A DNA stretch of 64,000 bases. It comes from Cyanophyceae cyanobacterium. Its GTDB lineage: Bacteria; Cyanobacteriota; Cyanobacteriia; Cyanobacteriales; JBHJGN01. The notes beneath the pieces are model-generated. The model was not told where the DNA came from and searched no databases. It worked only from the letters and a program-made list of their open reading frames with translations. Positions 1 to 64,000 of the stretch are shown here, piece after piece. Location: positions 32,001 to 96,000 of the forward strand of contig JBHJGN010000037.1 in NCBI GenBank assembly GCA_050331735.1. The letters are read 5' to 3'. Made by a program: the position numbers and the translations under genes. Each line of letters begins with the position of its first letter. The stretch's first letter is position 1.

Positions 1-121
1 GCTCGAGGGGAAGCAACCCGCTATCGGAGTTCCCCAGAGCGAAGCGCAAAAAAGCAGTCTGCGTTTGCTCCTGAGAGAGTTCAGTCAGGGTCGTCAGGTT
101 AGAAATTAAATCAGAGTTCAT
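1..121 (-). CDS. CheW-domain protein, 5' part (runs off window start)
   Basis: ATG overlaps the stop of the upstream CheY gene (ATGA). Reads MNSDLISNLTTLTELSQEQTQTAFLRFALGNSDSGLLPLE; FLRFxLG...LLP is typical of cyanobacterial CheW N-termini and fits the PatA-CheY-CheW gene order. Confidence 0.7.
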   Translation of the reverse strand, partial: MNSDLISNLTTLTELSQEQTQTAFLRFALGNSDSGLLPLE

Positions 122-486
122 CGGGAGACGAGCAACTGTTGGACCACGGGAATGAGTTGTTGCGGATCGACGGGTTTTGCTAAATAGGCACTGGCTCCGA
201 GCATTGTTCCCCAGAGTTTATCCACATCGGTTCCCTTACTGGAATAGATTACCACCGGAATTTGTTTGGTCTCATCATTCGTCTTCAAGCTATGACAAAT
301 TTCAAATCCGCTCTGACCCGGTAGCATCACATCAAGAATAACGAGATCTGGTTTTTGTGACTGTAGCTGGGTTAACGCCTCTTCCCCCGTCGTGACGCTA
401 ATAATTGTTAACCCCATCTGTCGCAGGCAGCGGGTGATAACCTCCGAGTCGGTGAGGCTATCTTCAACAACAAGAACTGTACTCAC
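118..486 (-). CDS. CheY-like single-domain response regulator (PilH/PixH type)
   Basis: Receiver motifs VLVVEDS, DLVILDVMLP, YLAKP; lies downstream of a PatA-type gene. Confidence 0.9.
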   Translation of the reverse strand: MSTVLVVEDSLTDSEVITRCLRQMGLTIISVTTGEEALTQLQSQKPDLVILDVMLPGQSGFEICHSLKTNDETKQIPVVIYSSKGTDVDKLWGTMLGASAYLAKPVDPQQLIPVVQQLLVSR

Positions 487-777
487 GTCTCTCCTAAAAA
501 TTTCAAAGGAATGTCTCTAAATGTTGAATTCAGACCTGCTGAGCCTGCTTTCTTAAAATTGTGCCAAAAATACTGACTTTAGGTCTAATTCAGCAAAAAC
601 TGGAATTCAGAGGTCTGAAATAAGATTATTTGTACTCAATCAGTCTTCAGACTAACAGGATTTTAAAGTCTTTTTGACGGTTCCTGCGCCTCTATATGCT
701 GCTCGGTAACACAGGCAGTAGTGACTGACGAGGAGAGCACGGCGGTTTTGGAGACGGGAGCCTGAAATAATTGGGTG

Positions 778-2007
778 CTAAGCATCGCTGGAATGATTTT
801 GTTCTCGTCTCAGCCTCAGTTTAAGGGGATTGGCGAGCGGCAGATACTGTCGCAGAATGGCCAACACTTTTCTCTGGTCGATTGGTTTAGCCAGAAAATC
901 TGTTGAGCGAACAATCCGAGCGCGAACCCGGTCGACAATCCCGTCGCTATTCGTCACAATAATCACGGGAATTTCTTTAAAAGCCGAAGTCCGCCGGATT
1001 TGAGCACAGATTTCATAGCCGTTGGCAATCGGCATCACTAAATCCAGAAAAATTAGGCTTGGCTTACTTTCTAGCAGCGTTGGCAGCGCCATGACCGGGT
1101 CTTGAAGACTTAAATACCGATAGCCTGCTTTCGTAACGATCTGTTCCATCACTCGACTATCTCTGGGACTATCGTCGATGTAGGCGACCAGGGGAGCAGA
1201 GGATTCTGGCTGAGCTGGCGTAGAAACATAAAGCGAGCTAGAGACCGCTGGTTGCGATTCTCCTCGCTCTAGATCCGCGACCTCGACTAACTGGACGATG
1301 CCTCGCCGGAGGAAAGGAACGAGCGAGCGAGCGAGCAGAGATGGCTCTTGCTTTAACTTGCAGGCTAAATCTCTCAAACTGTGCTGCCCGTCAATCAGGG
1401 TCGCCAGCTTTCGGTATACAGTAGCTGAAGCCTGTAGTTCAGCAGGTTTAACCAGAACAGGAGCGAGATTCGGCGAGCAGTCTTCTAACCCAGCCTCTTG
1501 CCAGAGTTTCCACGCCTGCTGTGCCTGGGTCCAGGCTTGGTCAGGAGCGATAAAAACTAGCGGAGAAGAGTAGAGAGTATCTTCTGGACGATAAGAGTAG
1601 AGCAATCGCTCACTAGTAGGGGAGGAGCGCAGCAGTGCCTCGCGCTGAATCAGATCGAAGAGAAGCTCTGTCACTCCGGCCCGGGTAATGCCAATCATCT
1701 GCTCGCGCCGGATACGGTGGAGCTTAACCTGTTTTGCTAATGTTGGGTAGTCGATAGTGTTGTATTGCCAGAAACTCGCTAGATCGCTTCCTACTTGTGG
1801 GCAGTGCTGAGAGATATTTCTGCGCCACCGCCGCAGCGGATGCTCTCCGCCAGATTCACCGATGAGATGGCCAAGCTGAAAATACAAGCTCCACTGCCGA
1901 CCGTCAAAGTCCCTAACTTCTAGTCGTCCTTTCGTGAGCTGTCTTTGGCTGAAAGCCCAGAGCCAATCAGACAGATTTTTCGCCATTGTTGGGTTAGTTG
2001 TCATCAA
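778..2007 (-). CDS. PatA-family response regulator (PATAN/DUF4388 + receiver)
   Basis: N-terminal WSLYFQLGHL...HPLRRWRR region; C-terminal receiver (YIDDS, FLDLVMPIANGYEIC, FLAKP). Confidence 0.85.
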   Translation of the reverse strand: MMTTNPTMAKNLSDWLWAFSQRQLTKGRLEVRDFDGRQWSLYFQLGHLIGESGGEHPLRRWRRNISQHCPQVGSDLASFWQYNTIDYPTLAKQVKLHRIRREQMIGITRAGVTELLFDLIQREALLRSSPTSERLLYSYRPEDTLYSSPLVFIAPDQAWTQAQQAWKLWQEAGLEDCSPNLAPVLVKPAELQASATVYRKLATLIDGQHSLRDLACKLKQEPSLLARSLVPFLRRGIVQLVEVADLERGESQPAVSSSLYVSTPAQPESSAPLVAYIDDSPRDSRVMEQIVTKAGYRYLSLQDPVMALPTLLESKPSLIFLDLVMPIANGYEICAQIRRTSAFKEIPVIIVTNSDGIVDRVRARIVRSTDFLAKPIDQRKVLAILRQYLPLANPLKLRLRREQNHSSDA

Positions 2008-2379
2008 GCGAGTAGGATAGTCGTCTATCGGAAGATTGCGCCGTTGGGGGCAATCTTCACTAGAATTTTACCAGCATTATCAAAAAGGCAAGCTCTAACG
2101 CTTTCATCCTCTGGTTGTTAGTGACGGCACAAAATTTGGCGAAATCAACGCTTGAATTTCAAAGTAACATTTCGTTGGCAAGCTCCCCCTATAAAGTCAT
2201 GTCTAGCTGCTGAAAAGTAACAAGTTTGGACAGTTATTAGATTTGAGGAGAATACTTGTCATCGTCCTGACACGAAAATGTTGGTCAAGGCTGACCAAAG
2301 AGGATAGCCCTAAGAAGGGAGGCGAAATGAATGAGAAGAGGCAGGGGGCAGAAGGCATTCTCGCAGGAGGAAAGCAACG

Positions 2380-2555
2380 AAACACAACTAACACCGCTGC
2401 CTACCGGCTTTAGGTTTTCTGTGCGGACAGCTCACGGTAGTGACTCTGATTTGCCACCGGTGTCCTTGTCTTCGCAGCGTCCGGAGCCTCCATCTGGGAG
2501 CCAGTTGTGTCCTGGAACCGAAACTACTTCCGGTGGAGCGTTGAGTTGATAATTG
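2380..2555 (-). ncRNA. ssrS: probable 6S RNA; strand and ends uncertain
   Basis: ~170-nt segment whose ends pair (CAACTAAC-ACCGCTGCCTACCGG ... CCGGTGGAGCG-TTGAGTTG), with an inner stem GGACAGCT/AGTTGTGTCC. Resembles cyanobacterial 6S RNAs from recall only. Confidence 0.6.
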
Positions 2556-3315
2556 CGACTGAATCGAACCAATCGACCTGGAGGCGAGATTGGGCGCTAC
2601 CGCCGTTCACCGCCACTTCTACCCAGCCATGACTACCAGCCAGCGCGATCGCCTCTCCCGTGGCGACATCGCTGTAGGTTTGTCCGCTAGGAATGACGGT
2701 TCCTTTGATCGCCATAGCCCAGGAACCCTGAACCGCTGTGGCCGGAATCGTCGTAATCAAATTACCAAAAATATCAATATACTGAACGCAGCCTGTGAGC
2801 TGCGGATCTATAGAGCTTGGCAAGGATAGCTGGACTAAGCTATTGGGATTGATGACCGGTCCAAGGGCTTCTAAGGAAACGCCATTGGCGAGATGAGCTC
2901 CGACAGGAGCAAAAATATCTCGACCGTGAAAGGTTGCACTCGGAAATGGTGAGCGCCAGTATTGGGAATGAATCAGTTCTACCGCAGCCGAGGCTGGAGA
3001 TAAACTCAGAACGCCACTGAACAAGCCGTTGTCGGGTCCGACAAGATACCCTTGCGCAAACTTCACCGCTACGCCCCGCCGCGGACTACCCACTCCCGGA
3101 TCGACGACCGCTATATAAACCGTGTTGGCCGGAAAATAGGCGAAAGCGTTCATCAAGCAAAAGCGCCCTGCCGCTACGTTTTGCGGGGGAATCTGATGAG
3201 TCAAATCGATCACCGTTTGAGACGTGATAGTTGCGATAATGCCTTTCATCACGCCGACATAACTATCCTGCAGGCCAAAGTCACTCAGTAGGGCGATTAC
3301 TCTTTTCGTCATCAC
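2524..3315 (-). CDS. SAM hydrolase / SAM-dependent halogenase family (DUF62)
   Basis: Motifs LLSDFGLQD, VVDPGVGS, GPDNG, TFHGRDIFAPV, IDIFGNL. Confidence 0.9.
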   Translation of the reverse strand: MMTKRVIALLSDFGLQDSYVGVMKGIIATITSQTVIDLTHQIPPQNVAAGRFCLMNAFAYFPANTVYIAVVDPGVGSPRRGVAVKFAQGYLVGPDNGLFSGVLSLSPASAAVELIHSQYWRSPFPSATFHGRDIFAPVGAHLANGVSLEALGPVINPNSLVQLSLPSSIDPQLTGCVQYIDIFGNLITTIPATAVQGSWAMAIKGTVIPSGQTYSDVATGEAIALAGSHGWVEVAVNGGSAQSRLQVDWFDSVAIINSTLHRK

Positions 3316-3363
3316 TGATTAGTCGTCGTTAGTTGTGTTACTCACAGTATTTATATATTTTCT

Positions 3364-3377
3364 GTAACAAATAATAC
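3364..3377 (+). promoter_or_regulatory. NtcA-binding site
   Basis: GTA-ACAAATAA-TAC matches GTA-N8-TAC and ends ~65 bp upstream of pirA, a known NtcA-regulated gene. Confidence 0.65.
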
Positions 3378-3443
3378 TTTCTGTCTCAAACCTGTTACTT
3401 TATAGAGAGTAATCACTGTTTATCTCAGCTATTTTTATTAGAA

Positions 3444-3605
3444 ATGAATAGAGATCGTCAGAGAATCTTAACACAAGCGGCTACGGCTCACCGTCAAAGC
3501 CTGCGTCAAAGCCTACAGCGTCGTCTAGAAGCGGCCAAAGCCAAAGGTAACCTCAAGTTAGTTGGGCAATTGGAGGCTGAAGCTTACTATTTAAAGCTCA
3601 AGTAA
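3444..3605 (+). CDS. pirA: PirA (Ssr0692-like) PII-interacting regulator of arginine synthesis, 53 aa
   Basis: Translated by hand: MNRDRQRILTQAATAHRQSLRQSLQRRLEAAKAKGNLKLVGQLEAEAYYLKLK, matching the HRxxLxxSLQxRLExAxxKGxxxLVxQLEAEA pattern. Below the ORF-track length cutoff. Confidence 0.85.
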   Translation: MNRDRQRILTQAATAHRQSLRQSLQRRLEAAKAKGNLKLVGQLEAEAYYLKLK

Positions 3606-3866
3606 ACGGCGCTGTCGGCGCAGGGGAAGGGGCAAAGGAACTTAACAGCGAGCAGTTAACTGAACTAGTCTGGTCACTGGTCACTGCTCATTGTTTTTCC
3701 TTTTCCGAAGGTGATGTCACTCACGGGTTCAGCAAGCTTGCCTTTCTAAATCGCCTATCCTGGTGCTTTCTAGGAGGTTCGCGGGTCGCTAGGGAGCGAT
3801 CGCTCTCTAGCTGTTCTAGAATTGTGGTGTCCGCGATTCCCCATGCTCGGTCCACTTTACCCACAC

Positions 3867-4313
3867 CTAAGCAGCTTCTCGCTCTAGCAATAGCGTGACC
3901 GGACCATCATTTTCAATACTGACCTGCATCATCGCCCCAAACTGCCCCGTTTCTACGTTTAATCCGCTCTGGCGCAGCTTAGCCACGAAAGCCTCATAGA
4001 GCTCCCGGGCGCGGTCGGGAGCCGCAGAACTGCTAAAAGAGGGGCGGCGGCCCTTCCGACAGTCGCCGTAGAGAGTAAACTGACTCACGACTAATAATTC
4101 GCCTCCTAGGTCTCGCACCGACTTTTCCCAGCCTTCCTGTTGGTCGGGAAATAACCGCAGCTCGAGACACTTGCGCACCATCCAGTCTAGTTCAGCTTCT
4201 GTATCAGTCGCCGCAATGCCAACCAGCAAATTTAGTCCCCGGCCAATCTTGCCGATAATTTTGCCCTCCACTTCAACAGCAGAAGATTTAACTCGCTGGA
4301 CAATAATACGCAT
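3867..4313 (-). CDS. dtd: D-aminoacyl-tRNA deacylase
   Basis: [25 protein letters not shown] motifs. Confidence 0.95.
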
Positions 4314-4415
4314 CTTTCAACAGTTATCGGTGACCAGTAAGCAGGACACAGTTAATTAGGCAATTCTGGTGACTAGTAACCGACTAAGCACTATCAATCG
4401 GTCACTGGCCACTGC

Positions 4416-5495
4416 TTATTTGCCGAATCCTTTGCCTCGATTAGCGGAGGGTAAGCAGACGCAGTTTTGGATTTGCTGGCGGAGTTTGTCGTGGTCTAGA
4501 TTTTGTCCAATGAGCACTAATTGGGTTTTGGGCTGTCCTTTCCACTCGTCGTCTTCGATAGCAAAGCGTTTCCCGCTGAGATGAAAAATATGGCGACTGG
4601 GGCTTTCGTCGAACCACAGCACTCCTTTAGCCCGGAAGACGTTTTCCGGTAGCTGATTGTCAAGAAAATACTGGAACTTGCGAATGGCAAAGGGTTTGTC
4701 GCTCTCAAAGGAAACGGAGGTAAAACCATCATTTTCTAGGTGATGAGAATGATGGTCGTGGTCGTTATGGTCGTGGTCGTGATGGTCGTGGTCGTGATGG
4801 TCGTGGTCGTGGTGCTCCTCCGATGCCTGCTCAAAGTATTGATCGGATTCAAAAGCGCCAATACTGAGAATGAGAGGCAGCGGCACTTGCGATTTCTGAG
4901 TTCGCAGCACTCTCGCTCCTTCTTTAATATCACGGATGCGGATCTCTAAAGCATCGACATCCGCTTCATCCACTAAATCGGTTTTATTCAGAATGATGAC
5001 ATCTCCATAAGCAATCTGGCTGTAAGCCGCTTCACTGTTGAAGAGATCGAGGCTAAAGTTGGCTGAATCGACTACTGTCACAATTGAATCGAGACGCGTC
5101 ATATCTCGCAACTCTGTCCCGAGGAAAGTCAGGGCAACGGGGAGCGGATCGGCCAGTCCGGTTGTTTCTACCACTAGGTAATCAATTTTTTCTGGGCGTT
5201 CTAAAACTTTGTAGATTGCCTGGACTAAATCCTCGTTAATCGTACAGCAAATACAGCCGTTACTCAGTTCCACCATGTTGTCTTCGGTGGTGACAATGAG
5301 CTCGTTGTCGATTCCGATTTCGCCAAACTCATTAACGAGAACAGCCGTTTTTACTCCTTCTTGGTTACTTAAAATATGGTTGAGCAGCGTTGTCTTCCCG
5401 CTGCCCAAAAACCCAGTGATGATTGTGACGGGTAAACCCTGCTTTGGGGTATCGAGTCCTGGAGAAGCTTGGGGCTGGTTGTTTACTGTTGGCAT
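4416..5495 (-). CDS. CobW/COG0523 metal-chaperone GTPase
   Basis: GFLGSGKTT, NEFGE, GCICC, ETTG, NKTD, His/Asp-rich tract, CobW C-terminal RAKG. Confidence 0.92.
   Translation of the reverse strand: MPTVNNQPQASPGLDTPKQGLPVTIITGFLGSGKTTLLNHILSNQEGVKTAVLVNEFGEIGIDNELIVTTEDNMVELSNGCICCTINEDLVQAIYKVLERPEKIDYLVVETTGLADPLPVALTFLGTELRDMTRLDSIVTVVDSANFSLDLFNSEAAYSQIAYGDVIILNKTDLVDEADVDALEIRIRDIKEGARVLRTQKSQVPLPLILSIGAFESDQYFEQASEEHHDHDHHDHDHHDHDHNDHDHHSHHLENDGFTSVSFESDKPFAIRKFQYFLDNQLPENVFRAKGVLWFDESPSRHIFHLSGKRFAIEDDEWKGQPKTQLVLIGQNLDHDKLRQQIQNCVCLPSANRGKGFGK
4751..4810. repeat. 4 x 15-bp tandem repeat encoding the His-Asp tract
   Basis: (G/T)ATGGTCGTGGTCGT four times. Confidence 0.85.
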
Positions 5496-5646
5496 AATTT
5501 AAGCGAGGAGAAACGTCAGAATAGAATAGGAGTTGTGAGGTTGGTTCTTCACGTTTATACTTATGTACCTATTATTGCTCATTCTTCACTCGTGATTGCT
5601 GTTTGCAGCAATCCACGATCGCTGCTAATCCCCTCTCTAAAAATCT

Positions 5647-7080
5647 ATGTCTTTAGTCCTCGCCAACACCCTCACTCGTCGTCAAGAACCCTTCGAGCCG
5701 CTTGAACCCGGTAAGGTGCAGATGTACTGCTGCGGCATGACGGTGTATGACTATTGCCATGTCGGTCATGGACGGACCTGTTTAGTGTGGGATGTCGCCC
5801 GCCGCTACCTAGAATGGCGCGGCTACGCGGTTAACTATGTGCAAAATTTTACCGATATTGATGACAAGATTCTCAAGCGGGCGCAAGCGGAGGGAACCTC
5901 GATGCAGGATGTCGCCGAGCGTTTTATTGCTGCCTATTTTGAAGATATGGAACGGCTGCATATTCGTCCGGCAGATGCCTATCCCCGCGCCACCCATACC
6001 ATCGACGGCATTAAAAGGCTGGTGCATCAGCTAGAGCACAAAGGCTATGCCTATCCGGCTGAGGGCGATGTCTACTATGCTGTCCGCCAGTTTGCAGGCT
6101 ACGGCAAGCTATCGGGACGGAAGTTAGAGGAAATGCAGGCAGGAGCCAGTGGACGGGTGACAGAAGCCCCTGGAGAAAGAGCCAAAAAAGACCCTTTTGA
6201 TTTTGCCCTTTGGAAAGCCGCTAAGCCCGATGAACCCGCGTGGTCCTCAGATTGGGGAGAGGGCCGTCCAGGCTGGCATATCGAGTGTTCAGCGATGATC
6301 CGCGAGCATCTGGGGGAAACTATTGATCTGCACGTCGGGGGTAGCGACCTGATTTTTCCCCACCACGAAAACGAGATTGCCCAATCGGAAGCCGTGACCG
6401 GAAAACCCTTGGCACGATATTGGCTGCATACCGGCATGGTCAAGGTGGGCGGCGAGAAAATGTCTAAATCGCTGGGTAACTTTATTACCATTCGAGATTT
6501 ACTTGACCGGGTTGACCCGATGGCGGTGCGGCTCTTTATTTTGCAGGCGCACTACCGCAAGCCAATCGACTTTACCGAGGAAGCGCTACAGGCAGCGACT
6601 CACGGCTGGTACACTCTTAAAGACGGGCTGCTGTTTGGACATCAGTACGGTGAACGCTTGAGCTGGCAATCGGCTGATGCAGTTGATGATCGGATTATCC
6701 AGCGGTTTCAGGATGTTGTGGATGACGACTTCAATTTTGCCGGCGGCTTGGCGGTTCTGTTTGAAGTGGCTAAAGAATTGCGCCGGGAAGGAAACTTGCT
6801 CGTTCATCAGGGGAAAACCGAGTCCTCACCACAAGTGCTACAGCAGCAGTGGCAAACGCTTGTGCAGCTAGCCGGAATTTTAGGCTTTGAAGCACAACCG
6901 GAAACAACTGAGATAAGCGGACTCAGTGATGCTGCCATTGAAGCGCAGATTCAACAACGAACTCGGGCGCGTCAGGCTAAAAATTGGGCCGAGAGCGATC
7001 GCATCCGCGACGAACTGCACTCCCAGGGGATTGCCCTCATCGATCAGCCTGGTGGCCTGACGAAGTGGTATCGACAGTAA
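5647..7080 (+). CDS. cysS: cysteine--tRNA ligase
   Basis: CGMTVYD, HVGH, PGWHIECS, FPHHENE, KMSKS. Confidence 0.97.
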   Translation: MSLVLANTLTRRQEPFEPLEPGKVQMYCCGMTVYDYCHVGHGRTCLVWDVARRYLEWRGYAVNYVQNFTDIDDKILKRAQAEGTSMQDVAERFIAAYFEDMERLHIRPADAYPRATHTIDGIKRLVHQLEHKGYAYPAEGDVYYAVRQFAGYGKLSGRKLEEMQAGASGRVTEAPGERAKKDPFDFALWKAAKPDEPAWSSDWGEGRPGWHIECSAMIREHLGETIDLHVGGSDLIFPHHENEIAQSEAVTGKPLARYWLHTGMVKVGGEKMSKSLGNFITIRDLLDRVDPMAVRLFILQAHYRKPIDFTEEALQAATHGWYTLKDGLLFGHQYGERLSWQSADAVDDRIIQRFQDVVDDDFNFAGGLAVLFEVAKELRREGNLLVHQGKTESSPQVLQQQWQTLVQLAGILGFEAQPETTEISGLSDAAIEAQIQQRTRARQAKNWAESDRIRDELHSQGIALIDQPGGLTKWYRQ

Positions 7081-7175
7081 AAAAAGCTAATCGTTAATAG
7101 CTTGGAGCCGGAAATTCCTGCTCCCGATCATCCCTTGTTAAACTGTGTTAAGAAATAAAAATTAACACTTACTCA

Positions 7176-7865
7176 ATGCTTAGACTGATCACTGACTTTG
7201 ATGGTCCAATTGTGGATGTTTCAGAGCGCTACTACTCTGTCTACCAGTACTGTTTAAACACTAGCAAACGTTCTGAGCAAGCGGTGCGCCAGCTATCGAA
7301 GTCGGAGTTTTGGCAGCTAAAGCGCTCTCGCATACCGGAACGCCAGATCGGTCTTTTGTCTGGGCTAGACGAGGAGCAGGCAAAAGAGTTTGCTCTTCTG
7401 CGTCGACGAACGGTTCACAGTCTTCCGTATCTGGTTCACGATCGCCTGTTGCCAGGTGTTCGAGAAACCCTAGAAAAACTGCAGTATCTCCAAGTAGATG
7501 TTGTTGTGATGACGATGCGCCGAGTGCGCGAGCTCGAAACCGCTTTAGAAAGCTTCGACCTGCATCAGTTTTTTCCATCTAACCGCCGCTATTGCCTCAG
7601 TAACGAGCATCAAAAATCTACTGACGTTGAAGACAAGACTCAGTTGATGAAACAGGCTCTGCAAGAACTTCCCGCTCGTGAAGTCTGGATGGTTGGCGAC
7701 ACAGAAGCTGATATTGTCGCCGCCAAAACCTACAACGTGAGAGTGATTGGCGTGTTGTCTGGCATCCGCGATCGCCTTCAGCTCGAGCGCTACGAACCCG
7801 ATTTCATCGTCAATAACTTTAGTGAAGCTGTCGCTCTCCTTAGTACGCCACAAACCAGCCGCTAG
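7176..7865 (+). CDS. HAD-family hydrolase
   Basis: DFDGP motif I and VGDTEAD motif IV. Confidence 0.85.
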   Translation: MLRLITDFDGPIVDVSERYYSVYQYCLNTSKRSEQAVRQLSKSEFWQLKRSRIPERQIGLLSGLDEEQAKEFALLRRRTVHSLPYLVHDRLLPGVRETLEKLQYLQVDVVVMTMRRVRELETALESFDLHQFFPSNRRYCLSNEHQKSTDVEDKTQLMKQALQELPAREVWMVGDTEADIVAAKTYNVRVIGVLSGIRDRLQLERYEPDFIVNNFSEAVALLSTPQTSR

Positions 7866-7874
7866 GCTGAGATA

Positions 7875-8495
7875 TTAGCGCACAAAACTACTGCTTAACC
7901 AAAAAATACAGAAGGTCACTAATACTGTAAACTGCTCGCTTTCTAAACTAACTCCTCCACCTTGAGTTCCCAAAACACTGGCTAATCCAGAACCAACCGT
8001 AATTCCTACCAGCAAGCCAGCTAGCGAAATGAGAAGTGAGCGCCCAAATCGCTGCTCTTTACGATTAAGGAAGTAAATGTTGGCGCCAAACCCTAACGCA
8101 ACTAGCAACGGCAGCAAAGAGCCTTCGGGGTTTTGGTAAAAAACTGCTACACAGGCGAGGGCCAAAAACACCGCCGCTGACGCTAAAATGTCCGAGCGAG
8201 AAGGCGTATCAATTAACTGCTGTAACCAAGTGGGACCACTCGGCGATGCCGGTGTCGGATTCGGGGGAGCTTCAGTTCTTTCAGGGAAGCGAATGCGTTC
8301 GGGGACTTTAATTCTGCCTTCCTGACGCATTCTCAGTCGATCCATAATGACAGCATCATAGGCAGCCTCAATGCTTTCTACGGCCTTGGCATCGTCACGG
8401 TACTGTTGACTCAGGCGTTTTTTAGCATCTTGAATTTCTTCAAAGGAAGCATTTTCTGTTACCCCAAGCTTCTCATAGGGATTTTGCTCGCTCAT
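7875..8495 (-). CDS. CPP1-like J-like membrane protein (DUF3353)
   Basis: NPYEKLGVTENASFEEIQ...IEAAYDAVIMDRLRMRQEGRIKVPERIRFPE, followed by TM helices. Start taken at MSEQ. Confidence 0.8.
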   Translation of the reverse strand: MSEQNPYEKLGVTENASFEEIQDAKKRLSQQYRDDAKAVESIEAAYDAVIMDRLRMRQEGRIKVPERIRFPERTEAPPNPTPASPSGPTWLQQLIDTPSRSDILASAAVFLALACVAVFYQNPEGSLLPLLVALGFGANIYFLNRKEQRFGRSLLISLAGLLVGITVGSGLASVLGTQGGGVSLESEQFTVLVTFCIFWLSSSFVR

Positions 8496-8994
8496 CGATA
8501 AACCTCCTTCGATCCTCCCTCTCAAATTGAACACGTTCAGCAGTCAGTAACAAATGGCGAAAGCGGATGCCTCAGTTAGCTAATTCCCCTAGGTTTTCTA
8601 GATAAGTGGTCCTCATTCAAGCCTAAATTGCTACTCTCTCTCAAGCTAGTTTAACTTGAGAATTCGTTTCTCAGCGTTTTTCTCTTAAGACTTGTGATCT
8701 GCTTTTCTATTTAACTTTACAGCGAATTGTTGAATTGCTAAAAAACTTGATTCGGATGGGGGTGGCCGTCTAAAAGTTACCCTCAGCTTAGCAGGCTGTA
8801 GTTCAGGCAAGAGCAAAAAGTCAGTGAGCCAACCGCTCCTGGAAAGCAACGAGTAAGACGGTTCGGCAAGTATTACAGTTGTATTATTGGCAATCCCTCA
8901 GTAATGCTTCGATAATTGACTAAGCCATTGAGTGTTATCATCATTGTCCTCATCTTAGGCTTTTAGCGATCATTTAGTTTTAGAGCCAAAACCT

Positions 8995-9699
8995 ATGGAT
9001 ACGCCCTCGACTAAAATCCTCGTTGTAGACGATGATTCTGCAATCCGTAACTTAATTTTGCGCTTCCTCGCTCAAAAAAACTACCAAGTAGAATCTGCTG
9101 AAGACGGCAAGTCTGCCTTAAGTATTTTTGACCGCTTTGCCCCGGATCTGGTAATTTTAGACGTTAACTTGCCAGATGCTTTAGGTTACAATCTCTGTGA
9201 GGAGATGCAGAGTCGTACCGACGTTTATATTCTTCTCTTAACCAGCCGTGCCGATGCGGCGGATAAAAAAGAAGGATTTTTAAAAGGAGCTGACGATTAT
9301 TTAACCAAGCCTTTTGATCTGCAGGAGCTAGAATACCGAGTTAAGGCTATTTTGAAGCGTCGGCGCACTATTTCATCGGCTAGTCAGCCTCAGCTCATTT
9401 TTGGTGATTTAGCGATTAATCCGACCAGTCGTCAGGTCAAAATCAAAAATAATCTCATCGAACTGACCGCCCTGGAGTTTGATTTGCTTCATTGTTTAGC
9501 TAGTCATCCTGGTCGGGTGTGGCGACGGACGGAACTGCTTCAAAACGTATGGGACTACGATTATGTAGGCGATAAACGAGTAGTCGATGTCCATATTGGC
9601 CAGATTCGCAAAAAAATTGAACCCCACATTACTGACTCCTCTCTAATTCAGACAGTGAGAGGAGTTGGCTACAAGTTTGAATTGTCGGCTCAAAATTGA
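8995..9699 (+). CDS. OmpR-family response regulator
   Basis: Receiver domain plus winged helix (LTALEFDLL, VDVHIGQIRKK, TVRGVGYKF). Confidence 0.92.
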   Translation: MDTPSTKILVVDDDSAIRNLILRFLAQKNYQVESAEDGKSALSIFDRFAPDLVILDVNLPDALGYNLCEEMQSRTDVYILLLTSRADAADKKEGFLKGADDYLTKPFDLQELEYRVKAILKRRRTISSASQPQLIFGDLAINPTSRQVKIKNNLIELTALEFDLLHCLASHPGRVWRRTELLQNVWDYDYVGDKRVVDVHIGQIRKKIEPHITDSSLIQTVRGVGYKFELSAQN

Positions 9700-9784
9700 C
9701 CGCGCTAAGACCCCATTGTTTCACAACAATGTCTTGGCTGCGCTAGAGAGAATTTGAGCCATCAAAGACAATGGCTTGTCGTTC

Positions 9785-10042
9785 TCAGCCATTAGCCTGG
9801 GATTCTTTATCCGTCACTGCTGATGATTTATCTTCAAGCTGGGCATTCATCTTCACAGAGTCTTCAAGCTGTTGGGCTTCGCGTTTAAATTCATTTTCAA
9901 ATTCTTTAGAAGCATCCTGAAAACCTCGAATTGCTTTACCAAGACTGCGGCCAATTTCCGGTAACTTTTTCGGGCCAAAGACGAGTAGAGCGATGACCAG
10001 AATTAAGGTCATCTCCGGTAAACCAATCCCAAAAACGTTCAT
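9785..10042 (-). CDS. tatA: twin-arginine translocase TatA/E
   Basis: FGIGLPEM...FGPKKLPEIGRSLGKAIRGF. Confidence 0.93.
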   Translation of the reverse strand: MNVFGIGLPEMTLILVIALLVFGPKKLPEIGRSLGKAIRGFQDASKEFENEFKREAQQLEDSVKMNAQLEDKSSAVTDKESQANG

Positions 10043-10126
10043 AATTTTCCTCGATAGATTCCGCCTTTATTATGACGAAAAATCCCGGACAAGCCGGGAT
10101 GCCTACAGGATCTAAGGATTAACCAG

Positions 10127-10330
10127 CTATTGTCCGAGGCTTCTCCAGTCCACATCGAAGCTGTTGAGAAGCAGTGAGGAATTATAGATTTGCAGAATAA
10201 TTAAGAGAAACACGAAAAATAACCCCATAAAAACAGCCATGAGCGGGGTTGTTCCCCAACCAGGGGCTACTTTACCATATTCAGAGTTTAAGGGTCTCAA
10301 GATATCCCCTAACCGAGTCCGTTGTGCCAT
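10127..10330 (-). CDS. psbH: photosystem II protein PsbH
   Basis: [21 protein letters not shown]. Confidence 0.97.
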
Positions 10331-10414
10331 AGGTCAACCGTAATGGATTTAAATGAATTTTTGTAATGTTCTGTAATATTATATAAGTAATAGGAATTAT
10401 CAGTAATTTGAAAT

Positions 10415-10546
10415 ATGGAATCTGCAACAGTTCTTAGCATCGGTATTGGTGCGGTCGTGATCGCGATTACGGCTTTATCCATTTACACCTCTTTCGGACC
10501 GCCATCGGCTGAACTGGGCGATCCCTTTGAAGATCATGAAGACTAG
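10415..10546 (+). CDS. psbN: PsbN, 43 aa
   Basis: Hand translation MESATVLSIGIGAVVIAITALSIYTSFGPPSAELGDPFEDHED; divergent from psbH as usual. Confidence 0.95.
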   Translation: MESATVLSIGIGAVVIAITALSIYTSFGPPSAELGDPFEDHED

Positions 10547-10572
10547 AGCCTCATCGGTAGAATAGACATAGC

Positions 10573-13500
10573 TCATTTGAGTGGATGTGCCCTCAGCCTC
10601 AAACTGGTAATTTTCCAGGGCTTGACGGGCAAATATGGCTTGCTCTCCGCTGAGGGAAGGGGCCGTTCTAACCCATCGACTCGGGAAGTAATCTCCCAAT
10701 CAAGATCGCCCGTTACCGCAAGCTGTGTCTCTTCTCCCCAGCATTCGTAACAGCGCATCACCCATTCATGGGCGGTTCCCTCCGACTGCTTGAGCGCCAT
10801 TAAAACCACATTGTTTGAGGACAAATTGAGAAACTGGTGAGTGGGAGAGAGTTGAGCATCCGCTGTGCGGCCTGCTTCCCTGACCTGAAGGGGAATATTC
10901 AGCTCATAGCCGGCACGGACGGTCTGTGCTGCTTGCCAGTCCCCTTGATGGGGATAAAGGGCATAGGTAAAGTGATGAATTCCGCGGTCGGCATTGGAAT
11001 CGGGCCAGCGAGAAGCCCGCAGGAGGGTGAGTCGCAGCGACTGAGGCTGGCTATCGTAGCCGTACTTACAGTCGTTGAGTAAACTGACTCCGTAGCGGTA
11101 ACGAACATCGGTTAAATCTGCCCACCGGAGAGCGGGTATTTCCCACTTTGCTCGCTCCGCAGGCGTCTGTGGCTGCGTGGGGCGCTGAATGGCCCCGCAG
11201 GGAATTTCGCAGGTGACGGTATTGCTGGTAATGCTCAGGGGAAAAGCCGCTTTGACTAACACGTGACTTTCCTGCCAGTCTACCGTCGTGGCAATCTTGA
11301 GGAGTGGCGATCGCGCTTGCAGAATATAGTCTTGGCAAAACTCCGACTGTCCGAGCCGTCGCCTGACTCGCACCCGCCACTGCACTGGCCCCTGGTCGAT
11401 CCACTCAATGGAAATTAGTTGCGCTGGGGGTAAAGGATGCTGAGCGTAGTCGGGGTCAATATTCCAAGCATCCCAGTACTGACCGCGATCACGAAAAGCC
11501 TGAAGCTGATTGCCTGGGCCTCCCAGCACTTCCCGCTGCTCAGCTTGATCAAATATGCTATCTAGGTTTCCGGTGACTGGATTAATGACTACCCGCAGCT
11601 TCTCGTTTTCTAACACAAACTCTCGGTTGAGGTTCAGTGGTTGCGTCTGTTGCAGAGACGGGCAAATCCAGTAGAGACGGTAGCCTACTGAGGGAGTTTC
11701 TGCCACAAACAGCAGCGACTGTTCGCTGCACTGGGTCGGTATCTGATTCCCCTCGAGATCAATCACGGTCCGGTTGTTTTGAGCAATCGGATAGGCGACA
11801 ACCTCAGTACGCTGCCAGTTAAGGGCATTGAAAACCACCACAGGCTGAGCCTCTGGGTGAGGCGGTTGGGGAAAGGCAATGTGGGAGGCGATCGCCTCGA
11901 GAGACTCGGACACTATTTTGGTTCCTGCCTGGACGACGGCTTGCCAAGCTTGATTGGCATCGACGAATACTTCTGGAATCGACGTACCGGGGAGAATATC
12001 GTGGAACTGATTAAACAGTAACTTTTTCCAAGCTTGCTTTATTGGCTCTTGGGGATAGGAATAAGGCGCAGCAGTACTGGACGTGCAGATGGCGGCCAGA
12101 GTGGCCCACAGTTCGGCTTGGTAGAGCAACCCTTCCCCATAGCGATTGAAATATTTTTGCTCTGCATGAGTCGTATAGCAGCCACGATGCAGTTCTAGGT
12201 ACAGTTCATCGTTCCAGGTAGGAAAGGAGGAGGCAGTGACTAGTGCAGGAGAAGGCGGGGAGGAAGATTGAGGCTCAGCACTGGCAATCTGTTCCAGATA
12301 TTGGGTGGCCGTGGTCCACTGGAAACGGGGGAAGAAGGGAGATTGGGCTGCGCGTTGCTGCACCTCCAGCATATCTCGACTCGGACCACCGCCGTGATCG
12401 CCAACGCCGGGTAGCCAGAAAGCATCTTTTAAGTGAGTTTGTTGCTCCCAGTCCACGGCATAGCGAGACATAATGACTGGATTAGTATCCATCACCCCGG
12501 CCAGATTCGGTGGCGACATCAGCGTAAGTAGCCGGGTACCGTCGGGAGACTGCCACCAAAAAACACCGTGGGGAAAGGGAGTGCTGTCGTTCCAGTGCAG
12601 CTTTCCGGTGACGAAGTATTCAATGCCACCCGCTTTCAGAATTTGCGGCAGTTGCCAGGTAAACCCGAAGCTATCTGGTAGCCAAGCAACTTTAGTAAGC
12701 TGGCCAAATTTTTCTTGGGTGTAGCGCTGTCCGTAGAGGAGTTGCCGAATTAAGGATTCTCCGCTCAGTAAGTTCGCGTCTGGCTCGACCCACATGCCTC
12801 CTACCACTTCCCAGCGTCCCGCCATCACTGCCGCTTGCACGGCTTTAAACAATTCTGGGCGATGCTCCTCGATCCAGGCGTAGAGAGCAGGGGTTGAGTG
12901 ACAAAAGGTTAGATGAGGAAACTCCTGCTGGAGACCGAGCACAGAAGTAAACGTGCGTTCCGCTACCTCCCAGGTTTCCTCGACTGGCCATAGCCAAGCT
13001 AAATCGAGATGGGCATGACCGAGTAAATGCAGACAGCGCTGCTGAATGCCCGCAGCGAGGGGAAGGAGACGGTGACGGAGTTGCCGCAGCGATCGCTCAA
13101 ACTGCTCCGCATTCGTGACCAGCTTCCAATCAATAGCAGTCAAAATGGTAGCTAAGGTTGCTAACTTTTCCGGTGCAAACGCTTCTAGATAGTTGTGTAA
13201 CACCGTGAGTTCATCGGCAACAAAACCAGGATCGACCAATTTTAAGTCTTGACTATCGGGGTCTTGTGGCTTTTCTGTTTCGTAAACACACCTCGACTGC
13301 ATCAGCGCCCCAATATCGTGGCCTGGACTGACAAGGCGCAGGGTCACGATGATGATGTTGCCAGGAGTGGCAGCATCAGTCAGCAGCACTCTGGCTGAAG
13401 AATCAAATAAGTCTCCTTCCTGCACCAGTTGCCCGTTAACATAGATTTTTGCCTCTTCTGCCCACCAGGTCAGAACGAGCCGCAGGGAGAGACCCGCTAA

Positions 13501-13764
13501 AGGATAACCCTGTAGATGCTGAGGAATCACAAACTGCTGGGCCAACCAGCGAACGCGGCGACCGGCTGGCCAGGTAATGTATCTCTTGTCATTGAGTGGA
13601 GACAGTTGCCAGTCTGAAGGTTTAATGACCTGCGCTGGACTCGTTCTATCAGCAAAATTGAGTTCGCCAGCATAGCAATGCCACCCAGCTTGGACATCAA
13701 CCTGAGTGAGCTGGCGAAGATTCTCAATGGTTTGGGAAATAGCGTGAGCAGGTGAGTGATCCAT
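10573..13764 (-). CDS. alpha-mannosidase (GH38)
   Basis: HAHLDLAWLW, GGMWVEPD, WLPDSFG, GDHGGG, ELYLELHRG, QFHDILPG. Confidence 0.93.
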   Translation of the reverse strand: MDHSPAHAISQTIENLRQLTQVDVQAGWHCYAGELNFADRTSPAQVIKPSDWQLSPLNDKRYITWPAGRRVRWLAQQFVIPQHLQGYPLAGLSLRLVLTWWAEEAKIYVNGQLVQEGDLFDSSARVLLTDAATPGNIIIVTLRLVSPGHDIGALMQSRCVYETEKPQDPDSQDLKLVDPGFVADELTVLHNYLEAFAPEKLATLATILTAIDWKLVTNAEQFERSLRQLRHRLLPLAAGIQQRCLHLLGHAHLDLAWLWPVEETWEVAERTFTSVLGLQQEFPHLTFCHSTPALYAWIEEHRPELFKAVQAAVMAGRWEVVGGMWVEPDANLLSGESLIRQLLYGQRYTQEKFGQLTKVAWLPDSFGFTWQLPQILKAGGIEYFVTGKLHWNDSTPFPHGVFWWQSPDGTRLLTLMSPPNLAGVMDTNPVIMSRYAVDWEQQTHLKDAFWLPGVGDHGGGPSRDMLEVQQRAAQSPFFPRFQWTTATQYLEQIASAEPQSSSPPSPALVTASSFPTWNDELYLELHRGCYTTHAEQKYFNRYGEGLLYQAELWATLAAICTSSTAAPYSYPQEPIKQAWKKLLFNQFHDILPGTSIPEVFVDANQAWQAVVQAGTKIVSESLEAIASHIAFPQPPHPEAQPVVVFNALNWQRTEVVAYPIAQNNRTVIDLEGNQIPTQCSEQSLLFVAETPSVGYRLYWICPSLQQTQPLNLNREFVLENEKLRVVINPVTGNLDSIFDQAEQREVLGGPGNQLQAFRDRGQYWDAWNIDPDYAQHPLPPAQLISIEWIDQGPVQWRVRVRRRLGQSEFCQDYILQARSPLLKIATTVDWQESHVLVKAAFPLSITSNTVTCEIPCGAIQRPTQPQTPAERAKWEIPALRWADLTDVRYRYGVSLLNDCKYGYDSQPQSLRLTLLRASRWPDSNADRGIHHFTYALYPHQGDWQAAQTVRAGYELNIPLQVREAGRTADAQLSPTHQFLNLSSNNVVLMALKQSEGTAHEWVMRCYECWGEETQLAVTGDLDWEITSRVDGLERPLPSAESKPYLPVKPWKITSLRLRAHPLK

Positions 13765-13864
13765 GATAAGAGGGGACAGAGGAAGAGGGATTAAGTTTCT
13801 ATTCCTTTATTTCCATACCACATTCAACACGCTATATCTGTTTGGTTTATTAGTCACTGATCGC

Positions 13865-15628
13865 TCACTGTCTTGCTTCACTCGTCAATTCCTGATTGAG
13901 GGGAGCTTTTTGCCAGTGGTTTTCATGAACGACGGTATGCACTTGCCAGTCGGGGGAGGGGTGAGGGTAATCGGTGCGGTAGTGTCCACCGCGACTTTCT
14001 TGACGAAAAGCAGCGCTTTTAAGAATCAAATAGGCAATATCGAGCAGATTAAAAGTTTCTGCGGCAGCTTTTACCTGTTCTGCGGCGGCTTCTTCCAGGT
14101 CAACGCTGTGGGTCGGTGACAGGAAAAGATACTGAGCTAACTCAGAGATGGCTACCTCCTCTCGCCAAGACTGGACTCGAGCGATCGCCTTTTCCAAAAG
14201 GACTTGAGAGCGGCAAATTCCGGCACTTTCCCACATCAATCGGGGTAACTCGGCCCGGACGACCCTCAAGGTTGCTAGCTGTGCCTCTAGCGGTCGGTGC
14301 CCAGTGGTAGTAGTGACGTCGCCTACAGGAACGTCAGCGGCTTCTAGTTCCAGATGAGCCAACTGCTGTGCAAACACCAAACACTCTAGGAGAGAGTTGC
14401 TGGCTAAACGATTGGCCCCATGAACGCCAGTGCTGGCAGTTTCGCCGATGGCGTATAGCCCGGGAATCGACGTTTGATTCGTTATGTCAGTGGCAATGCC
14501 TCCCATCCAGTAGTGGGCAGCGGGAGCAACGGGAATTGGTTCTTTGAAGACATCAATGCCCCACTGCTGACAAACCTTGATGATGTTGGGAAAGCGGCGA
14601 CGAATGCGTTCTGGCTCGATGGGTTGCAAATCTAAATAGACATGAGCGCGTTCAGGATGAGCCGCTGTTTTCTGGAGGTGACTAAATATGGCGCGACTGA
14701 CGACATCTCTGGGGGCTAATTCTCCGGCAGGATGATAGTCAAAAGCAAAGCGGGAGCCGCTGGCATCGATTAGGGAGGCTCCTTCGCCCCGCACCGCTTC
14801 GCTGATTAGAAACCGCGGCGCACCTGGCTTGGTTAAAGCCGTGGGGTGAAACTGAAAGAACTCCAAATCGCGCACTGCTGCCCCAGCGCGCCACGCCAGC
14901 GCCACGCCATCTCCGGTACTGACGGCTGGATTGGTGGTTTGGGCAAACACCTGACCGCCGCCTCCGGTGGCTAAAATCACGGCACGACAGCGCAGCCACT
15001 GAATCTGATTACGGTAAAGAAAACTAATTCCTTGACAGCGACCCCGATCCACCCACAAACTTAACGCTAGCGCCTGCGACAGGACTTGAATATTGGTTTG
15101 CTCTAGCACTCGTTCGGTAAGAGTGCTGACAATCGCTCGTCCGGTGGTATCGGCAGCATGAAGAACGCGAGGGTGAGAATGGGCTGCCTCTAGAGTCATG
15201 GCTAGCTGGGCGCCTTGACGGTCAAAAGCCACGCCTAAATCCACTAACGAGGCGATGGCTGCTGCGGCACGATCCACTAGAAATTGAACCGCAGCGCGAT
15301 CGCACAATCCCCCTCCTGCTTTGAGAGTATCTTCCCGGTGCAGTTGGGGAGAATCGGCTGGACTAATGGCGGCGGCAATGCCTCCTTGGGCCCAGTCGCT
15401 TGCCCCAGTATGCAAAGTATCTTTGGTAATCAGCGCGACGCGCCAACGAGCGGGTAAACAGAGCGCGGCATACAGTCCCGCGGCTCCAGTACCTACGACT
15501 AGCACATCAAACTGGGTGGCGAGCCGTTGAGAGTCAAGTGGAAGTGGCGCTTGAGAAGAATTCAATGAGCTACGGTACAGAACTAAAATTTTAGTAAAAA
15601 CCCACCCCGCTGTGGAGTGGGTGAACAA
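13865..15628 (-). CDS. nadB: L-aspartate oxidase (true start probably ~15565)
   Basis: GTGAAGL, AQGGIAA, EAAHS, QFHPT, SEAVRGEG, HGANRLASNSLLE, ESRGGH. Confidence 0.95.
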   Translation of the reverse strand: MFTHSTAGWVFTKILVLYRSSLNSSQAPLPLDSQRLATQFDVLVVGTGAAGLYAALCLPARWRVALITKDTLHTGASDWAQGGIAAAISPADSPQLHREDTLKAGGGLCDRAAVQFLVDRAAAAIASLVDLGVAFDRQGAQLAMTLEAAHSHPRVLHAADTTGRAIVSTLTERVLEQTNIQVLSQALALSLWVDRGRCQGISFLYRNQIQWLRCRAVILATGGGGQVFAQTTNPAVSTGDGVALAWRAGAAVRDLEFFQFHPTALTKPGAPRFLISEAVRGEGASLIDASGSRFAFDYHPAGELAPRDVVSRAIFSHLQKTAAHPERAHVYLDLQPIEPERIRRRFPNIIKVCQQWGIDVFKEPIPVAPAAHYWMGGIATDITNQTSIPGLYAIGETASTGVHGANRLASNSLLECLVFAQQLAHLELEAADVPVGDVTTTTGHRPLEAQLATLRVVRAELPRLMWESAGICRSQVLLEKAIARVQSWREEVAISELAQYLFLSPTHSVDLEEAAAEQVKAAAETFNLLDIAYLILKSAAFRQESRGGHYRTDYPHPSPDWQVHTVVHENHWQKAPLNQELTSEARQ

Positions 15629-15679
15629 GGCTATTGGCAGATTGCGATGCAGGCGACAGGCTCTGATGACGCTAAACGA

Positions 15680-16102
15680 TTAATAGTAACCGGGATTATA
15701 GCGATCGCCGCCTTCGGTAAAGACGTCGGCAGGAGGAGTCAGCGTAAACTGCTCGAGATTGGCCTGTAAACGCTCTTTTTGGCGATCGCTCAAACCCGGA
15801 ATGTTGAGCACGTCCTCAACATTCTCATACGGAGCGTTGTCAACAATTTTACGAGCTAAGTTGGGGTAAAAGCCCCGCAGATCGCGAAACAGACGCACAT
15901 TGGCGTTGTTGAGATCGATTTTTTGACCGTACTCGGTACTCAGCTTGAAGTCTGCCGGATTGCGCAACTGAGACTCAGCCGCCAAAAAAATGGACGATGA
16001 TGGCACAGTCAAACTATTGAGGCTGGCTGCTTGGGCTGAGCCGCCTACCCAAATGCCTAGAATTGCTGCACACGTCACTAATACGTACACCAGTTTTTTC
16101 AA
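15680..16102 (-). CDS. psbU: photosystem II extrinsic protein PsbU
   Basis: Signal peptide, [24 protein letters not shown]. Confidence 0.95.
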
Positions 16103-16435
16103 TTTTATTCCTCCTTGTTAATCAATTGTGTATTTTTCCTTCTGTTGCGATCGCTGCTCAAAAGAATCAGGATAATGAAGCAGATACCACAGTTCAAAGG
16201 ACTTTATGCTTTTGTTTAGTATTTTTTATACTATCGCGTTCCGGGATGATGCAGTCAAGGACAACGGCGAAAAACCTAAACGACGGCACTAACAGTCATT
16301 CATGATTGGTAATGGTTGACGCAGAGGGAACTAGCTTGGCGAGTTTTTTAAACACCGAAAACCCGATCGGAAAACCGTAGTTTTATGGCAAAATCAAAGA
16401 AAGTGTTTCAACAAATTGATTAGGAAGATTGAATT

Positions 16436-17071
16436 ATGTCTCTTCAACTAGGCGATACCGTCCCAGATTTCAAGCAGGCTTCGAGCGAAGGCGAAGTTTC
16501 ATTCTACGACTGGGCTGGCGATGGCTGGGTGGTGCTGTTTTCTCACCCGGCAGATTATACTCCCGTTTGCACCACTGAGTTAGGCGAAGTGGCTAAGCTC
16601 AAGCCAGAGTTTGATAAGCGTAACGTTAAAGTGATTGCCCTCAGCGTTGATGACGTAGACTCTCATCAGGGCTGGATCGGCGACATCAACGAGACTCAGC
16701 AGACCAACATTAACTACCCCATTTTGGCGGATGCCGATAAAAAAGTGTCTGACCTCTACGGCATGATCCACCCTAACGCCAACGATAAAGTCACGGTACG
16801 GACAGTCTTTGTTATCGATCCAGAGCGCAAACTCCGCTTAACTTTGACCTATCCTCCCAGTACGGGACGTAACTTTGACGAAATTCTACGAGTGATCGAT
16901 TCTCTTCAGCTAACCGATAATTACAGCGTCGCTACTCCAGTAAACTGGAAAGAGGGAGATGATGTCGTCGTTGCTCCTTCTATTCCAACCGAAGAAGCCA
17001 AGCAAAAATTTTCTAAGGGAGTGACAGAGATTAAGCCTTACCTGCGGATGACTCCTCAGCCTGATAAGTAA
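16436..17071 (+). CDS. 1-Cys peroxiredoxin (Prx6)
   Basis: FSHPADYTPVCTTE, GRNFDEILR. Confidence 0.95.
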   Translation: MSLQLGDTVPDFKQASSEGEVSFYDWAGDGWVVLFSHPADYTPVCTTELGEVAKLKPEFDKRNVKVIALSVDDVDSHQGWIGDINETQQTNINYPILADADKKVSDLYGMIHPNANDKVTVRTVFVIDPERKLRLTLTYPPSTGRNFDEILRVIDSLQLTDNYSVATPVNWKEGDDVVVAPSIPTEEAKQKFSKGVTEIKPYLRMTPQPDK

Positions 17072-17099
17072 AAGGGCGTTGGTCTTGGTCGTAAAATGA

Positions 17100-17123
17100 G
17101 TAGGGTGGGCAAGGCCCACCTTA
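17100..17123 (+). repeat. REP-like palindrome or terminator
   Basis: GTAG foot followed by the hairpin GGTGGGC-AAG-GCCCACC. Confidence 0.5.
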
Positions 17124-17172
17124 TTTTGCAGATTACTGCAGAGATGGCCCCGTTACACCGTAAGCTATAGGT

Positions 17173-18153
17173 ATGGATATTAAAGACGGTTTTGTAGGTA
17201 CAGTTGGCAACACTCCTTTGATTCGGCTTCATAGCTTCAGCGAGGAAACGGGGTGCGAAATTTTAGGCAAGGCAGAATTTCTGAATCCTGGAGGCTCTGT
17301 CAAAGACCGGGCTGCTCTCTATATTATTCAAGATGCCGAACGAAAAGGTTTGCTCAAGCCAGGAGGAACCGTTGTCGAAGGCACGGCAGGCAATACGGGC
17401 ATTGGTTTAACGCACATCTGTAATGCCAAAGGGTATCGCTGTCTCATTATCATTCCCGAAACTCAGTCCCAAGAGAAGATCGATACGTTAAAAACTCTCG
17501 GAGCCGAAGTTCGGACTGTTCCGGCTGTCCCTTATCGAGATCCCAACAACTATGTCAAGGTATCGGGGCGATTAGCCGAGGAGATGGAGAACGCCATTTG
17601 GGCGAATCAGTTTGACAACTTGGCAAACCGCCAGGCGCACTACGAAACCACCGGTCCAGAAATTTGGGCGCAGACGGACGGCAAAATTGATGTTTGGGTG
17701 GCCGCTACCGGAACTGGCGGAACCTACGCCGGAGCCGCTCTGTTTTTTAAAGAAAAAACTCCTGATATTCGCTGCGTGGTGGCAGATCCAATGGGTAGCG
17801 GACTTTACAGCTATATTAAAACGGGAGAAATTAATCCCGAAGGTAGCTCCATTACCGAAGGCATTGGCAACAGCCGCATCACCGCCAATATGAAAGGAGT
17901 GCCCATCGATGATGCGGTGCAAGTAGATGACCCTGAAGCAGTCCGGGTTATCTACCAGCTCTTGCAAAAAGAAGGACTATTTATGGGAGGCTCAGTGGGC
18001 ATCAACGTGGGTGCTGCCGTTGCCCTTGCCAAGGAAATGGGACCAGGACATACCATTGTGACGGTGTTATGCGATAGCGGGCAGCGGTATCAGTCGCGGC
18101 TCTACAACCGAGAGTGGCTATCGTCTAAAGGACTCCTGCCTGAAGGACTATGA
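17173..18153 (+). CDS. cysteine synthase family PLP enzyme
   Basis: GNTPL, NPGGSVKDR, GTGGT, TEGIG. Confidence 0.92.
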   Translation: MDIKDGFVGTVGNTPLIRLHSFSEETGCEILGKAEFLNPGGSVKDRAALYIIQDAERKGLLKPGGTVVEGTAGNTGIGLTHICNAKGYRCLIIIPETQSQEKIDTLKTLGAEVRTVPAVPYRDPNNYVKVSGRLAEEMENAIWANQFDNLANRQAHYETTGPEIWAQTDGKIDVWVAATGTGGTYAGAALFFKEKTPDIRCVVADPMGSGLYSYIKTGEINPEGSSITEGIGNSRITANMKGVPIDDAVQVDDPEAVRVIYQLLQKEGLFMGGSVGINVGAAVALAKEMGPGHTIVTVLCDSGQRYQSRLYNREWLSSKGLLPEGL

Positions 18154-18443
18154 GCAACCCCATTAAAACAGTATTAGTGTGTCAAAACCGGACCTGCCGC
18201 AAGGATGGTGCTAAGAAAGTTTTGGCAGCTTTTAAATCCCATGACGTGCCGGACGTAAAAATTGTTGCCTGCGGCTGTTTGGGACAGTGCGGCAGTGGTC
18301 CGATGGTGCTCGTAGAGCCGGAGCAGGTGTGGTACGCTCAGGTACAGCCAAAAGAGGTTCCCGTCGTCGTTAAGTCTCATTTGCGAGGCAACTGTCCGGT
18401 TAAAGCAATGCTCTACCCCAAGTTTCATCGTCATCAGGCTTAG
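18150..18443 (+). CDS. thioredoxin-like [2Fe-2S] ferredoxin
   Basis: CQNRTC...CLGQCGSGP; ATGA overlap with the preceding gene. Confidence 0.88.
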   Translation: MSNPIKTVLVCQNRTCRKDGAKKVLAAFKSHDVPDVKIVACGCLGQCGSGPMVLVEPEQVWYAQVQPKEVPVVVKSHLRGNCPVKAMLYPKFHRHQA

Positions 18444-18471
18444 CACCTATCGATAGGGAAATTGTAACAGA

Positions 18472-18735
18472 ATGACCAACAGCAATCATCAGTTGGAGGC
18501 GGTCAGAAATATCCTAACTTCGTTAGCTGCCCTCGCTACTATCCTTGCTATCTTCTATGGTGGAGTTTGGTTTCTAGTCGGAGTTCAAGTTGGCAGCATC
18601 AAAACTCAGATTCAGGATTTGAAAGGTACTATCTCTACCAAGATCGAAGCCTCAGAAGCCAAGTTAAGAGCAGAGATTCAGATAGCCAAGGTAGAAATTC
18701 TTCAACAAGTTAGAGAAAAAAAGGGAGAGCCGTGA
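18472..18735 (+). CDS. small hypothetical protein (one TM helix + coiled coil)
   Basis: 87-aa ORF with a hydrophobic segment and a heptad-like C-terminus; no family recognised. Confidence 0.5.
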   Translation: MTNSNHQLEAVRNILTSLAALATILAIFYGGVWFLVGVQVGSIKTQIQDLKGTISTKIEASEAKLRAEIQIAKVEILQQVREKKGEP

Positions 18736-19086
18736 ATCTGAGCTATACGAGCTGATTACCCTCAAATGAAATGGAGAAATTATGGAAACTAATGCGTTAC
18801 TCCCAGAGTTGAGGAGTAAAATAGCAGCGATCGCACTTCCTCTGCGCCAGCGAGAAGCTGCAATAAGCGATAGCGAGCCTCCGGTCATCTTCTTTCTACA
18901 GATATTACACTAGCTACAGATATTACACTAGCTGCTGGAGTGTAATCGCGATTGCTACCGTATGCTCTCTGAACTCTACAAAGCTGGAGAAACGACTGGT
19001 GTAAAGAACCTTCTTGAAGAGAGCGGTGCGATCGTTTTCCACTCCAGCGGATACTGACAAAGAGCCGTAGCAAACTAATAGCAAGT

Positions 19087-20469
19087 TTAACCCTTTTTAT
19101 TAATGACCATTTTGACTCTACCTGACGGAGCAAGGGTCACGCCTCGTCGCTGCGGTTGTTCCGGTTTACTGCCAACCAAATCTAGCTCATAGTGTTTCAG
19201 GATTGTTGCTAGAACGAGCTTCATTTCCAACAGCGCTAGCGCATCGCCCACACAGCGACGAGAACCGCCACCAAAGGGCAGAAACTCCCAGTTGGCATAC
19301 TGGCGTTCTAGAAAGCGCTCTGGCTGAAACTGTTTGGGATGGGGATAAAGCTCTTCACGCTGATGCACTAAGTAAATACAGCCCATGACTGCCGTTCCCG
19401 GCTCGAGCGGATGACCCATCAGCTCGACTGGTTCTTGAGCAATTCTGGGAAACATGAGCATGGCTACCGGATAAATTCTTAAAGTCTCCTGACAGACGGC
19501 GGTGAGGTAGGGAAGTCGCGCGATGCTCATCGGGTCTTCATCAGCGCTAGCTAGCTCCTGAAGTAATTGTTCTTTGACTTCTGGCAAAAAGTGGCTCCAG
19601 TATAGCGCCCAAGCCATTGCTGTTGCTGTGGTTTCATGTCCAGCAAACAGCAGCGTCATCAGCTCGTCGCGCAGTTCCTGGTCGGTCATGGGGTTTCCCG
19701 CTTCATCCCGCGCCGATAACAGGAGAGAGAGAATGTCTTGGCGTGTTGACTCAGCCTGGGCGCGACGCTGGGTAATTTCAGCGTAAAGAAGTTGATCGAG
19801 CTGCTGCCGTTGATGCACGAAATATTTCCAGGGATTCCAGGGGAGAAAATCCTGCTGGAGAAAGCGAAAGAAGAGAAAGCTGGAGGTTAGGGGAGAGCGA
19901 AAGATCTCGGTCATTGCAGCGAGCAGTTGCTTGAGCTGCTGGCTGGCCTCGCCCTCATGGAGTCCAAAAACAGCTTCGAGAATGACCTGTAAAGAAATCT
20001 GCTGCATCACCGATCGCGCTGAGCAAGGCTGACCGACCTCTAGCTGATTCATCACCGACTTGGTGATGTGGCAAATCAGCTCGCCATAGGTTCGCAGCCG
20101 TTCTCCATGAAAAGGAGGCATGAGTAGCTGCCGTGCTCGCCGATGGCGATCGCCTTCGCGCATGATGACTGAATACTCCCCCACCAAAGGCTCAATGAGG
20201 CGGTTAGCGTAACCAGGAGCTAAAAACGTGCGGCGCTCCTGCATTAGTTGCTGAATGGCCTGGGGATGGCTAACAAACACCAAGTCGCCAAGGGTGAAGC
20301 CAATTTTGGCGGTGAAAAAATCGTCGTAGCGCTTTGCGGCTCCTTCCATAAAGCCGACGGGATTAGCGATCCAATGGGCAAGCTGGACGGGAGCAGGAGA
20401 TGATAGCAGGTTAGGAGAGGGCATAGGCTCTGTTAAATCAGGTATCAGTAACCAGTTATTGGCGAGCAA
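19087..20469 (-). CDS. cytochrome P450 (CYP110-like)
   Basis: AGHETT, ETLR, PERF, FGGGSRRCVG heme motif. Confidence 0.95.
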   Translation of the reverse strand: MLANNWLLIPDLTEPMPSPNLLSSPAPVQLAHWIANPVGFMEGAAKRYDDFFTAKIGFTLGDLVFVSHPQAIQQLMQERRTFLAPGYANRLIEPLVGEYSVIMREGDRHRRARQLLMPPFHGERLRTYGELICHITKSVMNQLEVGQPCSARSVMQQISLQVILEAVFGLHEGEASQQLKQLLAAMTEIFRSPLTSSFLFFRFLQQDFLPWNPWKYFVHQRQQLDQLLYAEITQRRAQAESTRQDILSLLLSARDEAGNPMTDQELRDELMTLLFAGHETTATAMAWALYWSHFLPEVKEQLLQELASADEDPMSIARLPYLTAVCQETLRIYPVAMLMFPRIAQEPVELMGHPLEPGTAVMGCIYLVHQREELYPHPKQFQPERFLERQYANWEFLPFGGGSRRCVGDALALLEMKLVLATILKHYELDLVGSKPEQPQRRGVTLAPSGRVKMVINKKG

Positions 20470-20551
20470 TTCATGAAGTTAACTAGTCACTCACTAAGCA
20501 CTATAGCTGAACACTCAGCACTGTCCATCGGTAACTGCTCACGGGTCACTG

Positions 20552-21922
20552 TTAAATTGAGCTAACGGTAGCCTGAGTAGAGGGGTGAGAAACGCGATCG
20601 CCCGTCACCACTAGCGGCACCTCGTTGGCTGGGGCAATGGTTAAGCCGCGCCGCGCTGCCTTGATGGGCTTATTGTCTCTCAGAGCAAGCTGGTAACGGG
20701 AGAGAACGGTCGCCAACACTAGGGTCATTTCTAACATAGCAAGGGCCGCTCCTAAACAGCGACGATTGCCGCCACCGAAAGGCAGAAATTCGTAAGCAGA
20801 ATACTGACGCTCAAGAAAGCGCTCTGGCCTGAACTGCTTGGAGTCTGGGTAGAGGTCTTTGCGGTGATGAATTAAATAGATGCAGGGGAAGAAGAGCGTA
20901 TTCGCTTCATACTGGTGTCCCATTACTTCTACTTCAGAGCGAGCAATACGAGGAAACGTCACCGGAACCACGGGATAGATGCGCAGCGTTTCTTGGCAGA
21001 CAGCGGTCAGATAGGGAAGACGGGCGATCGCCATTGGGTCTTCTACTCCATCTAGTTCTTGCAGCAGCTTGTCCTGGACTTGAGGATGCTGGCAAATCCA
21101 GTAGAACGCCCAGGCAAGAGCCGTTGCCGTGGTTTCGTGTCCGGCAATGAGGAGCGTGAGCAGTTCGTCTTGGAGTTCTTCGTCGGTCATGGCTTCACCC
21201 TGCTCATCTCGCGCCGCCATCATCAGGCTAAGCACGTCTGTACCGCTGCTATGGCAAGCGCGGCGCTCCTCAATTTCTGCTTGCAGCAGAGCGCGAATTC
21301 GCTGCTGGCGCTGCTGAAACTGCTGCCAAGGACTCCACGCCCCCCACTTTTTTTGCAGCCAGGGAAAGAATAGGGGACTAGAGCGCAGAGGCGAATCGAA
21401 CATATTGAGCATTGCTGCCAGTAGTGGCTTGAGCTGCTCGTAGCGATCGCCTTCGGCCAGGCCAAATACCGCCTGAAGAATTACCTCTAAGGTAATCTCC
21501 TGCATGGCAGCGCGAGCTTCAAACGGCTGCCCCACCTGCCACTGACTCGCTACCTGCTCAGTAATCTGGCAAATAATATCGCTATAGGTGCGAATACTTT
21601 CACCATGAAAGGACGGCATCAGCAGTTTGCGATCGCGGCGGTGGCGATCGCCATCGAGCACTATCAAAGAGTTTGCTCCCACTAGCGGCTCAACGATATC
21701 ATTACCCCGTCCAGCATCAAACTGTCTGGCATCGACACTGAGGATTTCCTGGACCCCTTGAGGATTACTCATTAGTACAAAGGGTTCAAAGTTGGCTAAG
21801 CGCAGGGTAAAGGTATCGCCATAGCGTTTGGCACACCTCTCCAAAAAATTTAACGGATCGGCGACCCAGTAGATGAGCTGCAATAGGGAAGGAATTCTGG
21901 GACCACTTGGTAAATAACTCAT
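20552..21922 (-). CDS. cytochrome P450 (CYP110-like)
   Basis: AGHETT, ETLR, PERF, FGGGNRRCLG heme motif. Confidence 0.95.
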   Translation of the reverse strand: MSYLPSGPRIPSLLQLIYWVADPLNFLERCAKRYGDTFTLRLANFEPFVLMSNPQGVQEILSVDARQFDAGRGNDIVEPLVGANSLIVLDGDRHRRDRKLLMPSFHGESIRTYSDIICQITEQVASQWQVGQPFEARAAMQEITLEVILQAVFGLAEGDRYEQLKPLLAAMLNMFDSPLRSSPLFFPWLQKKWGAWSPWQQFQQRQQRIRALLQAEIEERRACHSSGTDVLSLMMAARDEQGEAMTDEELQDELLTLLIAGHETTATALAWAFYWICQHPQVQDKLLQELDGVEDPMAIARLPYLTAVCQETLRIYPVVPVTFPRIARSEVEVMGHQYEANTLFFPCIYLIHHRKDLYPDSKQFRPERFLERQYSAYEFLPFGGGNRRCLGAALAMLEMTLVLATVLSRYQLALRDNKPIKAARRGLTIAPANEVPLVVTGDRVSHPSTQATVSSI

Positions 21923-22023
21923 CGTTGTTCTTTCTGAGGTCAGTATCTCTCTCTAATCTAACGAACCAGACATAGACAAAAAAGGTCTACAAAATTGGGG
22001 ACAATCGCTGAAGTGCCCAAGCG

Positions 22024-24750
22024 CTAAATACTGTATGATTTTGGTGCTTCGCAACATACGCGAAAGCCGAAGGTGAAGTCGCGGCTTATATGCGTTAGGT
22101 AGAAGCGAAAAGCAGAACGGCAAGATTCTGGACCATAGAACCAGCAACCGCCTCGCAGCACCTTTCTATTGTCCGCCGTATTTTTTTCTAGCCATGTCCT
22201 GCCGTCTTCTGGTGCTCCTTTGTAATTACTATGCCAGTCATCTTCGCACCACTCTGATACGTTCCCATGCAGATCGTGTAATCCCCAATGATTGGCAGGA
22301 AAGCTTCCTACGTCAGTTGTTTGTTCCCGGTATTCGCCTTTCGGACTACCTTTGTAGGTAGCGTTTCCATTGTAGTTAGCGAGGTTTGTCGTTATTATTC
22401 TACCGAAGTGAAAAGGAGTATTTGTTCCGGCTCGGCAAGCATACTCCCACTCTGATTCACTGGGTAAGCGATAGTTTTTTCCTGTTTTGGCTGACAACCT
22501 CCTACAAAACTCTACTGCCTCCTCCCAACTCACCTCCTCTACCGGATGATTGTCTCCTTTAAAGTGAGATGGATCGAAGTCAAGCGCTCGATCGATTTGT
22601 GACCAGGCAGCGACAATACGCCACTGTGCCTGCGTTATTGGGTAACGTCCCAGGTAAAAGGCTGACAGAGTTACCTGATGTCGAGGTTGTTCCCGGTCAC
22701 AATCAAGTTCTACGCCTTCAACTTCATTTCCTGGGGCTCCCATGACAAAGGTTCCACTTGGTATAGAGATCATTTCTAGTCCAATCTCTTCATTAAGAAC
22801 TTCAGTGTAGCCCCAGTTAGTAGCGCGGCGGCGAACGATTGCTAATTGTCCAACTTGACTAGAGGGGGAACTGAACGAGCCTCCACGTCCTTGCCATTCT
22901 ATCTGGGCTGTCTCAAACTCGAATCGCTCCAATATATGGGTAATTTTGGCTGGCTCGTACTCAAAATCTTGTAAAGGCGGAAAGTTAATGAATTCGGCGA
23001 CTTCGTATTCAATATCTTCGAGGGGAAGCTCTTTGGTCGTAGTTGTGTTTCCATTGAGGAGAGAATAACGACGAGCCAGAGTCGCATAGTCGCCTCCAAG
23101 ACGGCAGAGCGTATTAAGACCTACCCGTGCAAAGGGCAGCGCAGCTTCGCCCAAATTATGCTCTGACTCCTGCAAGTAAACAAGAAATGCTTCAAAACTG
23201 TTGAGGCTGAGACCCGCTTTCTGACTGATGACCTGCGATAGACGATTGAGGACGCTAACGGCTTTGTCTTCCGGCAATCCATCCAGGAGCAAATAGCGCA
23301 CGCGATCGCTCGTATCTGTTGCTCCATCCCCGAAAAACTCATAGTGAGTTTCCTCATCTTCTGTATCGCAGCGCCGCAGTAACCCGCTCAGCAATACTTC
23401 TGCAACATGGGCTTGCTGTGCTTCTGGGAGAAACTCATCCCGCAGGAGGTCGATGACGGGCAAACTGACAGAGGTTGCCGCCATCAATCCGGCCAGTTTC
23501 TGCGCCGTTTGGGATGCCGTTGCCTGAAACAGGGCAACCCGCTGCCGTGCCGTCCGGGATGTCAGTGATTGCAAAGCGGGAGTTTCGGTAGCACGTTCTC
23601 GCACAAACGCCAGTTCAAAAGTTCGCCCAGGGATAGGTTCTCCTGTCCCTGCCACTACCTGTGCCCAGCGATGAAGAGGATTCGGATCGAGGGTAACGAT
23701 AGGCAGCGTCAGCAGGCGCTTGTCTATGGGTTGTAAGGACTCTTCCTCGTCTTCTGCCCACTCATCCCTGTCATCGAGGATTGGCAGCCCGTACACCTCT
23801 AGCTTGGCGTTGGGCGTTCCTGGACTGATTGAGCTTAATTGCACTCGATATCCATCGCTCAGTGCCGTTCGTCCCCATAGCCGCTCCGGGAGCATCTGTA
23901 CAATGGCAATGGGCTGCACCTCCGACCATCGCCGCAGGGTTTCGTGAATTAGCCCCTGTCGCCACAGCGCTGACGTACAGTCAGTGACGAATAGCACCAG
24001 TCGTCTGCCGCTGGGGTCGAGGATTTCTTTGGGGTTCCGGGGGCGTTGACTCGTTTTGGATTGAGTTTTGAAGGTATTCCAGCGGGGAAAAAGTTGGACT
24101 GTGCTATTTTGTGCTTCGAGTCGCCAGGTTCGTACTGTCCGAAAGGCGCCGTGGTATTCGGTGAGATGTTGCAGCTCAGCAATCGCTCTTTCCCACAGTA
24201 CTGTCGTCTTTGAGCCTTCTACGACCAAATCTAGGTCAAGCCAGCGTTCGGGACGGGGGCGTTTTCTAGGCATCCACACGCGGGTTTCGGCAATTTGCGT
24301 GACGGTTTCCTCTTCATCGAGGTCGAACCTTACTTTCGACGGGACTTTTCGCATCAGGGGCTTGAGAGATCGCGCTAGGTCGAGGCGCGTCCGTAGCGCT
24401 GGCGCTGCTGTGGCTGGAAACGGCATGCCTGTGGGTTGTTCTGCTGAGCGATCGTCCTGAACTGAGGCTGGCTCTGAAACTGATTCCGATCCAGAGGGTC
24501 TGTCTGTGACTAGAGCGAAGTCTGATTGCTCGGCGGTTGACGTTTCAGTTATTTCAGGGAGTGGCGTTGTCTTCTCTCTCTTGGTTTGCTTATTGTCGAT
24601 GTCCTGACGCACTGCTGCTCTCGGCTCGATAAACTGAGTGAGCCAGAGGATATCGGCAATATCTACGGCGTTAACGTCTAGCCCAGACTGCTTTAACCTG
24701 GACGCGAACTGTCCGATTGTTGGTCTTCGCTGCTGCTCAAATGTTTCCAC
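22024..24750 (-). CDS. vWA-like (SAV_2336 N-terminal type) protein fused to a C-terminal FGE-sulfatase/CLec domain; vWA component of a VMAP ternary system
   Basis: DIADILWL, RSLKPLMRKVPS...LDEEETV, LDLVVEGS, RRLVLFVTDC, QMLPERLW, HVAEVLLSGLL; C-terminal FVMGAP, RLPSESEWEYACRAG, DLHGNVSEW, LRGGCW. Confidence 0.85.
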   Translation of the reverse strand: METFEQQRRPTIGQFASRLKQSGLDVNAVDIADILWLTQFIEPRAAVRQDIDNKQTKREKTTPLPEITETSTAEQSDFALVTDRPSGSESVSEPASVQDDRSAEQPTGMPFPATAAPALRTRLDLARSLKPLMRKVPSKVRFDLDEEETVTQIAETRVWMPRKRPRPERWLDLDLVVEGSKTTVLWERAIAELQHLTEYHGAFRTVRTWRLEAQNSTVQLFPRWNTFKTQSKTSQRPRNPKEILDPSGRRLVLFVTDCTSALWRQGLIHETLRRWSEVQPIAIVQMLPERLWGRTALSDGYRVQLSSISPGTPNAKLEVYGLPILDDRDEWAEDEEESLQPIDKRLLTLPIVTLDPNPLHRWAQVVAGTGEPIPGRTFELAFVRERATETPALQSLTSRTARQRVALFQATASQTAQKLAGLMAATSVSLPVIDLLRDEFLPEAQQAHVAEVLLSGLLRRCDTEDEETHYEFFGDGATDTSDRVRYLLLDGLPEDKAVSVLNRLSQVISQKAGLSLNSFEAFLVYLQESEHNLGEAALPFARVGLNTLCRLGGDYATLARRYSLLNGNTTTTKELPLEDIEYEVAEFINFPPLQDFEYEPAKITHILERFEFETAQIEWQGRGGSFSSPSSQVGQLAIVRRRATNWGYTEVLNEEIGLEMISIPSGTFVMGAPGNEVEGVELDCDREQPRHQVTLSAFYLGRYPITQAQWRIVAAWSQIDRALDFDPSHFKGDNHPVEEVSWEEAVEFCRRLSAKTGKNYRLPSESEWEYACRAGTNTPFHFGRIITTNLANYNGNATYKGSPKGEYREQTTDVGSFPANHWGLHDLHGNVSEWCEDDWHSNYKGAPEDGRTWLEKNTADNRKVLRGGCWFYGPESCRSAFRFYLTHISRDFTFGFRVCCEAPKSYSI

Positions 24751-25775
24751 AGTCGTTCGATGAGGTCGTCTGGAGTATGAACATTGTCACTTACGTTGGG
24801 TGCTCGTTCGCGGGTAACCAGATAGATAGCGTTGAGGAGCTGGTCTGTTGCTAAGTCGCCTTTGCTGCGGTCGTTGCGCTTGTTGACAAACCGCGTGATC
24901 AGCTGCTGGATCAGTTCTTCCGATTGGGCAATTAGCTTTTCCCCATCCTTTTCCTGCTTGAGGTGAGCTTTGACAATGGCTTCGAGGCGCTCTTCGTCGG
25001 GTTCTGCCATTGTTAGCCGCACGCAGCGACGTAAGAAGGGAGGCGGAAAGTCTCGCTCGCCGTTACTGGTTAGAACCATCAGCGGAAACTGCTGACTGGT
25101 AATTTTGCCCCCCTTAATAGTTGCTGTCGTATCGGCAAAGGTAAATTCTTGTTTGTCTTTATAAGCTGTTCGTACCGTCACCTCTGGCTTTTTCTCTTCA
25201 ATTCGCACCAGTTCCGGTATTTCAAACTCCCCTTCTTCAAAAACGGTGAGCAGATCGTTGGGCAGGTCGATATCGCTTTTGTCGATTTCGTCTACGATTA
25301 ACACGCGGGGCTTGTCAGAGGGGAGAAGGGCAGTTCCGAGGGATCCCAGACGAATATAGTTGCCGATATTGTCGAAATTGCCCCGCTCTTTCTCGCCAAC
25401 ATCCTGCAAGCGCGCGATCGCATCGTAGAGATACAGACCGTCCTTGAGGGTAGTCCGGGTGGTGATCGGCCAGTAGAGCACCTCTCCGAGGTTCAGTTCG
25501 CGGGCGATCGCATAGGCGAGGGAGGTTTTGCCGCTGCCCGGTTTGCCCGTTACAAGCAAGGGTCGCCGCAGATACAGCGCCGCATTCACTAGCTCGATTT
25601 CCTGGGGCTGAGCCTGAAACGTTTTTCCCCGTTCCTGCTTGCGACGGTCAGACTGTCTCCAGGGAGGGGGAGGAGGTAGATGGGCGAGCGGGTCTAAGCC
25701 TGGATCTGGATTGGGTTCTCCGGTTCCTTTGAAGATGGGCTGAAAAATTGGCTGAATCTTAGGCTGGTCGTTCAT
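24693..25775 (-). CDS. MoxR-family AAA+ ATPase of a VMAP ternary system
   Basis: LPPPPPWR, VNAALYLRRPLLVTGKPGSGKTS (Walker A), VLIVDEIDKSDIDLPNDLL (Walker B), TSNGERDFPPPFLRRC, ATDQLLNA. Start taken at MNDQ. Confidence 0.92.
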   Translation of the reverse strand: MNDQPKIQPIFQPIFKGTGEPNPDPGLDPLAHLPPPPPWRQSDRRKQERGKTFQAQPQEIELVNAALYLRRPLLVTGKPGSGKTSLAYAIARELNLGEVLYWPITTRTTLKDGLYLYDAIARLQDVGEKERGNFDNIGNYIRLGSLGTALLPSDKPRVLIVDEIDKSDIDLPNDLLTVFEEGEFEIPELVRIEEKKPEVTVRTAYKDKQEFTFADTTATIKGGKITSQQFPLMVLTSNGERDFPPPFLRRCVRLTMAEPDEERLEAIVKAHLKQEKDGEKLIAQSEELIQQLITRFVNKRNDRSKGDLATDQLLNAIYLVTRERAPNVSDNVHTPDDLIERLWKHLSSSEDQQSDSSRPG

Positions 25776-25779
25776 GACC

Positions 25780-27570
25780 TTAACAAGCCTCCTGATCAAA
25801 TTGCAGGTCCATCGTGGGCGGCACAATCTTCGCATCTTCCCAAACTAGACTAAGATGACCCCCCAGGCAATGGTTGTCATCTTCCCTCAGTGCGTCGAGC
25901 CTTTCTTCATAAATTCGCTGAGGGAGTTCGGCTACGGTGCGGTCTAGGATACGATCAACTTCATGACATAGTTTTGAGTGTCTTACCCACAGTGCAACAG
26001 GGAGTGCTGTTTTTCTAGCGATAAATTCAAAGACGCTCTCAACTTGCTCTGCTGATAAATTTTCCAGGATTGCCATCTCAGCAGTCTTTAATCCCAACAG
26101 TTCTGCATTTTTTGTTGTATCAACCCAGACGAATGTTTCCCGCGCAGTATGTTGTGATTTCGCTTCTATATGCTGCCATTTATCTTGCCAGCGCCTAAAG
26201 TACTTCTTCCCCGTCGGTGATTGGTTGAGATCGGTTCGCATTACCACTTTATACTGACTTCCCAGGGTTAAATCTGACAACGTTTTAGAGGAGTCGAAAT
26301 CGCGATCGAGCCAAGCACGCGGCACAAAAAAGTGAACCATTGGCTCGTTTAAGGTCGATTTCTCTTCTAGGCAAGTTTCAACGAAGTCTGGCAAATCTGC
26401 ATAGGGAAGAGTATGTTCTTGCAGCAAGTAGGGCAATGGTTCTTGCGGGTTGTAGGTATGGCGATCGCTAATCTCCCACATTGAGATCCAAACCTTTTCC
26501 TTGTCTTTTTCGTCTGGTCTCACTTCTACCACTAAATGTTCGGACGAGTCAGCGGAAGAAACGTTGCGCTCTCGTTTTTCTAAGATGGCGCGGCTCTGCA
26601 AGCTATCGAAGTAAAATCCGCGATACTCAACCCAATTTTTAATTTGTTGGTACATGGAACCCGATACCGCATCCATTGTTGCCAGAAAAATTGCAAACTG
26701 TGTCAGTCGATCAACGTTATCCCAACCGCGATTTCCTAACTGGCTCAAGCTTAGCAGCCGCGACTGCAACATCTTTTTCTCCCCCCAGACAGAACCAGAA
26801 TCGCAGAGGCGAAAGGCGGTGGCGATCGCACTGCTGAGTTTCTGCTGGTTGTCATTAGAAAGTTGTTGCAGATGGTTTTCGATCAGATCGCACAGGCTAT
26901 AAACACTAAGTTTTTTGAGAACGCCGTCTAGCTCTTTTTTCGGAATGGCGTATGCCTTGCTTCTTTGCTCATCTCTGGAGACTAACGCCGTAGCAATCAT
27001 GCCAATGACGCAGGTTCGTTGTTCATTCCAAACAGGTGCGCCGCTAAATCCTGCTTGAATTGTTTCATCGTTGGGATTACCTGCTTTATAAAACTGAAAG
27101 CGTCCTCCAGCAGTGCGTATTTTGGGAATGTATGCATCTGAGCGCTCACCGTTTTCATTGCTAAAGCCATAAACAGAATGTTCGTCGTTTTCAATATCTG
27201 ACAAACTGACTTGAACAAGCGGAATTGGCTTAGATTCACTCGGTTCCGCTTTGAGTAGTTTTAACCCAGCAACATCCCCTCGACTGACGCTATAAGGGAG
27301 CCAAGCTACCACTTTTGCCTTAATTTTGTCCCCGTCAGCGAGAATAGGAAAATCGAGGAATACCAGTTCTTTAACGACTTCTTTGTAAGAAGCAGATTTT
27401 TGTTTGTCAAAGTCGATACCGACCGCCTGTAAGACAACGTGGGCGCAAGTCAGCACGTAACCAGGAGCCACTAGGAATCCCGTCCCGATCGCCGTCTCTG
27501 TGTCTTGGTAGAAAATCCGCGCAATAGATTGTTCGTAATCTTCCCAAGTGAAAGTCACTTCTTCTGCCAT
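25780..27570 (-). CDS. trypsin-like peptidase fused to a VMAP C-terminal domain
   Basis: Triad motifs LTCAHV / DVAGLKL / GFSGAPV; C-terminal HFFVPRAWL, LGSQYKVVMR, WQDKW, PVALWVR, HLSLVWED..PP typical of VMAP-C. Confidence 0.85.
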   Translation of the reverse strand: MAEEVTFTWEDYEQSIARIFYQDTETAIGTGFLVAPGYVLTCAHVVLQAVGIDFDKQKSASYKEVVKELVFLDFPILADGDKIKAKVVAWLPYSVSRGDVAGLKLLKAEPSESKPIPLVQVSLSDIENDEHSVYGFSNENGERSDAYIPKIRTAGGRFQFYKAGNPNDETIQAGFSGAPVWNEQRTCVIGMIATALVSRDEQRSKAYAIPKKELDGVLKKLSVYSLCDLIENHLQQLSNDNQQKLSSAIATAFRLCDSGSVWGEKKMLQSRLLSLSQLGNRGWDNVDRLTQFAIFLATMDAVSGSMYQQIKNWVEYRGFYFDSLQSRAILEKRERNVSSADSSEHLVVEVRPDEKDKEKVWISMWEISDRHTYNPQEPLPYLLQEHTLPYADLPDFVETCLEEKSTLNEPMVHFFVPRAWLDRDFDSSKTLSDLTLGSQYKVVMRTDLNQSPTGKKYFRRWQDKWQHIEAKSQHTARETFVWVDTTKNAELLGLKTAEMAILENLSAEQVESVFEFIARKTALPVALWVRHSKLCHEVDRILDRTVAELPQRIYEERLDALREDDNHCLGGHLSLVWEDAKIVPPTMDLQFDQEAC

Positions 27571-27872
27571 TTCAGCGTTATTTCGTAATTTGCCTCTCCG
27601 CCAACCTTGGTGAGTACCGCCCCTACTTCACCGTTGAGCTTAACACTAAACTTTACCTCTACCTCGTCTGTCGGCTCGATGACTGCATCTAGCTTTTTCT
27701 TGACCGATTGAATCATAGGCAGCAGGTTATCTAAAGCCTGAGCGAAAGTTTTTCTCGCAGTTGCAGCTATCTCGTTGGGCGCCCTCGAAATCGGTCGAAT
27801 TTCTTCGACATCTTCAACTTCAACAAGAATTCTTCCGCCTTCACCCGTGTCGAATTCGACAAGCTGTGCCAT
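27555..27872 (-). CDS. Trypco1 (trypsin-co-occurring, CU044_2847-like) protein
   Basis: ILVEV...DEVEVKFSVKL..EVGAVLTKVGGEANYEITLKW; overlaps the trypsin gene start by 16 nt. Confidence 0.85.
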   Translation of the reverse strand: MAQLVEFDTGEGGRILVEVEDVEEIRPISRAPNEIAATARKTFAQALDNLLPMIQSVKKKLDAVIEPTDEVEVKFSVKLNGEVGAVLTKVGGEANYEITLKWQKK

Positions 27873-27982
27873 TAGCTAAACGTCTCCTGAAATCACTTCG
27901 GCAGTAATACCTCAATAGTTTATACAGTAGTTGCCCCTGAATTTCCGTATTTTTTCTCAAAGGAGATCAAAAAATAAATCGA

Positions 27983-27998
27983 CTCGCCGTTAGGTGAG
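27983..27998. other. DNA hairpin 3' of the FGE gene (DGR target hairpin-like)
   Basis: CTCGCC-GTTA-GGTGAG, ~25 bp past the stop codon; flanks shared with 29554-29569. Confidence 0.6.
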
Positions 27999-28023
27999 AA
28001 ATCAAAGGACCAAGAGAAAAGGG

Positions 28024-28974
28024 CTAAAGTGCCTGAGCGCCAAAAGTCCTCGGCATCTTGCAACACACTCGAACACCGATATCTTTGAGGCGGTAGTCAC
28101 GCAAATCCCCGTAGCGGTTAGTAGAACGGCAATTCTTCGGATACACGAGCCAAGAACCACCCCGCAGAAGCTTATCAGTATCTGTCGCGTTCTCCTCTAT
28201 CCATGCGCTTCCATTCACTGGTGCTCCTCTATAGCTATCATGCCAATCATCTTGACACCATTCCCAGACATTTCCGTGCATATCGTGTAGTCCAAAATTA
28301 TTTGGGGGAAAGATACCTACTTCTGTCGTTTCTCTTCGGTATTTTCCCACTATGCCTTTCCCGTAAGTTCCTTTATAAAGAGTATCGCCAATCTTTTCGT
28401 CCTGAGCGCGATAGTTTGCTAGTTCGTCACTCAGTGTTTCGCCAAAATGAAAAGGAGCTTTTGTCCCCGCTCGACAGGCATATTCCCACTGCGCCTCGCT
28501 GGGCAGGTGGTAGGTTCTACCTGTTTTGACTGATAATCGCTGACAAAACTCTATCGCCTCTTCCCAAATCACATTTTCCACGGGACGGTTGTCTCCTTTA
28601 AAGTGCGATGGATCTGAGTTTAGCTTGCACTTGTCTTTGGGCCAGTTGGCAACGATGCGCCATTGAGTTTGGGTGACAGGATATCGCCCCATCAAAAACG
28701 ATGAAACTATGACTTCATGTTGCGGTCGTTCATCGTTGTAACTTTCCAGTTCATCTTCCGGTGCTCCCATCAGGAATTTGCCACTAGGAATCAGCACCAT
28801 ATCCAAGCTAACTTCGTCACTGAGGGTTTCGATGAAGTGTTTGCCCCTGCGCCGATAGCGGCTGACGAGAATACGTTTTTCGGCGGTTTCTTCTGCCATT
28901 TGTTGGAGCTGCGTTTTGGACCGGACCACTGAATTTAATGTCCGGTTGGATAACTCTTGGGAGTTTCCTACCAA
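28024..28974 (-). CDS. stand-alone FGE-sulfatase/CLec protein, putative DGR target (ATG start may be 28899)
   Basis: FLMGAP, YPVTQ, LPSEAQWEYACRAG, DMHGNVWEW, LRGGSW...CRS...GVRVCC. Confidence 0.9.
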   Translation of the reverse strand: MVGNSQELSNRTLNSVVRSKTQLQQMAEETAEKRILVSRYRRRGKHFIETLSDEVSLDMVLIPSGKFLMGAPEDELESYNDERPQHEVIVSSFLMGRYPVTQTQWRIVANWPKDKCKLNSDPSHFKGDNRPVENVIWEEAIEFCQRLSVKTGRTYHLPSEAQWEYACRAGTKAPFHFGETLSDELANYRAQDEKIGDTLYKGTYGKGIVGKYRRETTEVGIFPPNNFGLHDMHGNVWEWCQDDWHDSYRGAPVNGSAWIEENATDTDKLLRGGSWLVYPKNCRSTNRYGDLRDYRLKDIGVRVCCKMPRTFGAQAL

Positions 28975-29085
28975 GAAGCCCTAATCTTACCTTAAAGCGC
29001 TGGCGAATGAATTGGTGGACTACAAACCGTAATCCGCTATTAGAGTTTCCAATTTGAGGAAAGCGATCGCCCTGAGAAGTATATA

Positions 29086-29439
29086 TTACGGCTGCTGCTC
29101 TCCTGCTAGCCGAGAGAGCGATTGAGCAATGCTAGCCATGTTCTCAGCAAGCGTAACTCTATCTTCATTGAAACCTTGAATGATTTCAAACATAGTTGCT
29201 TGATGAGCTGTTAATGCCGAAACATCTCTAGTTAACTGTGCTATTTGAGCATCGGTTCGCCGACGGTCACGAACGACATCTGAAGTTAAAGCCTCAATGG
29301 CCTTAGCATTAGAGTTAATCCTGGCATCAGTCTGAACCGACTGCTGAGCCAATTGCTCTAGCAAAGCTTCTATTCTGTCGAGGCGATCGCTTGGCGTTCC
29401 CGAAGGGCGATCGCCTCCATCGGGATTAGTTATCGGCAT
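29086..29439 (-). CDS. small coiled-coil hypothetical protein
   Basis: DRLDRIEALLEQL...INSNAKAIEAL heptads; AGGAG ribosome-binding site upstream. Confidence 0.75.
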   Translation of the reverse strand: MPITNPDGGDRPSGTPSDRLDRIEALLEQLAQQSVQTDARINSNAKAIEALTSDVVRDRRRTDAQIAQLTRDVSALTAHQATMFEIIQGFNEDRVTLAENMASIAQSLSRLAGEQQP

Positions 29440-29553
29440 ACTCCTAGCAATGTTTACTGTCTGATTGTTGTCTATTTCCTTGGAGATAGCGATCGCCTTC
29501 AGAAGGTACGGTCTCGTATGTTTTCATCCTAATGCTTTCTAAAAAAAATTAGA

Positions 29554-29569
29554 CTCGTCTAACGGCGAG
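29554..29569. other. DNA hairpin 3' of the FGE gene (DGR target hairpin-like)
   Basis: CTCGTC-TAAC-GGCGAG, ~25 bp past the stop codon. Confidence 0.6.
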
Positions 29570-29594
29570 ATATCAAAGGGCTAACCCCTAAAAG

Positions 29595-30437
29595 CTAAGG
29601 GCTAAAGTGAAGAATCCTCGGCACCTCGCAACACACACGAAACCCAATATTGCCGTAGCGGTAGTAGCGTGGATCGCTGCGGCGGTAAGCAGAACGGCAA
29701 TACCACGGAGCGCTGTTCCAAGCACCGCCCCGCAGCAGCTTGTTAGTCTGCGTTCCGCCTGCTCCCAGCCACGCCCTACCGTCTACTGGTGCCCCTTCAT
29801 AGCTATCATGCCAGTCATCTTCGCACCACTCCCACAGATTTCCATGCATGTCGTGTAATCCCCACCGATTGGCTGGAAAACTTCCTACATCCATCATCCC
29901 ACCTCGATATTTTCCTTCGAGGCTGCCGTTGTAAGTTTTCGTAGTGTCGTAGCTCGCCAACTCTGCCGTAATCATTTCGCCATAGTGGAAGGGCGTTTCT
30001 GTTTCTGCCCGACAGGCGTATTCCCACTCGGCTTCACTCGGTAGGCGATAGCTTCTCCCCGTTTTCGCTGATAGCCGCCGACAAAATTCCTTAGCGTCTT
30101 CCCAGCTCACCTGCTCTACAGGTCGATTCTCGCCTTTAAAGGTCGATGGGTTTCGCTCTAGCTCCCGCTCAACTAGCGGATAACCTGCCACCACGCGCCA
30201 CTGCGCCTGAGTCACCGGATACCGCCCCAGCAAAAACGACTCCAGCTTCACTCGATGTTGCGATCGCTCGGAGCCACTACTTTCTGGCTCACTCTCTGGT
30301 GCGCCCATCAAAAACTCACCCGCCGGAATAAGCATCAGCGTCAGGGTTACGCCCTCAGCCAGTTGTTCGTGCAGGCATTTATTTCTCCGTCTGTACCGAT
30401 GGAGCATTAGGCCAGAACTGGCAGGAGCGTTAGTCAT
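29595..30437 (-). CDS. stand-alone FGE-sulfatase/CLec protein, putative DGR target
   Basis: FLMGAP, RLPSEAEWEYACRA, DMHGNLWEW, LRGGAW...CRSA...IGFRVCC. Confidence 0.9.
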   Translation of the reverse strand: MTNAPASSGLMLHRYRRRNKCLHEQLAEGVTLTLMLIPAGEFLMGAPESEPESSGSERSQHRVKLESFLLGRYPVTQAQWRVVAGYPLVERELERNPSTFKGENRPVEQVSWEDAKEFCRRLSAKTGRSYRLPSEAEWEYACRAETETPFHYGEMITAELASYDTTKTYNGSLEGKYRGGMMDVGSFPANRWGLHDMHGNLWEWCEDDWHDSYEGAPVDGRAWLGAGGTQTNKLLRGGAWNSAPWYCRSAYRRSDPRYYRYGNIGFRVCCEVPRILHFSP

Positions 30438-31060
30438 CTACCAGCCCTTAACACTTGTTCAGCCGTCAGTTTCAAATCCGGGAAGGTTGGAGAGACAATG
30501 GTTTGCTTACCCCGAAGTTTCTGAATTTCATACTCCTCATTCACTAGCATACAAACAGAGAGGGTAGGCTGTTTGGGCTTGCCAATATGTCGAGTACCAC
30601 CTAATCCGGCGTAGTCTGCAATCCAATATTCGGGAATACCTAAAACCGCGTAGTCTTCGACCTTACGGGCATAATCATTTTGCCAGTTGCTACTAACGAC
30701 TTCCGCTACAAATTTAATCGAACTACCCAGCGTCAGGATCGACTGGTCAGACCAAAGCAGTTCTTTAGTCAATTCATCTCGATCAACAACTGCAACATCA
30801 GGTCGAAATGCTGTCATGCCAGTATTAGAGGGGCGAAATAGACCCCGCTGAAGAACAAACCAATCTAAGCCTATGCTGTCGATGTGAACACAGACCTTTG
30901 CGGTAATGAAGGCTGCAACCTCTTCGTGCAAGCCTGTTGGTTCCAAGTCGAACACCTCTCCATCGATCAGTTCATAACGGTTATAGCTACCATAACAAGC
31001 AAGAAACTCGTCAAAGCTAAGTGGCTTTTGCTGTATTGGTTGATTGATCGCAAGGGTCAT
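30434..31060 (-). CDS. Uma2-family (DUF820) endonuclease
   Basis: YELIDGE, RPDVAVV, VAEVVS, DYARK..Y...GIPEYWI, SPTFPDLKL. Confidence 0.9.
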   Translation of the reverse strand: MTLAINQPIQQKPLSFDEFLACYGSYNRYELIDGEVFDLEPTGLHEEVAAFITAKVCVHIDSIGLDWFVLQRGLFRPSNTGMTAFRPDVAVVDRDELTKELLWSDQSILTLGSSIKFVAEVVSSNWQNDYARKVEDYAVLGIPEYWIADYAGLGGTRHIGKPKQPTLSVCMLVNEEYEIQKLRGKQTIVSPTFPDLKLTAEQVLRAGR

Positions 31061-31285
31061 AGGTCAAATTAGCCTAATTATTGCCCTCAGTCTACCAAAT
31101 TGAACATAGGGCAATTGAACTCCCGCTTTAGTCGGTGTGCGTAGGCATGAACGAACGCTATGCCACCTAATAGCTCACGCTTAACTACTTGATATTAAAT
31201 ACTGATCGCGATTCGATTCCGCGTACCACCCCAGCAAACTGTAAGATTTACTTAATACTTGCAGCTAGAAGAGGTATTTGAACCG

Positions 31286-33484
31286 ATGACCGTTGCCAGC
31301 GCAACCCCTGCCTTTTGTCAAGGAATTCAGTATTTTAGTGAAACTCTGCCCCAACTCGACCAATATGGAACAGAACCAGTAATCAAGCAAGGAGAGACCA
31401 AAATTGCCTCTGCCACCGATCCAGGAGCCGTTTATCAAACTCTCCTCGCTGCCGATGCTTTGCGCTATTTAACTCTACAAACCACCGCAAGCAAAGCATC
31501 AGGGCATCCCGGCGGCTTTGCCAGTATTGCCGAGGGCATTGCGTCTCTAGTGATGTTGGGCTACAAAAACCTGATTACCGAAGTCGGCCATCATGCCCCC
31601 GGTTTCTACAGCAATATGTTTTTAGACCGCTCCCTAGAAGAGATGGGCATTGAAACCGTACAGCAGCTACGGGAACGGTTTCGGGAAATGCACGGTCTTC
31701 TGGGGCATCTTTCTGGGCAGATTCCCGGTTTGCTCAGTCCCGCCGGACCACTAGGGCAGGGGCAGCATTTTGCGATGGCGGGAGCGAAACTCCATCCCGA
31801 CGTTCTCTTTCCGGTCACTATTGGCGATGGCGGCATCGGTGAACCCTACGTAATGAGCAGCTTCGGGCATTTTCATACTGCGTATCCCCACATCACCAAC
31901 TTTCTGCCGATTCTGGTTTGGAATGGCTACTCTCAAGAACACCACAGCATGGTTTCGACTAAACCTAATGAGGAGATGATCGAATACTGGGAGGGGAACG
32001 GATTTAAAGAAATTATCTTGGTGAATGCCAAGGACTACGACGATACGAATCAACCCGGTGATTATGTAGACAGCACCAAGTTCTCCTTTTCCAAGCGCCT
32101 GGAATTTACCCAAGCTGTCCTCGAGGCGACAGATAGGGCTGCTAAATCTGCCCTTGGCGGTACGCTGACGGTCCTCATTATTAAACAGCTTAAAGGCGCT
32201 GGAGTCCACGCGCAAGGCTCCAAATCTCACAACCTCTACGGCTACCATACCCTAGATAACGAAGACATTGTTAGTGCCCTAAAAACTCGCGCCCTGCCGC
32301 CCCAAGCCTGGGAAATTGTCAGAACGAACTTTGAACGAGCAGGCGGTGGTCCGGCAGTGAGTCACGTGGTCACTGAAAAAGAGCTACCGCTCCCGGACTT
32401 GGGCAAATTACCTCTCCAAGAATTTGAAGTTAAAGGCGAGAAGCAGGTAGCAACGACGGCAATGGGAAATTTAGTGGCTCATGTGGGCAAAAAAGACCCT
32501 AACTTTATCATTACCAATGCTGATGGCAATGCCGCTTCTGGTATTAACAACGTCAATATAGCGCTGACTATTCTGCACCCTACCTCCGACGATACTTACT
32601 ACCAGGGACCAAAAGGACAGGTATATGAGCCGTTGAGCGAAGATGCCTGTGCCGGACTAGCAGCAGGATCAGCTCTCTTTGGAGGACGTACGCTCTGGTG
32701 TTCCTACGAATCCTTTGCCGTCAACGGCTTACCGATTTGGCAAACCGTTACTCAGGCCATGGCAGAACTGCGCCGTGCAACGCCTTCTACCATTACTCTG
32801 TTTACTGCCGGGGCATTGGAACAAGGGCGCAACGGCTGGACTCACCAGCGTCCCGAAATTGAAAATTACTTTGCCGCGATGATGCGCAACGGCAATATCT
32901 TCCCGCTGTTTCCCACAGATGCTAACAGTATTCAAGCCTGTTACGAGTGGGCGCTCGGAACGAAAAATAAGGGCATTACGATTACGGCCAGTAAGTCACC
33001 TCTACCCGTATTAACCACCTTCGACCAAACCAGACAGGCATTGCAGGATGGCGGCGTGGTGCTGCACGAAAGCGAAGGTCGGAAAAAAGTGGTGTTTGCC
33101 GTGATTGGCGATATGCCCCTCATTCCAGTATTTGATGCCGCTACCCATTTAGAGAACGAAGGCATTGGGGTGCGCATTGTTTCCGTCATCAGTCCTCGTC
33201 GCCTGTATCGTCCGAGCGATGTTGCCTGGGAAACTTGCGCTGAAGCCGATAGCCATTTCCTGGATGATGAGGGGTTTGAGCGGCTATTTGGCGGGGATGG
33301 CTTAGTGGGAGTTACAGGCGGCGCTAGCGCCATGCTGGAACCCGTTATGCTCAGAAGTCCCGTCAAGCGAGATACATTTGCCTGGAAACGAGGGGAAACG
33401 GCATCGAGTGCCAGTCAAGTGATGGAGTTCAACGGGTTAACGGCGGAAGCGTTAGCCCAGCGAGCTGAGCAGTTAATTCAGTAG
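31286..33484 (+). CDS. phosphoketolase/transketolase-like ThDP enzyme
   Basis: SGHPGG, GHHAPG, GPLGQG, IGDGG ThDP motif, LSEDAC, SYESF, GRNGWTHQ. Start taken at MTVA. Confidence 0.85.
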   Translation: MTVASATPAFCQGIQYFSETLPQLDQYGTEPVIKQGETKIASATDPGAVYQTLLAADALRYLTLQTTASKASGHPGGFASIAEGIASLVMLGYKNLITEVGHHAPGFYSNMFLDRSLEEMGIETVQQLRERFREMHGLLGHLSGQIPGLLSPAGPLGQGQHFAMAGAKLHPDVLFPVTIGDGGIGEPYVMSSFGHFHTAYPHITNFLPILVWNGYSQEHHSMVSTKPNEEMIEYWEGNGFKEIILVNAKDYDDTNQPGDYVDSTKFSFSKRLEFTQAVLEATDRAAKSALGGTLTVLIIKQLKGAGVHAQGSKSHNLYGYHTLDNEDIVSALKTRALPPQAWEIVRTNFERAGGGPAVSHVVTEKELPLPDLGKLPLQEFEVKGEKQVATTAMGNLVAHVGKKDPNFIITNADGNAASGINNVNIALTILHPTSDDTYYQGPKGQVYEPLSEDACAGLAAGSALFGGRTLWCSYESFAVNGLPIWQTVTQAMAELRRATPSTITLFTAGALEQGRNGWTHQRPEIENYFAAMMRNGNIFPLFPTDANSIQACYEWALGTKNKGITITASKSPLPVLTTFDQTRQALQDGGVVLHESEGRKKVVFAVIGDMPLIPVFDAATHLENEGIGVRIVSVISPRRLYRPSDVAWETCAEADSHFLDDEGFERLFGGDGLVGVTGGASAMLEPVMLRSPVKRDTFAWKRGETASSASQVMEFNGLTAEALAQRAEQLIQ

Positions 33485-33627
33485 TTTATGAGATTCTTGT
33501 TGATTGTTGATTGTTCATTGTTTTTCTTAGCATTGCGCTATCAGCAATCAACTCCGCTTACGTGGAATAGACTGGCCCTTGCTTTTTAGTAAAAAAAGGT
33601 TGCATTAGGCAACAGTAGTGGGAATAA

Positions 33628-34647
<1,020 letters not shown>

Positions 34648-34684
34648 GTTGAGCTAGTCTCTTTTGGAAGCAAAATTTTCCGAG

Positions 34685-34999
34685 ATGTCTCTCTACCAGA
34701 CTATAGTTGAAAGAGAAGTTGCTTACTAAAAGTCAAGTATCAAAACGAAAGACTCTCTTTAAGTTGGCGACGAACGATTGTTAAACACCGTCGTCGCATA
34801 TTACTGGCGCTTGAAGACAGTCCTAGCTTGAAAGCCCACCTCCAGGAAGTGTTTGAAAGGTGTTACGCTGCCGCCAGACAAGATGCCGCGACCGAAACTG
34901 GTTTGCCCCTTACGACTTTTCCAGTGCGATCGCCTTTCACCGTCAAATTTCACCGTCGAACAGGTTTTAGCGATCAATTTTCTCTCGGCTAAAATCTAG
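34685..34999 (+). pseudogene. DUF29-family remnant
   Basis: Reads LLKVKYQNERLSLSWRRTI...LEDSPSLK...AATETGLPLTTFPVRSPFTV. The N-terminal part is missing, and a 13-bp near-duplication (TTTCACCGTCAAA/TTTCACCGTCGAA) shifts EQVL...FL out of frame. Confidence 0.7.
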
Positions 35000-35273
35000 G
35001 GCTTCCAAAAAAGAGCTGAGCACCAATGCCCAGTAAGGCTGCTGATCAAACCGAGCTCAACGCCCAAATCTGATTTGTCTACGAGCCTTTAATCCTACCA
35101 ACATCTTTAATAGCAGCAACCTTCTCTTCTAGCTTGGCTACTCCCACTTCAACCTTGCCGACTCTCTCTTCGAGCTTCTCAAATTGAGTGTTTAGCTTAC
35201 TCTGACCTTCTATAGTTAGATCGAGTTTATCTTCAATCTTAGTAAGGCGATCGCTTTCGATTCGATTCGTCAT
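34989..35273 (-). pseudogene. small coiled-coil + C-terminal TM protein with premature stops
   Basis: The frame continues past the TAG: IKGS*TNQIWALSSV*SAALLGIGAQLFFGSPRF*, resembling the QIWAL-TM tail of this cyanobacterial family. Confidence 0.55.
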
Positions 35274-35275
35274 TT

Positions 35276-37903
35276 TTAATCACCAAAAATATCTAGCTGA
35301 GCAATCGACTGTCCTTGAGAAGTGGGGCGCGTTGAGGACTGAGTACTGATGCCCTGGCGCAACCCCAGCGCAATCTTGCTGTGCTTCTCGATTTGCTTCA
35401 TCACCTGTTTAGCACGTCCAATCACTGAAGGGGGTAATCCGGCTAAGCGTCCGGCTTCAATGCCGTAGGAACGGTCAGCCCCACCGGGGCGCACCTGGTG
35501 TAAAAAGATAATCTGATCGGGCATTTCCTTGACCGTGACCTGGAAATTAGCCACGTTGGGAAGAATCGAAGCCAATTCGTTGAGTTCGTGGTAGTGGGTG
35601 GCAAAAATGGTGCGCGATCGCACCTCCATCGCCAGATACTCCGCTACAGCCCAAGCAATGGAAAGACCGTCGAAGGTAGCCGTGCCGCGACCGATTTCAT
35701 CGAGGAGTACCAAAGAGCGCGGCGTGGCGTGGTTGAGAATATTCGCCGTTTCGTTCATCTCTACCATAAACGTAGACTGCCCCGTTGCCAGGTCGTCTAC
35801 CGCCCCAACGCGGGTGAAGATGCGATCGCAGATTCCTAAGCTTGCCGTACTAGCCGGCACAAAACTACCGATCTGTGCCATTAGCTGGATCAGTCCCACC
35901 TGCCTCAAGTAGCAGCTCTTCCCGCTGGCGTTGGGACCGGTGAGAATAATTAAGTCTGGATGACCCTCCTGCCCCATCTGCGCTGAGTTAGGAACAAACA
36001 GGCCCATCGCTAGAGTTTGCTCGACGACCGGATGCCGACCGTCAATAATTTCCAACTGCCGTCCTGAGACAATGTCTGGACGACAGTATCCTTGAAACAC
36101 CGCTACCTCTGCTAGTCCCGCCAAAACGTCGATGGCGGCAACGGCTTTAGCAATATCGCGGATTTCTTGGGCTCTTTCGCCCACCTCACCCCTTAAAGCA
36201 GCAAAAATTTCGTATTCTAAGTTGTTGAGATCTTCTTTCGCCGTCAGGATGCGCGTTTCCCGTTCCTTCAGTTCTGGGGTAATGTAGCGTTCCTCATTTG
36301 TTAGAGTCTGTTTACGGACGTAGTTAGATGGCGCTTCTTTGGCCCGAGAACGGGGCATACTGATGTAGTAGCCAAAGGTTTTGTTATAGCCTACCTTTAG
36401 GTTAGAGATGCCGGTACGCTGCCTTTCGGTGACCTCCAGGTTAGCTAGCCACTGTCGATCTTCTTCTAATTCGCGGCGCATGTCGTCTAGCTGGGCGTTA
36501 ATGCCGTCTCGAATCATGCCTCCTTCTTTAAGATGAATCGGCGGCGTTTCTACGAGGTGCGCGGCGACGTAATGACCAAGCTGCTCTAGTTCTGGAGGGA
36601 CTTTTTGTAAAGCTTTGAAATAGAGGGAATTTCCCTGTGCCGCCAATTCAACCAGTTCCGTCAACCGGAGCAAAGAATCAGCCAAAGAGAGTAAGTCGCG
36701 GGCATGCGCACTGCCGGAGCCCACGCGACCCGACAATCGTTCTAAATCGTAGATGTGTTTCAGCAAGGAACGCAAATCCTGGCGCAGCGCACTATTATCC
36801 ATCAATTCTTGGATCGTTTCTTGGCGAGCGCGAAGGCCTTTTTCATCCACTAAGGGCTGCAATACCCAGCGGCGTAAGGCTCTTCCTCCCATTGCGGTAC
36901 AGGTGCGGTCTAACGCCCACAGAAGCGAGCCGCTGTAGGCTCCATCTCTAACCGTCTGCGTAATTTCTAAGTTGCGGCGAGTTTGATTGTCGAGAATCAG
37001 GTAGTCTGCCAGTCTATAGGTGCGTAGAGGCTGAAGCGGCACTGCAAAGGCTTTTTGGGTCTCTTCGATGTAGGCAAGGAGACCTCCAGCCGCCCGAATG
37101 CCCAGAGGCAATCGTTCGCAGCCCATGCCTTCTAAAGAGCGAACTTTAAAATGAATCAGCAAGCGCTGCTTGGCTTCGGTAAGGGCAAAGGGAATTTGCG
37201 ATCGCAGCGAGTAGCAAAACGTGTCCGGTAGATATTCCGGGAGCTGCTCGGATTTTTCACCCGGACGCAGCAGACTATTTAAATTGGGAGCATCTGTGGG
37301 AACCAGCACTTCCGATGGCTGAAGGCGCAGCAGTTCTGAAGCGAGGGCGGTTAAGTCCTGTCCTTGAGTGGTGAAATACTCTCCGGTAGAAATATCGGCA
37401 TAGGCTAAGCCCCAGTGCTCTCCGGCAACAACAACCGCTGCCAAAAAATTGTTCTGCCTAGCGCTAAGCATCCCCTCGTCTGTTAGCGTTCCTGGAGTCA
37501 GCAGTTTTTGAATCTCTCGTTTAACTAAGCGTCGCCCCTCTGCTTTAGCAATCGACGCATCTTCTACCTGATCGCAAATTGCCACCGCATAGCCTTTCTC
37601 TACTAGTTGCCGACTGTAGCGCTCCAGAGCATGGTGCGGCACTCCCGTCATGGCCACTCGCCCGATTTCTGGTCCCCCTTCTTTACTGGTCAGCATCAGT
37701 TCCAGTTCCCTCGATACTGTGACGGCATCTTGAAAGAAGCACTCAAAAAAGTCTCCGACTCGATACAGCAGTAAAGCGTTCGGATTTTGCTCTTTCACCT
37801 CCACATAGTGCTGATGCATGGGAGTCAGCTTTTGAGTGTCGATAGTTCGGTAATCAGTATGAGGAGATTTTTTCGTCGCAATCTTCGGGTTTTGAGCACT
37901 CAT
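35276..37903 (-). CDS. mutS: DNA mismatch repair protein MutS
   Basis: [44 protein letters not shown]. Confidence 0.97.
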
Positions 37904-38135
37904 AGAAGGGTCAGAATTTCAGCACTTCTTCTGACTCTACCTTAAGGCAAAGGGGATTGGCAGGGCAGCTTTCAAAAACTCCATAGTCTGCCGTATCGAA
38001 TGGCTAGAGAACCACCAATTGAATCTCTTCCCTTGTATCGTGAGGGATAAAGCCGATAGCGCTTCTCCCAAGCTCTAGATTTGAGAAACCCAATTCCTGG
38101 TAGGATTGATGGAAAGAAATTTGCTTGGTAAAGTT

Positions 38136-38537
38136 ATGTCTATAAAATACCTATCTCGTCTGTTAGCGTTAGTTCTGGCTGTAGTCGTCGGTCTCATGGG
38201 CTGCTCTACCAATGTTGCCGGACTCACAGGAAACTATAGCCAAGATACCATTACTGTTTTAGAAACGATCACGGCGGCCATTGACGCACCAGACGCAGAC
38301 CCGAATAAGGAATCGCTACAGTCTTTAGCTCGGACTCAAATCAACGACTATGTTTCCCGCTACCGTCGAGATGTGAAAACAGCAGGATTGCGCTCCTTCA
38401 CAACGATGCAAACGGCTCTTAATTCTCTTGCTGGTTACTATACCTCCTACGGCAATCGTCCCCTCCCAGAGAAGTTGAAAAAACGGCTCAAGCAAGAATT
38501 TAGACAGGTAGAACTGGCTGTTAAGCGAGGTGGCTAA
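38136..38537 (+). CDS. psb27: photosystem II assembly lipoprotein Psb27
   Basis: Lipobox LMGC, INDYVSRYRR, SFTTMQTALNSLAGYY, RPLPEKLKKRL. Confidence 0.95.
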   Translation: MSIKYLSRLLALVLAVVVGLMGCSTNVAGLTGNYSQDTITVLETITAAIDAPDADPNKESLQSLARTQINDYVSRYRRDVKTAGLRSFTTMQTALNSLAGYYTSYGNRPLPEKLKKRLKQEFRQVELAVKRGG

Positions 38538-38577
38538 CCCAACTTGTGAATAATAGCCAAATTACTCAACCGTGAAC

Positions 38578-38615
38578 AAATCCTCATCTAAAGCGTCAGC
38601 ATAGATGGGGGTTTT
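38578..38615 (+). terminator. probable intrinsic terminator after psb27
   Basis: AAATCCTCATCTA...TAGATGGGGGTTTT hairpin followed by a T-run. Confidence 0.55.
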
Positions 38616-38711
38616 GTGATCTGGAAAAGATTTCCTCACCCCAGCAAAAATGCAGCCAGGTGATCGGTAACGATGGCCTTTTTGGGTAACTTGAAATGAA
38701 AGGGAGATGCC

Positions 38712-40229
38712 ATGGTCGGAGATCCCGCTGATCGTCATAAAAGAGAGAAATTTGTGTTGAGATTACGGAGAACAACCCCTCGTCGCCTTTTATCAGCGCT
38801 GCTAGCTAGCGGAAGCGCGATCGCTTCATGGGGCTTTATTAAACCCGCCGCCGCCGAGCTAAACACCTACTGTCAATCCCCCCAAGAGTCCATCGTTACC
38901 AAGGAAAATCTGCTCCAGGCTTCTCTAAAAAACAACCTGGATGCCCAAAAGGAGTATGAAAGTTTAATCAAAAAAGACGCTGAACAGCTTCGTCAGTGTC
39001 GCTCTCAAAACTGGCCGCAAACCCAGGCAATATGGCTGCGTCTCTACGAATGCGATGCCACTCCCGGAGCCCTGGAGCGCCTGCTGGACCGCATTGTTCA
39101 CAAGGGCTACAACCAGGTCAATGTTGAGGTGTTCTTTAACGGGCAGGTTTTGCTGCCTGCCAGCGACAATCCGACGCCCTGGACTTCGGTGGTGCGATCG
39201 CCAGGGCGTGAAAACGCCGATCTGCTCGCCCAAATCATTGAGAAAGGACGCGAACGCGGGCTAAAAGTCTATGCCTGGATGTTTACGCTAAATTTCGGCT
39301 ATGCCTATGCTCAACGGCCCGACCGCCAAGCAACCCTCGCCCTTAACGGGGATGGGAACAACAGCTTGAGCGTTGTCAGCGATCAAGCTTTTGTCGATCC
39401 CTACAGTCGGCAAGCTCAGATTGACTACTACGATATGCTCAAAGCCGTCCTTGAGCGTCGTCCAGATGGGGTACTGTTCGACTACGTTCGCTATCCGCGC
39501 GGCAACGGCAGGCAGTCAGTGGCCAGTGACGTTAAAGATTTGTGGATCTATGGAGCTGCCTCTCGGCAGGCTCTTTACGAGCGAGGACAGAACAACAAAG
39601 GACGAGACCTAATCAAGCGATATCTGAGGCAGGGCAGAATTACGCTCAGAGATGTTGAGGAAGTCGACCGGCTCTATCCCCAAGAAGGAGCGCCTCTTTG
39701 GGAAGGTCGCTCTCCCGCTCCAGGAGAATCGAATGCGTCTCTGCAAGCTCGTTATCGACGCTTTAGCTCGGACTTGTGGTATCTCAGCGTTGCTCATGCC
39801 GCTCAGGGAGTGATTGATTTTCTTGCCTTAGCCACTCATCCGGTTCAGCAGCAGGGAATTCCAGCCGGAGCCGTCTTTTTTCCCGGAGGCAATCAGGTCG
39901 TTGGCCAGCAGGGGTTTGATTCGCGCCTCCAGCCCTGGAATAGCTTTCCCGCCTCTCTGGAATGGCATCCTATGTCCTATGGCACCTGCGGTCATCCTGG
40001 CTGCATTGTCGATCAAGTGCAGCGAGTGGTAGGGATGGCTGCTGAGCAAACGCAAATCACTCCAGCCCTCGCTGGAATTTGGGGAGAATCCTATAGAAAT
40101 CGCCCACCCCTAGAGGAGCAAATGCGGGCGATTTATCGGGCTGTGCCGGAAGTCAAAACGGTGAGCCACTTTGCTTACTCTTGGCAAGAGCCACAAAGCG
40201 ATAGCGCTCGCCGTTCTTGCCGCTCTTAA
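38712..40229 (+). CDS. glycoside hydrolase-like family 10 (DUF187) secreted protein
   Basis: QAIWLRLY, GLKVYAW, FVDPY, PDGVLFDYVRYP. Confidence 0.75.
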   Translation: MVGDPADRHKREKFVLRLRRTTPRRLLSALLASGSAIASWGFIKPAAAELNTYCQSPQESIVTKENLLQASLKNNLDAQKEYESLIKKDAEQLRQCRSQNWPQTQAIWLRLYECDATPGALERLLDRIVHKGYNQVNVEVFFNGQVLLPASDNPTPWTSVVRSPGRENADLLAQIIEKGRERGLKVYAWMFTLNFGYAYAQRPDRQATLALNGDGNNSLSVVSDQAFVDPYSRQAQIDYYDMLKAVLERRPDGVLFDYVRYPRGNGRQSVASDVKDLWIYGAASRQALYERGQNNKGRDLIKRYLRQGRITLRDVEEVDRLYPQEGAPLWEGRSPAPGESNASLQARYRRFSSDLWYLSVAHAAQGVIDFLALATHPVQQQGIPAGAVFFPGGNQVVGQQGFDSRLQPWNSFPASLEWHPMSYGTCGHPGCIVDQVQRVVGMAAEQTQITPALAGIWGESYRNRPPLEEQMRAIYRAVPEVKTVSHFAYSWQEPQSDSARRSCRS

Positions 40230-40332
40230 ATGAGCTCAGCCTCACTGGTTGTTGATCCCCTAGCCGAGATAAAATCCTGAGCCAAAATCGCCTAATTACT
40301 CTTTGTCTCTGCTAGGATAGTAGACGTCTTAA

Positions 40333-40414
40333 GCGGATGTGGCGGAATTGGTAGACGCGCTAGATTTAGGTTCTAGTTTCTTCGGAAGTGAAGGTTCAAG
40401 TCCTTTCATCCGCA
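40333..40414 (+). tRNA. trnL: tRNA-Leu (anticodon TAG)
   Basis: GCGGATG/CATCCGC acceptor stem, GGAATTGGTAGAC D-loop, CTAGA-TTTAGGT-TCTAG anticodon arm, long variable arm, GGTTCAAGTCC; CCA not encoded. Confidence 0.97.
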
Positions 40415-40454
40415 TCAACAATCTTTAGCTAGCGCCTGGGAGGGCCACAGGCGT

Positions 40455-41075
40455 TCAGCTTCTTGCCTGCTGGGTAAACATTTCTTGTAAAACCAAAGCA
40501 GGATCGACATCGTTACCAGCGTACATTAATCCCCAATGGCGATGGGGCCCAGTTGTGCGTCCAGTCATGCCAATTCGTCCAATTCTTGTCCCTGCCGGAA
40601 CTTGCTGTCCCTCCCACATTTGAACGCCGCCGTCATGGTCGATGACGTAGCGCCCGTTCGCGCTGGTTTCGACGTGCCCATCTAAGTGGCAATAAACATG
40701 CTGCCATTGCCCAGACTGAATTTTGATCGTCGTGCCGCAGGGCGTATTATCTGATACCGAAACAATTTGTCCTGCCCACCAGTTACGAACATAGCTTCCA
40801 ATTGGGGCCGCAATATCCAAACCACGATGAAACTGTCTTTTACCAGTGGTTGGATGAATCCGGTACCCGTAGGGAGACGTATAGCCCTGAAAATTCTCGA
40901 CAGGGAACGAAGCGTGTTGCCAAGCGTTAGCAACTTCCACCGGTTCTGACTGAGCCCAGAGGGGGCGTTTAAATTCTCCGATCCACAAACTAGCAACCGT
41001 GATCAGGAGCAACAAGAGATATTTCCATTTCCGTCTGAAGCGTTCTGCCTTGATTACTAGCTGCATAAATGACAT
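40455..41075 (-). CDS. M23-family metallopeptidase
   Basis: HRGLD, YCHL, TGRTTGPHRH (HxH). Confidence 0.9.
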   Translation of the reverse strand: MSFMQLVIKAERFRRKWKYLLLLLITVASLWIGEFKRPLWAQSEPVEVANAWQHASFPVENFQGYTSPYGYRIHPTTGKRQFHRGLDIAAPIGSYVRNWWAGQIVSVSDNTPCGTTIKIQSGQWQHVYCHLDGHVETSANGRYVIDHDGGVQMWEGQQVPAGTRIGRIGMTGRTTGPHRHWGLMYAGNDVDPALVLQEMFTQQARS

Positions 41076-41300
41076 TCCTCTAATAAATAAAGAGTCGTAG
41101 GAGTACCAAAAACAACTAAAGATCTAAACAATCATAGCCAATCTTGTTCGTCTGTCAAGACTGGCGCCAGCGGCGCGGGGAAAGGGGCAATGGAAAGGGC
41201 CTTTGGTACGGGGAAAGGGCAAAGGGGAAGGGGAAAGGGGCTTAACCGCGACCAGTCATCAGTTGAATGAACGAGTTTGGTTACTGCTCGCTGTTCACTG

Positions 41301-41378
41301 TTTTCCCATCGCAAACGCGACAGTTTCCCCTTTTCCCCGTCGCGAACGCGACAGTTCCCCGTCCCGGAGGGACTAACT
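41301..41378. repeat. left copy of a palindromic short repeat cluster
   Basis: Two GTCGC-N4-GCGAC-type hairpins followed by AGTT(T)CCCC, then GTCCCGGAGGGAC. Confidence 0.7.
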
Positions 41379-41445
41379 TAACAACGGGATCAGTTCTGTT
41401 ACAATTCACAAAAGATCGTTATTCCTGTTTACAGTGATCCTGCCC

Positions 41446-41826
41446 ATGCTGAGAGAAATCCTGCCATTTCAGTTCGAGCTAGATACAGCAGCCATTGCCG
41501 GTAGCTGCCTGTGGTCGCTAGCGCTCTACTTAGGGTTTTCAGGCATCGGGGAGTGGATTACTGATCAGCTAGACCGGTGGTTTAATTTTGCTGAGCGATC
41601 GCTATACACCTCAGCAGAAGAATTTGAAAAAACTCGTTCTGCCAGAGAATCACAAAACGCCTTCTATGCCTCGGTTTTCAGCATCATTCCCTTTCTGATC
41701 GTGGGCGGACTGTGTAACTACGGAGTAGAACTTAGCTTAGGTCGCAGTTGGGCAGTCAGTATGGGAATACTAGCCTGTATGACGTGTGGCGTTTATGAGC
41801 TAGGACGGAGAAGCAGCGAATTATAG
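41446..41826 (+). CDS. conserved cyanobacterial membrane protein
   Basis: LWSLALYLGF...RWFNFAERSLY...RESQNAFYAS...GVYELGR; three TM segments. Confidence 0.8.
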   Translation: MLREILPFQFELDTAAIAGSCLWSLALYLGFSGIGEWITDQLDRWFNFAERSLYTSAEEFEKTRSARESQNAFYASVFSIIPFLIVGGLCNYGVELSLGRSWAVSMGILACMTCGVYELGRRSSEL

Positions 41827-41830
41827 ATTA

Positions 41831-41894
41831 AGTCCCTTCGGGACGGGAAAAGGGGAAACTGTCGCGTCTGCGACGGGGAAAGGGGAAAGGGAAA
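41831..41894. repeat. right copy of the repeat cluster, inverted relative to 41301-41378
   Basis: Reverse complement reads CCCCGTCGCAGACGCGACAGTTTCCCCTTTTCCCGTCCCGAAGGGACT. Confidence 0.7.
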
Positions 41895-42100
41895 TCTGTC
41901 CCTTTCCCTAACGGGAACGCTCCGCGAACGGGATGGGAAAAGAACACAGGATGAAGGAATAAATTGATTGCTTCTTCTTTGCCCTTTGCCCGCAGCGTAA
42001 GCTGCCTTGCTGCTTGCTCAGGAATCTCTCATCAATCCCTCAGAGGAACTTCACGGTGCAATTGCATGTTGAGAAGTATCGAACGATAGTCGATTGCTCG

Positions 42101-42629
42101 ATGAAATTAGGAACCATTGTTAAATTGGCTGGCGGGACGGCAGCAGTAGTGATCGCGACCCTAGCCGCCTTGGTTGTCCAGGCAGGCGGTTGGGAAAATT
42201 TTAAGCTGAAGCATTTTTATCTGACAAGTGTAGTTCACGATCAAGAGCAGGAACTAGACGACCTCCGCAAACAGGTCAACCTCGCAGACGCCAGCCGCAT
42301 CGACCTTGCGGAGCTTCTCAACGGAGGACCGCCGAAAGACGGCATTCCTAGTATCGACAATCCCAAATTTGATACGGCTCAGACAACGCCTTTTCGTCAA
42401 GAGGATCTGGTGATTGGGATTGTTGTTAATGGAGAGGCGAAAATCTATCCGCTGGGAATTCTCAACTGGCACGAACTGGTTAACGACCGAATTGGGGGGG
42501 TTAATCTGAGCGTCTCCTACTGTCCGCTGTGCGACACCATTGTTGCCTTTGAACGCAACGAGACAACCTTCGGAGTATCGGGCAAGCTGTATCAAAGCTG
42601 TTTGGTCATGTACGACCGAGCTGACGATA
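42101..42629 (+). pseudogene. DUF3179 protein, 5' fragment interrupted by the IS
   Basis: GGPPKDGIPSID, YPLGILNWHELVND, SYCPLC, FGVSGKLY, LVMYDR; family similarity stops at MYDRADDT where the IS end begins. Confidence 0.85.
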
Positions 42630-44287
42630 CAGGAACCGTCGCAGTTTGATAGCCCACGAGCTTTAGCCGTGGGTGGAAAAACGAGTTATCCCCCTTAGGG
42701 CAGTCAGACTTTTCCTTGTGCTTCGACATATTCTTTGATTGTTTCTAAGCTAACCTGACCAGCGGTAGAAACAAAGTAGCTGCGAGTCCACATCGAAGGC
42801 AGCTTCATCAACTAAGGAAACTCTTTTCTTAAATATCTAGCCGATGCACCTTTAACTTTGTGCATGATAGCTGGAATGCCTAAGTGAAAAGGCGCGTTGA
42901 TGAATAGGTGTACGTGGTCAGGCTCTATAGCTAGAGAGATTAATCGACAATCTAGAGCTGACAAGGCTTGATGAATTAGTTCGCTAAGCCTTTGCTTGAT
43001 CTTCCCCTTCAAGACTTTTCTACGTCTTCTCGGTATCCAAATGAAATGATAGTTGATATCTGAAACGGTTGTATGAGTTCGTCTATATCTTTCCGTTATC
43101 TCTACAAATTATGTCTATCTAACGGTATTATAGACAGATGAAAACGTTTAAATTTAAGCTATATCACCAGAAGTGGAATCAACATCTACATCGCGCTATC
43201 AATGCAGCCAGCAGTGTATATAATCACTGCATTGCTTTGCATAAGCGCTATTATCGGATGTTCAAAAAGCATCTAAACAAAAATAAGCTGATGAAGCATA
43301 TAGCTAAACTAAAACGGAGCAATGCTTATTGGCTCCTGGTTAACGCCCAGGCTGTTCAAGATATCGTTCAGCGGATAGACCGAGCCTACGAGCTATTTTT
43401 CAAACACCACAAGAAGGGGGTTAGACCACCGAACTTTAGAAAGAAAATTAAGTATAAAGCTATTACGCTTAAGCAGAATGGCTATAAGTTTTTATCAGGC
43501 AATCAGTGCGGAATGCACCAAGCTTGCGACCCAAAATCGATTCCGGGTCGTTCCCGGTTGAGGATTGGAAAGCGAGTATTTAAATTCTGGCTCAGTCGAG
43601 AAATCCAAGGAAAGATTAAAACTGTCACTATCAAACGTAATGCTCTAGACGAGTTATTTGTGTTTGTTGTGACTGATTTTGTAGATCGCCAAGTCCCAGT
43701 CATGACGGGTAACAGCGCAGGTTTTGACTTCGGCTGCAAAACATTTCTAACTTGCTCGGACGGCACGGATATCAAATCGCCATTGTTCCTTAAGCAATCT
43801 TTAAAGCAGCTAGCGTTAGCCAGCCGCAATCATTCCACCAAGAAACGAGGTTCCAGGAGGCGAGAGAAAGCAAGGGTAAATCTGGTGCGAGTCCATGAGA
43901 AAGTTGTAAACCGCCGCTCTGACTGGTTCTGGAAGCTGGCACATAGGCTAACGGACAAGTTTGATTACTTGTTCTTTGAAACTCTCAGTCTCAAGGGAAT
44001 GCAGCGTTTGTGGGGTCGGAAGATCAGTGACTTGGCTTTTGCTGAGTTCCTGAAAATCCTGGACTTTGTCGGCGAAAAGAAAGGCAAGGTGGTTAGCTAT
44101 ATTGATCGTTGGTTCCCTAGCTCTAAAACCTGTTCTGAGTGCAATTTTGTGGTAGATAAGCTGGACTTGAACGAACGTTATTGGGTCTGTCCAAGCTGTT
44201 CGGCTAAGCATGGACGCGATGCTAACGCTAGTCGAGTAATTCTAAGAGTTGGGGCTACAACTCTAAGGTTAGGAGATGTTAGTCTGC
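42630..44287. mobile_element. IS200/IS605-family element (divergent tnpA/tnpB), right end apparently deleted
   Basis: Left end CAGGAACCGTCGCAGTTTGATAG with hairpin CCCACG-AGCTTTAGC-CGTGGG, then tnpA and tnpB. No right-end hairpin is seen before host sequence resumes. Confidence 0.85.
42704..43099 (-). pseudogene. tnpA: IS200-type Y1 HUH transposase TnpA, inactivated
   Basis: YRRTHTTVSDINYHFIWIPRRR...PDHVHLF...KGASAR...KEFP*LMKLPSMWTRSYFVSTAG...IKEYVEAQ; in-frame TAG at 42812-42814 and ATA where ATG is expected. Confidence 0.9.
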
Positions 44288-44331
44288 CAAACAGACGAGA
44301 CGATTGTGTTTCGAGTGCGTCATCAAGATAG
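43138..44331 (+). CDS. tnpB: RNA-guided endonuclease TnpB; C-terminus reads into host DNA
   Basis: MKTFKFKLY, RuvC-I GFDFG, RuvC-II FETL, zinc ribbon CSEC/CPSC, RuvC-III RDANAS. Confidence 0.92.
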   Translation: MKTFKFKLYHQKWNQHLHRAINAASSVYNHCIALHKRYYRMFKKHLNKNKLMKHIAKLKRSNAYWLLVNAQAVQDIVQRIDRAYELFFKHHKKGVRPPNFRKKIKYKAITLKQNGYKFLSGNQCGMHQACDPKSIPGRSRLRIGKRVFKFWLSREIQGKIKTVTIKRNALDELFVFVVTDFVDRQVPVMTGNSAGFDFGCKTFLTCSDGTDIKSPLFLKQSLKQLALASRNHSTKKRGSRRREKARVNLVRVHEKVVNRRSDWFWKLAHRLTDKFDYLFFETLSLKGMQRLWGRKISDLAFAEFLKILDFVGEKKGKVVSYIDRWFPSSKTCSECNFVVDKLDLNERYWVCPSCSAKHGRDANASRVILRVGATTLRLGDVSLPNRRDDCVSSASSR

Positions 44332-44596
44332 GCTCACGCTGCATCCGAAAGCCATTGTGAGCCATGTCTGGGAAGCAGACAATCAAATGCCCCACAACCG
44401 CTTCTCCGGTGACAGCCGGCAATTTCCCCACGAGGAACTTAAACAAGTAGAAGAGAAGGTGGTAGTCTTCAACGGACGCACCATCAAAGCGAGATGGGAT
44501 CGCCAATTAGCAACGGTTGTTGTGACCGAAATGGATGGCACTGTGATTCCAAGTTCTACGGCCTTTGCGTTTGTCTATCCAGCGTACTTTGAATAA
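44288..44596 (+). pseudogene. DUF3179 protein, 3' fragment
   Basis: QTDETIVFRVRHQDRLTLHPKAIV...AFAFVYPAYFE resembles the DUF3179 C-terminus (LHPK..V; AFxFxxxAF). Confidence 0.65.
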
Positions 44597-44704
44597 AAAT
44601 CTGTGCCAAGGAAAGAAGCAGGAGAAAAGAGCAGTAACTTAAAAAAAAAGGCAAGCGCGATCGCCTAGCTCCTTTGATAAGATCTGCTACATATCTAGAT
44701 CGCG

Positions 44705-46063
44705 TTGCTGTTCATGCTAGCTTCTACCGTTACGCTCAAAAGTACCGTCAATCAACAAACCTTAATTATTGCGCCAGCGTCCGGGGTTTCTCTGCGAGGC
44801 AGATTTCGGGTTCCTGGAGATAAGTCTATTTCTCATCGGGCGCTGATGCTGGGGTCAATTGCCGAAGGAGAAACAATTATAGAGGGATTACTAGTTGGAG
44901 AAGATCCTCGCAGTACAGCGCGGTGCTTTCAGGAGATGGGGGCTAAAATTTCTCCGCTCAACGCCGGCAAAGTCATTGTTGAAGGCGTTGGATTGGGGCA
45001 GCTCCAGGAACCAGAAAACGTTTTAGATGCCGGTAACTCTGGCACCACGATTCGCTTGATGATCGGTCTGCTGGCTGCAACCCCCGGACGGTTTTTTACC
45101 ATCACGGGAGATCAGTCTTTGCGTTCCCGCCCCATGTCCCGCGTGGTCAAGCCGCTTCAGCAGATGGGAGCTACGATTTGGGGTCGTAAAGGAAATTCTC
45201 TAGCTCCCCTGGCGCTCAGAGGTCAACAGCTTCAGCCCCTGCACTATAGTTCTCCGATGGCTTCGGCCCAGGTTAAATCCTGTGTGCTGTTGGCTGGGCT
45301 GATGGTTCCAGGAGAAACCACCGTCACAGAACCAGCCCTTTCTAGAGACCACAGCGAAAGGATGCTGAGAGCTTTTGGCGCTGACGTTCGGGTGGACCCA
45401 GAAACCCACAGCGCCACGATTACTGGTTACCCTCAGCTCAAGGGCCAACGGGTTGTTGTGCCGGGAGATATTAGTTCAGCCGCCTTTTGGCTGGTGGCAG
45501 CCGCGATTGTGCCCGGCTCAGAACTCGTCATCGAAAACGTGGGGACGAACCCAACCCGCATCGGTATTTTAGAAGTGCTAGAGCGCATGGAGGCAGACAT
45601 TGAACGGGAAAACGAGCGCGTCGTGGCCGGAGAACCCGTGGCTGATTTGCGCGTACGGTCTGGACCCCTCAAAGGCTGCACCATCGAGGGAGAAATGATT
45701 CCGCGGCTGATTGACGAAATTCCTATTCTCGCGGTGGCGGCTGTTTTTGCCGCTGGCACAACCGTGATTCGAGATGCCGCCGAGCTGCGCGTTAAAGAAA
45801 GCGATCGCCTCGCCGTGATTGCCTCTCAGCTAAACCGCATGGGCGCTAAAATCACGGAGCTGCCCGACGGTTTAGAAATTGAAGGCGGCACTCCTCTAGC
45901 GGGAACCGAGGTAGATAGCTACACCGACCATCGCATCGCCATGAGCTTGGCCATTGCGGGGCTGAACGCCACTGGGACAACGACGATTTATCGCGCTGAA
46001 GCAGCGGCGATTTCGTATCCAGACTTTGTGGCTACCCTGGAGCAGGTGTGTCAGCAACAGTGA
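44705..46063 (+). CDS. aroA: 3-phosphoshikimate 1-carboxyvinyltransferase
   Basis: [41 protein letters not shown]. Confidence 0.97.
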
Positions 46064-46115
46064 TTAGTGATAGTTTAATAGCTGTTCGCTCTGAGAAAGC
46101 TAACAGCTTCTTTAA

Positions 46116-46934
46116 ATGACAGATTGGACAAAAATTATAGAGTTTGCGCAGGAGACGACGGAGCAGGTTGGCAATCAGCTCGTTCGTTCTGATACGCGAC
46201 AGGCGACCCATAAAGCTGATGGTTCTCTGGTGACGCAGGCAGATCGGTGGGCAGATTGTCAAATTAGGGAAGCGATCGCAGCTCGCTTTCCGGACCACGG
46301 TGTTCTTACTGAAGAAACGACTCATGTTTTTCCAGAACATGACTGGTGCTGGATTGTCGATCCGATCGATGGCACCACGAATTTTACCCGGGGTGTGCCG
46401 CTGTGGGGCATTTCCCTCGGGTTACTTTATCAAGGAACGCCAGTATTTGGACTGGTGCATCTCCCTCCTATCCAACAGACGTTTCACGGTTTCTGGTACG
46501 GGGACTCTGGGTTAACCGGACCCACGGGAGCTTATTTAAACCATCAACCGATTCACACGAGTGCCGATGCTCCGAGCAACAGTCATCTCTTCAATATCTG
46601 CGCTCGCAGTACGGCCATTCTGCAACGCCCGTTTCCCTGCAAGATTCGCATGATTGGCGTTGCTAGCTACAATATTCTGCTGGTGGCTGCGGGAGCCACC
46701 CTCGGCGGGGTCGAAGCCACGCCCAAAATTTGGGACATTGCCGCTGTGTGGCCTATTTTACAGGCAGCCGGGGGAGTCTATATTGCTCTTGGAACAGAAC
46801 CATTTCCTCTCCAAGTGGGTCAAGACTACGGCAGCCGATCGTTTCCTTGTTTAGCCGTCAGTCAGCCGAAGCTCGTGCCAATATTCCAGCCGCTAGTAGC
46901 AGCGATTGGGAAAAGAACCGAGAGAAGGACATAA
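46116..46934 (+). CDS. inositol monophosphatase family protein
   Basis: LTEE, WIVDPIDGTTNF, WDIAA. Confidence 0.92.
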   Translation: MTDWTKIIEFAQETTEQVGNQLVRSDTRQATHKADGSLVTQADRWADCQIREAIAARFPDHGVLTEETTHVFPEHDWCWIVDPIDGTTNFTRGVPLWGISLGLLYQGTPVFGLVHLPPIQQTFHGFWYGDSGLTGPTGAYLNHQPIHTSADAPSNSHLFNICARSTAILQRPFPCKIRMIGVASYNILLVAAGATLGGVEATPKIWDIAAVWPILQAAGGVYIALGTEPFPLQVGQDYGSRSFPCLAVSQPKLVPIFQPLVAAIGKRTERRT

Positions 46935-47036
46935 CGAAGGGCTAATTCTGATAATTCTTCATCTTGGTTTATATTTCGTTAGAATTTTGGGCAATATAGC
47001 ACCGTAGTACATAAAGAAAATCTTGAAAGTGGTGCG

Positions 47037-47810
47037 ATGAGCATAGGGAGAATCTGGGCGATCGCAGCCAACGGCTTTCGGGAGGCGATTCGCGATCGCC
47101 TTCTGTACCTCGTTGGTTTTTTTACAATTCTGCTAGGTATGGCTTGGCGATTGCTGCCGGAGATTTCGGCAGGAACCCACGAAAAGATTTTCCTCGATTT
47201 TGGATTGGGGGCTATGGCCGTTTTCAGCGTTGGGGTTGCCATTTTTGTCGGTACTGGGTTGATCAACAAGGAGATTGAACAGCGCACGATTCTGGTCCTC
47301 ATTCCTAAACCTATGAGCCGCACTGAATTTATTGTGGGTAAACATCTAGGCTTAGTGGCGGTGCTGGCAGTGTTACTGTCTGTGATGTCCGGTGTTTACT
47401 TGGCTCTGTTGCAGATGTCAAATACGGCCTATCCTCTGGGCAGCATTATAGTTGCAGTAGTGTATCTGCTGCTGGAGACGATTTTGCTGAGCGCTGTTGC
47501 TGTTGTTTTGGGAGTATTTACGAGCTCCATCTTGGCAACCCTGCTGAGCTTTGGCATTTTCTTAATGGGACACGTCAGCCGTGATTTGGTAGAACTTGGT
47601 GAACTCAGCCAAAATCGAACTGTGGAAAGGTTTACGGAGGCTCTTTATCTTATTTTGCCAGATTTGTCCCGACTAAATCTGAGAAACGAAGCCGTTTATG
47701 GTTTACTGCCTTCGACTCTAGAATTGTTTAGCCATGCTCTTTACGGCGTTTTGTATACAATATTGCTATTGGCGGTCGCCGTCGTCATTTTTTCGCGACA
47801 AGAGTTTTAA
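47037..47810 (+). CDS. ABC transporter permease
   Basis: Multi-TM protein; FREAIRDR, KEIEQRTI...KPMSR.EFIVGK. Confidence 0.85.
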   Translation: MSIGRIWAIAANGFREAIRDRLLYLVGFFTILLGMAWRLLPEISAGTHEKIFLDFGLGAMAVFSVGVAIFVGTGLINKEIEQRTILVLIPKPMSRTEFIVGKHLGLVAVLAVLLSVMSGVYLALLQMSNTAYPLGSIIVAVVYLLLETILLSAVAVVLGVFTSSILATLLSFGIFLMGHVSRDLVELGELSQNRTVERFTEALYLILPDLSRLNLRNEAVYGLLPSTLELFSHALYGVLYTILLLAVAVVIFSRQEF

Positions 47811-48246
47811 GTCGCTGCTATCAGAATAAGGGCTAGCAATAAGAATCTGCTTAAAAAAGCAGGACAGGATTAAAAACCGAGTAATTTTTGATAAAAATAT
47901 CCTCTTTAAAAATCTTTATCTATGTTAGAAAACAAAAACATGATTTTTTCAATAACCATTTGGATAATGAGGGAATAAAAACGCCTCAATTGAGTAGCTC
48001 GCTGCTCTATTGACCGAGGTCTGTTAAAACATTGTCCCGTTGGTTCGCCACCGAGAATCAAATTGCCTAATTTAGGCATCTCGCCTATGGATTGACCCAC
48101 AAAGAGGCTCTTTTCTCCAAAAACGGCTTCATCGGCAACCTACCAGTAGAGCAATTTGGGAGACTTAACGCTATTTTTATAGAAGCTAATTCCGTCGCCG
48201 ATTCTCTATATCCTAAATAGATTTTAGTGTTAACAGAGCAGCCTTA

Positions 48247-49914
48247 ATGCTTCGTGATCGCACAGCCATGATAGAACAGCTCGTTCAAGTCACAGAATCT
48301 CCAGTCGAGAATATCCTTCAGTCTACTGTTGAGCTCATCGCAGAAACTTTCAATGCGGGATGCTGCTTAAGCTGGCAGCCTCAACGAGATAGCAAAGCGC
48401 GGGTGTGTTATTCGTCCAAGTCTGTTACCCAAGAATTACGGCAGCTTTGTCAAAAACTCTGCCATTCCTACCGCTCTACTCTCGCAGAAGGAACCCTCAG
48501 AGCTTTAGCTCGTGGAGATTCACTGCCGCTCGTGGAAGTGGCTATGCGCGAGGCTGATATAGACTCAGTTCTGCTCATACCGCTGTTAACCGAAAATACC
48601 TATAGCGGAGAAATTAGCCTGTATCGTCAGGCGATGCAGTGGACGGAAAATGAACGACAGATTATTCGGGCGATCGCGTCTCAGTGCGTCAGAACCATTG
48701 AGCAGGCAACGCCCCCCTCTCCAAAAGCTCAGTCTCTACACGAGTTAAGCCAGCAGATTTTTCGGCTGCTTAATTCTCCCCGTCAGCCAGAGCAGATTCT
48801 CTTAGAGATATTAGCCAAAATTGGACAAGGCTTTCAGATCGAGCGGGTTGTCCTATTGCAGCTCGTCGGAGAACAGCTCGAGGTTCATCAAGAGTGGCGG
48901 CTACACGACCACGTTCCTCAAATTCGGATAGGGTCATTTAACTTGGCCCCCCGCGAGCTGGTGTTCAACGGACGCGAGCGACAGTATGTTGCTACGGCGA
49001 GCGAAGCAGAAGCGATTTGGGGGGATCAATGTGTGCTGACGGTCCCGGTCTTCGTTCGCGGTCAGTTTTTTGGAGGAATAGCGCTGCAAACTCAGACAGC
49101 ACGAACGCTGACGCAACCGGAACTTGAGCTGCTGGAGTGTACAGCGGAGCAGGTATCGGTCGCTCTAGAACGTGTTCAAACGAGCGATCGTATCGAACAG
49201 TTGGTGGCAGAAAAACAGCGTTCTGATGAAGCGAACCAAGCTAAAAGTCAGTTTTTATCGGTGATGAACCACGAGCTACGGACACCTCTAACCAGCATTA
49301 TTGGCTTTTCCAATCTGTTGATGGAGGAAATCTATGGTTCGTTAAACCAGAAACAGATGCAGTACGTCAGCGCCATTCTAGAGTCTGGCGAGTATTTGCT
49401 AGAACTGATCAACGATCTCCTCGATATCTCTAAAATTGAAGCGGAAAAAGAAGAGCTGTTTTTAGAAAAAGTCCCGGTAGAAGAAATTTGTTTATCTTCG
49501 CTGTCGCTAGTCGCAGAAAAAGCTAGGCAAGAAGGGCTCAGGATAGAAGTTAACATTGCTCCCAACGTTGGTGTTTGTTTGGCTGACCAGCGTCGCCTAA
49601 AGCAGATTTTAGTCAATCTGTTGTCTAACTCTGTTAAGTTCACAAGTGCTGGAGGTTCAGTCACTCTGCAAGTACAGCAAGATACTGAAATCCGCTTTTC
49701 CATCATTGATACTGGAATTGGTATTAGCCCAGAAGATCAGCAGAAGCTGTTTCAACCCTTTGTGCAAATCAATAATCGTTTCAGTCGCAAACAGAAGGGA
49801 ACAGGCTTAGGCTTAGCTCTCTCCCGTAAGCTCGCTCAACTCCACGGCGGGGATATTACCCTTGTCTCAGAGGTTGGCAAGGGAAGCTGCTTCACGCTGC
49901 ATTTACCGCTCTAA
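48247..49914 (+). CDS. GAF-GAF sensor histidine kinase
   Basis: Two GAF-like regions, H-box MNHELRTPL, NLLSNSVKFT, DTGIGI, GTGLGL. Confidence 0.93.
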   Translation: MLRDRTAMIEQLVQVTESPVENILQSTVELIAETFNAGCCLSWQPQRDSKARVCYSSKSVTQELRQLCQKLCHSYRSTLAEGTLRALARGDSLPLVEVAMREADIDSVLLIPLLTENTYSGEISLYRQAMQWTENERQIIRAIASQCVRTIEQATPPSPKAQSLHELSQQIFRLLNSPRQPEQILLEILAKIGQGFQIERVVLLQLVGEQLEVHQEWRLHDHVPQIRIGSFNLAPRELVFNGRERQYVATASEAEAIWGDQCVLTVPVFVRGQFFGGIALQTQTARTLTQPELELLECTAEQVSVALERVQTSDRIEQLVAEKQRSDEANQAKSQFLSVMNHELRTPLTSIIGFSNLLMEEIYGSLNQKQMQYVSAILESGEYLLELINDLLDISKIEAEKEELFLEKVPVEEICLSSLSLVAEKARQEGLRIEVNIAPNVGVCLADQRRLKQILVNLLSNSVKFTSAGGSVTLQVQQDTEIRFSIIDTGIGISPEDQQKLFQPFVQINNRFSRKQKGTGLGLALSRKLAQLHGGDITLVSEVGKGSCFTLHLPL

Positions 49915-50264
49915 ACACGCTGAGGTTTAGTCGGGAAAGCTCGATCAGTTGACGCACTCCCACCGATAAATCGAGTGGAATTCGGCGATCCTGGCGCAGA
50001 TTGCTGCGGTCCGGCAGTCTGACATCTACTCTCACCCTAGACAACGCCCTGCCTAGCTGCATTACTTCAGGCAACCAGGATGGTTTTCCTTCTTTAGATC
50101 GTTCAGAAGCTCAAAACCTGGATTTTACCCCTAGCGAATTGATTGACCCATTCAAACTGAAACGATGACATTCTCACAGTGCGTTCAAAGTTTTACCCAG
50201 ACGACTTCTAGCCAGAACCCGCTACTTTGATTAAATCGGAGATTTTAGGAGTAAACTAGCATGA

Positions 50265-50366
50265 AGTAGCTTAAAACTACAGCTTTCCACGGCAGCTAAA
50301 GCTGCTAGCTCGTTTTCCCCCCAAGGCTGAAGCTCGTGGGCTATCAAACTGCGACAGTTCTTGTAT
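50265..50366 (-). mobile_element. solo copy of the IS200/IS605 left end plus extra hairpins (non-autonomous remnant)
   Basis: Minus strand ATACAAGAACTGTCGCAGTTTGATAGCCCACGAGCTTCAGCCTTGGGGGGAAAACGAG closely matches 42627-42686. Confidence 0.8.
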
Positions 50367-50674
50367 ATTTTTCATGCCTGAAGCAGAGCTTAAGTGTGCC
50401 AAGAACGACAGGAAAGTAGGTAACGTCAGTTTGGGATCCCAATAGCGGCGGTTCCTCAAACCGACCATTTCTGTAGTCCGTGAAGACGGCCTTGGCTTGT
50501 GTAGCTGCAAATTCATTCGCCATGCGCTGCTCGGCTAGTATTTTTGTGCTCCTTGGTTTGCTGTTGACCCCTCTAAAGAAAGATGAAGGACAGTTTTCCG
50601 ATCGCTACCTTGAGGAAAAACTATCCAAAACAGATCCTCAATCTCAATTCAGCAATACGACAAGGAGTAACAGA

Positions 50675-51664
50675 ATGACAAAGGTTGCAATCAACGGCTT
50701 AGGAAGAATTGGCAGAGCTGCCTTTAAAATTATTCTTGACTCCCCCAAGCTTGAGCTAGTGGCCGTTAACGATTTAGTGCCGCCTGAAAATCTGGCTTAC
50801 CTATTAAAATTCGATACCGTTTACGGACGCTATCACAAATCGGTAGACTACGACGACAATAGCCTGAGCGTAGGTGGCAAAGAGTACAAAGTTTTTGGAG
50901 AAAAAGACCCTTCTAAACTTCCTTGGAAAGACTTAGACATTGATGTTGTCTTTGAATGTACCGGAGTGTTTGATAAACGTGACGGGTTAGAAAAACATTT
51001 GCAGGCTGGGGCTAAGCAGGTTATTCTGTCTGCTCCGGCGAAAAGTGATGATATTGGTATGATTGTCTACGGAGTTAATCAAGAGCACTCCGATCCGGTT
51101 GTTTCCTGTGCGAGCTGTACCACGAACTGCATCTCTCCAGTCGTAGAAATTATCGGTCGTCGCGTGGGCATTAAAAAGGCAATTATGACGACGATTCACG
51201 CCTATACGGCTAGCCAAAGTATTGTCGATGGACCGAGTAAAAAGCTTCGTCGCGGACGTGCCGGAGCGGCCAATCTCGTGCCGACTTCGACCGGAGCGGC
51301 GATCGCCACGACCAAAGTGCTCCCTCAGTATCAAAATCGGTTTGATGGGGTGGCTGTGCGATCGCCCGTTGCCGTTGGCTCAATTGCAGATATCACCTTT
51401 GTCACCGAGAAATCTGTTTCCCCAGACGAAATTAATCAAATTTTTCGCGAAGAAGCGCAGAGCGAAAAATATACGGGAGTGGTCGGCGTTTCGGATGAGC
51501 AGATCGTCTCGTCTGATATTATTCAAGACCCCCGCGCCTCAATTGTCGATTTAACCATGACTCAAGTGGTTGACGGCGATTTGGTCAAAGTGATGAGCTG
51601 GTACGACAACGAGTGGGGCTACGCTAACCAAATGATTAGATATGCTCTTAACGGTCATTCGTAG
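50675..51664 (+). CDS. gap: type I glyceraldehyde-3-phosphate dehydrogenase
   Basis: AINGLGRIGR, ECTG, ASCTTNC, WYDNEWGY; AGGAG ribosome-binding site before ATG 50675. Confidence 0.95.
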   Translation: MTKVAINGLGRIGRAAFKIILDSPKLELVAVNDLVPPENLAYLLKFDTVYGRYHKSVDYDDNSLSVGGKEYKVFGEKDPSKLPWKDLDIDVVFECTGVFDKRDGLEKHLQAGAKQVILSAPAKSDDIGMIVYGVNQEHSDPVVSCASCTTNCISPVVEIIGRRVGIKKAIMTTIHAYTASQSIVDGPSKKLRRGRAGAANLVPTSTGAAIATTKVLPQYQNRFDGVAVRSPVAVGSIADITFVTEKSVSPDEINQIFREEAQSEKYTGVVGVSDEQIVSSDIIQDPRASIVDLTMTQVVDGDLVKVMSWYDNEWGYANQMIRYALNGHS

Positions 51665-51877
51665 ACAGTTGGGGAAACCAGAAAGAGGCAGAGGGAATCA
51701 ACGATTCCCCGTTCCCTTTGACCCGAGAAGGAACGGGCTGATCGCAGCAGAAGCTTACCGGGAAGACAACATCCGCAGGAGGATAGTCTCAACTGCCATC
51801 TCTCGAGTACAATCAGCCTAGTCAAGCGCCCGTGAATATTCCCTGACAATTTTTACAAATTTTTACAAAAGAGAGTA

Positions 51878-52708
51878 ATGATTGAGTTTGGACAAGAACT
51901 AGCTAGACCGGTTACCCCCCTGGGCATTTTAGTCAAACAGCTTCACGAAACGGTAAAAATAGCTCAGTCGACGGAGGCTCATCCTCGGCTGACAGAATCG
52001 CTTCAGCAAGTCTACAGTTTAGCGGCTGGCTTAGATCCTTATTTAGACGAATGTACCACCCCAGAGTCGTCTGCTCTAGTGAATCTCGACAGAAAAACGC
52101 GCGAGGAATCCTGGAACCAGCGCTTTTCTAATGGAGAAACCGTGCGTCATCTAGAGCAAGAAATGCTTTCAGGGCATTTAGAAGGACAAACGCTCAAAAT
52201 GTTTGCCTACATGATGAGAGCAAAGCGGGTGCTAGAAATTGGCATGTTTACCGGATACTCCGCCCTCGCCATTGCCGAAGCCCTGCCAGAGGATGGTAAA
52301 GTGATTGCCTGCGAAGTTGATCGCTACGTTTCTGAGTTTGCTCAAGCCTGTTTTGACCGTTCTCCCCACGGCTATAAAATCTACATCGAAGTCAGACCCG
52401 CCCTCGAAAGCCTGCAAAAGCTGGCCGATGCTCGAGAAAGCTTTGAGCTTGTGTTTATCGATGCTGACAAAAAAGAGTATGTAGACTACTTCAACCTCCT
52501 GCTTGAGGGAGACTTGTTAGCCCCGAACGGCGTAATCTGCGTTGATAACACGCTGCTGCAAGGACAGCCCTACCTTCCCCCCGGGCAGCGCAGCCCCAAT
52601 GGAGAAGCGATCGCCCATTTCAACCGCGTCGTGGCCGACGACCCTAGGGTAGAGCAGGTTCTTCTGCCTCTCCGGGATGGCTTGACCGTTATTCGCCGCA
52701 AACAATGA
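51878..52708 (+). CDS. mysB: O-methyltransferase, MysB (mycosporine pathway, Ava_3857-like) type
   Basis: ARPVTPLGIL, LAAGLDPYL.ECTTPES, LEQEMLSGH.EGQTLKMF, LEIGMFTGYS, FIDADK, DPRVEQVLLPLRDG. Confidence 0.8.
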   Translation: MIEFGQELARPVTPLGILVKQLHETVKIAQSTEAHPRLTESLQQVYSLAAGLDPYLDECTTPESSALVNLDRKTREESWNQRFSNGETVRHLEQEMLSGHLEGQTLKMFAYMMRAKRVLEIGMFTGYSALAIAEALPEDGKVIACEVDRYVSEFAQACFDRSPHGYKIYIEVRPALESLQKLADARESFELVFIDADKKEYVDYFNLLLEGDLLAPNGVICVDNTLLQGQPYLPPGQRSPNGEAIAHFNRVVADDPRVEQVLLPLRDGLTVIRRKQ

Positions 52709-52739
52709 ACAAGGTGAATCAACAAATCAGTGAATGGGG

Positions 52740-54368
52740 TCATTGCTTATTGTTTATTGGTGACTGTTTGGCCACTGTCCACCAGGCGATCGCATAGGGT
52801 TGCGTAGCCTGATTCACTTGCTGGCGATACTGAACGCGAATTTTATAGCGTCCGGTGGCGGGAACGGGACAGAAAATATGCTCAACGCTGTCGGCTCGAC
52901 TATAGGAGGCACAGGCGCTTCTCACTGGGTTTTCTTCGTCGAGGGGCATTAAATACAGGTCGAGGTTGTTCAAGCCGCGATCGCTAAATCGTTCTCCAAT
53001 ATCGAAGCGACCGTTGTCGTTGAGATCGACAAGCTCTACCACTCGATCCCAGGCTAGAGTAATGGCGGCAAAACTCCCTTGACGAAGCGGAGCCTCTAAG
53101 AGGTAGTCTTGGTGGGAGCGAGCCGCCACGGAGCGATAATCCCACCCTCGATTGGGAGCCGCATCGGGGTGGCCTTGGCCAGCACTGAAAAGCTGGTAGG
53201 CGCGGAGCACGTTGAGATGTCCCGTTCCCATCTGCATGTCGAGGGGAACTTTTTCGTTAATGTAGGCATCAGAATCGAGCCAGGTATCGTTGTGCTTGTT
53301 CAAAATGGTGCGGTTCATGCCAAGCATCAAACCGTCCCCACTGTCCTGGATTTTGTCTCCTGAAGTGAGTAACACCGCTTTCATAACTTCGTGCCGGCGA
53401 GAATCTAAACTCCAGTCTGGCCGAGATTGTTGCAGTTGGCGATCACCGTATTCTTGCAGGAGCGCCACCGAAGCCGTTACATGGGGAGCCGCAAAGCTGG
53501 TGCCGCTGACCTGACTAACTTTCCCACTGAGCGCTGGTAAAGAGATTTTGCTGCCAGGAGCAATTAGATTAATCGCGCGTCTTGCTCCCACGTTAATCTC
53601 TCGGGCTATTAAGCGCCGACCGATTCCTGTGGGTAAATCACTGAGGTTGGCAAAATCGACTTTTGTAAAGCTGCCTTGGCGCGTCGTGGTATAGGCAGCG
53701 GTAATGCCGTTGAAGTGATCGGTGGGAATGGGAATCCCCCCTTTGCCCTGGTTGCCAGCGATCGCGTACAGCACATCGTGAACTCGGGCTGACCAGTCTA
53801 CACACTGGGTGAGCAGGGCATTGCCGTCTAGCTGAGCCTCTTTTCTAGAGTCTCTCTCCAAAGACTCGCCAAAGCTAAAGTTAATCGCTCGCACATCGCC
53901 GCTATTTTGCAGCGCTACATGCTGACTGGAGAGACATTCCTCCGGCTGTCCAGCTCGTCTGAGAGAACCTACGGCTGACGCATACAGCTTTGCCCCTGGG
54001 GCGACTCCTCGCAGGCGTTTATCTTGATTGACCATGACGGCAGCAACCATCGCGGCATGATTGTCAACATTTTGGTTGGCAGCAGCCGGAGCATCGCGAT
54101 AGAAAATACCGGCTAAGTTAATCGCTGGATTCCAAGATACGGCTTTATCGTAACCAAATTTTCCCGGTCTACCGATTTCCACCTGACCGATGGCAATTTT
54201 ACGACCTGTCAAATTGTAGGGAGCTTGATGGAGTTGGCGAGCATTAATGCCTTTGTCTCCAACAGAGTTTTCCAGAGCCGAAGCCGGAGCAAAAATTCCT
54301 GAAGCGGCTAAGCCCCAAGCTAACCATGCCAATTGTTTACTCATTGCTTTGAGAACGACCGTAGCCAT
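52740..54368 (-). CDS. S8 subtilisin-like secreted peptidase
   Basis: Signal peptide, HAAMVA, IAGN, SGTSFAAPHV. Confidence 0.88.
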   Translation of the reverse strand: MATVVLKAMSKQLAWLAWGLAASGIFAPASALENSVGDKGINARQLHQAPYNLTGRKIAIGQVEIGRPGKFGYDKAVSWNPAINLAGIFYRDAPAAANQNVDNHAAMVAAVMVNQDKRLRGVAPGAKLYASAVGSLRRAGQPEECLSSQHVALQNSGDVRAINFSFGESLERDSRKEAQLDGNALLTQCVDWSARVHDVLYAIAGNQGKGGIPIPTDHFNGITAAYTTTRQGSFTKVDFANLSDLPTGIGRRLIAREINVGARRAINLIAPGSKISLPALSGKVSQVSGTSFAAPHVTASVALLQEYGDRQLQQSRPDWSLDSRRHEVMKAVLLTSGDKIQDSGDGLMLGMNRTILNKHNDTWLDSDAYINEKVPLDMQMGTGHLNVLRAYQLFSAGQGHPDAAPNRGWDYRSVAARSHQDYLLEAPLRQGSFAAITLAWDRVVELVDLNDNGRFDIGERFSDRGLNNLDLYLMPLDEENPVRSACASYSRADSVEHIFCPVPATGRYKIRVQYRQQVNQATQPYAIAWWTVAKQSPINNKQ

Positions 54369-54666
54369 ATCATATCAGTATCCCCAAACCAGTCGCCATT
54401 GCAGACTCACAATCAAAAATGCTTTTCTCCTCGGGCCATAGGTTTAAGTCTTCCCGATTCGTCTTCCTGCCGTCCCTCAGAGGTAGTAATTACCGCACTT
54501 TTTGAGCAAAAACTTGCAAAAGAGTAGTCTGCTGCGGTAAAACTATAGTAAGTGTGTAAAGACTTCCCGACTGTCTAAACTTCGATATCGGTAAAGCCTT
54601 TTTGGGAAGCAGAGCCTGCCAGTTATTTGCACAATTCATCAACTTTTAAGTAAATTTATAGCATCT

Positions 54667-54885
54667 ATGACTAATACAGTTGCTCACCCGATGGTGAAGC
54701 TACAGCGCAAGGTGTCTTCTTTGGTAAAGGCAAAAGTTTTGAAGCCAAGCGACAGTATCTGGAAAATCGCTCTACTGTATGGAGATAGCTGGGCATACTG
54801 GAAGCAAGAACTCCAGGAGTTTGGCTTTACAATGCAAGATCCGGTCAGTGAGTTACTCCTGGTAGAAGCCTGGGACGAGGAATAA
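54667..54885 (+). CDS. DUF4327-family small protein
   Basis: HPMVKLQRKV.SLV....KPSDSIWK...YG..W..WK.EL..F.F..QDP. Confidence 0.75.
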   Translation: MTNTVAHPMVKLQRKVSSLVKAKVLKPSDSIWKIALLYGDSWAYWKQELQEFGFTMQDPVSELLLVEAWDEE

Positions 54886-55087
54886 GCTGAACAGCCAGCC
54901 TCTGCAACGGTTTGGCCGCCGCCGTCTCACTGCCCCTCTAGCGCCCCGTCGCTATGCTCTTCTAAAGACGCTGCCAACCTCGGTCGGCCCCTCCGTAGAG
55001 CCGCGGCCTGGATTCTCCGAGGCGGAGTTCTTGATGACTCTCAGCGCCTTGCCAACGAAGCCAAGCGGAGTCGGCTTGGGGAGGTTG

Positions 55088-56929
55088 TTATCTGGAGGTA
55101 GGCTCTAGTTTGGGCTGCACCTTCACTCTAACAACGACGCCAGTCAGATTGTCGTGACCATTGTGTTGGTCGGCAAAGTCTATCAGTTTGTGTAATCCCT
55201 GCTCCAAATTTGCTCTAGAACTGAGCAAAGGCAAGAGAGATTCATCGGCAGCTTCCAACAGCTCGTTGTCAGACAGCCCATCAGAACAGAGCAGCAAAAG
55301 AGTATCCTCCGTGGCTTTAAAGAAATGAAGATCTGGTGACACAGATTGGCGATCGCTCGGTCCTAAGGCTTGAGTGAGCTGATAGGCATCAGGGCGCGAG
55401 TAAGCCGTTTCTGGCTCAACTCCTCGTAAAACTTCCTGCTGGCCAACGGTATGGTCTAACGTCAATTGCTCGACACCGCGACGAGTCACGCGGTAGATGC
55501 GACTGTCGCCAACAGTAGCAACCGCTATTTGAGTATTTTGGACTAGCGCCATTGCCAAAGTCGTTCCCATGCGCTGGTTGCCCGTTCGCCGATTCTCTTG
55601 GTTAACCTGATAGATCGTTTGATTGGCAAGTAAAATTCCCTCTTTAATGGCTTGGGCGCTCGGAAATTCCTCTTGCCAGTGAGTTTGAAAGTATTCCTGG
55701 AGGGTTTTGACAGCTAGTTTGCTAGCCAGCTCTCCGTCAATATGGCCGCCCATGCCGTCACAGACAATATATAGCCCGCGAGCCTGTACTGTCTGACCGT
55801 AACAGCTTTCTTGCTTCTGGCATGAGGTTTCGATCCAAAAATAGTCCTCGTTGCGATCACGTTGACGACCCACATCTGTTGCTCCCGCATCGCAGAGGCT
55901 ACGCAGCTCCATGGGCAAAACTACTGTGGGCATTTCGTCTTGGTTATCGTCTGGTGTCTCTAAGTCAGCCGAGAGAAAAGGGGCACTGCTAGCGGTCGTC
56001 GTGGGTTCCCCAGCTAGCTGGTTTAGCTGCGCTCGCAAGGAGTCTGCCTCCAGGCCATTTTGAGCAGCCTGTACTAGCTCGAGGAGTTCTGGCTCGGTTC
56101 TTCCAGCCTGTTCTAACCAGGTTTGCCACATCTGCGCTAACTGAGTTAGGCTGGGACGTTTGTTAGCAGGATCGCCATAGAGCTGCTGTAGGGCTAACGC
56201 TTGCTGTTCGTCAAGCCGCAGATTTGTGGCCACCAGCAGGCTTTGACAGCAGTTCTCCTCCGCTAAGAAGAACCAAAGCTGCACCATTCGCTCTAGATAT
56301 CGGCAGATCTGTGATACAGACAATTGGGTGAACTCCTCTGTTAATAGCGACCACTGAGAGCGATCGCTAATCAGGACGACTTCTCTGGCTTCTTCTCGCC
56401 AAGCATCCTGAATCTCTGGAATGGTGGGAAACTGTTCCTGAAGGTTGATGTATAGTAGAGCACTTTGGGGCAAGTTGCCCCGCAATCCTTCATCGTTATC
56501 GGTTGCTAACTGCTCTTCAAGAAGATCTAACTGCTCTTCTAGTCTAGTTTTCTGCCACGGCTGCAGGTCTGTTACTTGACAGCCAAAACTGTTTTTAGAC
56601 TTAATATCAAGGCTGTTTCCGTTGGCTAAAAGTCGATAACGCTTTTGAGAGTCTAGATAAGTTTCATCGTAACCGGGCTCCGATGTCGTTGTTTGCGCTC
56701 TAGAACTCTGAGCGGAATTGGATAATTGTTCTTCTAGTGGCACTGAAGACTCGCCCATTGTTTCTTCTGATTGAGCTTGCTTAAAGCCGCTGGAACTTGT
56801 TCCGGCAGAACTCTGAGAAATTGCCCACCATACGTTATCCATATTCATCTGTCGAACCACATTAGATTTTTTTGACAAGACGCGATCGCAATCCGCCTGC
56901 TGAATTCGACCGCTTAACGGGAAGCCCAA
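55088..56929 (-). CDS. PP2C-family Ser/Thr phosphatase (start uncertain)
   Basis: TDVGRQRDRNED, VCDGMGGH, MGTT, VGDSR, LCSDGL, GHDNLT. Confidence 0.9.
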   Translation of the reverse strand: MGFPLSGRIQQADCDRVLSKKSNVVRQMNMDNVWWAISQSSAGTSSSGFKQAQSEETMGESSVPLEEQLSNSAQSSRAQTTTSEPGYDETYLDSQKRYRLLANGNSLDIKSKNSFGCQVTDLQPWQKTRLEEQLDLLEEQLATDNDEGLRGNLPQSALLYINLQEQFPTIPEIQDAWREEAREVVLISDRSQWSLLTEEFTQLSVSQICRYLERMVQLWFFLAEENCCQSLLVATNLRLDEQQALALQQLYGDPANKRPSLTQLAQMWQTWLEQAGRTEPELLELVQAAQNGLEADSLRAQLNQLAGEPTTTASSAPFLSADLETPDDNQDEMPTVVLPMELRSLCDAGATDVGRQRDRNEDYFWIETSCQKQESCYGQTVQARGLYIVCDGMGGHIDGELASKLAVKTLQEYFQTHWQEEFPSAQAIKEGILLANQTIYQVNQENRRTGNQRMGTTLAMALVQNTQIAVATVGDSRIYRVTRRGVEQLTLDHTVGQQEVLRGVEPETAYSRPDAYQLTQALGPSDRQSVSPDLHFFKATEDTLLLLCSDGLSDNELLEAADESLLPLLSSRANLEQGLHKLIDFADQHNGHDNLTGVVVRVKVQPKLEPTSR

Positions 56930-57154
56930 GATAAAAACGCAGTCTCCTAGAGCAGGTATGCAGGTATCGCTGAACAGGCGTTAGAATCGCTGTTGCAAGA
57001 GCGCCGTGTGTGCTATCAGTAGTATGCCCGTCCGGGGGAAAAAAACATCAAACCGCAGCAAAATGCGCTGTCAGCGTAGTTGTTTGACCAACTGAGGCGA
57101 CAGTCCACAGCAAATAGCCTGGGGAAAAGGCAATCAAGTATCCACCCCAGAGAA

Positions 57155-57838
57155 TTACAGCGAGTCTCCACGTCCTGTCAAGCTTTTTTGCGAGGGCTGT
57201 AGGTAAATTTGCCGAATATCTTCAGGGATTCCGGCTTGAAGTGCTTGATATCCCTGGTCCACGTAACTTTGAATATCTTCTGGGGTTACTCCTGATGGAA
57301 GATGTGGGATGATTTGTTCGTTGCTCCAGCCGAATTTGTTGCTCATTACCAACACAAAGCGCTGTCTCGGTGGCAGTTGCTCTAGCGAGCGGTCAACGTA
57401 ACACCATAGCGGCGGTGATATGGCTAGCTCGTCGCGAATGAGTTCATCCTCGAGATGAGGGTGCTGAATGAAGGTGGCGGCTGTATGAATCAGCCAATGT
57501 TGAAAAGAATCGAAAGTGGTTTGGTCTTCTCGCATTTGGGAGAAAATGCGTTGCCACGTTAGCGCATGCAGGTAATGTGCCTGTTGGGCAGAGTGGGCGG
57601 CTGAAGCGACTAAAACGTACAGGGTCGAACTGTAGCGGCAAAAAATGGCGGTGAAGTACTTTCCTTGTTGCGGATAGCGCTCAAATAACGCTAGCAGTTC
57701 GCGATCACTATAGTGAGACAGCGACTGAATTAGGGGATGTGAGGATTCCGAAAACTGGGGAATTTGCACGAGAGAGCGATTAGCTTTGTTGAGTGAGGAA
57801 CAGAACGCCGTTACTTCCTGGCGCAACTGCGTCTTCAT
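57155..57838 (-). CDS. sigma-70/ECF-like hypothetical protein
   Basis: GKYFTAIFCRY, SPPLWCY, region-4-like LEQLPPRQR.VLVM...GWS.EQI. Confidence 0.65.
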   Translation of the reverse strand: MKTQLRQEVTAFCSSLNKANRSLVQIPQFSESSHPLIQSLSHYSDRELLALFERYPQQGKYFTAIFCRYSSTLYVLVASAAHSAQQAHYLHALTWQRIFSQMREDQTTFDSFQHWLIHTAATFIQHPHLEDELIRDELAISPPLWCYVDRSLEQLPPRQRFVLVMSNKFGWSNEQIIPHLPSGVTPEDIQSYVDQGYQALQAGIPEDIRQIYLQPSQKSLTGRGDSL

Positions 57839-57934
57839 CGTCGATATTTAAGTTAGCCTATAATTATAGGCTACATATTCTATCTGTCCCAACGGGCCAG
57901 CTTTTCGTTCCTGCTCGCAATTTTACTTTGGTCT

Positions 57935-58519
57935 ATGACTCTAGCAGTAAACTTTAATTTAGCTATCCCATCCCATCTTGCCGCTTTTTTTCCAGCGCTA
58001 GATAGTTTATTTTCCACTCAGGGCATTATGGTCATGTTACTGGCTGCCTACGCCGTGGCGATGTGGATGTTTCTCACTAGCGCCCCTAAGGTACACACCG
58101 TCATGGTATCTGATCTTAAAGTAGCTCAGCAGTTTTATGAAGGTTTACTCGATTTGCCAGTTGCCGATGTTCCTTTAAGTTATTACTACAATTATGAGCA
58201 AACTATGGGGGCTGGTAGTCTCGATCCTCTTTATCTGTCTACGAGTCCGAATGTAACGACAGCCGCTGGTCCAAACGGTTCAGAGGGACTTTGGTATCAG
58301 CTTAAAAAGAATACTCAGCTCCACGTGATTGCCGGAGCCAGCATCGGTCGCAAAGAGCGTCAAAGACACGTTTGCTTCGACCGCGATTGTTTAGAGGAAC
58401 TGTTGCTCAGAGTCCAATCCAGACGATTAAAGTACAAAATTCGCCGGAATAAACCTCTGAACTTTCTGGTCAAAGACTACGAAGAACGAGTTATTGAGAT
58501 GGCAGAGGTGTCCAACTAA
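57935..58519 (+). CDS. glyoxalase/VOC-family membrane-anchored protein
   Basis: HTVMVSDL..AQQFYEGLL, LHVI, RHVCF, FLVKD...VIEM. Confidence 0.8.
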   Translation: MTLAVNFNLAIPSHLAAFFPALDSLFSTQGIMVMLLAAYAVAMWMFLTSAPKVHTVMVSDLKVAQQFYEGLLDLPVADVPLSYYYNYEQTMGAGSLDPLYLSTSPNVTTAAGPNGSEGLWYQLKKNTQLHVIAGASIGRKERQRHVCFDRDCLEELLLRVQSRRLKYKIRRNKPLNFLVKDYEERVIEMAEVSN

Positions 58520-59250
58520 GGCAACGCTAGGCACTGAAAAATCATCAGGTGTTGTTGCGGTAACGCTTTTGTTTCCTGCCACGTCAACCCAACTGCCGCC
58601 ATCTCTTTTTTAGCCTGCTTTTCGGTCATCTTATGGAGAGCTTTGATGGGAATGAGGGGATTTTCCCGTCGATACTCAACCAGAGCCACTTTCCCCTCTG
58701 GTTTAAGGGTCTTCACAACTTGCTCCATCATTTCTCTAGGATATTCAAATTCGTGGTAGGCATCTACCATCAGCACCCAATCTACACTGCTAGGAGGAAG
58801 ATGGGGATTTTTGAGGCTGCCCAGGACTGTGGTAACGTTCTCAACGCGATTGTCTTTTAAAAACTCAATCGCGTTCAGCATTTCTGGCTGAATATCAACC
58901 GCAAAGACTTTTCCCTGGGGTACAAGGGGAGCCAGGCGAAAGCTAAAATAGCCGGTTCCAGCACCCAGGTCAGCGACGACATCAGTCGGTTTAAGCTCAA
59001 GAGACTCAACCACTCGTTCAGGCTGTTCAGTAGATTCTCGACTTGGACGTTCTAACCACAGCATCTCTTGATGTCCCATTACTTGAGCAATCTCTCGTCC
59101 CAGATAAAATTTGCCAATGCCGTCTCGGCTATGGATAGCTCGTTCCTGATAGTATTGGCCGACATCGGTTGCTACTGGGGAAATCCTAAAGCTCATCACC
59201 CCCAGCAGCAAGATGGTGCAAGCCGCCGCTACTCCATAAAAATATTTCAT
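58516..59250 (-). CDS. class I SAM-dependent methyltransferase
   Basis: VADLGAGTGYF, AVDIQ, MVDAYHE, LKPEG. Confidence 0.9.
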   Translation of the reverse strand: MKYFYGVAAACTILLLGVMSFRISPVATDVGQYYQERAIHSRDGIGKFYLGREIAQVMGHQEMLWLERPSRESTEQPERVVESLELKPTDVVADLGAGTGYFSFRLAPLVPQGKVFAVDIQPEMLNAIEFLKDNRVENVTTVLGSLKNPHLPPSSVDWVLMVDAYHEFEYPREMMEQVVKTLKPEGKVALVEYRRENPLIPIKALHKMTEKQAKKEMAAVGLTWQETKALPQQHLMIFQCLALP

Positions 59251-59391
59251 ATCCTGGGTTTTTTGACGACGGTTTTCTCGATCCGTTTAACTATGGTAAA
59301 AAGAGTCAAGCAGGGAAATTTTCGTCTCTGGTGAATCCCTTTGTGCTGGTATGCTTCCCAGTTAAAGGGAAGTCAATCCGCTGCTAACTGA

Positions 59392-59865
59392 GTGAAACAA
59401 ATGATGGCCAATCGAGTGAGAGTTGCGAAAGATAAAGCCGAATTAGTACAGAGTTTGATCGCAACGAATAATCCTCATAGTCCTTTTCAAACCTATGCAG
59501 ATGTGTTGGCGTTTGCGGCAGCTATCGGGGCAAAATACCACAAGCAGGTGCCTCTAGAGAGCGTATCTACCCATGAACCGGGTCCAGTCAGCTTAGACGT
59601 ATTTATTTCTCGCGGGTACGACTTAACGCTCAAGCTATTGGCAATCGCTCATACTCGCGATCTTCAAGTCCTCGCCGTTCTCGATCCAGAAGCGGAAGAA
59701 CGCAGAACGGCTATTTTTGAAGAATACGCTAACGGCGGACTAGAATGGTTGCGGGATGAGTTAAGAGGGGCCGTTGATTACTCTGAAAGGCTATTACTAA
59801 TTCTGAACAAAGAACGACTTGACCCAAATTCTCAAGCAGAATTTGATCTGAGTCGTTTTTTGTAG
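59392..59865 (+). CDS. DNA phosphorothioation-associated protein 4-like
   Basis: RVRVAKDKAELV, FQTYADV..FAA, IFEEYANGGL..L, FDLSRFL; recognised by recall. Confidence 0.7.
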   Translation: MKQMMANRVRVAKDKAELVQSLIATNNPHSPFQTYADVLAFAAAIGAKYHKQVPLESVSTHEPGPVSLDVFISRGYDLTLKLLAIAHTRDLQVLAVLDPEAEERRTAIFEEYANGGLEWLRDELRGAVDYSERLLLILNKERLDPNSQAEFDLSRFL

Positions 59866-60039
59866 ATGTTAGTCCATCGTTCAGACAAGCTCAGCTTAGG
59901 ATAGAGGAAAAGACAGGAAAAAAGCTCTCTGTTTCTCCTTTACTCTTTACCCCCTTAGAGTGAGTCCTCTATTAGGGAGCCGTCACTAACGCTCGACGCT
60001 CAGATGTTCGTTAACCTCATGACTATGACTGGCTCACTG

Positions 60040-60276
60040 TCAAAACTTACTCAAATCTAGACCCGCTTCATTAGCCATTGCCTGTAAACCTTTCTTTTCT
60101 AGGGTTTTAATGGCTTTAGTAGAAAGGCGTAGTTTGACCCAGCGATTGCCTTCTGGCCACCAAACTCTTTTCGACTGAAGATTCGGCTGCTGGAGTCTTT
60201 TGGTGCGGCGGTGAGAGTGAGAGATAGAGAAAGCATTGTTAGCCTTCTTCCCGGTGAGCTGACATCGACGAGACAT
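60040..60276 (-). CDS. rpmB: 50S ribosomal protein L28
   Basis: [22 protein letters not shown]. Confidence 0.97.
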
Positions 60277-60344
60277 GATTATTTCCTGTTAACCAATAAC
60301 TTATTGATTGTAGCTGATGAGCCAAATAAATGAGAGGCGATCGC

Positions 60345-61043
60345 CTAAGAGCGCGTTCGGCGCCGAATTTCGCTAGCGCGACGGCGAGGAGAACGCTGGG
60401 TTGGACCGCCTAGCTGACGGCTCACCTCGGCAAAGATATCTCGCTGTAGCAAGGGATATTCGCCAATCCAGAGGTTGTGTTGAGGAATATAGACATCGGT
60501 AATTTTATCGATGGGAGCTAGCTCTGGCTGCTGAGACAGCACGACAAGTTCCGCGACTTGGCCAGGAGCGACGGCTTTATGAATCCGGCGCAGAGGAGCC
60601 TGAACGGTCGCCCGAAAACCTGTTTCGTCCCCGACTTCTAGATTGATGCGGCGTTCGCGGTTTTCAATGATAACCAGTTCACCTCGCTTGTTGACGGTTT
60701 CTTCTTCACTCACCAGCTCTTCGGTCAGATAAACATCCAGCACTTGCCCTCTGAGAAAACCGCTATAAGGATAACGCCGATAAGCGGCATTTCGCAGGCT
60801 GGCCCAATAGACAGGCCCCCAAAGCCAATAGAGTCCAGCGCTAAGGCACAAGATTAGAGTAAGTGATTTTCCTCCGTCGCCTAGCAAGCTGCCGAGGATG
60901 AGCATGACAACAACGGCCACGACTGAAATCAATAGCTGCTTGAGGAAATTTTGCACATTCTTCCAGTGATGGGCATACTGAGGCCCTGTGGCAATGAGGG
61001 GAACAATTTGTTCAAATTTCTCGCGAGTGAGGGGAATAAGCAT
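60345..61043 (-). CDS. conserved cyanobacterial membrane protein
   Basis: MLIPLTR.KFEQ..P, two TM helices, YWLWGPV; function unclear. Confidence 0.75.
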   Translation of the reverse strand: MLIPLTREKFEQIVPLIATGPQYAHHWKNVQNFLKQLLISVVAVVVMLILGSLLGDGGKSLTLILCLSAGLYWLWGPVYWASLRNAAYRRYPYSGFLRGQVLDVYLTEELVSEEETVNKRGELVIIENRERRINLEVGDETGFRATVQAPLRRIHKAVAPGQVAELVVLSQQPELAPIDKITDVYIPQHNLWIGEYPLLQRDIFAEVSRQLGGPTQRSPRRRASEIRRRTRS

Positions 61044-61166
61044 CAGCAGTTATTAGTGAGCAGTGACCAGTGCAGGAAATCGAGCAGTAGATTCGCGTTC
61101 ACAATCAATGATTAACCATCAACAAAACGCTAGCATGTAGCCAACAATTCTGTTAACCAAGAACGG

Positions 61167-61991
61167 CTACAGAATCTTTTCTAGCCCATAAACGAGGGAT
61201 TTAAGCTGGGTGACTTTACGGATGGCCAGTAAGACGCCAGGCATATAGCAGGCACGGTCAGTGGTATCGTGGCGGAGGGTATAGAGTTCACCGGGAGCAC
61301 CAAAAATGAGCTCTTGGTGGGCAATCAAGCCGGGTAAGCGGATGCTGTGAATGGGGATATTGGCGTCGGCCAGTCCTCCTCTCGCTCCCGGCAGTTTTTC
61401 AGTGGCTTCCACAGCGGCGGGATTATAGCTTTTCCCAAGTTCCGCCAGCATTTGAGCCGTTTTGAGGGCGGTTCCGCTAGGAGCATCAGCTTTCTGGTTG
61501 TGGTGCAGCTCGATAATTTCTACATGGTCAAAATACTGGGAAGCAGCGATCGCTGCCTGCTGGAGGAGCACCATCCCAATCAAAAAGTTGGGGATGATCA
61601 AGGCTCCGGTGCTGGCTTTTTCGGCAAAGTCGGCCAGCTCTCCGAGCTGTGTGGGACTCAACCCGGTGGTGCCAACAACAGGTCGCACTCCGTAGGCGAT
61701 CGCCGTGCGCACATTTTCATAAACGCTATCGGGATGGGTAAAATCCACCATTACCCCCTGAATTGTTTCCTGAGTTGCCATCACCAGAATTCCCTGGAGA
61801 TCGTTGACAATCGGCACTTCTACAGCACCAATCCCGACGACTTCCCCCACATCTTGACCCACCGTTTCCGGGTGGCGAGCTACTGCTCCCAGAAGCATCA
61901 GATCTTCTGCTCGAGTAACGGCTTTGATGACCTCACGTCCCATCTTTCCGGTAGCGCCGTTAACCACTACGGGAATGCGATCCTTCGTCAT
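61167..61991 (-). CDS. dapB: 4-hydroxy-tetrahydrodipicolinate reductase
   Basis: [30 protein letters not shown]. Confidence 0.97.
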
Positions 61992-62201
61992 TCGTGATTT
62001 GTCCTTTGTCCTTTGTCATTAGAATAACAAGAACGAGCTAGAGAAAATAAACCGCTTCGACGGTAATCTGTTCTGCTTCCGGCCTTAGCCTGACAAAGTA
62101 AAGGCCAACGACAGGGGACTCATCACTGATTTTTTGCTGTAGTCTTGGCTGCCGTAAATGAGAATGATATACTAATTAGACCAAAAACCGGGCATCCCGC
62201 G

Positions 62202-63335
62202 ATGGCTACAGCAACGGAGCTAAAACAGGTCTGGCGCTCTCGTTTGGGGCAGGAGTGTTCCGACCAGAGTCAGCAGGCGCAAATCAGTATTGTATGTTGG
62301 CTACTGGGGGAAACGCCGTTTGAACAGCTTGAACCGCATCAGGTGATAGTTGCTCGACAGGCAATGGAGCATCGCTATCGAATTCTGCGCCAGCGCTACT
62401 TAGGAGTATCCTCCTCCCAGGCTTATCGTCATCTAATGAATCGTCTGGGGAGCTTAACAGTGCTGCGTAGCAAGATCTATCGGTGGGTTGCTCTCAGTCG
62501 TGATCGCCAACGAGCTGTCACCGATGTTCTTGAAGAACTGATTCAGGAAATGCTCAAGCGCGATCGCTATCTGCAACAGCAGATGACTCGTATTGCTCAA
62601 TATACTCAGGCTTTACCAGCGCAAGAGCAGAGGCGACTGCGGGATAGTCTGTTGCTAGCTACGGTTGAAGAATACTGCTTGCGTCCTATTCATCATCAGC
62701 CCCTCGTTGTCTATCGCTTTGTTAACTACCTGCGTCGTCAGGAACGCAGTGGCATCACTCAGGTTCCCCGTCAAGAAACAGTCCGCACAATTTCGGAAGA
62801 AACGAATTCTGAATCTGCCGTCAGTCTGCTGGATATTGCCGCTAGCACTCCCGGTCAGGAAAAAGCTTGGGAGGAACAGGTGATGCGAGCGCAGGTGCAG
62901 CAGGAGTTTGAAGGCTATCTATTCAAGCAGCTAGGAGAGAGGGCGGTTCAGTGGCTCAGGCTTTATCTTCAGGGACAATCTCCAGAGGCTATTGCAAGAG
63001 CGCTCCAGTTACCGATTCAGCAGGTTTATCGCTTACGGGAAAAGGTGATCTATCATGCCTCGCGAGTTGCCATTAAAGTGAACCCAGAGCTGGTTGCAAG
63101 TTGGCTAGAAACCTCCCTTCAAGACCACAGCTTAGGGCTTACTCAATCCCAGTGGCAGGAGTACTGGCAAAGCCTCGATGCTGACCAACATCAACTGCTC
63201 GCTAGCCTGAAGCTTGGCATTTCTTTAGAGAAGATCTCTCAAGATTTTGACTGGAAAACGAGCAAAACCGTACAAGAGTGGAGTAAGCTATATCAGGCCG
63301 CTCAGCAGTTGCGGAATGCTTCAGCTAAGCTCTAA
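62202..63335 (+). CDS. HetZ-related protein (type 2)
   Basis: WRSRL..EC...SIV.WLLG, YRILRQRYL, SRDRQR.V.DV..E..QEM, WLRLYLQG, VYRLREK. Start taken at MATA. Confidence 0.7.
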   Translation: MATATELKQVWRSRLGQECSDQSQQAQISIVCWLLGETPFEQLEPHQVIVARQAMEHRYRILRQRYLGVSSSQAYRHLMNRLGSLTVLRSKIYRWVALSRDRQRAVTDVLEELIQEMLKRDRYLQQQMTRIAQYTQALPAQEQRRLRDSLLLATVEEYCLRPIHHQPLVVYRFVNYLRRQERSGITQVPRQETVRTISEETNSESAVSLLDIAASTPGQEKAWEEQVMRAQVQQEFEGYLFKQLGERAVQWLRLYLQGQSPEAIARALQLPIQQVYRLREKVIYHASRVAIKVNPELVASWLETSLQDHSLGLTQSQWQEYWQSLDADQHQLLASLKLGISLEKISQDFDWKTSKTVQEWSKLYQAAQQLRNASAKL

Positions 63336-63458
63336 AGCTGCTGACTCAATGATGGGGAGCAAAGCTCGTCGCTTATTCGGATTTACTCCCCGCTAGCCCA
63401 AAAACTCCATTGTTACTAAAAGTAACAGCTCCCTTGACGAATCACTCGCTTCAGCTTA

Positions 63459-63893
63459 CTATTCTTGATTCTCTCCGACAACTTGAGTTTTCAGAGCATC
63501 AAACTCGGCGACTAGCTCCTGACGAGTCGAGGCTCGCAGCAGGTAGCGATAGGTGAACCACGCGCTATATCCCAGTCCAACAAGCTCAAAAACGGGTGCC
63601 AGCAACGGAATATTATTGATAGCATCCAAGACTGCTAGCGTAACGTAGACAGTGACGGCAACGGACAGCAGTAGCAGCAGATTGAGGAGGGGCTTGCGAT
63701 AGTCGGAAAAGAAATTAGCAATTTCCTCAGTGATTCGAGATAAATAGCCAACAGCAATGTCAACCCACTCCTGCCATACTGGTTCTGTAGAGGGAGCATC
63801 AGCCGGAACAATAGCTCCGGTTTCCGTGTTGATCGCTGCCGACTGTTGCGCATCTGCAACTGTCGTTTCGGTTGGTTGAACTTTAGATTCCAT
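63459..63893 (-). CDS. curT: CAAD/CURT1 thylakoid curvature protein
   Basis: AVLDAINNIPLLAPVFELVGLGYSAWFTYRYLL...RQEL. Confidence 0.85.
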   Translation of the reverse strand: MESKVQPTETTVADAQQSAAINTETGAIVPADAPSTEPVWQEWVDIAVGYLSRITEEIANFFSDYRKPLLNLLLLLSVAVTVYVTLAVLDAINNIPLLAPVFELVGLGYSAWFTYRYLLRASTRQELVAEFDALKTQVVGENQE

Positions 63894-64000
63894 CGTTAAC
63901 CTCTTATACGATTATGAACAGTATTTTACTAAGAAGACAGTCAGAGAGAAATTTAACCTGACTGGCTTTTGCCCATATTACCAAACCCGTTTAGTTGCTT

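What the first reader, a model, noticed from the sequence alone, without database searches (positions are those of the whole stretch)
22024..30437. Three FGE-sulfatase/CLec domains end in a colinear hypervariable cassette: probable remote DGR targets attached to a conflict system
Seen: the 3' ends of three genes (about 22024-22165, 28024-28175, 29595-29745) align with no indels over 31 codons from TGG to TGT TGC. A fixed scaffold (W, P, CRS, R, R, G, RVCC) surrounds radically different residues: WFYGPESCRSAFRFYLTHISRDFTFGFRVCC / WLVYPKNCRSTNRYGDLRDYRLKDIGVRVCC / WNSAPWYCRSAYRRSDPRYYRYGNIGFRVCC. Between the latter two I count by hand about 23 differences at codon positions 1-2 versus 8 at position 3, and many variable codons keep a final C or T (AAC/CTC/TTC, TAC/AAC, CGC/TAC/TTC, TAC/CTC/GAC, GCT/TAT/GGT). 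Known: DGRs mutate template adenines in AAY codons, and cyanobacterial DGR targets are FGE-sulfatase CLec domains with this C-terminal variable region. Inference: these are variable regions served in trans by a reverse transcriptase and template outside the window, giving a diversifying receptor set for the VMAP operon. The copy fused to vWA looks more drifted and may no longer be mutagenised.
Basis: partly seen in the sequence, partly recalled or inferred. Interest (0 to 1): 0.85.

Follow-up and report, generated by a model that had tools for sequence, protein, structure and literature searches.

The report
Orphaned DGR variable regions, engine lost
Three sensor-like genes in a bacterial defence operon end in cassettes that a mutagenic retroelement once rewrote, but the assembled genome no longer holds that retroelement, so they are most likely frozen relics of a system already described in print.

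Summary
Three FGE-sulfatase genes end in indel-free 31-codon cassettes at 22051-22143, 28060-28152 and 29628-29720 (minus strand).

The cassettes are colinear with real DGR variable regions. Same-order relatives carry Avd-RT-TR cassettes inside homologous Trypco1-VMAP-MoxR-vWA/FGE operons. In the window, variation piles up on columns that are adenines in the relatives' templates, and AAY-column codons keep a final pyrimidine (C 12/12, A 11/12, B 9/12). B and C also keep the IMH-like 3' flank of real VRs.

The proposed trans-acting engine was not found. The only reverse transcriptase in the 99-contig assembly is an RT-Cas1 fusion. No template repeat exists. Avd survives only as a 39-codon stub on contig C1, beside a paralogous VMAP operon, along with a weak relic of the template spacer.

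Best reading: orphaned, frozen VRs after loss of the DGR core. The genome is a metagenome bin, so an unbinned or minority intact DGR is not excluded. The link between DGRs and VMAP systems is already published (Kaur 2020; Dore 2024). This is a new member of a known kind, of modest interest.

The parts
22024..24750 (-). Gene A, 908 aa. It has an N-terminal SAV_2336_NTERM region (the presumed vWA component) and a C-terminal FGE-sulfatase/CLec domain.
   Evidence: ORF. Pfam FGE-sulfatase 5e-51 at aa 659-898. NCBIfam NF041121 at 397.6 bits, aa 29-513. No Pfam vWA hit in aa 1-650. 51% identical over its full length to the DGR-diversified 909-aa protein of relative G011.
22051..22143 (-). Cassette A, 31 codons, WFYGPESCRSAFRFYLTHISRDFTFGFRVCC. 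A VR-type region without an IMH-like flank.
   Evidence: Coordinates. NNY at 11 of 12 AAY columns. TR-profile score 19.4 bits. The 3' flank lacks CCGAGGAYTYTT and TAGCCCTT.
24693..25835 (-). MoxR-like AAA+ ATPase, 380 aa.
   Evidence: Pfam AAA_5 3.3e-09. About 69% nucleotide identity to the MoxR gene of the G011 DGR-VMAP operon.
25780..27570 (-). VMAP protein, 596 aa: trypsin-like peptidase, then VMAP-M1, then VMAP-C.
   Evidence: Pfam VMAP-C 2.4e-26, Trypsin_2 3.5e-12, VMAP-M1 4.6e-06. 43% identical to the G011 counterpart.
27555..27872 (-). Trypco1 adaptor protein, 105 aa.
   Evidence: Pfam Trypco1 3.7e-22.
28024..28974 (-). Gene B, 316 aa, a stand-alone FGE-sulfatase/CLec protein.
   Evidence: 5.3e-53.
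28060..28152 (-). Cassette B, 31 codons, WLVYPKNCRSTNRYGDLRDYRLKDIGVRVCC.
   Evidence: Coordinates. NNY at 9 of 12 AAY columns. TR-profile score 31.7 bits.
27983..28053 (-). 3' flank of B. It holds an IMH-like CCGAGGACTTTT (28042-28053), TAGCCCTT (28019-28026), a pyrimidine-rich spacer, and an imperfect hairpin CTCACC-TAAC-GGCGAG (27983-27998) followed by a T run.
   Evidence: Motif coordinates. The same layout lies behind genuine VRs in relatives. B and C flanks are identical in 67 of 103 aligned columns, although they read in different frames.
29086..29439 (-). 117-aa coiled-coil-like ORF between C and B. Family unknown, and it may not belong to the system.
   Evidence: ORF. No Pfam or NCBIfam family above cut-off. 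Not similar to the relatives' Avd by tblastn.
29595..30437 (-). Gene C, 280 aa, a stand-alone FGE-sulfatase/CLec protein.
   Evidence: 2.4e-50. Second-best solved-structure match is the DGR variable protein TvpA, 2y3c, E 7.8e-19. An ortholog lies in G010 (one search gives 79% nucleotide identity; aa identity is 79% upstream and 58% in the cassette).
29628..29720 (-). Cassette C, 31 codons, WNSAPWYCRSAYRRSDPRYYRYGNIGFRVCC.
   Evidence: Coordinates. NNY at 12 of 12 AAY columns against a background of 0.38, p=1e-5. TR-profile score 44.2 bits.
29554..29621 (-). 3' flank of C. It holds an IMH-like CCGAGGATTCTT (29610-29621), TAGCCCTT twice (29597-29604 and 29576-29583), and an imperfect hairpin CTCGCC-GTTA-GACGAG (29554-29569) followed by a T run.

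Best explanation
The three cassettes are variable regions (VRs) of the kind a diversity-generating retroelement (DGR) rewrites. Each sits at the ligand-binding C-terminus of an FGE-sulfatase/C-type-lectin domain. The domains belong to a vWA-MoxR-VMAP 'ternary' conflict operon: Trypco1, trypsin-VMAP, MoxR, a vWA-like/FGE fusion, and two stand-alone FGE genes. In an ancestor, or in a donor lineage, a DGR copied an adenine-rich template repeat with an error-prone reverse transcriptase. It then pasted the copy over these 31 codons, randomising positions 1-2 of AAY codons. In this genome the DGR core (Avd, RT, TR) is gone. A paralogous VMAP operon on contig C1 still shows the scar: a 39-codon Avd stub fused to the next gene, and a weak relic of the template spacer. 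The window's VRs are therefore orphaned. They are no longer rewritten, they drift by ordinary mutation, and they now act, if still functional, as three fixed receptor variants. What is shown: homology and colinearity with real VRs, the codon footprints, the absence of RT and TR from the assembly, and the Avd stub. What is inferred: that mutagenesis once acted on these very copies, that the loss is real in the organism and not only in the bin, and the sensor role of the domain (proposed in the literature, untested).
For: (1) Relatives carry canonical DGRs inside homologous operons. In G011 (two loci), G006, G010 and G015 the order is vWA-like/FGE(VR) - Avd - RT (about 360-386 aa open frame) - TR - short FGE(VR). 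Avd was confirmed on the one tested, from G011: NF033474 at 139 bits and PF22296 at 1.2e-21. In eight VR/TR pairs, mismatches fall on 11-18 of 25-30 template adenines and on only 0-4 of 63-68 other sites. A ninth VR (G015_VR1) failed the alignment anchor and was not scored.
(2) The relatives' VRs are the same 31 codons, W to G-F-R-V-x-C, without indels relative to the window's cassettes.
(3) I defined 29 'A columns' as those where at least 3 of 5 relatives' TRs have A. Differences within the window fall on them: B-C 18/29 vs 13/64 elsewhere (p=1e-4), A-B 25/29 vs 18/64 (p=1e-7), A-C 22/29 vs 17/64 (p=1e-5).
(4) At 12 AAY-codon columns the third base is still a pyrimidine in C 12/12 (background 0.38, p=1e-5), A 11/12 (p=0.002) and B 9/12 (p=0.048). 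Paralogs without VR-type flanks give 10/12, 8/12 and 7/12, none significant.
(5) For B-C, third positions are less diverged in the cassette (8/31) than upstream (116/214), p=0.004. That is expected if a shared template overwrote both after the genes split.
(6) B and C keep the VR-type 3' layout: CCGAGGAYTYTT, TAGCCCTT, a pyrimidine-rich spacer, and a hairpin with a T run.
(7) The engine is missing. There is 1 RVT_1 match in the genome, and it is RT-Cas1. tblastn with 5 DGR RTs finds only that gene, at 26-30% identity. A TR profile hits only 8 FGE 3' ends at E<=0.005, and nothing non-coding. blastn at word size 7 finds only paralogs.
(8) The scar. All five relatives' Avd proteins hit C1:116020-116139 at 72-82% identity over their first 36-40 residues only. 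The hit lies just downstream of the C1 vWA-like/FGE stop, and the stub runs into the start of the next FGE gene. A template-spacer profile gives its single hit below E=1 at C1:123233-123292, E=0.005, about 30 nt upstream of a short FGE gene, which is where the spacer lies in relatives.
(9) Two C1 VRs differ at 18/29 A columns but at only 2/64 other columns, so a DGR acted in this lineage not long before its loss.
(10) One contig of run X1 crosses all three VRs with 0 differences, and no variant letters were reported inside the cassettes. This is weak evidence because only contigs were laid.
Against: The genome is a 99-contig bin from a metagenome, so an RT/TR contig could have been left out of the bin. 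The laid data were assembled contigs, which drop rare variants. Dore et al. report incomplete DGR loci whose intact structural variants showed up only in long reads, and the same could hold for the C1 stub. The window itself holds no relic of a DGR core, so the link to the C1 scar is indirect. Window VRs differ from C1 VRs at 17-22 of 64 non-adenine columns. A-column enrichment is not specific on its own, because FGE paralogs without VR flanks show it more weakly (18/29 vs 26/64, 20/29 vs 29/64, 24/29 vs 34/64). B's NNY footprint is marginal (9/12, p=0.048), and four of its cassette codons (GTG, GGG, AAA, TTG) end in a purine, three of them at the 12 AAY columns. The spacer relic is weak (E=0.005). 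Only 12 of 40 same-order relatives hold this RT clade at E<=1e-30, so absence may be old in this lineage, and the footprints may have been inherited at duplication or transfer.
Confidence: 0.7

Rival explanations
1. Live remote targets. The organism still has one or more DGR cores, either on a contig that was not binned or in a structural variant carried by part of the population. B and C, and perhaps A, are still rewritten in trans.
For: The genome is a metagenome bin of 99 contigs. B and C keep an intact IMH-like flank and hairpin. Trans-acting DGRs, and incomplete loci with intact variants in the population, are documented in Thiohalocapsa. Kaur et al. found TRs 'elsewhere in the genome' for some VMAP systems. 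In G010 a truncated, ORF-less copy of the C-ortholog's 3' end differs from the full copy at 12/29 A columns and 1/64 others, so this gene lineage was a target there.
Against: No DGR RT, no TR and no whole Avd were found in an assembly rated 99.98% complete by marker genes. A, B and C differ at 13-18 of 64 non-adenine columns, whereas VRs that share a TR in relatives differ from it at 0-4. Up to three separate unseen templates would therefore be needed. None of five relatives' TRs fits: 18-27 non-adenine mismatches each. B carries purine-ending codons (GTG, GGG, AAA) at three AAY columns, which adenine mutagenesis cannot produce. A single contig at uniform depth crosses all three VRs.
Confidence: 0.12
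2. Ordinary paralog divergence. The three genes are plain duplicates of an FGE-sulfatase lectin. Their C-terminal loops vary because that face binds ligands and is under diversifying or relaxed selection, and no retroelement ever acted on these copies.
For: The fixed scaffold is family-wide. The overall nucleotide identity of the B-C cassette (66.7%) equals that of the rest of the domain (65.9%). A-column enrichment also appears, more weakly, among paralogs C62, C11 and C15, which have no VR-type flank. No DGR core is in the genome.
Against: Third positions in the cassette are less diverged than upstream, while positions 1-2 are more diverged. Selection on unconstrained codons would not produce that combination. 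NNY codons at AAY columns are 12/12 in C and 11/12 in A, against backgrounds of 0.38-0.47. DNA-level conservation continues past the stop codons, in different reading frames, and matches the flanks of genuine VRs. The whole operon is homologous to DGR-served operons. The genome holds an Avd stub next to sister VRs.
Confidence: 0.1

Closest known systems
DGR-diversified VMAP ternary conflict systems of multicellular cyanobacteria (Kaur et al. 2020, eLife, PMC7159879; RT clade 5E of Dore et al. 2024, PNAS, PMC10907252)
   Same: The same parts are present: a MoxR-like ATPase, a VMAP protein with an N-terminal trypsin, a Trypco1 adaptor, a vWA-type component fused to a C-terminal FGE/CLec ('FGS') domain, and extra short FGE genes. 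The VR lies in the last ~31 codons. Relatives' operons 43-51% identical in protein hold the full DGR.
   Different: No RT, TR or whole Avd is in this genome. Kaur et al. state that about 80% of cyanobacterial VMAP systems are DGR-linked (passage seen), and this locus falls in the remainder. Here the two short FGE genes lie upstream of Trypco1. In the relatives fetched, the short target lies downstream of the RT.
Incomplete DGR loci and remote targets of Thiohalocapsa PB-PSB1, especially DGR 1 (Dore et al. 2024)
   Same: These are target genes without a local RT/TR, and DGR components degraded in place. One of them (DGR 1) shows no diversification (passages seen).
   Different: In PB-PSB1 the orphan VRs still match a TR elsewhere in the genome at all non-adenine sites. 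Here no TR exists in the assembly, and the VRs have drifted apart at non-adenine sites.
Treponema denticola TvpA (PDB 2y3c), a DGR variable protein with an FGE-type C-type-lectin fold
   Same: It is the second-best solved-structure match of protein C, E 7.8e-19 over aa 128-271. Its VR is also at the C-terminus of the same fold. Kaur et al. relate the VMAP FGS domains to TvpA.
   Different: TvpA is a spirochaete lipoprotein with a neighbouring DGR, not part of a MoxR/VMAP operon. That description of its biology is recalled, not tested here.
PvdO (PDB 5hha) and formylglycine-generating enzymes
   Same: PvdO is the best sequence match among solved structures, E 3e-34. It shares the Pfam family PF03781.
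   Different: These are enzymes or enzyme-like periplasmic proteins with no hypervariable cassette and no DGR link. I did not test whether catalytic residues are kept in A, B or C.

Membership tests
Complete (active) diversity-generating retroelement | A DGR-clade reverse transcriptase encoded in the genome | tested here: not met
   RVT_1 search of the genome gave 1 match among 7 candidates, an RT-Cas1 fusion. tblastn with 5 relatives' DGR RTs found only that gene, at 26-30% identity. The G011 RT as query gave 0 matches in G000, against 12 of 40 relatives.
Complete (active) diversity-generating retroelement | A template repeat: a second copy of the VR that differs from it only at adenines | tested here: not met
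   blastn at word size 7 with the last 240 nt of A, B and C found only paralogous gene ends. nhmmer with a 5-TR profile hit 8 FGE 3' ends and nothing non-coding at E<=0.005. The two densest AAY windows in the genome (10 of 26 codons each) lie in long unrelated ORFs.
Complete (active) diversity-generating retroelement | Accessory variability determinant (Avd) | tested here: not met
   Only a stub survives: C1:116020-116139, 72-82% identical to residues 1-40 of five relatives' Avd proteins. PF22296 matches positions 3-34 of 107 at 22.5 bits, below the 40-bit cut-off. The frame ends inside the next gene's start.
Complete (active) diversity-generating retroelement | A VR at the C-terminus of a CLec-fold target, with variation confined to positions 1-2 of AAY-templated codons | tested here: met
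   The cassettes are colinear with relatives' VRs. Variation is enriched on A columns. NNY footprint: C 12/12, A 11/12, B 9/12. Drift at non-adenine sites is also present.
Complete (active) diversity-generating retroelement | Target-site cis elements (IMH and a downstream hairpin) | tested here: inconclusive
   B and C have flanks like those of relatives' VRs, but each has one mismatch in the 6-bp stem. A has none of these elements. Function cannot be tested in silico. That a hairpin aids homing is recalled from the Bordetella phage literature.
Complete (active) diversity-generating retroelement | Ongoing diversification in the population | tested here: inconclusive
   Only assembled contigs could be laid. 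One contig spans the locus with 0 differences, and no variant was listed in the cassettes. Contigs drop rare variants.
vWA-MoxR-VMAP ternary conflict system | MoxR-like AAA+ ATPase | tested here: met
   AAA_5 3.3e-09. Homologous to the MoxR genes of relatives' operons.
vWA-MoxR-VMAP ternary conflict system | A VMAP protein with a VMAP-C domain and an N-terminal effector | tested here: met
   VMAP-C 2.4e-26, VMAP-M1 4.6e-06, Trypsin_2 3.5e-12. A Trypco1 neighbour, 3.7e-22.
vWA-MoxR-VMAP ternary conflict system | A vWA-domain component | tested here: inconclusive
   No Pfam vWA hit in aa 1-650 of A at E<=0.1. NCBIfam SAV_2336_NTERM scores 397.6 bits. The protein occupies the position of the vWA component and is 51% identical to it in G011. 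No structure was predicted.
FGE-sulfatase / C-type-lectin fold (PF03781) | Domain match above the curated cut-off | tested here: met
   174.2, 180.7 and 172.0 bits against a cut-off of 23.3.

The most novel reading that the evidence does not exclude
After losing its DGR, this cyanobacterium kept three once-hypermutable sensor cassettes as a fixed, inherited receptor panel that still works within an intact MoxR-VMAP operon. That would be a natural shift from on-demand hypermutation to paralog-encoded diversity. The C1 scar and the two nearly template-identical C1 VRs would mark how recently the switch happened. Relatives often have FGE paralogs but no RT (28 of 30 had hits to the locus DNA; 12 of 40 have the RT), so such frozen panels may be common and unrecognised.
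Probability: 0.3. Interest if true: 0.45.

Novelty: new member of a known kind. Interest (0 to 1): 0.3.

Why it matters
The link between DGRs and VMAP/MoxR conflict systems in multicellular cyanobacteria is already in print, so this locus does not open a new field. Its value is as a worked example of the other end of that story: a defence operon whose hypervariable sensors outlived the retroelement that made them, with the deletion scar still readable elsewhere in the genome. It also carries a practical warning. A VR-like cassette with AAY-type codon footprints and an IMH-like flank does not show that a DGR is active. The RT and a template that matches at non-adenine sites have to be found. 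Finally, it gives simple sequence tests for telling live VRs from fossil ones: NNY at template-adenine columns, third-position homogeneity, and divergence at non-adenine sites.

Tried and rejected
- Avd search with PF05635 found nothing, but it was the wrong model. The G011 Avd scores only 16.5 bits on it and fits PF22296 and NF033474. I repeated the search with PF22296 and with tblastn.
- Rfam on the RT-Cas1 locus found no family.
- I searched G010 for a template serving the C-ortholog and its truncated copy. The best other match was 75% identity, so no TR was found.
- A fuzzy search of the genome for a 27-nt conserved template-spacer string, allowing up to 6 substitutions, gave no hit. That script then crashed and was redone as a profile search. 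The script also crashed part-way and was finished.
- Laying public runs reached assembled contigs only. X1 may be the source sample. X2 and X3 hold only paralog-like fragments. There is no support for VR heterogeneity, and this is no proof of its absence.
- Two scans of metagenome contigs gave 0 matches each. One used a masked pattern of cassette C, the other a 26-nt stretch at its 3' end. The tool notes that records of the window's own genome may be left out.
- The listing of cluster members for A, B and C could not be run because the database was switched off. Near-identical protein variants in other samples therefore remain unchecked.
- Earlier findings of this scan: nothing was shown.
- The terminator scan did not call the hairpins behind B and C, because each stem has a mismatch.
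- None of five relatives' TRs fits the window's VRs: 18-27 non-adenine mismatches each.
- I considered RT-Cas1 as the mutagenic RT and rejected it. It is fused to Cas1 and is only 26-30% identical to the DGR RTs.

Full report
What is in the window. Nine minus-strand ORFs lie between 22024 and 31060. In gene order they are:
- a Uma2-family gene (30434-31060);
- gene C (29595-30437, 280 aa);
- a 117-aa ORF of no known family (29086-29439);
- gene B (28024-28974, 316 aa);
- Trypco1 (27555-27872);
- a trypsin/VMAP-M1/VMAP-C protein (25780-27570);
- a MoxR-like AAA+ ATPase (24693-25835);
- gene A (22024-24750, 908 aa).
A, B and C each end in a Pfam FGE-sulfatase domain, with E-values of 5e-51, 5.3e-53 and 2.4e-50. 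A's N-terminal 500 residues match NCBIfam SAV_2336_NTERM at 397.6 bits. They give no Pfam vWA hit. This is the layout of a vWA-MoxR-VMAP 'ternary' conflict system.

Checking the observation. The three quoted peptides are present exactly. Each is 31 codons, at 22051-22143, 28060-28152 and 29628-29720, and they align without indels. The ratio of position 1+2 to position 3 differences is 2.0-2.9 in the cassette and 0.87-0.89 in the 214 upstream domain codons. The fixed scaffold is not in itself remarkable, because all nine FGE-sulfatase paralogs of this genome carry it with minor changes.

What the relatives show. The window's genome (G000; 99 contigs, 5.57 Mb, 99.98% complete by markers) has only same-order relatives in the held collection. 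Five loci from four of them (two from G011; one each from G006, G010 and G015) hold an RT with a 360-386-aa open frame next to FGE genes. Fetching those loci showed canonical DGRs set inside homologous operons. The order is Trypco1/VMAP/MoxR, then the vWA-like/FGE fusion with a VR, then Avd, RT, a 120-134-nt template repeat, and a short FGE gene with a second VR. The G011 Avd matches NF033474 (139 bits) and PF22296. Across eight VR/TR pairs, mismatches fall on 11-18 of 25-30 template adenines and on only 0-4 of 63-68 other sites. A ninth VR, G015_VR1, failed the regex anchor used and was not scored. A is 51% identical over its full length to the G011 fusion protein whose VR lies next to a TR. 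The VMAP proteins are 43% identical.

Do the window's cassettes carry a DGR footprint? I defined 29 'A columns' from the relatives' five TRs alone (A in at least three). Differences among the window's genes concentrate there: B-C 18/29 vs 13/64, A-B 25/29 vs 18/64, A-C 22/29 vs 17/64, with Fisher p between 1e-4 and 1e-7. This test is not fully specific. Three paralogs without VR-type flanks (C62, C11, C15) show weaker enrichment, p=0.005-0.045, presumably because these are the ligand-face positions. Two further signals are harder to explain by selection.
- At 12 columns where the templates read AAY, the third base is still a pyrimidine in C 12/12 (background 0.38, p=1e-5), A 11/12 (p=0.002) and B 9/12 (p=0.048). 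The three control paralogs give 10, 8 and 7 of 12.
- Third positions in the B-C cassette are less diverged (8/31) than upstream (116/214, p=0.004), while positions 1-2 are more diverged (23/62 vs 103/428). A shared template that overwrote both copies after the genes diverged would produce that pattern.
In addition, B and C share DNA-level similarity past their stop codons, in different reading frames. The shared layout is CCGAGGAYTYTT, TAGCCCTT, a pyrimidine-rich spacer, and a short hairpin followed by a T run. The same layout lies behind genuine VRs in relatives, where the TR differs from the VR just at the AGG. A lacks this flank.

Is there an engine? The RVT_1 search finds one gene, at the end of contig C26. 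It is an RT-Cas1 fusion (Cas_Cas1 2.6e-44). tblastn with five relatives' DGR RTs finds only that gene, at 26-30% identity. The G011 RT as a protein query gives 0 matches in G000, against 12 of 40 relatives at E<=1e-30. blastn at word size 7 with the last 240 nt of each gene finds only paralogs. A profile of the five TRs hits eight FGE 3' ends and nothing else below E=1. The densest AAY windows in the genome reach 10 of 26 codons, and the two that do lie in long unrelated ORFs. A, B and C differ from each other at 13-18 of 64 non-adenine columns, and from every relative's TR at 18-27 such sites. One template could not serve them. The published criterion for trans service is a perfect match at all non-adenine sites (Dore et al., passage seen), and it cannot be met by anything in the assembly.

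A scar elsewhere in the genome. All five relatives' Avd proteins hit one place, C1:116020-116139, at 72-82% identity, but only over their first 36-40 residues. PF22296 matches profile positions 3-34 there, below its cut-off. The sequence shows that this stub starts about 90 nt after the stop of a second vWA-like/FGE gene (896 aa). It runs for 39 Avd-like codons and then into the start codon of the next FGE gene. The rest of Avd, the RT and the TR are missing. That gene belongs to a second VMAP operon, made of EAD1-VMAP-C, EAD1-trypsin and MoxR, with three FGE genes. A profile of the conserved RNA spacer that follows the TR in relatives gives its single hit below E=1 at C1:123233-123292 (E=0.005). 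That is about 30 nt upstream of the third FGE gene, the position the spacer holds in relatives. Two of the C1 VRs differ at 18/29 A columns and only 2/64 other columns. That is almost a pure DGR signature, and it suggests the engine worked in this lineage until fairly recently.

An ortholog comparison. G010 holds an ortholog of C (79% nucleotide identity). Amino-acid identity is 79% over 239 upstream codons but 58% in the cassette, and differences fall on 17/29 A columns vs 7/64 others. Downstream of that ortholog lies a truncated, ORF-less second copy of the gene's last ~270 nt. It differs from the full copy at 12/29 A columns and 1/64 others. No matching TR was found in G010's 500-contig assembly.

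Population data. One public run holds the locus and may be its source. The organism label is a stromatolite metagenome. Only assembled contigs could be laid. One contig of 9687 nt crosses all three cassettes with 0 differences, and no variant letters were listed inside them. Contigs drop rare variants, so this cannot exclude low-level diversification. Two metagenome scans found nothing, and the cluster look-up could not be run.

Conclusion and mechanism. The cassettes are genuine DGR-type VRs by homology, position, codon footprint and, for B and C, flanking cis layout. The mechanism that made them is the known one. An RT copies the TR RNA, misreading adenines, and the cDNA replaces the VR, guided by the constant ends. 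This changes positions 1-2 of AAY codons on the ligand face of the lectin fold. In this genome, as assembled, that mechanism is no longer available, and a paralogous locus shows it was deleted. The window's VRs are therefore most likely frozen (confidence about 0.7). The sensor role of the FGE/CLec domain, and the relay through MoxR to the VMAP trypsin, are Dore et al.'s proposal (section read). Kaur et al. read the same domain as an effector (passages). Neither was tested here.

Comparison with the literature. Kaur et al. 2020 (passages seen) state that the FGS domain is found almost exclusively in cyanobacterial VMAP systems. They state that about 80% of cyanobacterial and gammaproteobacterial VMAP systems are associated with a DGR. 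They also state that the TR lies in the neighbourhood or elsewhere in the genome. Dore et al. 2024 (abstract, section 11 part 1 and passages) place cyanobacterial DGRs of clade 5E on VMAP sensors, and describe remote targets, degraded components and one non-diversifying target. What this genome adds is the RT-less state together with a readable scar. I did not find 'orphan' in Dore et al.. One full-text search for DGR decay in cyanobacteria listed nothing on the point by title or abstract, and I opened none of the 12 listed papers. I make no claim that such fossils are unreported. Supplements were not consulted.

Caveats. The genome is a metagenome bin, and the absence of the engine is absence from the bin. 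The spacer relic is weak. B's footprint is marginal. The window holds no relic of its own. Only 12 of 40 same-order relatives have this RT clade by this query, so the loss, or acquisition of the genes without a DGR, could be old.

Noticed in passing
G000 contig C1:115100-124150 (locus L039 7100-16150): A second VMAP-type operon: EAD1-VMAP-C, EAD1-trypsin, MoxR, an 896-aa vWA-like/FGE fusion, and three FGE genes. It carries a 39-codon Avd stub at C1:116020-116139 and a weak template-spacer relic at C1:123233-123292. Two of its VRs differ almost only at template-adenine columns (18/29 vs 2/64).
   Followed up: yes
L003 (G010 contig C17) about 203-485, minus strand: A truncated, ORF-less copy of the last ~270 nt of the C-ortholog, including VR, IMH-like flank and hairpin. 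It lies downstream of the full gene and differs from it at 12/29 adenine columns and 1/64 others. No matching template was found in that assembly. This may mean that a bare VR-plus-flank fragment is enough to be a DGR target.
   Followed up: partly
L001 (G000 contig C26:2-1657, minus strand): An RT-Cas1 fusion gene running off the contig end (RVT_1 4.4e-39, Cas_Cas1 2.6e-44). It is the only reverse transcriptase found in the genome. The neighbouring 226-aa ORF has no Pfam family.
   Followed up: partly
window 29086-29439, minus strand: A 117-aa coiled-coil-like ORF between genes C and B, with no family above cut-off in Pfam or NCBIfam. It is not Avd-like.
   Followed up: partly
window 30434-31060, minus strand: A Uma2-family putative endonuclease gene (8.1e-28). 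Its stop overlaps the start of gene C by 4 nt, so the two may be co-transcribed.
   Followed up: no
window 19087-21922, minus strand: Two tandem paralogous ORFs of 460 and 456 aa lie directly downstream of gene A. That is the position the Avd-RT-TR cassette holds in relatives. By eye they look like cytochrome P450s. No family search was run on them.
   Followed up: no
L034-L038 (relatives' DGR loci), downstream of each TR: A conserved ~110-nt non-coding stretch follows every TR (GAGTCCAGAC..TTCCAG.GATG...GCATCC.AAAA...). It is presumably the DGR RNA spacer, and it proved useful as a probe for decayed DGRs.
   Followed up: partly
relatives G001-G040: 28 of 30 same-order relatives had DNA hits to the locus, mostly to the FGE domains. 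Only 12 of 40 hold the DGR RT clade at E<=1e-30. RT-less genomes with VR-type FGE genes may therefore be common.
   Followed up: no

Follow-up and report, generated by a model that had tools for sequence, protein, structure and literature searches.

The 64,000-nt stretch of cyanobacterial DNA analysed here (the window) carries an operon that we read, with a probability of roughly 60%, as an intact member of the VMAP (vWA-MoxR-associated protein) ternary conflict systems, of the vWA-FGS subtype found in cyanobacteria, with the Trypco1-trypsin arm and operating by the working model given below. Every family feature tested for a Trypco1/trypsin-VMAP/MoxR/vWA-FGS ternary system, as the preliminary description had named it, passed. 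This type of system, defined by Kaur, Burroughs, Iyer and Aravind (2020; eLife, PMC7159879, available text), is already catalogued by comparative genomics as a predicted immune or cell-death alarm. Judged from the sequence, the FGS ends still bear the codon imprint of a diversity-generating retroelement (DGR), although the DGR enzyme appears to be lost from the genome. No PADLOC model recognises the system as a whole, and the earlier remark that such systems have been little studied by experiment is still true of the VMAP type, on which no experiments were found in the literature searched.

Organisation of the operon

The four closely packed minus-strand reading frames described earlier were confirmed (Table 1), and the junctions between them hold with particular start codons. 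The 16-nt overlap of the Trypco1 and VMAP genes holds if the latter begins at ATG; the public gene call (P0121) is 592 aa long, which fits a GTG start 12 nt further in that would abut the Trypco1 stop. The 4-nt gap between the VMAP and MoxR genes is given by the MoxR ATG, the longest MoxR ORF overlapping the VMAP gene by 56 nt. The 58-nt overlap of the MoxR and vWA genes holds if the vWA gene starts at GTG 24750, a start supported by a 50-homologue consensus that opens with the same MET..QQRR N-terminus. Two P450 genes lie downstream on the same strand, 101 nt away.

Table 1. Features of the operon and its upstream neighbours, in window positions.
Feature	Position	Strand	Details
Trypco1 gene, 105 aa	27555..27872	minus	small partner of trypsin arm; PF19493, CU044_2847_fam
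VMAP gene, 596 aa	25780..27570	minus	trypsin 26998-27486, VMAP-M1 26524-26847, VMAP-C 25831-26496
MoxR-type AAA+ ATPase gene, 360 aa from ATG 25775	24693..25775	minus	longest ORF 24693-25835
vWA-FGS gene, 908 aa	22024..24750	minus	vWA/MIDAS-like fold 23641-24414, helical middle, FGE-sulfatase/C-type-lectin-fold domain 22057-22776
FGS-only gene, 316 aa	28024..28974	minus	FGE-sulfatase E 5.3e-53; variable-region-like codons 28078-28149
FGS-only gene, 280 aa	29595..30437	minus	FGE-sulfatase E 2.4e-50; variable-region-like codons 29646-29717
DGR-type variable-region-like stretch, 24 codons, F871-F894	22069..22140	minus	at end of vWA-FGS gene

The four proteins

Pfam and NCBIfam matches for all four proteins exceed the curated cut-offs. 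The Trypco1 protein matches PF19493 (E 3.7e-22; 79.2 bits, cut-off 24.6) and CU044_2847_fam, has 1190 cluster representatives at E<=1e-3, and is present in 20/22 related loci bearing the trypsin. The VMAP protein matches Trypsin_2 (E 3.5e-12), VMAP-M1 (E 4.6e-6) and VMAP-C (E 2.4e-26); the last match, whose absence would have refuted the preliminary description by its own terms, scored 93.5 bits (cut-off 27). The trypsin triad reported as intact (His44/Asp99/Ser176) is invariant in 47/47 aligned VMAP proteins. In a structure model of residues 236-596 (pLDDT 89.9), VMAP-C resembles the caspase-fold domains of CHAT and separase, a likeness for which no report was found in the literature. VMAP-M1 and VMAP-C together resemble helical-repeat plus CHAT structures (TPR-CHAT/Csx29 of the type III-E CRISPR Craspase, separase), with Z scores of 11.6, 10.3 and 10.2 over about 200 residues and a Foldseek E of 2.4e-4 (probability 0.99). 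No sequence-profile similarity was detected (hhalign probability 0.6%) and, unlike these proteins, VMAP has no invariant Cys, its active protease being the added trypsin domain.

The ATPase matches AAA_5 (Pfam E 3.3e-9; 37.3 bits, cut-off 22), and its Walker A (GKPGSGKT) and Walker B (DEID) motifs, intact as first described, are identical in 5/5 aligned ATPases. Its best profile match among solved structures is Midasin, in the P-loop region only (E 4.4e-5), and no sequence similarity to Midasin/Rea1 or NorD-NorQ was detected beyond the P-loop.

The 908-aa protein matches FGE-sulfatase (FGS; Pfam E 5e-51) and, over residues 29-513, SAV_2336_NTERM (NCBIfam E 7.8e-119). Pfam finds no vWA domain in it; its vWA-like identity was borne out by the structure model (pLDDT 75.5), in which residues 113-370 or so adopt a fold like that of vWA/MIDAS domains. 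The modelled fold is closest to the Midasin/Rea1 MIDAS and NorD, partner domains in the MoxR clade (VIA: MDN1 MIDAS Z 9.5, Rea1 MIDAS 9.4, CMG2 8.6 and NorD 7.8), and the top Foldseek rows are likewise NorD; Midasin/Rea1 and NorD-NorQ differ from the present system in being assembly or metal-insertion chaperones. At the first acidic position of the MIDAS there seems to be a glutamate, Glu178, in place of Asp, which leaves the binding of a metal or peptide uncertain. Among the matches listed, PF03781 is C-terminal in about 108/120 vWA homologues, the others carrying different C-terminal domains (e.g., pentapeptide repeats, GUN4, methyltransferase).

Variable FGS ends and the DGR

The variable ligand-binding domain of the preliminary description proved right in a stronger sense, the FGS end being a DGR-type variable region with a presumed role in ligand binding. 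The 24-codon stretch aligns with the C-terminal part of TvpA (2y3c), a known DGR target. Where it departs from its paralogues, the first two codon positions are affected and not the third, which is 79% pyrimidine compared to 48% in the remaining domain. Both FGS-only genes, just upstream of the operon, bear the same codon imprint, share 54% (28024..28974) and 57% (29595..30437) identity with the FGS portion of the 908-aa protein, and are probable satellite sensors. Differences at positions 1/2/3 were 16/14/9, 12/14/10 and 14/8/6 for the window variable regions compared to 63/45/119, 53/53/121 and 56/48/116 for the rest of the domain, a reversed pattern (Fisher p 0.0008 to 0.0065), although the excess of change at positions 1 and 2 could also reflect ordinary diversifying selection.

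The order of the four genes is the same in the relatives G011 and G006, where the operon runs on into bAvd, RVT_1, a template repeat and a short FGS gene, i.e., a DGR. When the template repeats of these two are compared with the variable regions of the same genome, nearly all differences fall on A sites (in G011 at 14/31 and 12/30 A sites, compared to 1/77 and 2/76 other sites); the window's vWA-FGS stretch differs from the G011 repeat at 25/32 A sites and 31/85 other sites. Unlike these relatives, the window has the two P450 genes in the DGR's place, and its FGS-only genes precede the operon instead of following it.

The assembly (99.98% complete, 99 contigs) contains no DGR reverse transcriptase, its sole RVT_1 match being an RT-Cas1 fusion, and no template repeat, the variable-region profile matching only the 8 FGS gene ends; this same profile finds the site directly 3' of the RT in 8/8 DGR-bearing loci. 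A metagenome run is listed as a possible source of the assembly; if the genome was indeed put together from a metagenome, an RT may lie on an unbinned contig. With neither component in the genome, the operon works, if at all, with frozen specificity.

It could also be a decaying relic with no present function, its DGR gone, its target no longer tracked and pseudogenisation under way. Besides the missing RT and template repeat, this is suggested by the truncated bAvd scar kept by a paralogous system on another contig (C1), by the window variable regions exceeding the C1 trio in third-position and non-A differences, and by the closest fetched orthologous locus (L022, a Symploca MAG; 64% identity), where the vWA-FGS frame is broken into three pieces and only the last 24 Trypco1 residues are detectable. 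We nevertheless hold decay to be improbable: in the window neither the four reading frames nor the two FGS-only genes are disrupted, the residues for catalysis and nucleotide binding are retained, and DGR-less copies persist widely, 13/25 comparable vWA-FGS loci having no RT within view, so a DGR-less neighbourhood is not unusual.

Distribution

Among the 43 metagenome loci for which 4.5 kb or more of upstream sequence was at hand, 42 have MoxR and 37 have VMAP-C. Presence across relatives, proposed earlier as a check, was patchy, with VMAP-C (PF20028) in 10/40 same-order genomes and 0/14 control genomes. Such a distribution argues against a housekeeping MoxR-vWA chaperone or maturation module, serving for instance the cytochromes P450 encoded next to it, or a sulfatase that an enzymatically active FGE domain would mature. 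The known pairs NorQ-NorD and RavA-ViaA are maturation chaperones, according to the available parts of the literature, and the same-strand P450 genes follow the operon closely. P450 homologues, however, stand beside only 1/80 related loci, in relatives it is the DGR that comes after the vWA-FGS gene, and the FGS end can be aligned with the variable protein of a DGR, which makes such a role highly improbable.

Relation to known systems and proposed mechanism

The locus shares with the cyanobacterial DGR-linked vWA-FGS systems of Kaur et al. (PMC7159879, available text) the four core parts and their order, the Trypco1-trypsin pairing, VMAP-M1/VMAP-C and a C-terminal FGS preceded by an all-beta extension (strands 610-620 and 635-645 in our model), and differs in that bAvd, RT and template repeat are missing both from the locus and from the assembly. 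Also close are DGR loci 4, 5 and 7 of Thiohalocapsa PB-PSB1 (Dore 2024, PNAS, PMC10907252, accessible sections), where for related loci a short CLec-only target beside a long one is described. Loci 4, 5 and 7 belong to a gammaproteobacterium rather than a cyanobacterium and have an active DGR; some of them have CLec domains in tandem or additional NACHT or phosphodiesterase domains. In the Esr pathways of Schaalia odontolytica (2026 bioRxiv preprint 10.64898/2026.09.08.750141, as far as available), a conserved MoxR and vWA pair likewise relays the signal of a sequence-variable sensor domain to a response; these pathways differ in having a surface beta-propeller sensor, a kinase/FHA phosphorelay to Esx secretion as output, and no VMAP, trypsin or FGS.

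The direction of the signal is disputed. According to the part of PMC7159879 consulted, the variable helical VMAP-M senses the invader, MoxR-vWA gates the response, and the trypsin cleaves the vWA protein, freeing its domains, with the FGS as effector. The long low-confidence linkers of our vWA-FGS model (residues 42-117 and 569-605) could be the cleavage sites, and VMAP-M1 is the least conserved part of the VMAP protein. The FGS/C-type-lectin-fold domain is, however, without evident toxic activity, and hypermutation in relatives affects the FGS end, not VMAP-M, which points to the FGS as the part meeting a changing ligand. The accessible sections of PMC10907252 argue for the same side, with vWA-CLec as sensor and the VMAP trypsin as effector, and the preprint, in its available portion, offers experiments in support of a beta-propeller MoxR-vWA pathway that senses threats and whose variable domain is the sensor. 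We therefore regard the opposite wiring as unlikely.

In the preferred reading, an FGS sensor coupled to a trypsin effector, the C-type-lectin-fold FGS domain of the vWA protein would bind a non-self ligand in the cytoplasm through a surface formerly written by the DGR and now fixed, and the two FGS-only proteins would perhaps bind ligand likewise. The vWA/MIDAS-like domain would couple this event to the MoxR hexamer, as in Midasin-MIDAS and NorD-NorQ, and ATP-driven remodelling would reach the VMAP protein via the scaffold of helical VMAP-M1 and CHAT-like VMAP-C, freeing the N-terminal trypsin protease, whose activity Trypco1 may modulate. Proteolysis would then halt or kill the infected cell, the defence function that we infer for this locus.

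Gene content and domain composition of the operon

The gene set and gene order of the operon are those of the VMAP ternary system of Kaur et al. (2020; PMC7159879), a computationally described kind of system. The preliminary description had named this system and reported four packed minus-strand genes, and all four were recovered as open reading frames with a Pfam or NCBIfam match for each protein. Its further claims of an intact trypsin triad, intact MoxR Walker motifs, a VMAP-C-like C-terminus and an FGE-sulfatase (FGS) end on the 908-aa protein were likewise borne out, the VMAP-C claim by an HMM search. The trypsin residues His44, Asp99 and Ser176 are invariant in 47/47 aligned VMAP proteins, and the Walker A (GKPGSGKT) and Walker B (DEID) motifs are identical in 5/5 aligned ATPases. 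Beside these intact motifs, the reading of the operon as a decaying relic is ranked second among the rivals to the working proposed for it, below the wiring of Kaur et al. and above a housekeeping chaperone.

Features of the operon, its flanks and the paralogous system (window coordinates unless a locus is named; L009 is contig C1:110001-128000 and L010 a locus on contig C26 of the same genome)
Feature	Position	Strand	Details
Trypco1 gene, 105 aa	27555-27872	-	Pfam 79.2 bits (cut-off 24.6)
VMAP gene, 596 aa	25780-27570	-	Trypsin_2 29-191, VMAP-M1 242-349, VMAP-C 359-580
VMAP-C domain	25831-26496	-	PF20028 93.5 bits (cut-off 27); residues 359-580 match profile positions 2-226 of 226
MoxR-type gene, 380 aa as longest ORF	24693-25835	-	AAA_5 37.3 bits (cut-off 22)
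vWA-FGS gene, 908 aa	22024-24750	-	SAV_2336_NTERM 29-513, E 7.8e-119; FGE-sulfatase 659-898, E 5e-51
FGS-only gene	28024-28974	-	Upstream of operon, same strand
FGS-only gene, 280 aa	29595-30437	-	Upstream of operon, same strand
47-nt elements, 72% identical	27967-28013, 29538-29584		Each immediately 3' of the stop of an FGS-only gene
orf117, 117 aa	29086-29439	-	Between the two FGS-only genes; no family match
Uma2-family gene	30434-31060	-	4-nt overlap with start of 280-aa FGS gene
Two tandem cytochrome P450 genes	19087-21922	-	101 nt past vWA-FGS gene, at the position of the relatives' DGR
IS605 OrfB/TnpB-type gene	43138-44331	+	OrfB_IS605 and Cas12f1-like TNB
Paralogous VMAP system	L009, about 5134-13061 and 13325-14143		Gene content
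bAvd remnant	L009:6010-6136	-	39 residues, 82% identity to the bAvd of G006, ended by a stop
RT-Cas1 fusion	L010 (C26:2-1657)	-	Runs off contig end

Starting the MoxR-type gene at ATG 25775 reproduces the spacing of the preliminary description, and its longest reading frame overlaps the VMAP gene by 56 nt. For the vWA-FGS gene, a GTG start with a 58-nt overlap is supported by the consensus of 50 homologues, which opens with the same N-terminus. A promoter and terminator scan returned fewer sites than were found in shuffled sequences.

The best PDB match of the ATPase profile was Midasin (E 4.4e-5), over the P-loop region only, and a phmmer search with the ATPase against solved structures gave no match. 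The Trypco1 gene lies immediately upstream of the trypsin-VMAP gene, and Trypco1 was present in 20/22 trypsin-bearing related loci; passages of Kaur et al. (PMC7159879) describe Trypco1 or Trypco2 as accompanying trypsin-bearing VMAPs. Complex prediction for the trypsin domain (residues 1-235) with Trypco1 scored 0.01, which speaks neither for nor against an interaction. In PADLOC-DB 2.0 neither Trypco1 nor the vWA-FGS protein had a match, and the only hits were partial, to the trypsin domain (LmuA, RT-protease) and to the P-loop (IetA).

Pfam assigns no vWA domain to the 908-aa protein, and its vWA-like character, claimed in the preliminary description, was upheld by a structural model. Residues 1-650 were folded from an alignment of 50 homologues (mean pLDDT 75.5, core residues 120-560 mostly >85). 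The assignment rests mainly on a VIA exhaustive search, in which the highest matches were the MIDAS domains of human MDN1 (Z 9.5, 163 aligned residues, rmsd 3.9) and Rea1 (Z 9.4), followed by the vWA domains of CMG2 (8.6), ANTXR2 (8.4) and NorD (7.8) and then a long series of vWA domains, all of them covering model residues ~113-370. By this ranking, the closest relatives of solved structure are vWA domains that partner MoxR-clade ATPases. Foldseek returned weak matches, none at E <= 0.001, with NorD of the NorQD complex first (E 5e-3). Read from sequence and secondary structure, the strand at 172-178 is followed by Glu178-x-Ser180-x-Thr182, where the MIDAS motif has Asp-x-Ser-x-Ser; the Glu in place of Asp is conserved in at least 90% of homologues. 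Asp257, after the strand at 250-256, is invariant (50/50). The vWA component of such systems is expected to have two conserved MIDAS aspartates, placed where core strands 1 and 4 end. Residues 400-500 show a weak likeness (Z ~7) to winged-helix modules of STAND and ORC proteins. The FGS domain (PF03781, 174.2 bits) matches solved FGEs at E ~1e-16, more weakly than PvdO at 1e-31, and the FGE catalytic cysteine pair would presumably fall within its variable stretch.

Distribution of the system

The same gene order was found in the relatives G011 and G006 and in a Symploca metagenome-assembled genome. Among metagenome loci with at least 4.5 kb upstream (n = 43, redundant contigs included), MoxR was present in 42/43 and VMAP-C in 37/43. 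The C-terminus of the vWA component, among the 120 homologues listed, was PF03781 in ~108, another family in seven (pentapeptide repeats, GUN4, N6_N4 methyltransferase, AAA_35 and others) and none in five; according to parts of Kaur et al. (PMC7159879), FGS is nearly confined to the VMAP systems of cyanobacteria, and it invariably forms the C-terminal end of the vWA protein. Genes such as CPP1-like and Uma2 mark the window itself as cyanobacterial. Homologues of the vWA N-terminal part numbered at least 290 at E <= 1e-10 and those of trypsin-VMAP at least 205, with 1190 Trypco1 cluster representatives. With the window VMAP as query, full-length matches came only from G011 (45% identity) and G006 (27%), and a search of genome contigs with the single vWA protein as query gave two loci only.

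PF20028 was detected in 10/40 genomes of the same order (1-4 matches each) and in 0/14 controls, with two matches in the genome of the window. The distribution of VMAP systems is thus patchy and non-housekeeping, and the universal conservation of the housekeeping type that the preliminary description had named as counting against its reading was not seen; a housekeeping chaperone is ranked as the least probable of the rivals.

The closest orthologous locus among those compared was that of Symploca sp. SIO3C6 (L022, contig 1-15473; 64% identity). Its vWA-FGS frame is in three pieces, Trypco1 is detectable as its last 24 residues only, and an IS605-type TnpB follows; the broken frames reflect either decay or an assembly error.

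Diversity-generating retroelements in relatives and their absence from this genome

A link overlooked in the preliminary description is that to diversity-generating retroelements (DGRs) in relatives. In G011 and G006 the order runs Trypco1, trypsin-VMAP, MoxR, vWA-FGS, bAvd (PF22296), RVT_1 and a short FGS-only gene. A variable-region profile made from the ends of the FGS genes in the present genome (G000) found three or four sites per locus in eight DGR-bearing loci, one of them directly 3' of the reverse transcriptase (RT) in 8/8, and this site is the template repeat. The G011 template repeat differs from its own two variable regions at 14/31 and 12/30 A sites, with differences at 1/77 and 2/76 non-A sites, and G006 showed a similar pattern. 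The change at A sites therefore indicates that the DGRs of these relatives write the FGS ends.

No such machinery was found in G000 (5.57 Mb, 99 contigs, 99.98% complete). An RVT_1 search of the 99 contigs gave one match, an RT-Cas1 fusion on C26, and tblastn with the DGR RTs of G011 and G006 recovered this fusion only. The nhmmer search of the genome with the variable-region profile recovered the eight FGS gene ends only, with no template repeat and with blastn in agreement, and no bAvd was found in the window. No other reverse transcriptase was found in the assembly, and the RT-Cas1 fusion itself implies a CRISPR adaptation module assisted by an RT.

Loci without a DGR are not rare. Of 25 metagenome loci that encode a vWA-FGS fusion and extend 4 kb or more downstream of it (redundant contigs included), 12 had a DGR RT and 13 had none, although the RT may sit elsewhere in the genomes of these 13. 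This companionship (12/25) compares with the association in about 80% of cyanobacterial and gammaproteobacterial VMAP systems given in the relevant passage of Kaur et al. (PMC7159879).

Imprint of a DGR in the FGS ends

The three FGS copies of the window, that of the vWA-FGS gene and those of the two FGS-only genes, were compared over the 24-codon stretch flanked by the RGGxW and GFRV motifs (22069-22140, 28078-28149 and 29646-29717). Differences at codon positions 1/2/3 numbered 16/14/9, 12/14/10 and 14/8/6 in this stretch, against 63/45/119, 53/53/121 and 56/48/116 in the rest of the domain (Fisher p 0.0008-0.0065). Position 3 is a pyrimidine in 75-88% of codons in the stretch versus 37-51% elsewhere, a pattern of the kind left by randomised AAY codons. 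With the G011 template repeat, a heterologous one, as reference, the three copies differed at 25, 19 and 21 of 32 A sites (59-78%) against 31, 34 and 26 of 85 other sites (31-40%). Over its full length the stretch can be aligned with the C-terminus of TvpA, a DGR target of solved structure. Ordinary diversifying selection could contribute to the excess at positions 1 and 2; DGR ancestry is argued for because the stretch and real template repeats have a constant-codon frame in common. Among the contigs of run X1, one near-identical contig spans all of 21500-30600 with no variants in the three variable-region stretches; such contigs drop rare variants, so that a variant-free contig does not show the regions to be monomorphic.

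A paralogous system with a deletion scar

A second VMAP system lies on contig C1 of the same genome. It comprises an EAD1-trypsin (352 aa), an unassigned ORF of 162 aa, an EAD1-VMAP-C protein (490 aa), a MoxR ATPase (386 aa, 41% identical), a vWA-FGS protein (896 aa) and FGS-only genes of 290 and 272 aa. The three variable regions of this system are cleaner than those of the window, with 13/7/3, 12/9/3 and 13/6/0 differences at codon positions 1/2/3. A remnant of bAvd, the start of the gene, separates the vWA-FGS gene from the 290-aa FGS gene and stands directly ahead of the ATG of the latter. This locus has lost the rest of bAvd, along with the template repeat and the RT, by deletion, and the remnant is the scar of the lost DGR. 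With no DGR in the window or the assembly and this scar on C1, both systems of the genome are therefore DGR orphans.

The trypsin of the C1 system is a separate protein, tied to VMAP by the EAD1 domain that both have in common. Two Uma2 genes lie beside this system.

Flanking genes and boundaries

The two FGS-only genes upstream of the operon are probable satellites of the system. Short FGS-only targets are the usual companions in G011 and G006 and, in the part of Dore et al. (2024; PMC10907252) that treats them, short targets consisting of the FGS-type domain only are usual companions in the loci described. On the coding strand, the 47-nt element that follows each gene has a T run and an imperfect hairpin (6 bp, 4-nt loop), and by its sequence looks like a terminator; because each gene is followed by this conserved element, the two are probably separate transcripts. 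They seem to have been duplicated along with their 3' flank.

Three neighbours were considered as system parts and rejected. The Uma2 gene matches the PADLOC candidate system PDC-S03 (E 1e-82) and has 11 tblastn matches at E <= 1e-5 in its own genome; its homologues occur in 1/80 related loci. The best NCBIfam matches of the P450 genes, well below cut-off, were RiPP and terpene P450s, and homologues were again found in 1/80 related loci (the metagenome locus L104). For orf117, which has one paralogue on contig C52 (44% identity), homologues occur in 0/80; its identification as a degenerate bAvd was also rejected (BLASTP E 0.31 and 34, with no bAvd Pfam match even at E 10). Weak below-cut-off matches give orf117 a coiled-coil look.

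Elsewhere in the window, the IS605 OrfB/TnpB-type gene adjoins a truncated-looking DUF3179 ORF.

Likeness of the VMAP-C model to CHAT and separase

The section of PMC7159879 on VMAP-C states that its describers could not unify it with any known fold. VMAP residues 236-596 were folded with a pLDDT of 89.9. Structural neighbours in the Atlas all belonged to VMAP-C clusters (TM 0.75-0.87), and an Atlas search based on features yielded no usable match. In the VIA search the top three matches were to TPR-CHAT (Csx29), at Z 11.6 (204 aligned residues, rmsd 3.6), 10.3 and 10.2, each over ~200 residues at rmsd 3.5-3.8. These were followed by five separase entries (Z 7.5-8.3) and two ciliary central-apparatus chains, and then by DdvA (6.6) and two gingipains (6.3), before a fall to 5.2. 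The TPR-CHAT, separase, DdvA and gingipain families have the caspase fold in common. Foldseek independently placed TPR-CHAT first (7zoq_A, E 2.4e-4, probability 0.99), in alignments that take in the helical VMAP-M1. Sequence profiles did not detect the likeness: hhalign of 48 VMAP rows against ten CHAT (PF12770) domains of the same genome gave a probability of 0.6%, and Pfam found no CHAT match in the VMAP protein. The 48 rows contain no invariant Cys in VMAP-C, the best column being position 485 (Cys in 37/48, Thr in the window protein), and His413 is present in 46/48.

The leading reading of this model is that VMAP-C would be a CHAT-like scaffold without a working dyad. We put at roughly two in five the chance that VMAP-C is a degenerate CHAT/separase caspase fold behind a helical repeat, with an active site that faded and an added N-terminal trypsin that took over its proteolytic role, and that it is paired with a sensor which lacks a DGR and has fixed specificity. 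If so, VMAP proteins would share the build of TPR-CHAT (Csx29), with an allosteric scaffold that is docked to a sensing machine, in this case MoxR-vWA, and sets a protease free.

Proposed working of the system and its meaning

For the window operon we favour the wiring set out in the pertinent part of Dore et al. (PMC10907252). Under this wiring the once-hypermutated FGS surface would be the sensor, vWA and MoxR the signal transducers and the VMAP trypsin the output, with the CHAT-like VMAP-C as a putative docking and switching module. The FGS domain as sensor is supported because the relatives G011 and G006 rewrite the FGS end, and because the variable domain is the sensor in a related beta-propeller pathway for which there are experiments, a MoxR-vWA pathway as presented in the portion of the preprint 10.64898/2026.09.08.750141 dealing with it. 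The wiring of Kaur et al. is the first-ranked rival to this arrangement.

The locus is in itself ordinary, being one more copy of a system type catalogued in 2020. Two aspects deserve to be retained: the loss of the DGR from both systems, with a scar in one of them, and the CHAT-like model of VMAP-C, which offers a testable structural hypothesis on the working of the constant third component of such systems. Two intact DGR-less VMAP systems stand side by side in one genome, one of them with a clear deletion scar. If the reading of VMAP-C and its sensor holds true, this genome would have an innate sensor of fixed specificity where such sensors are otherwise adaptive. The pair is a natural fixed-specificity version of the system, in which ligand binding by FGS could be studied without ongoing hypermutation.
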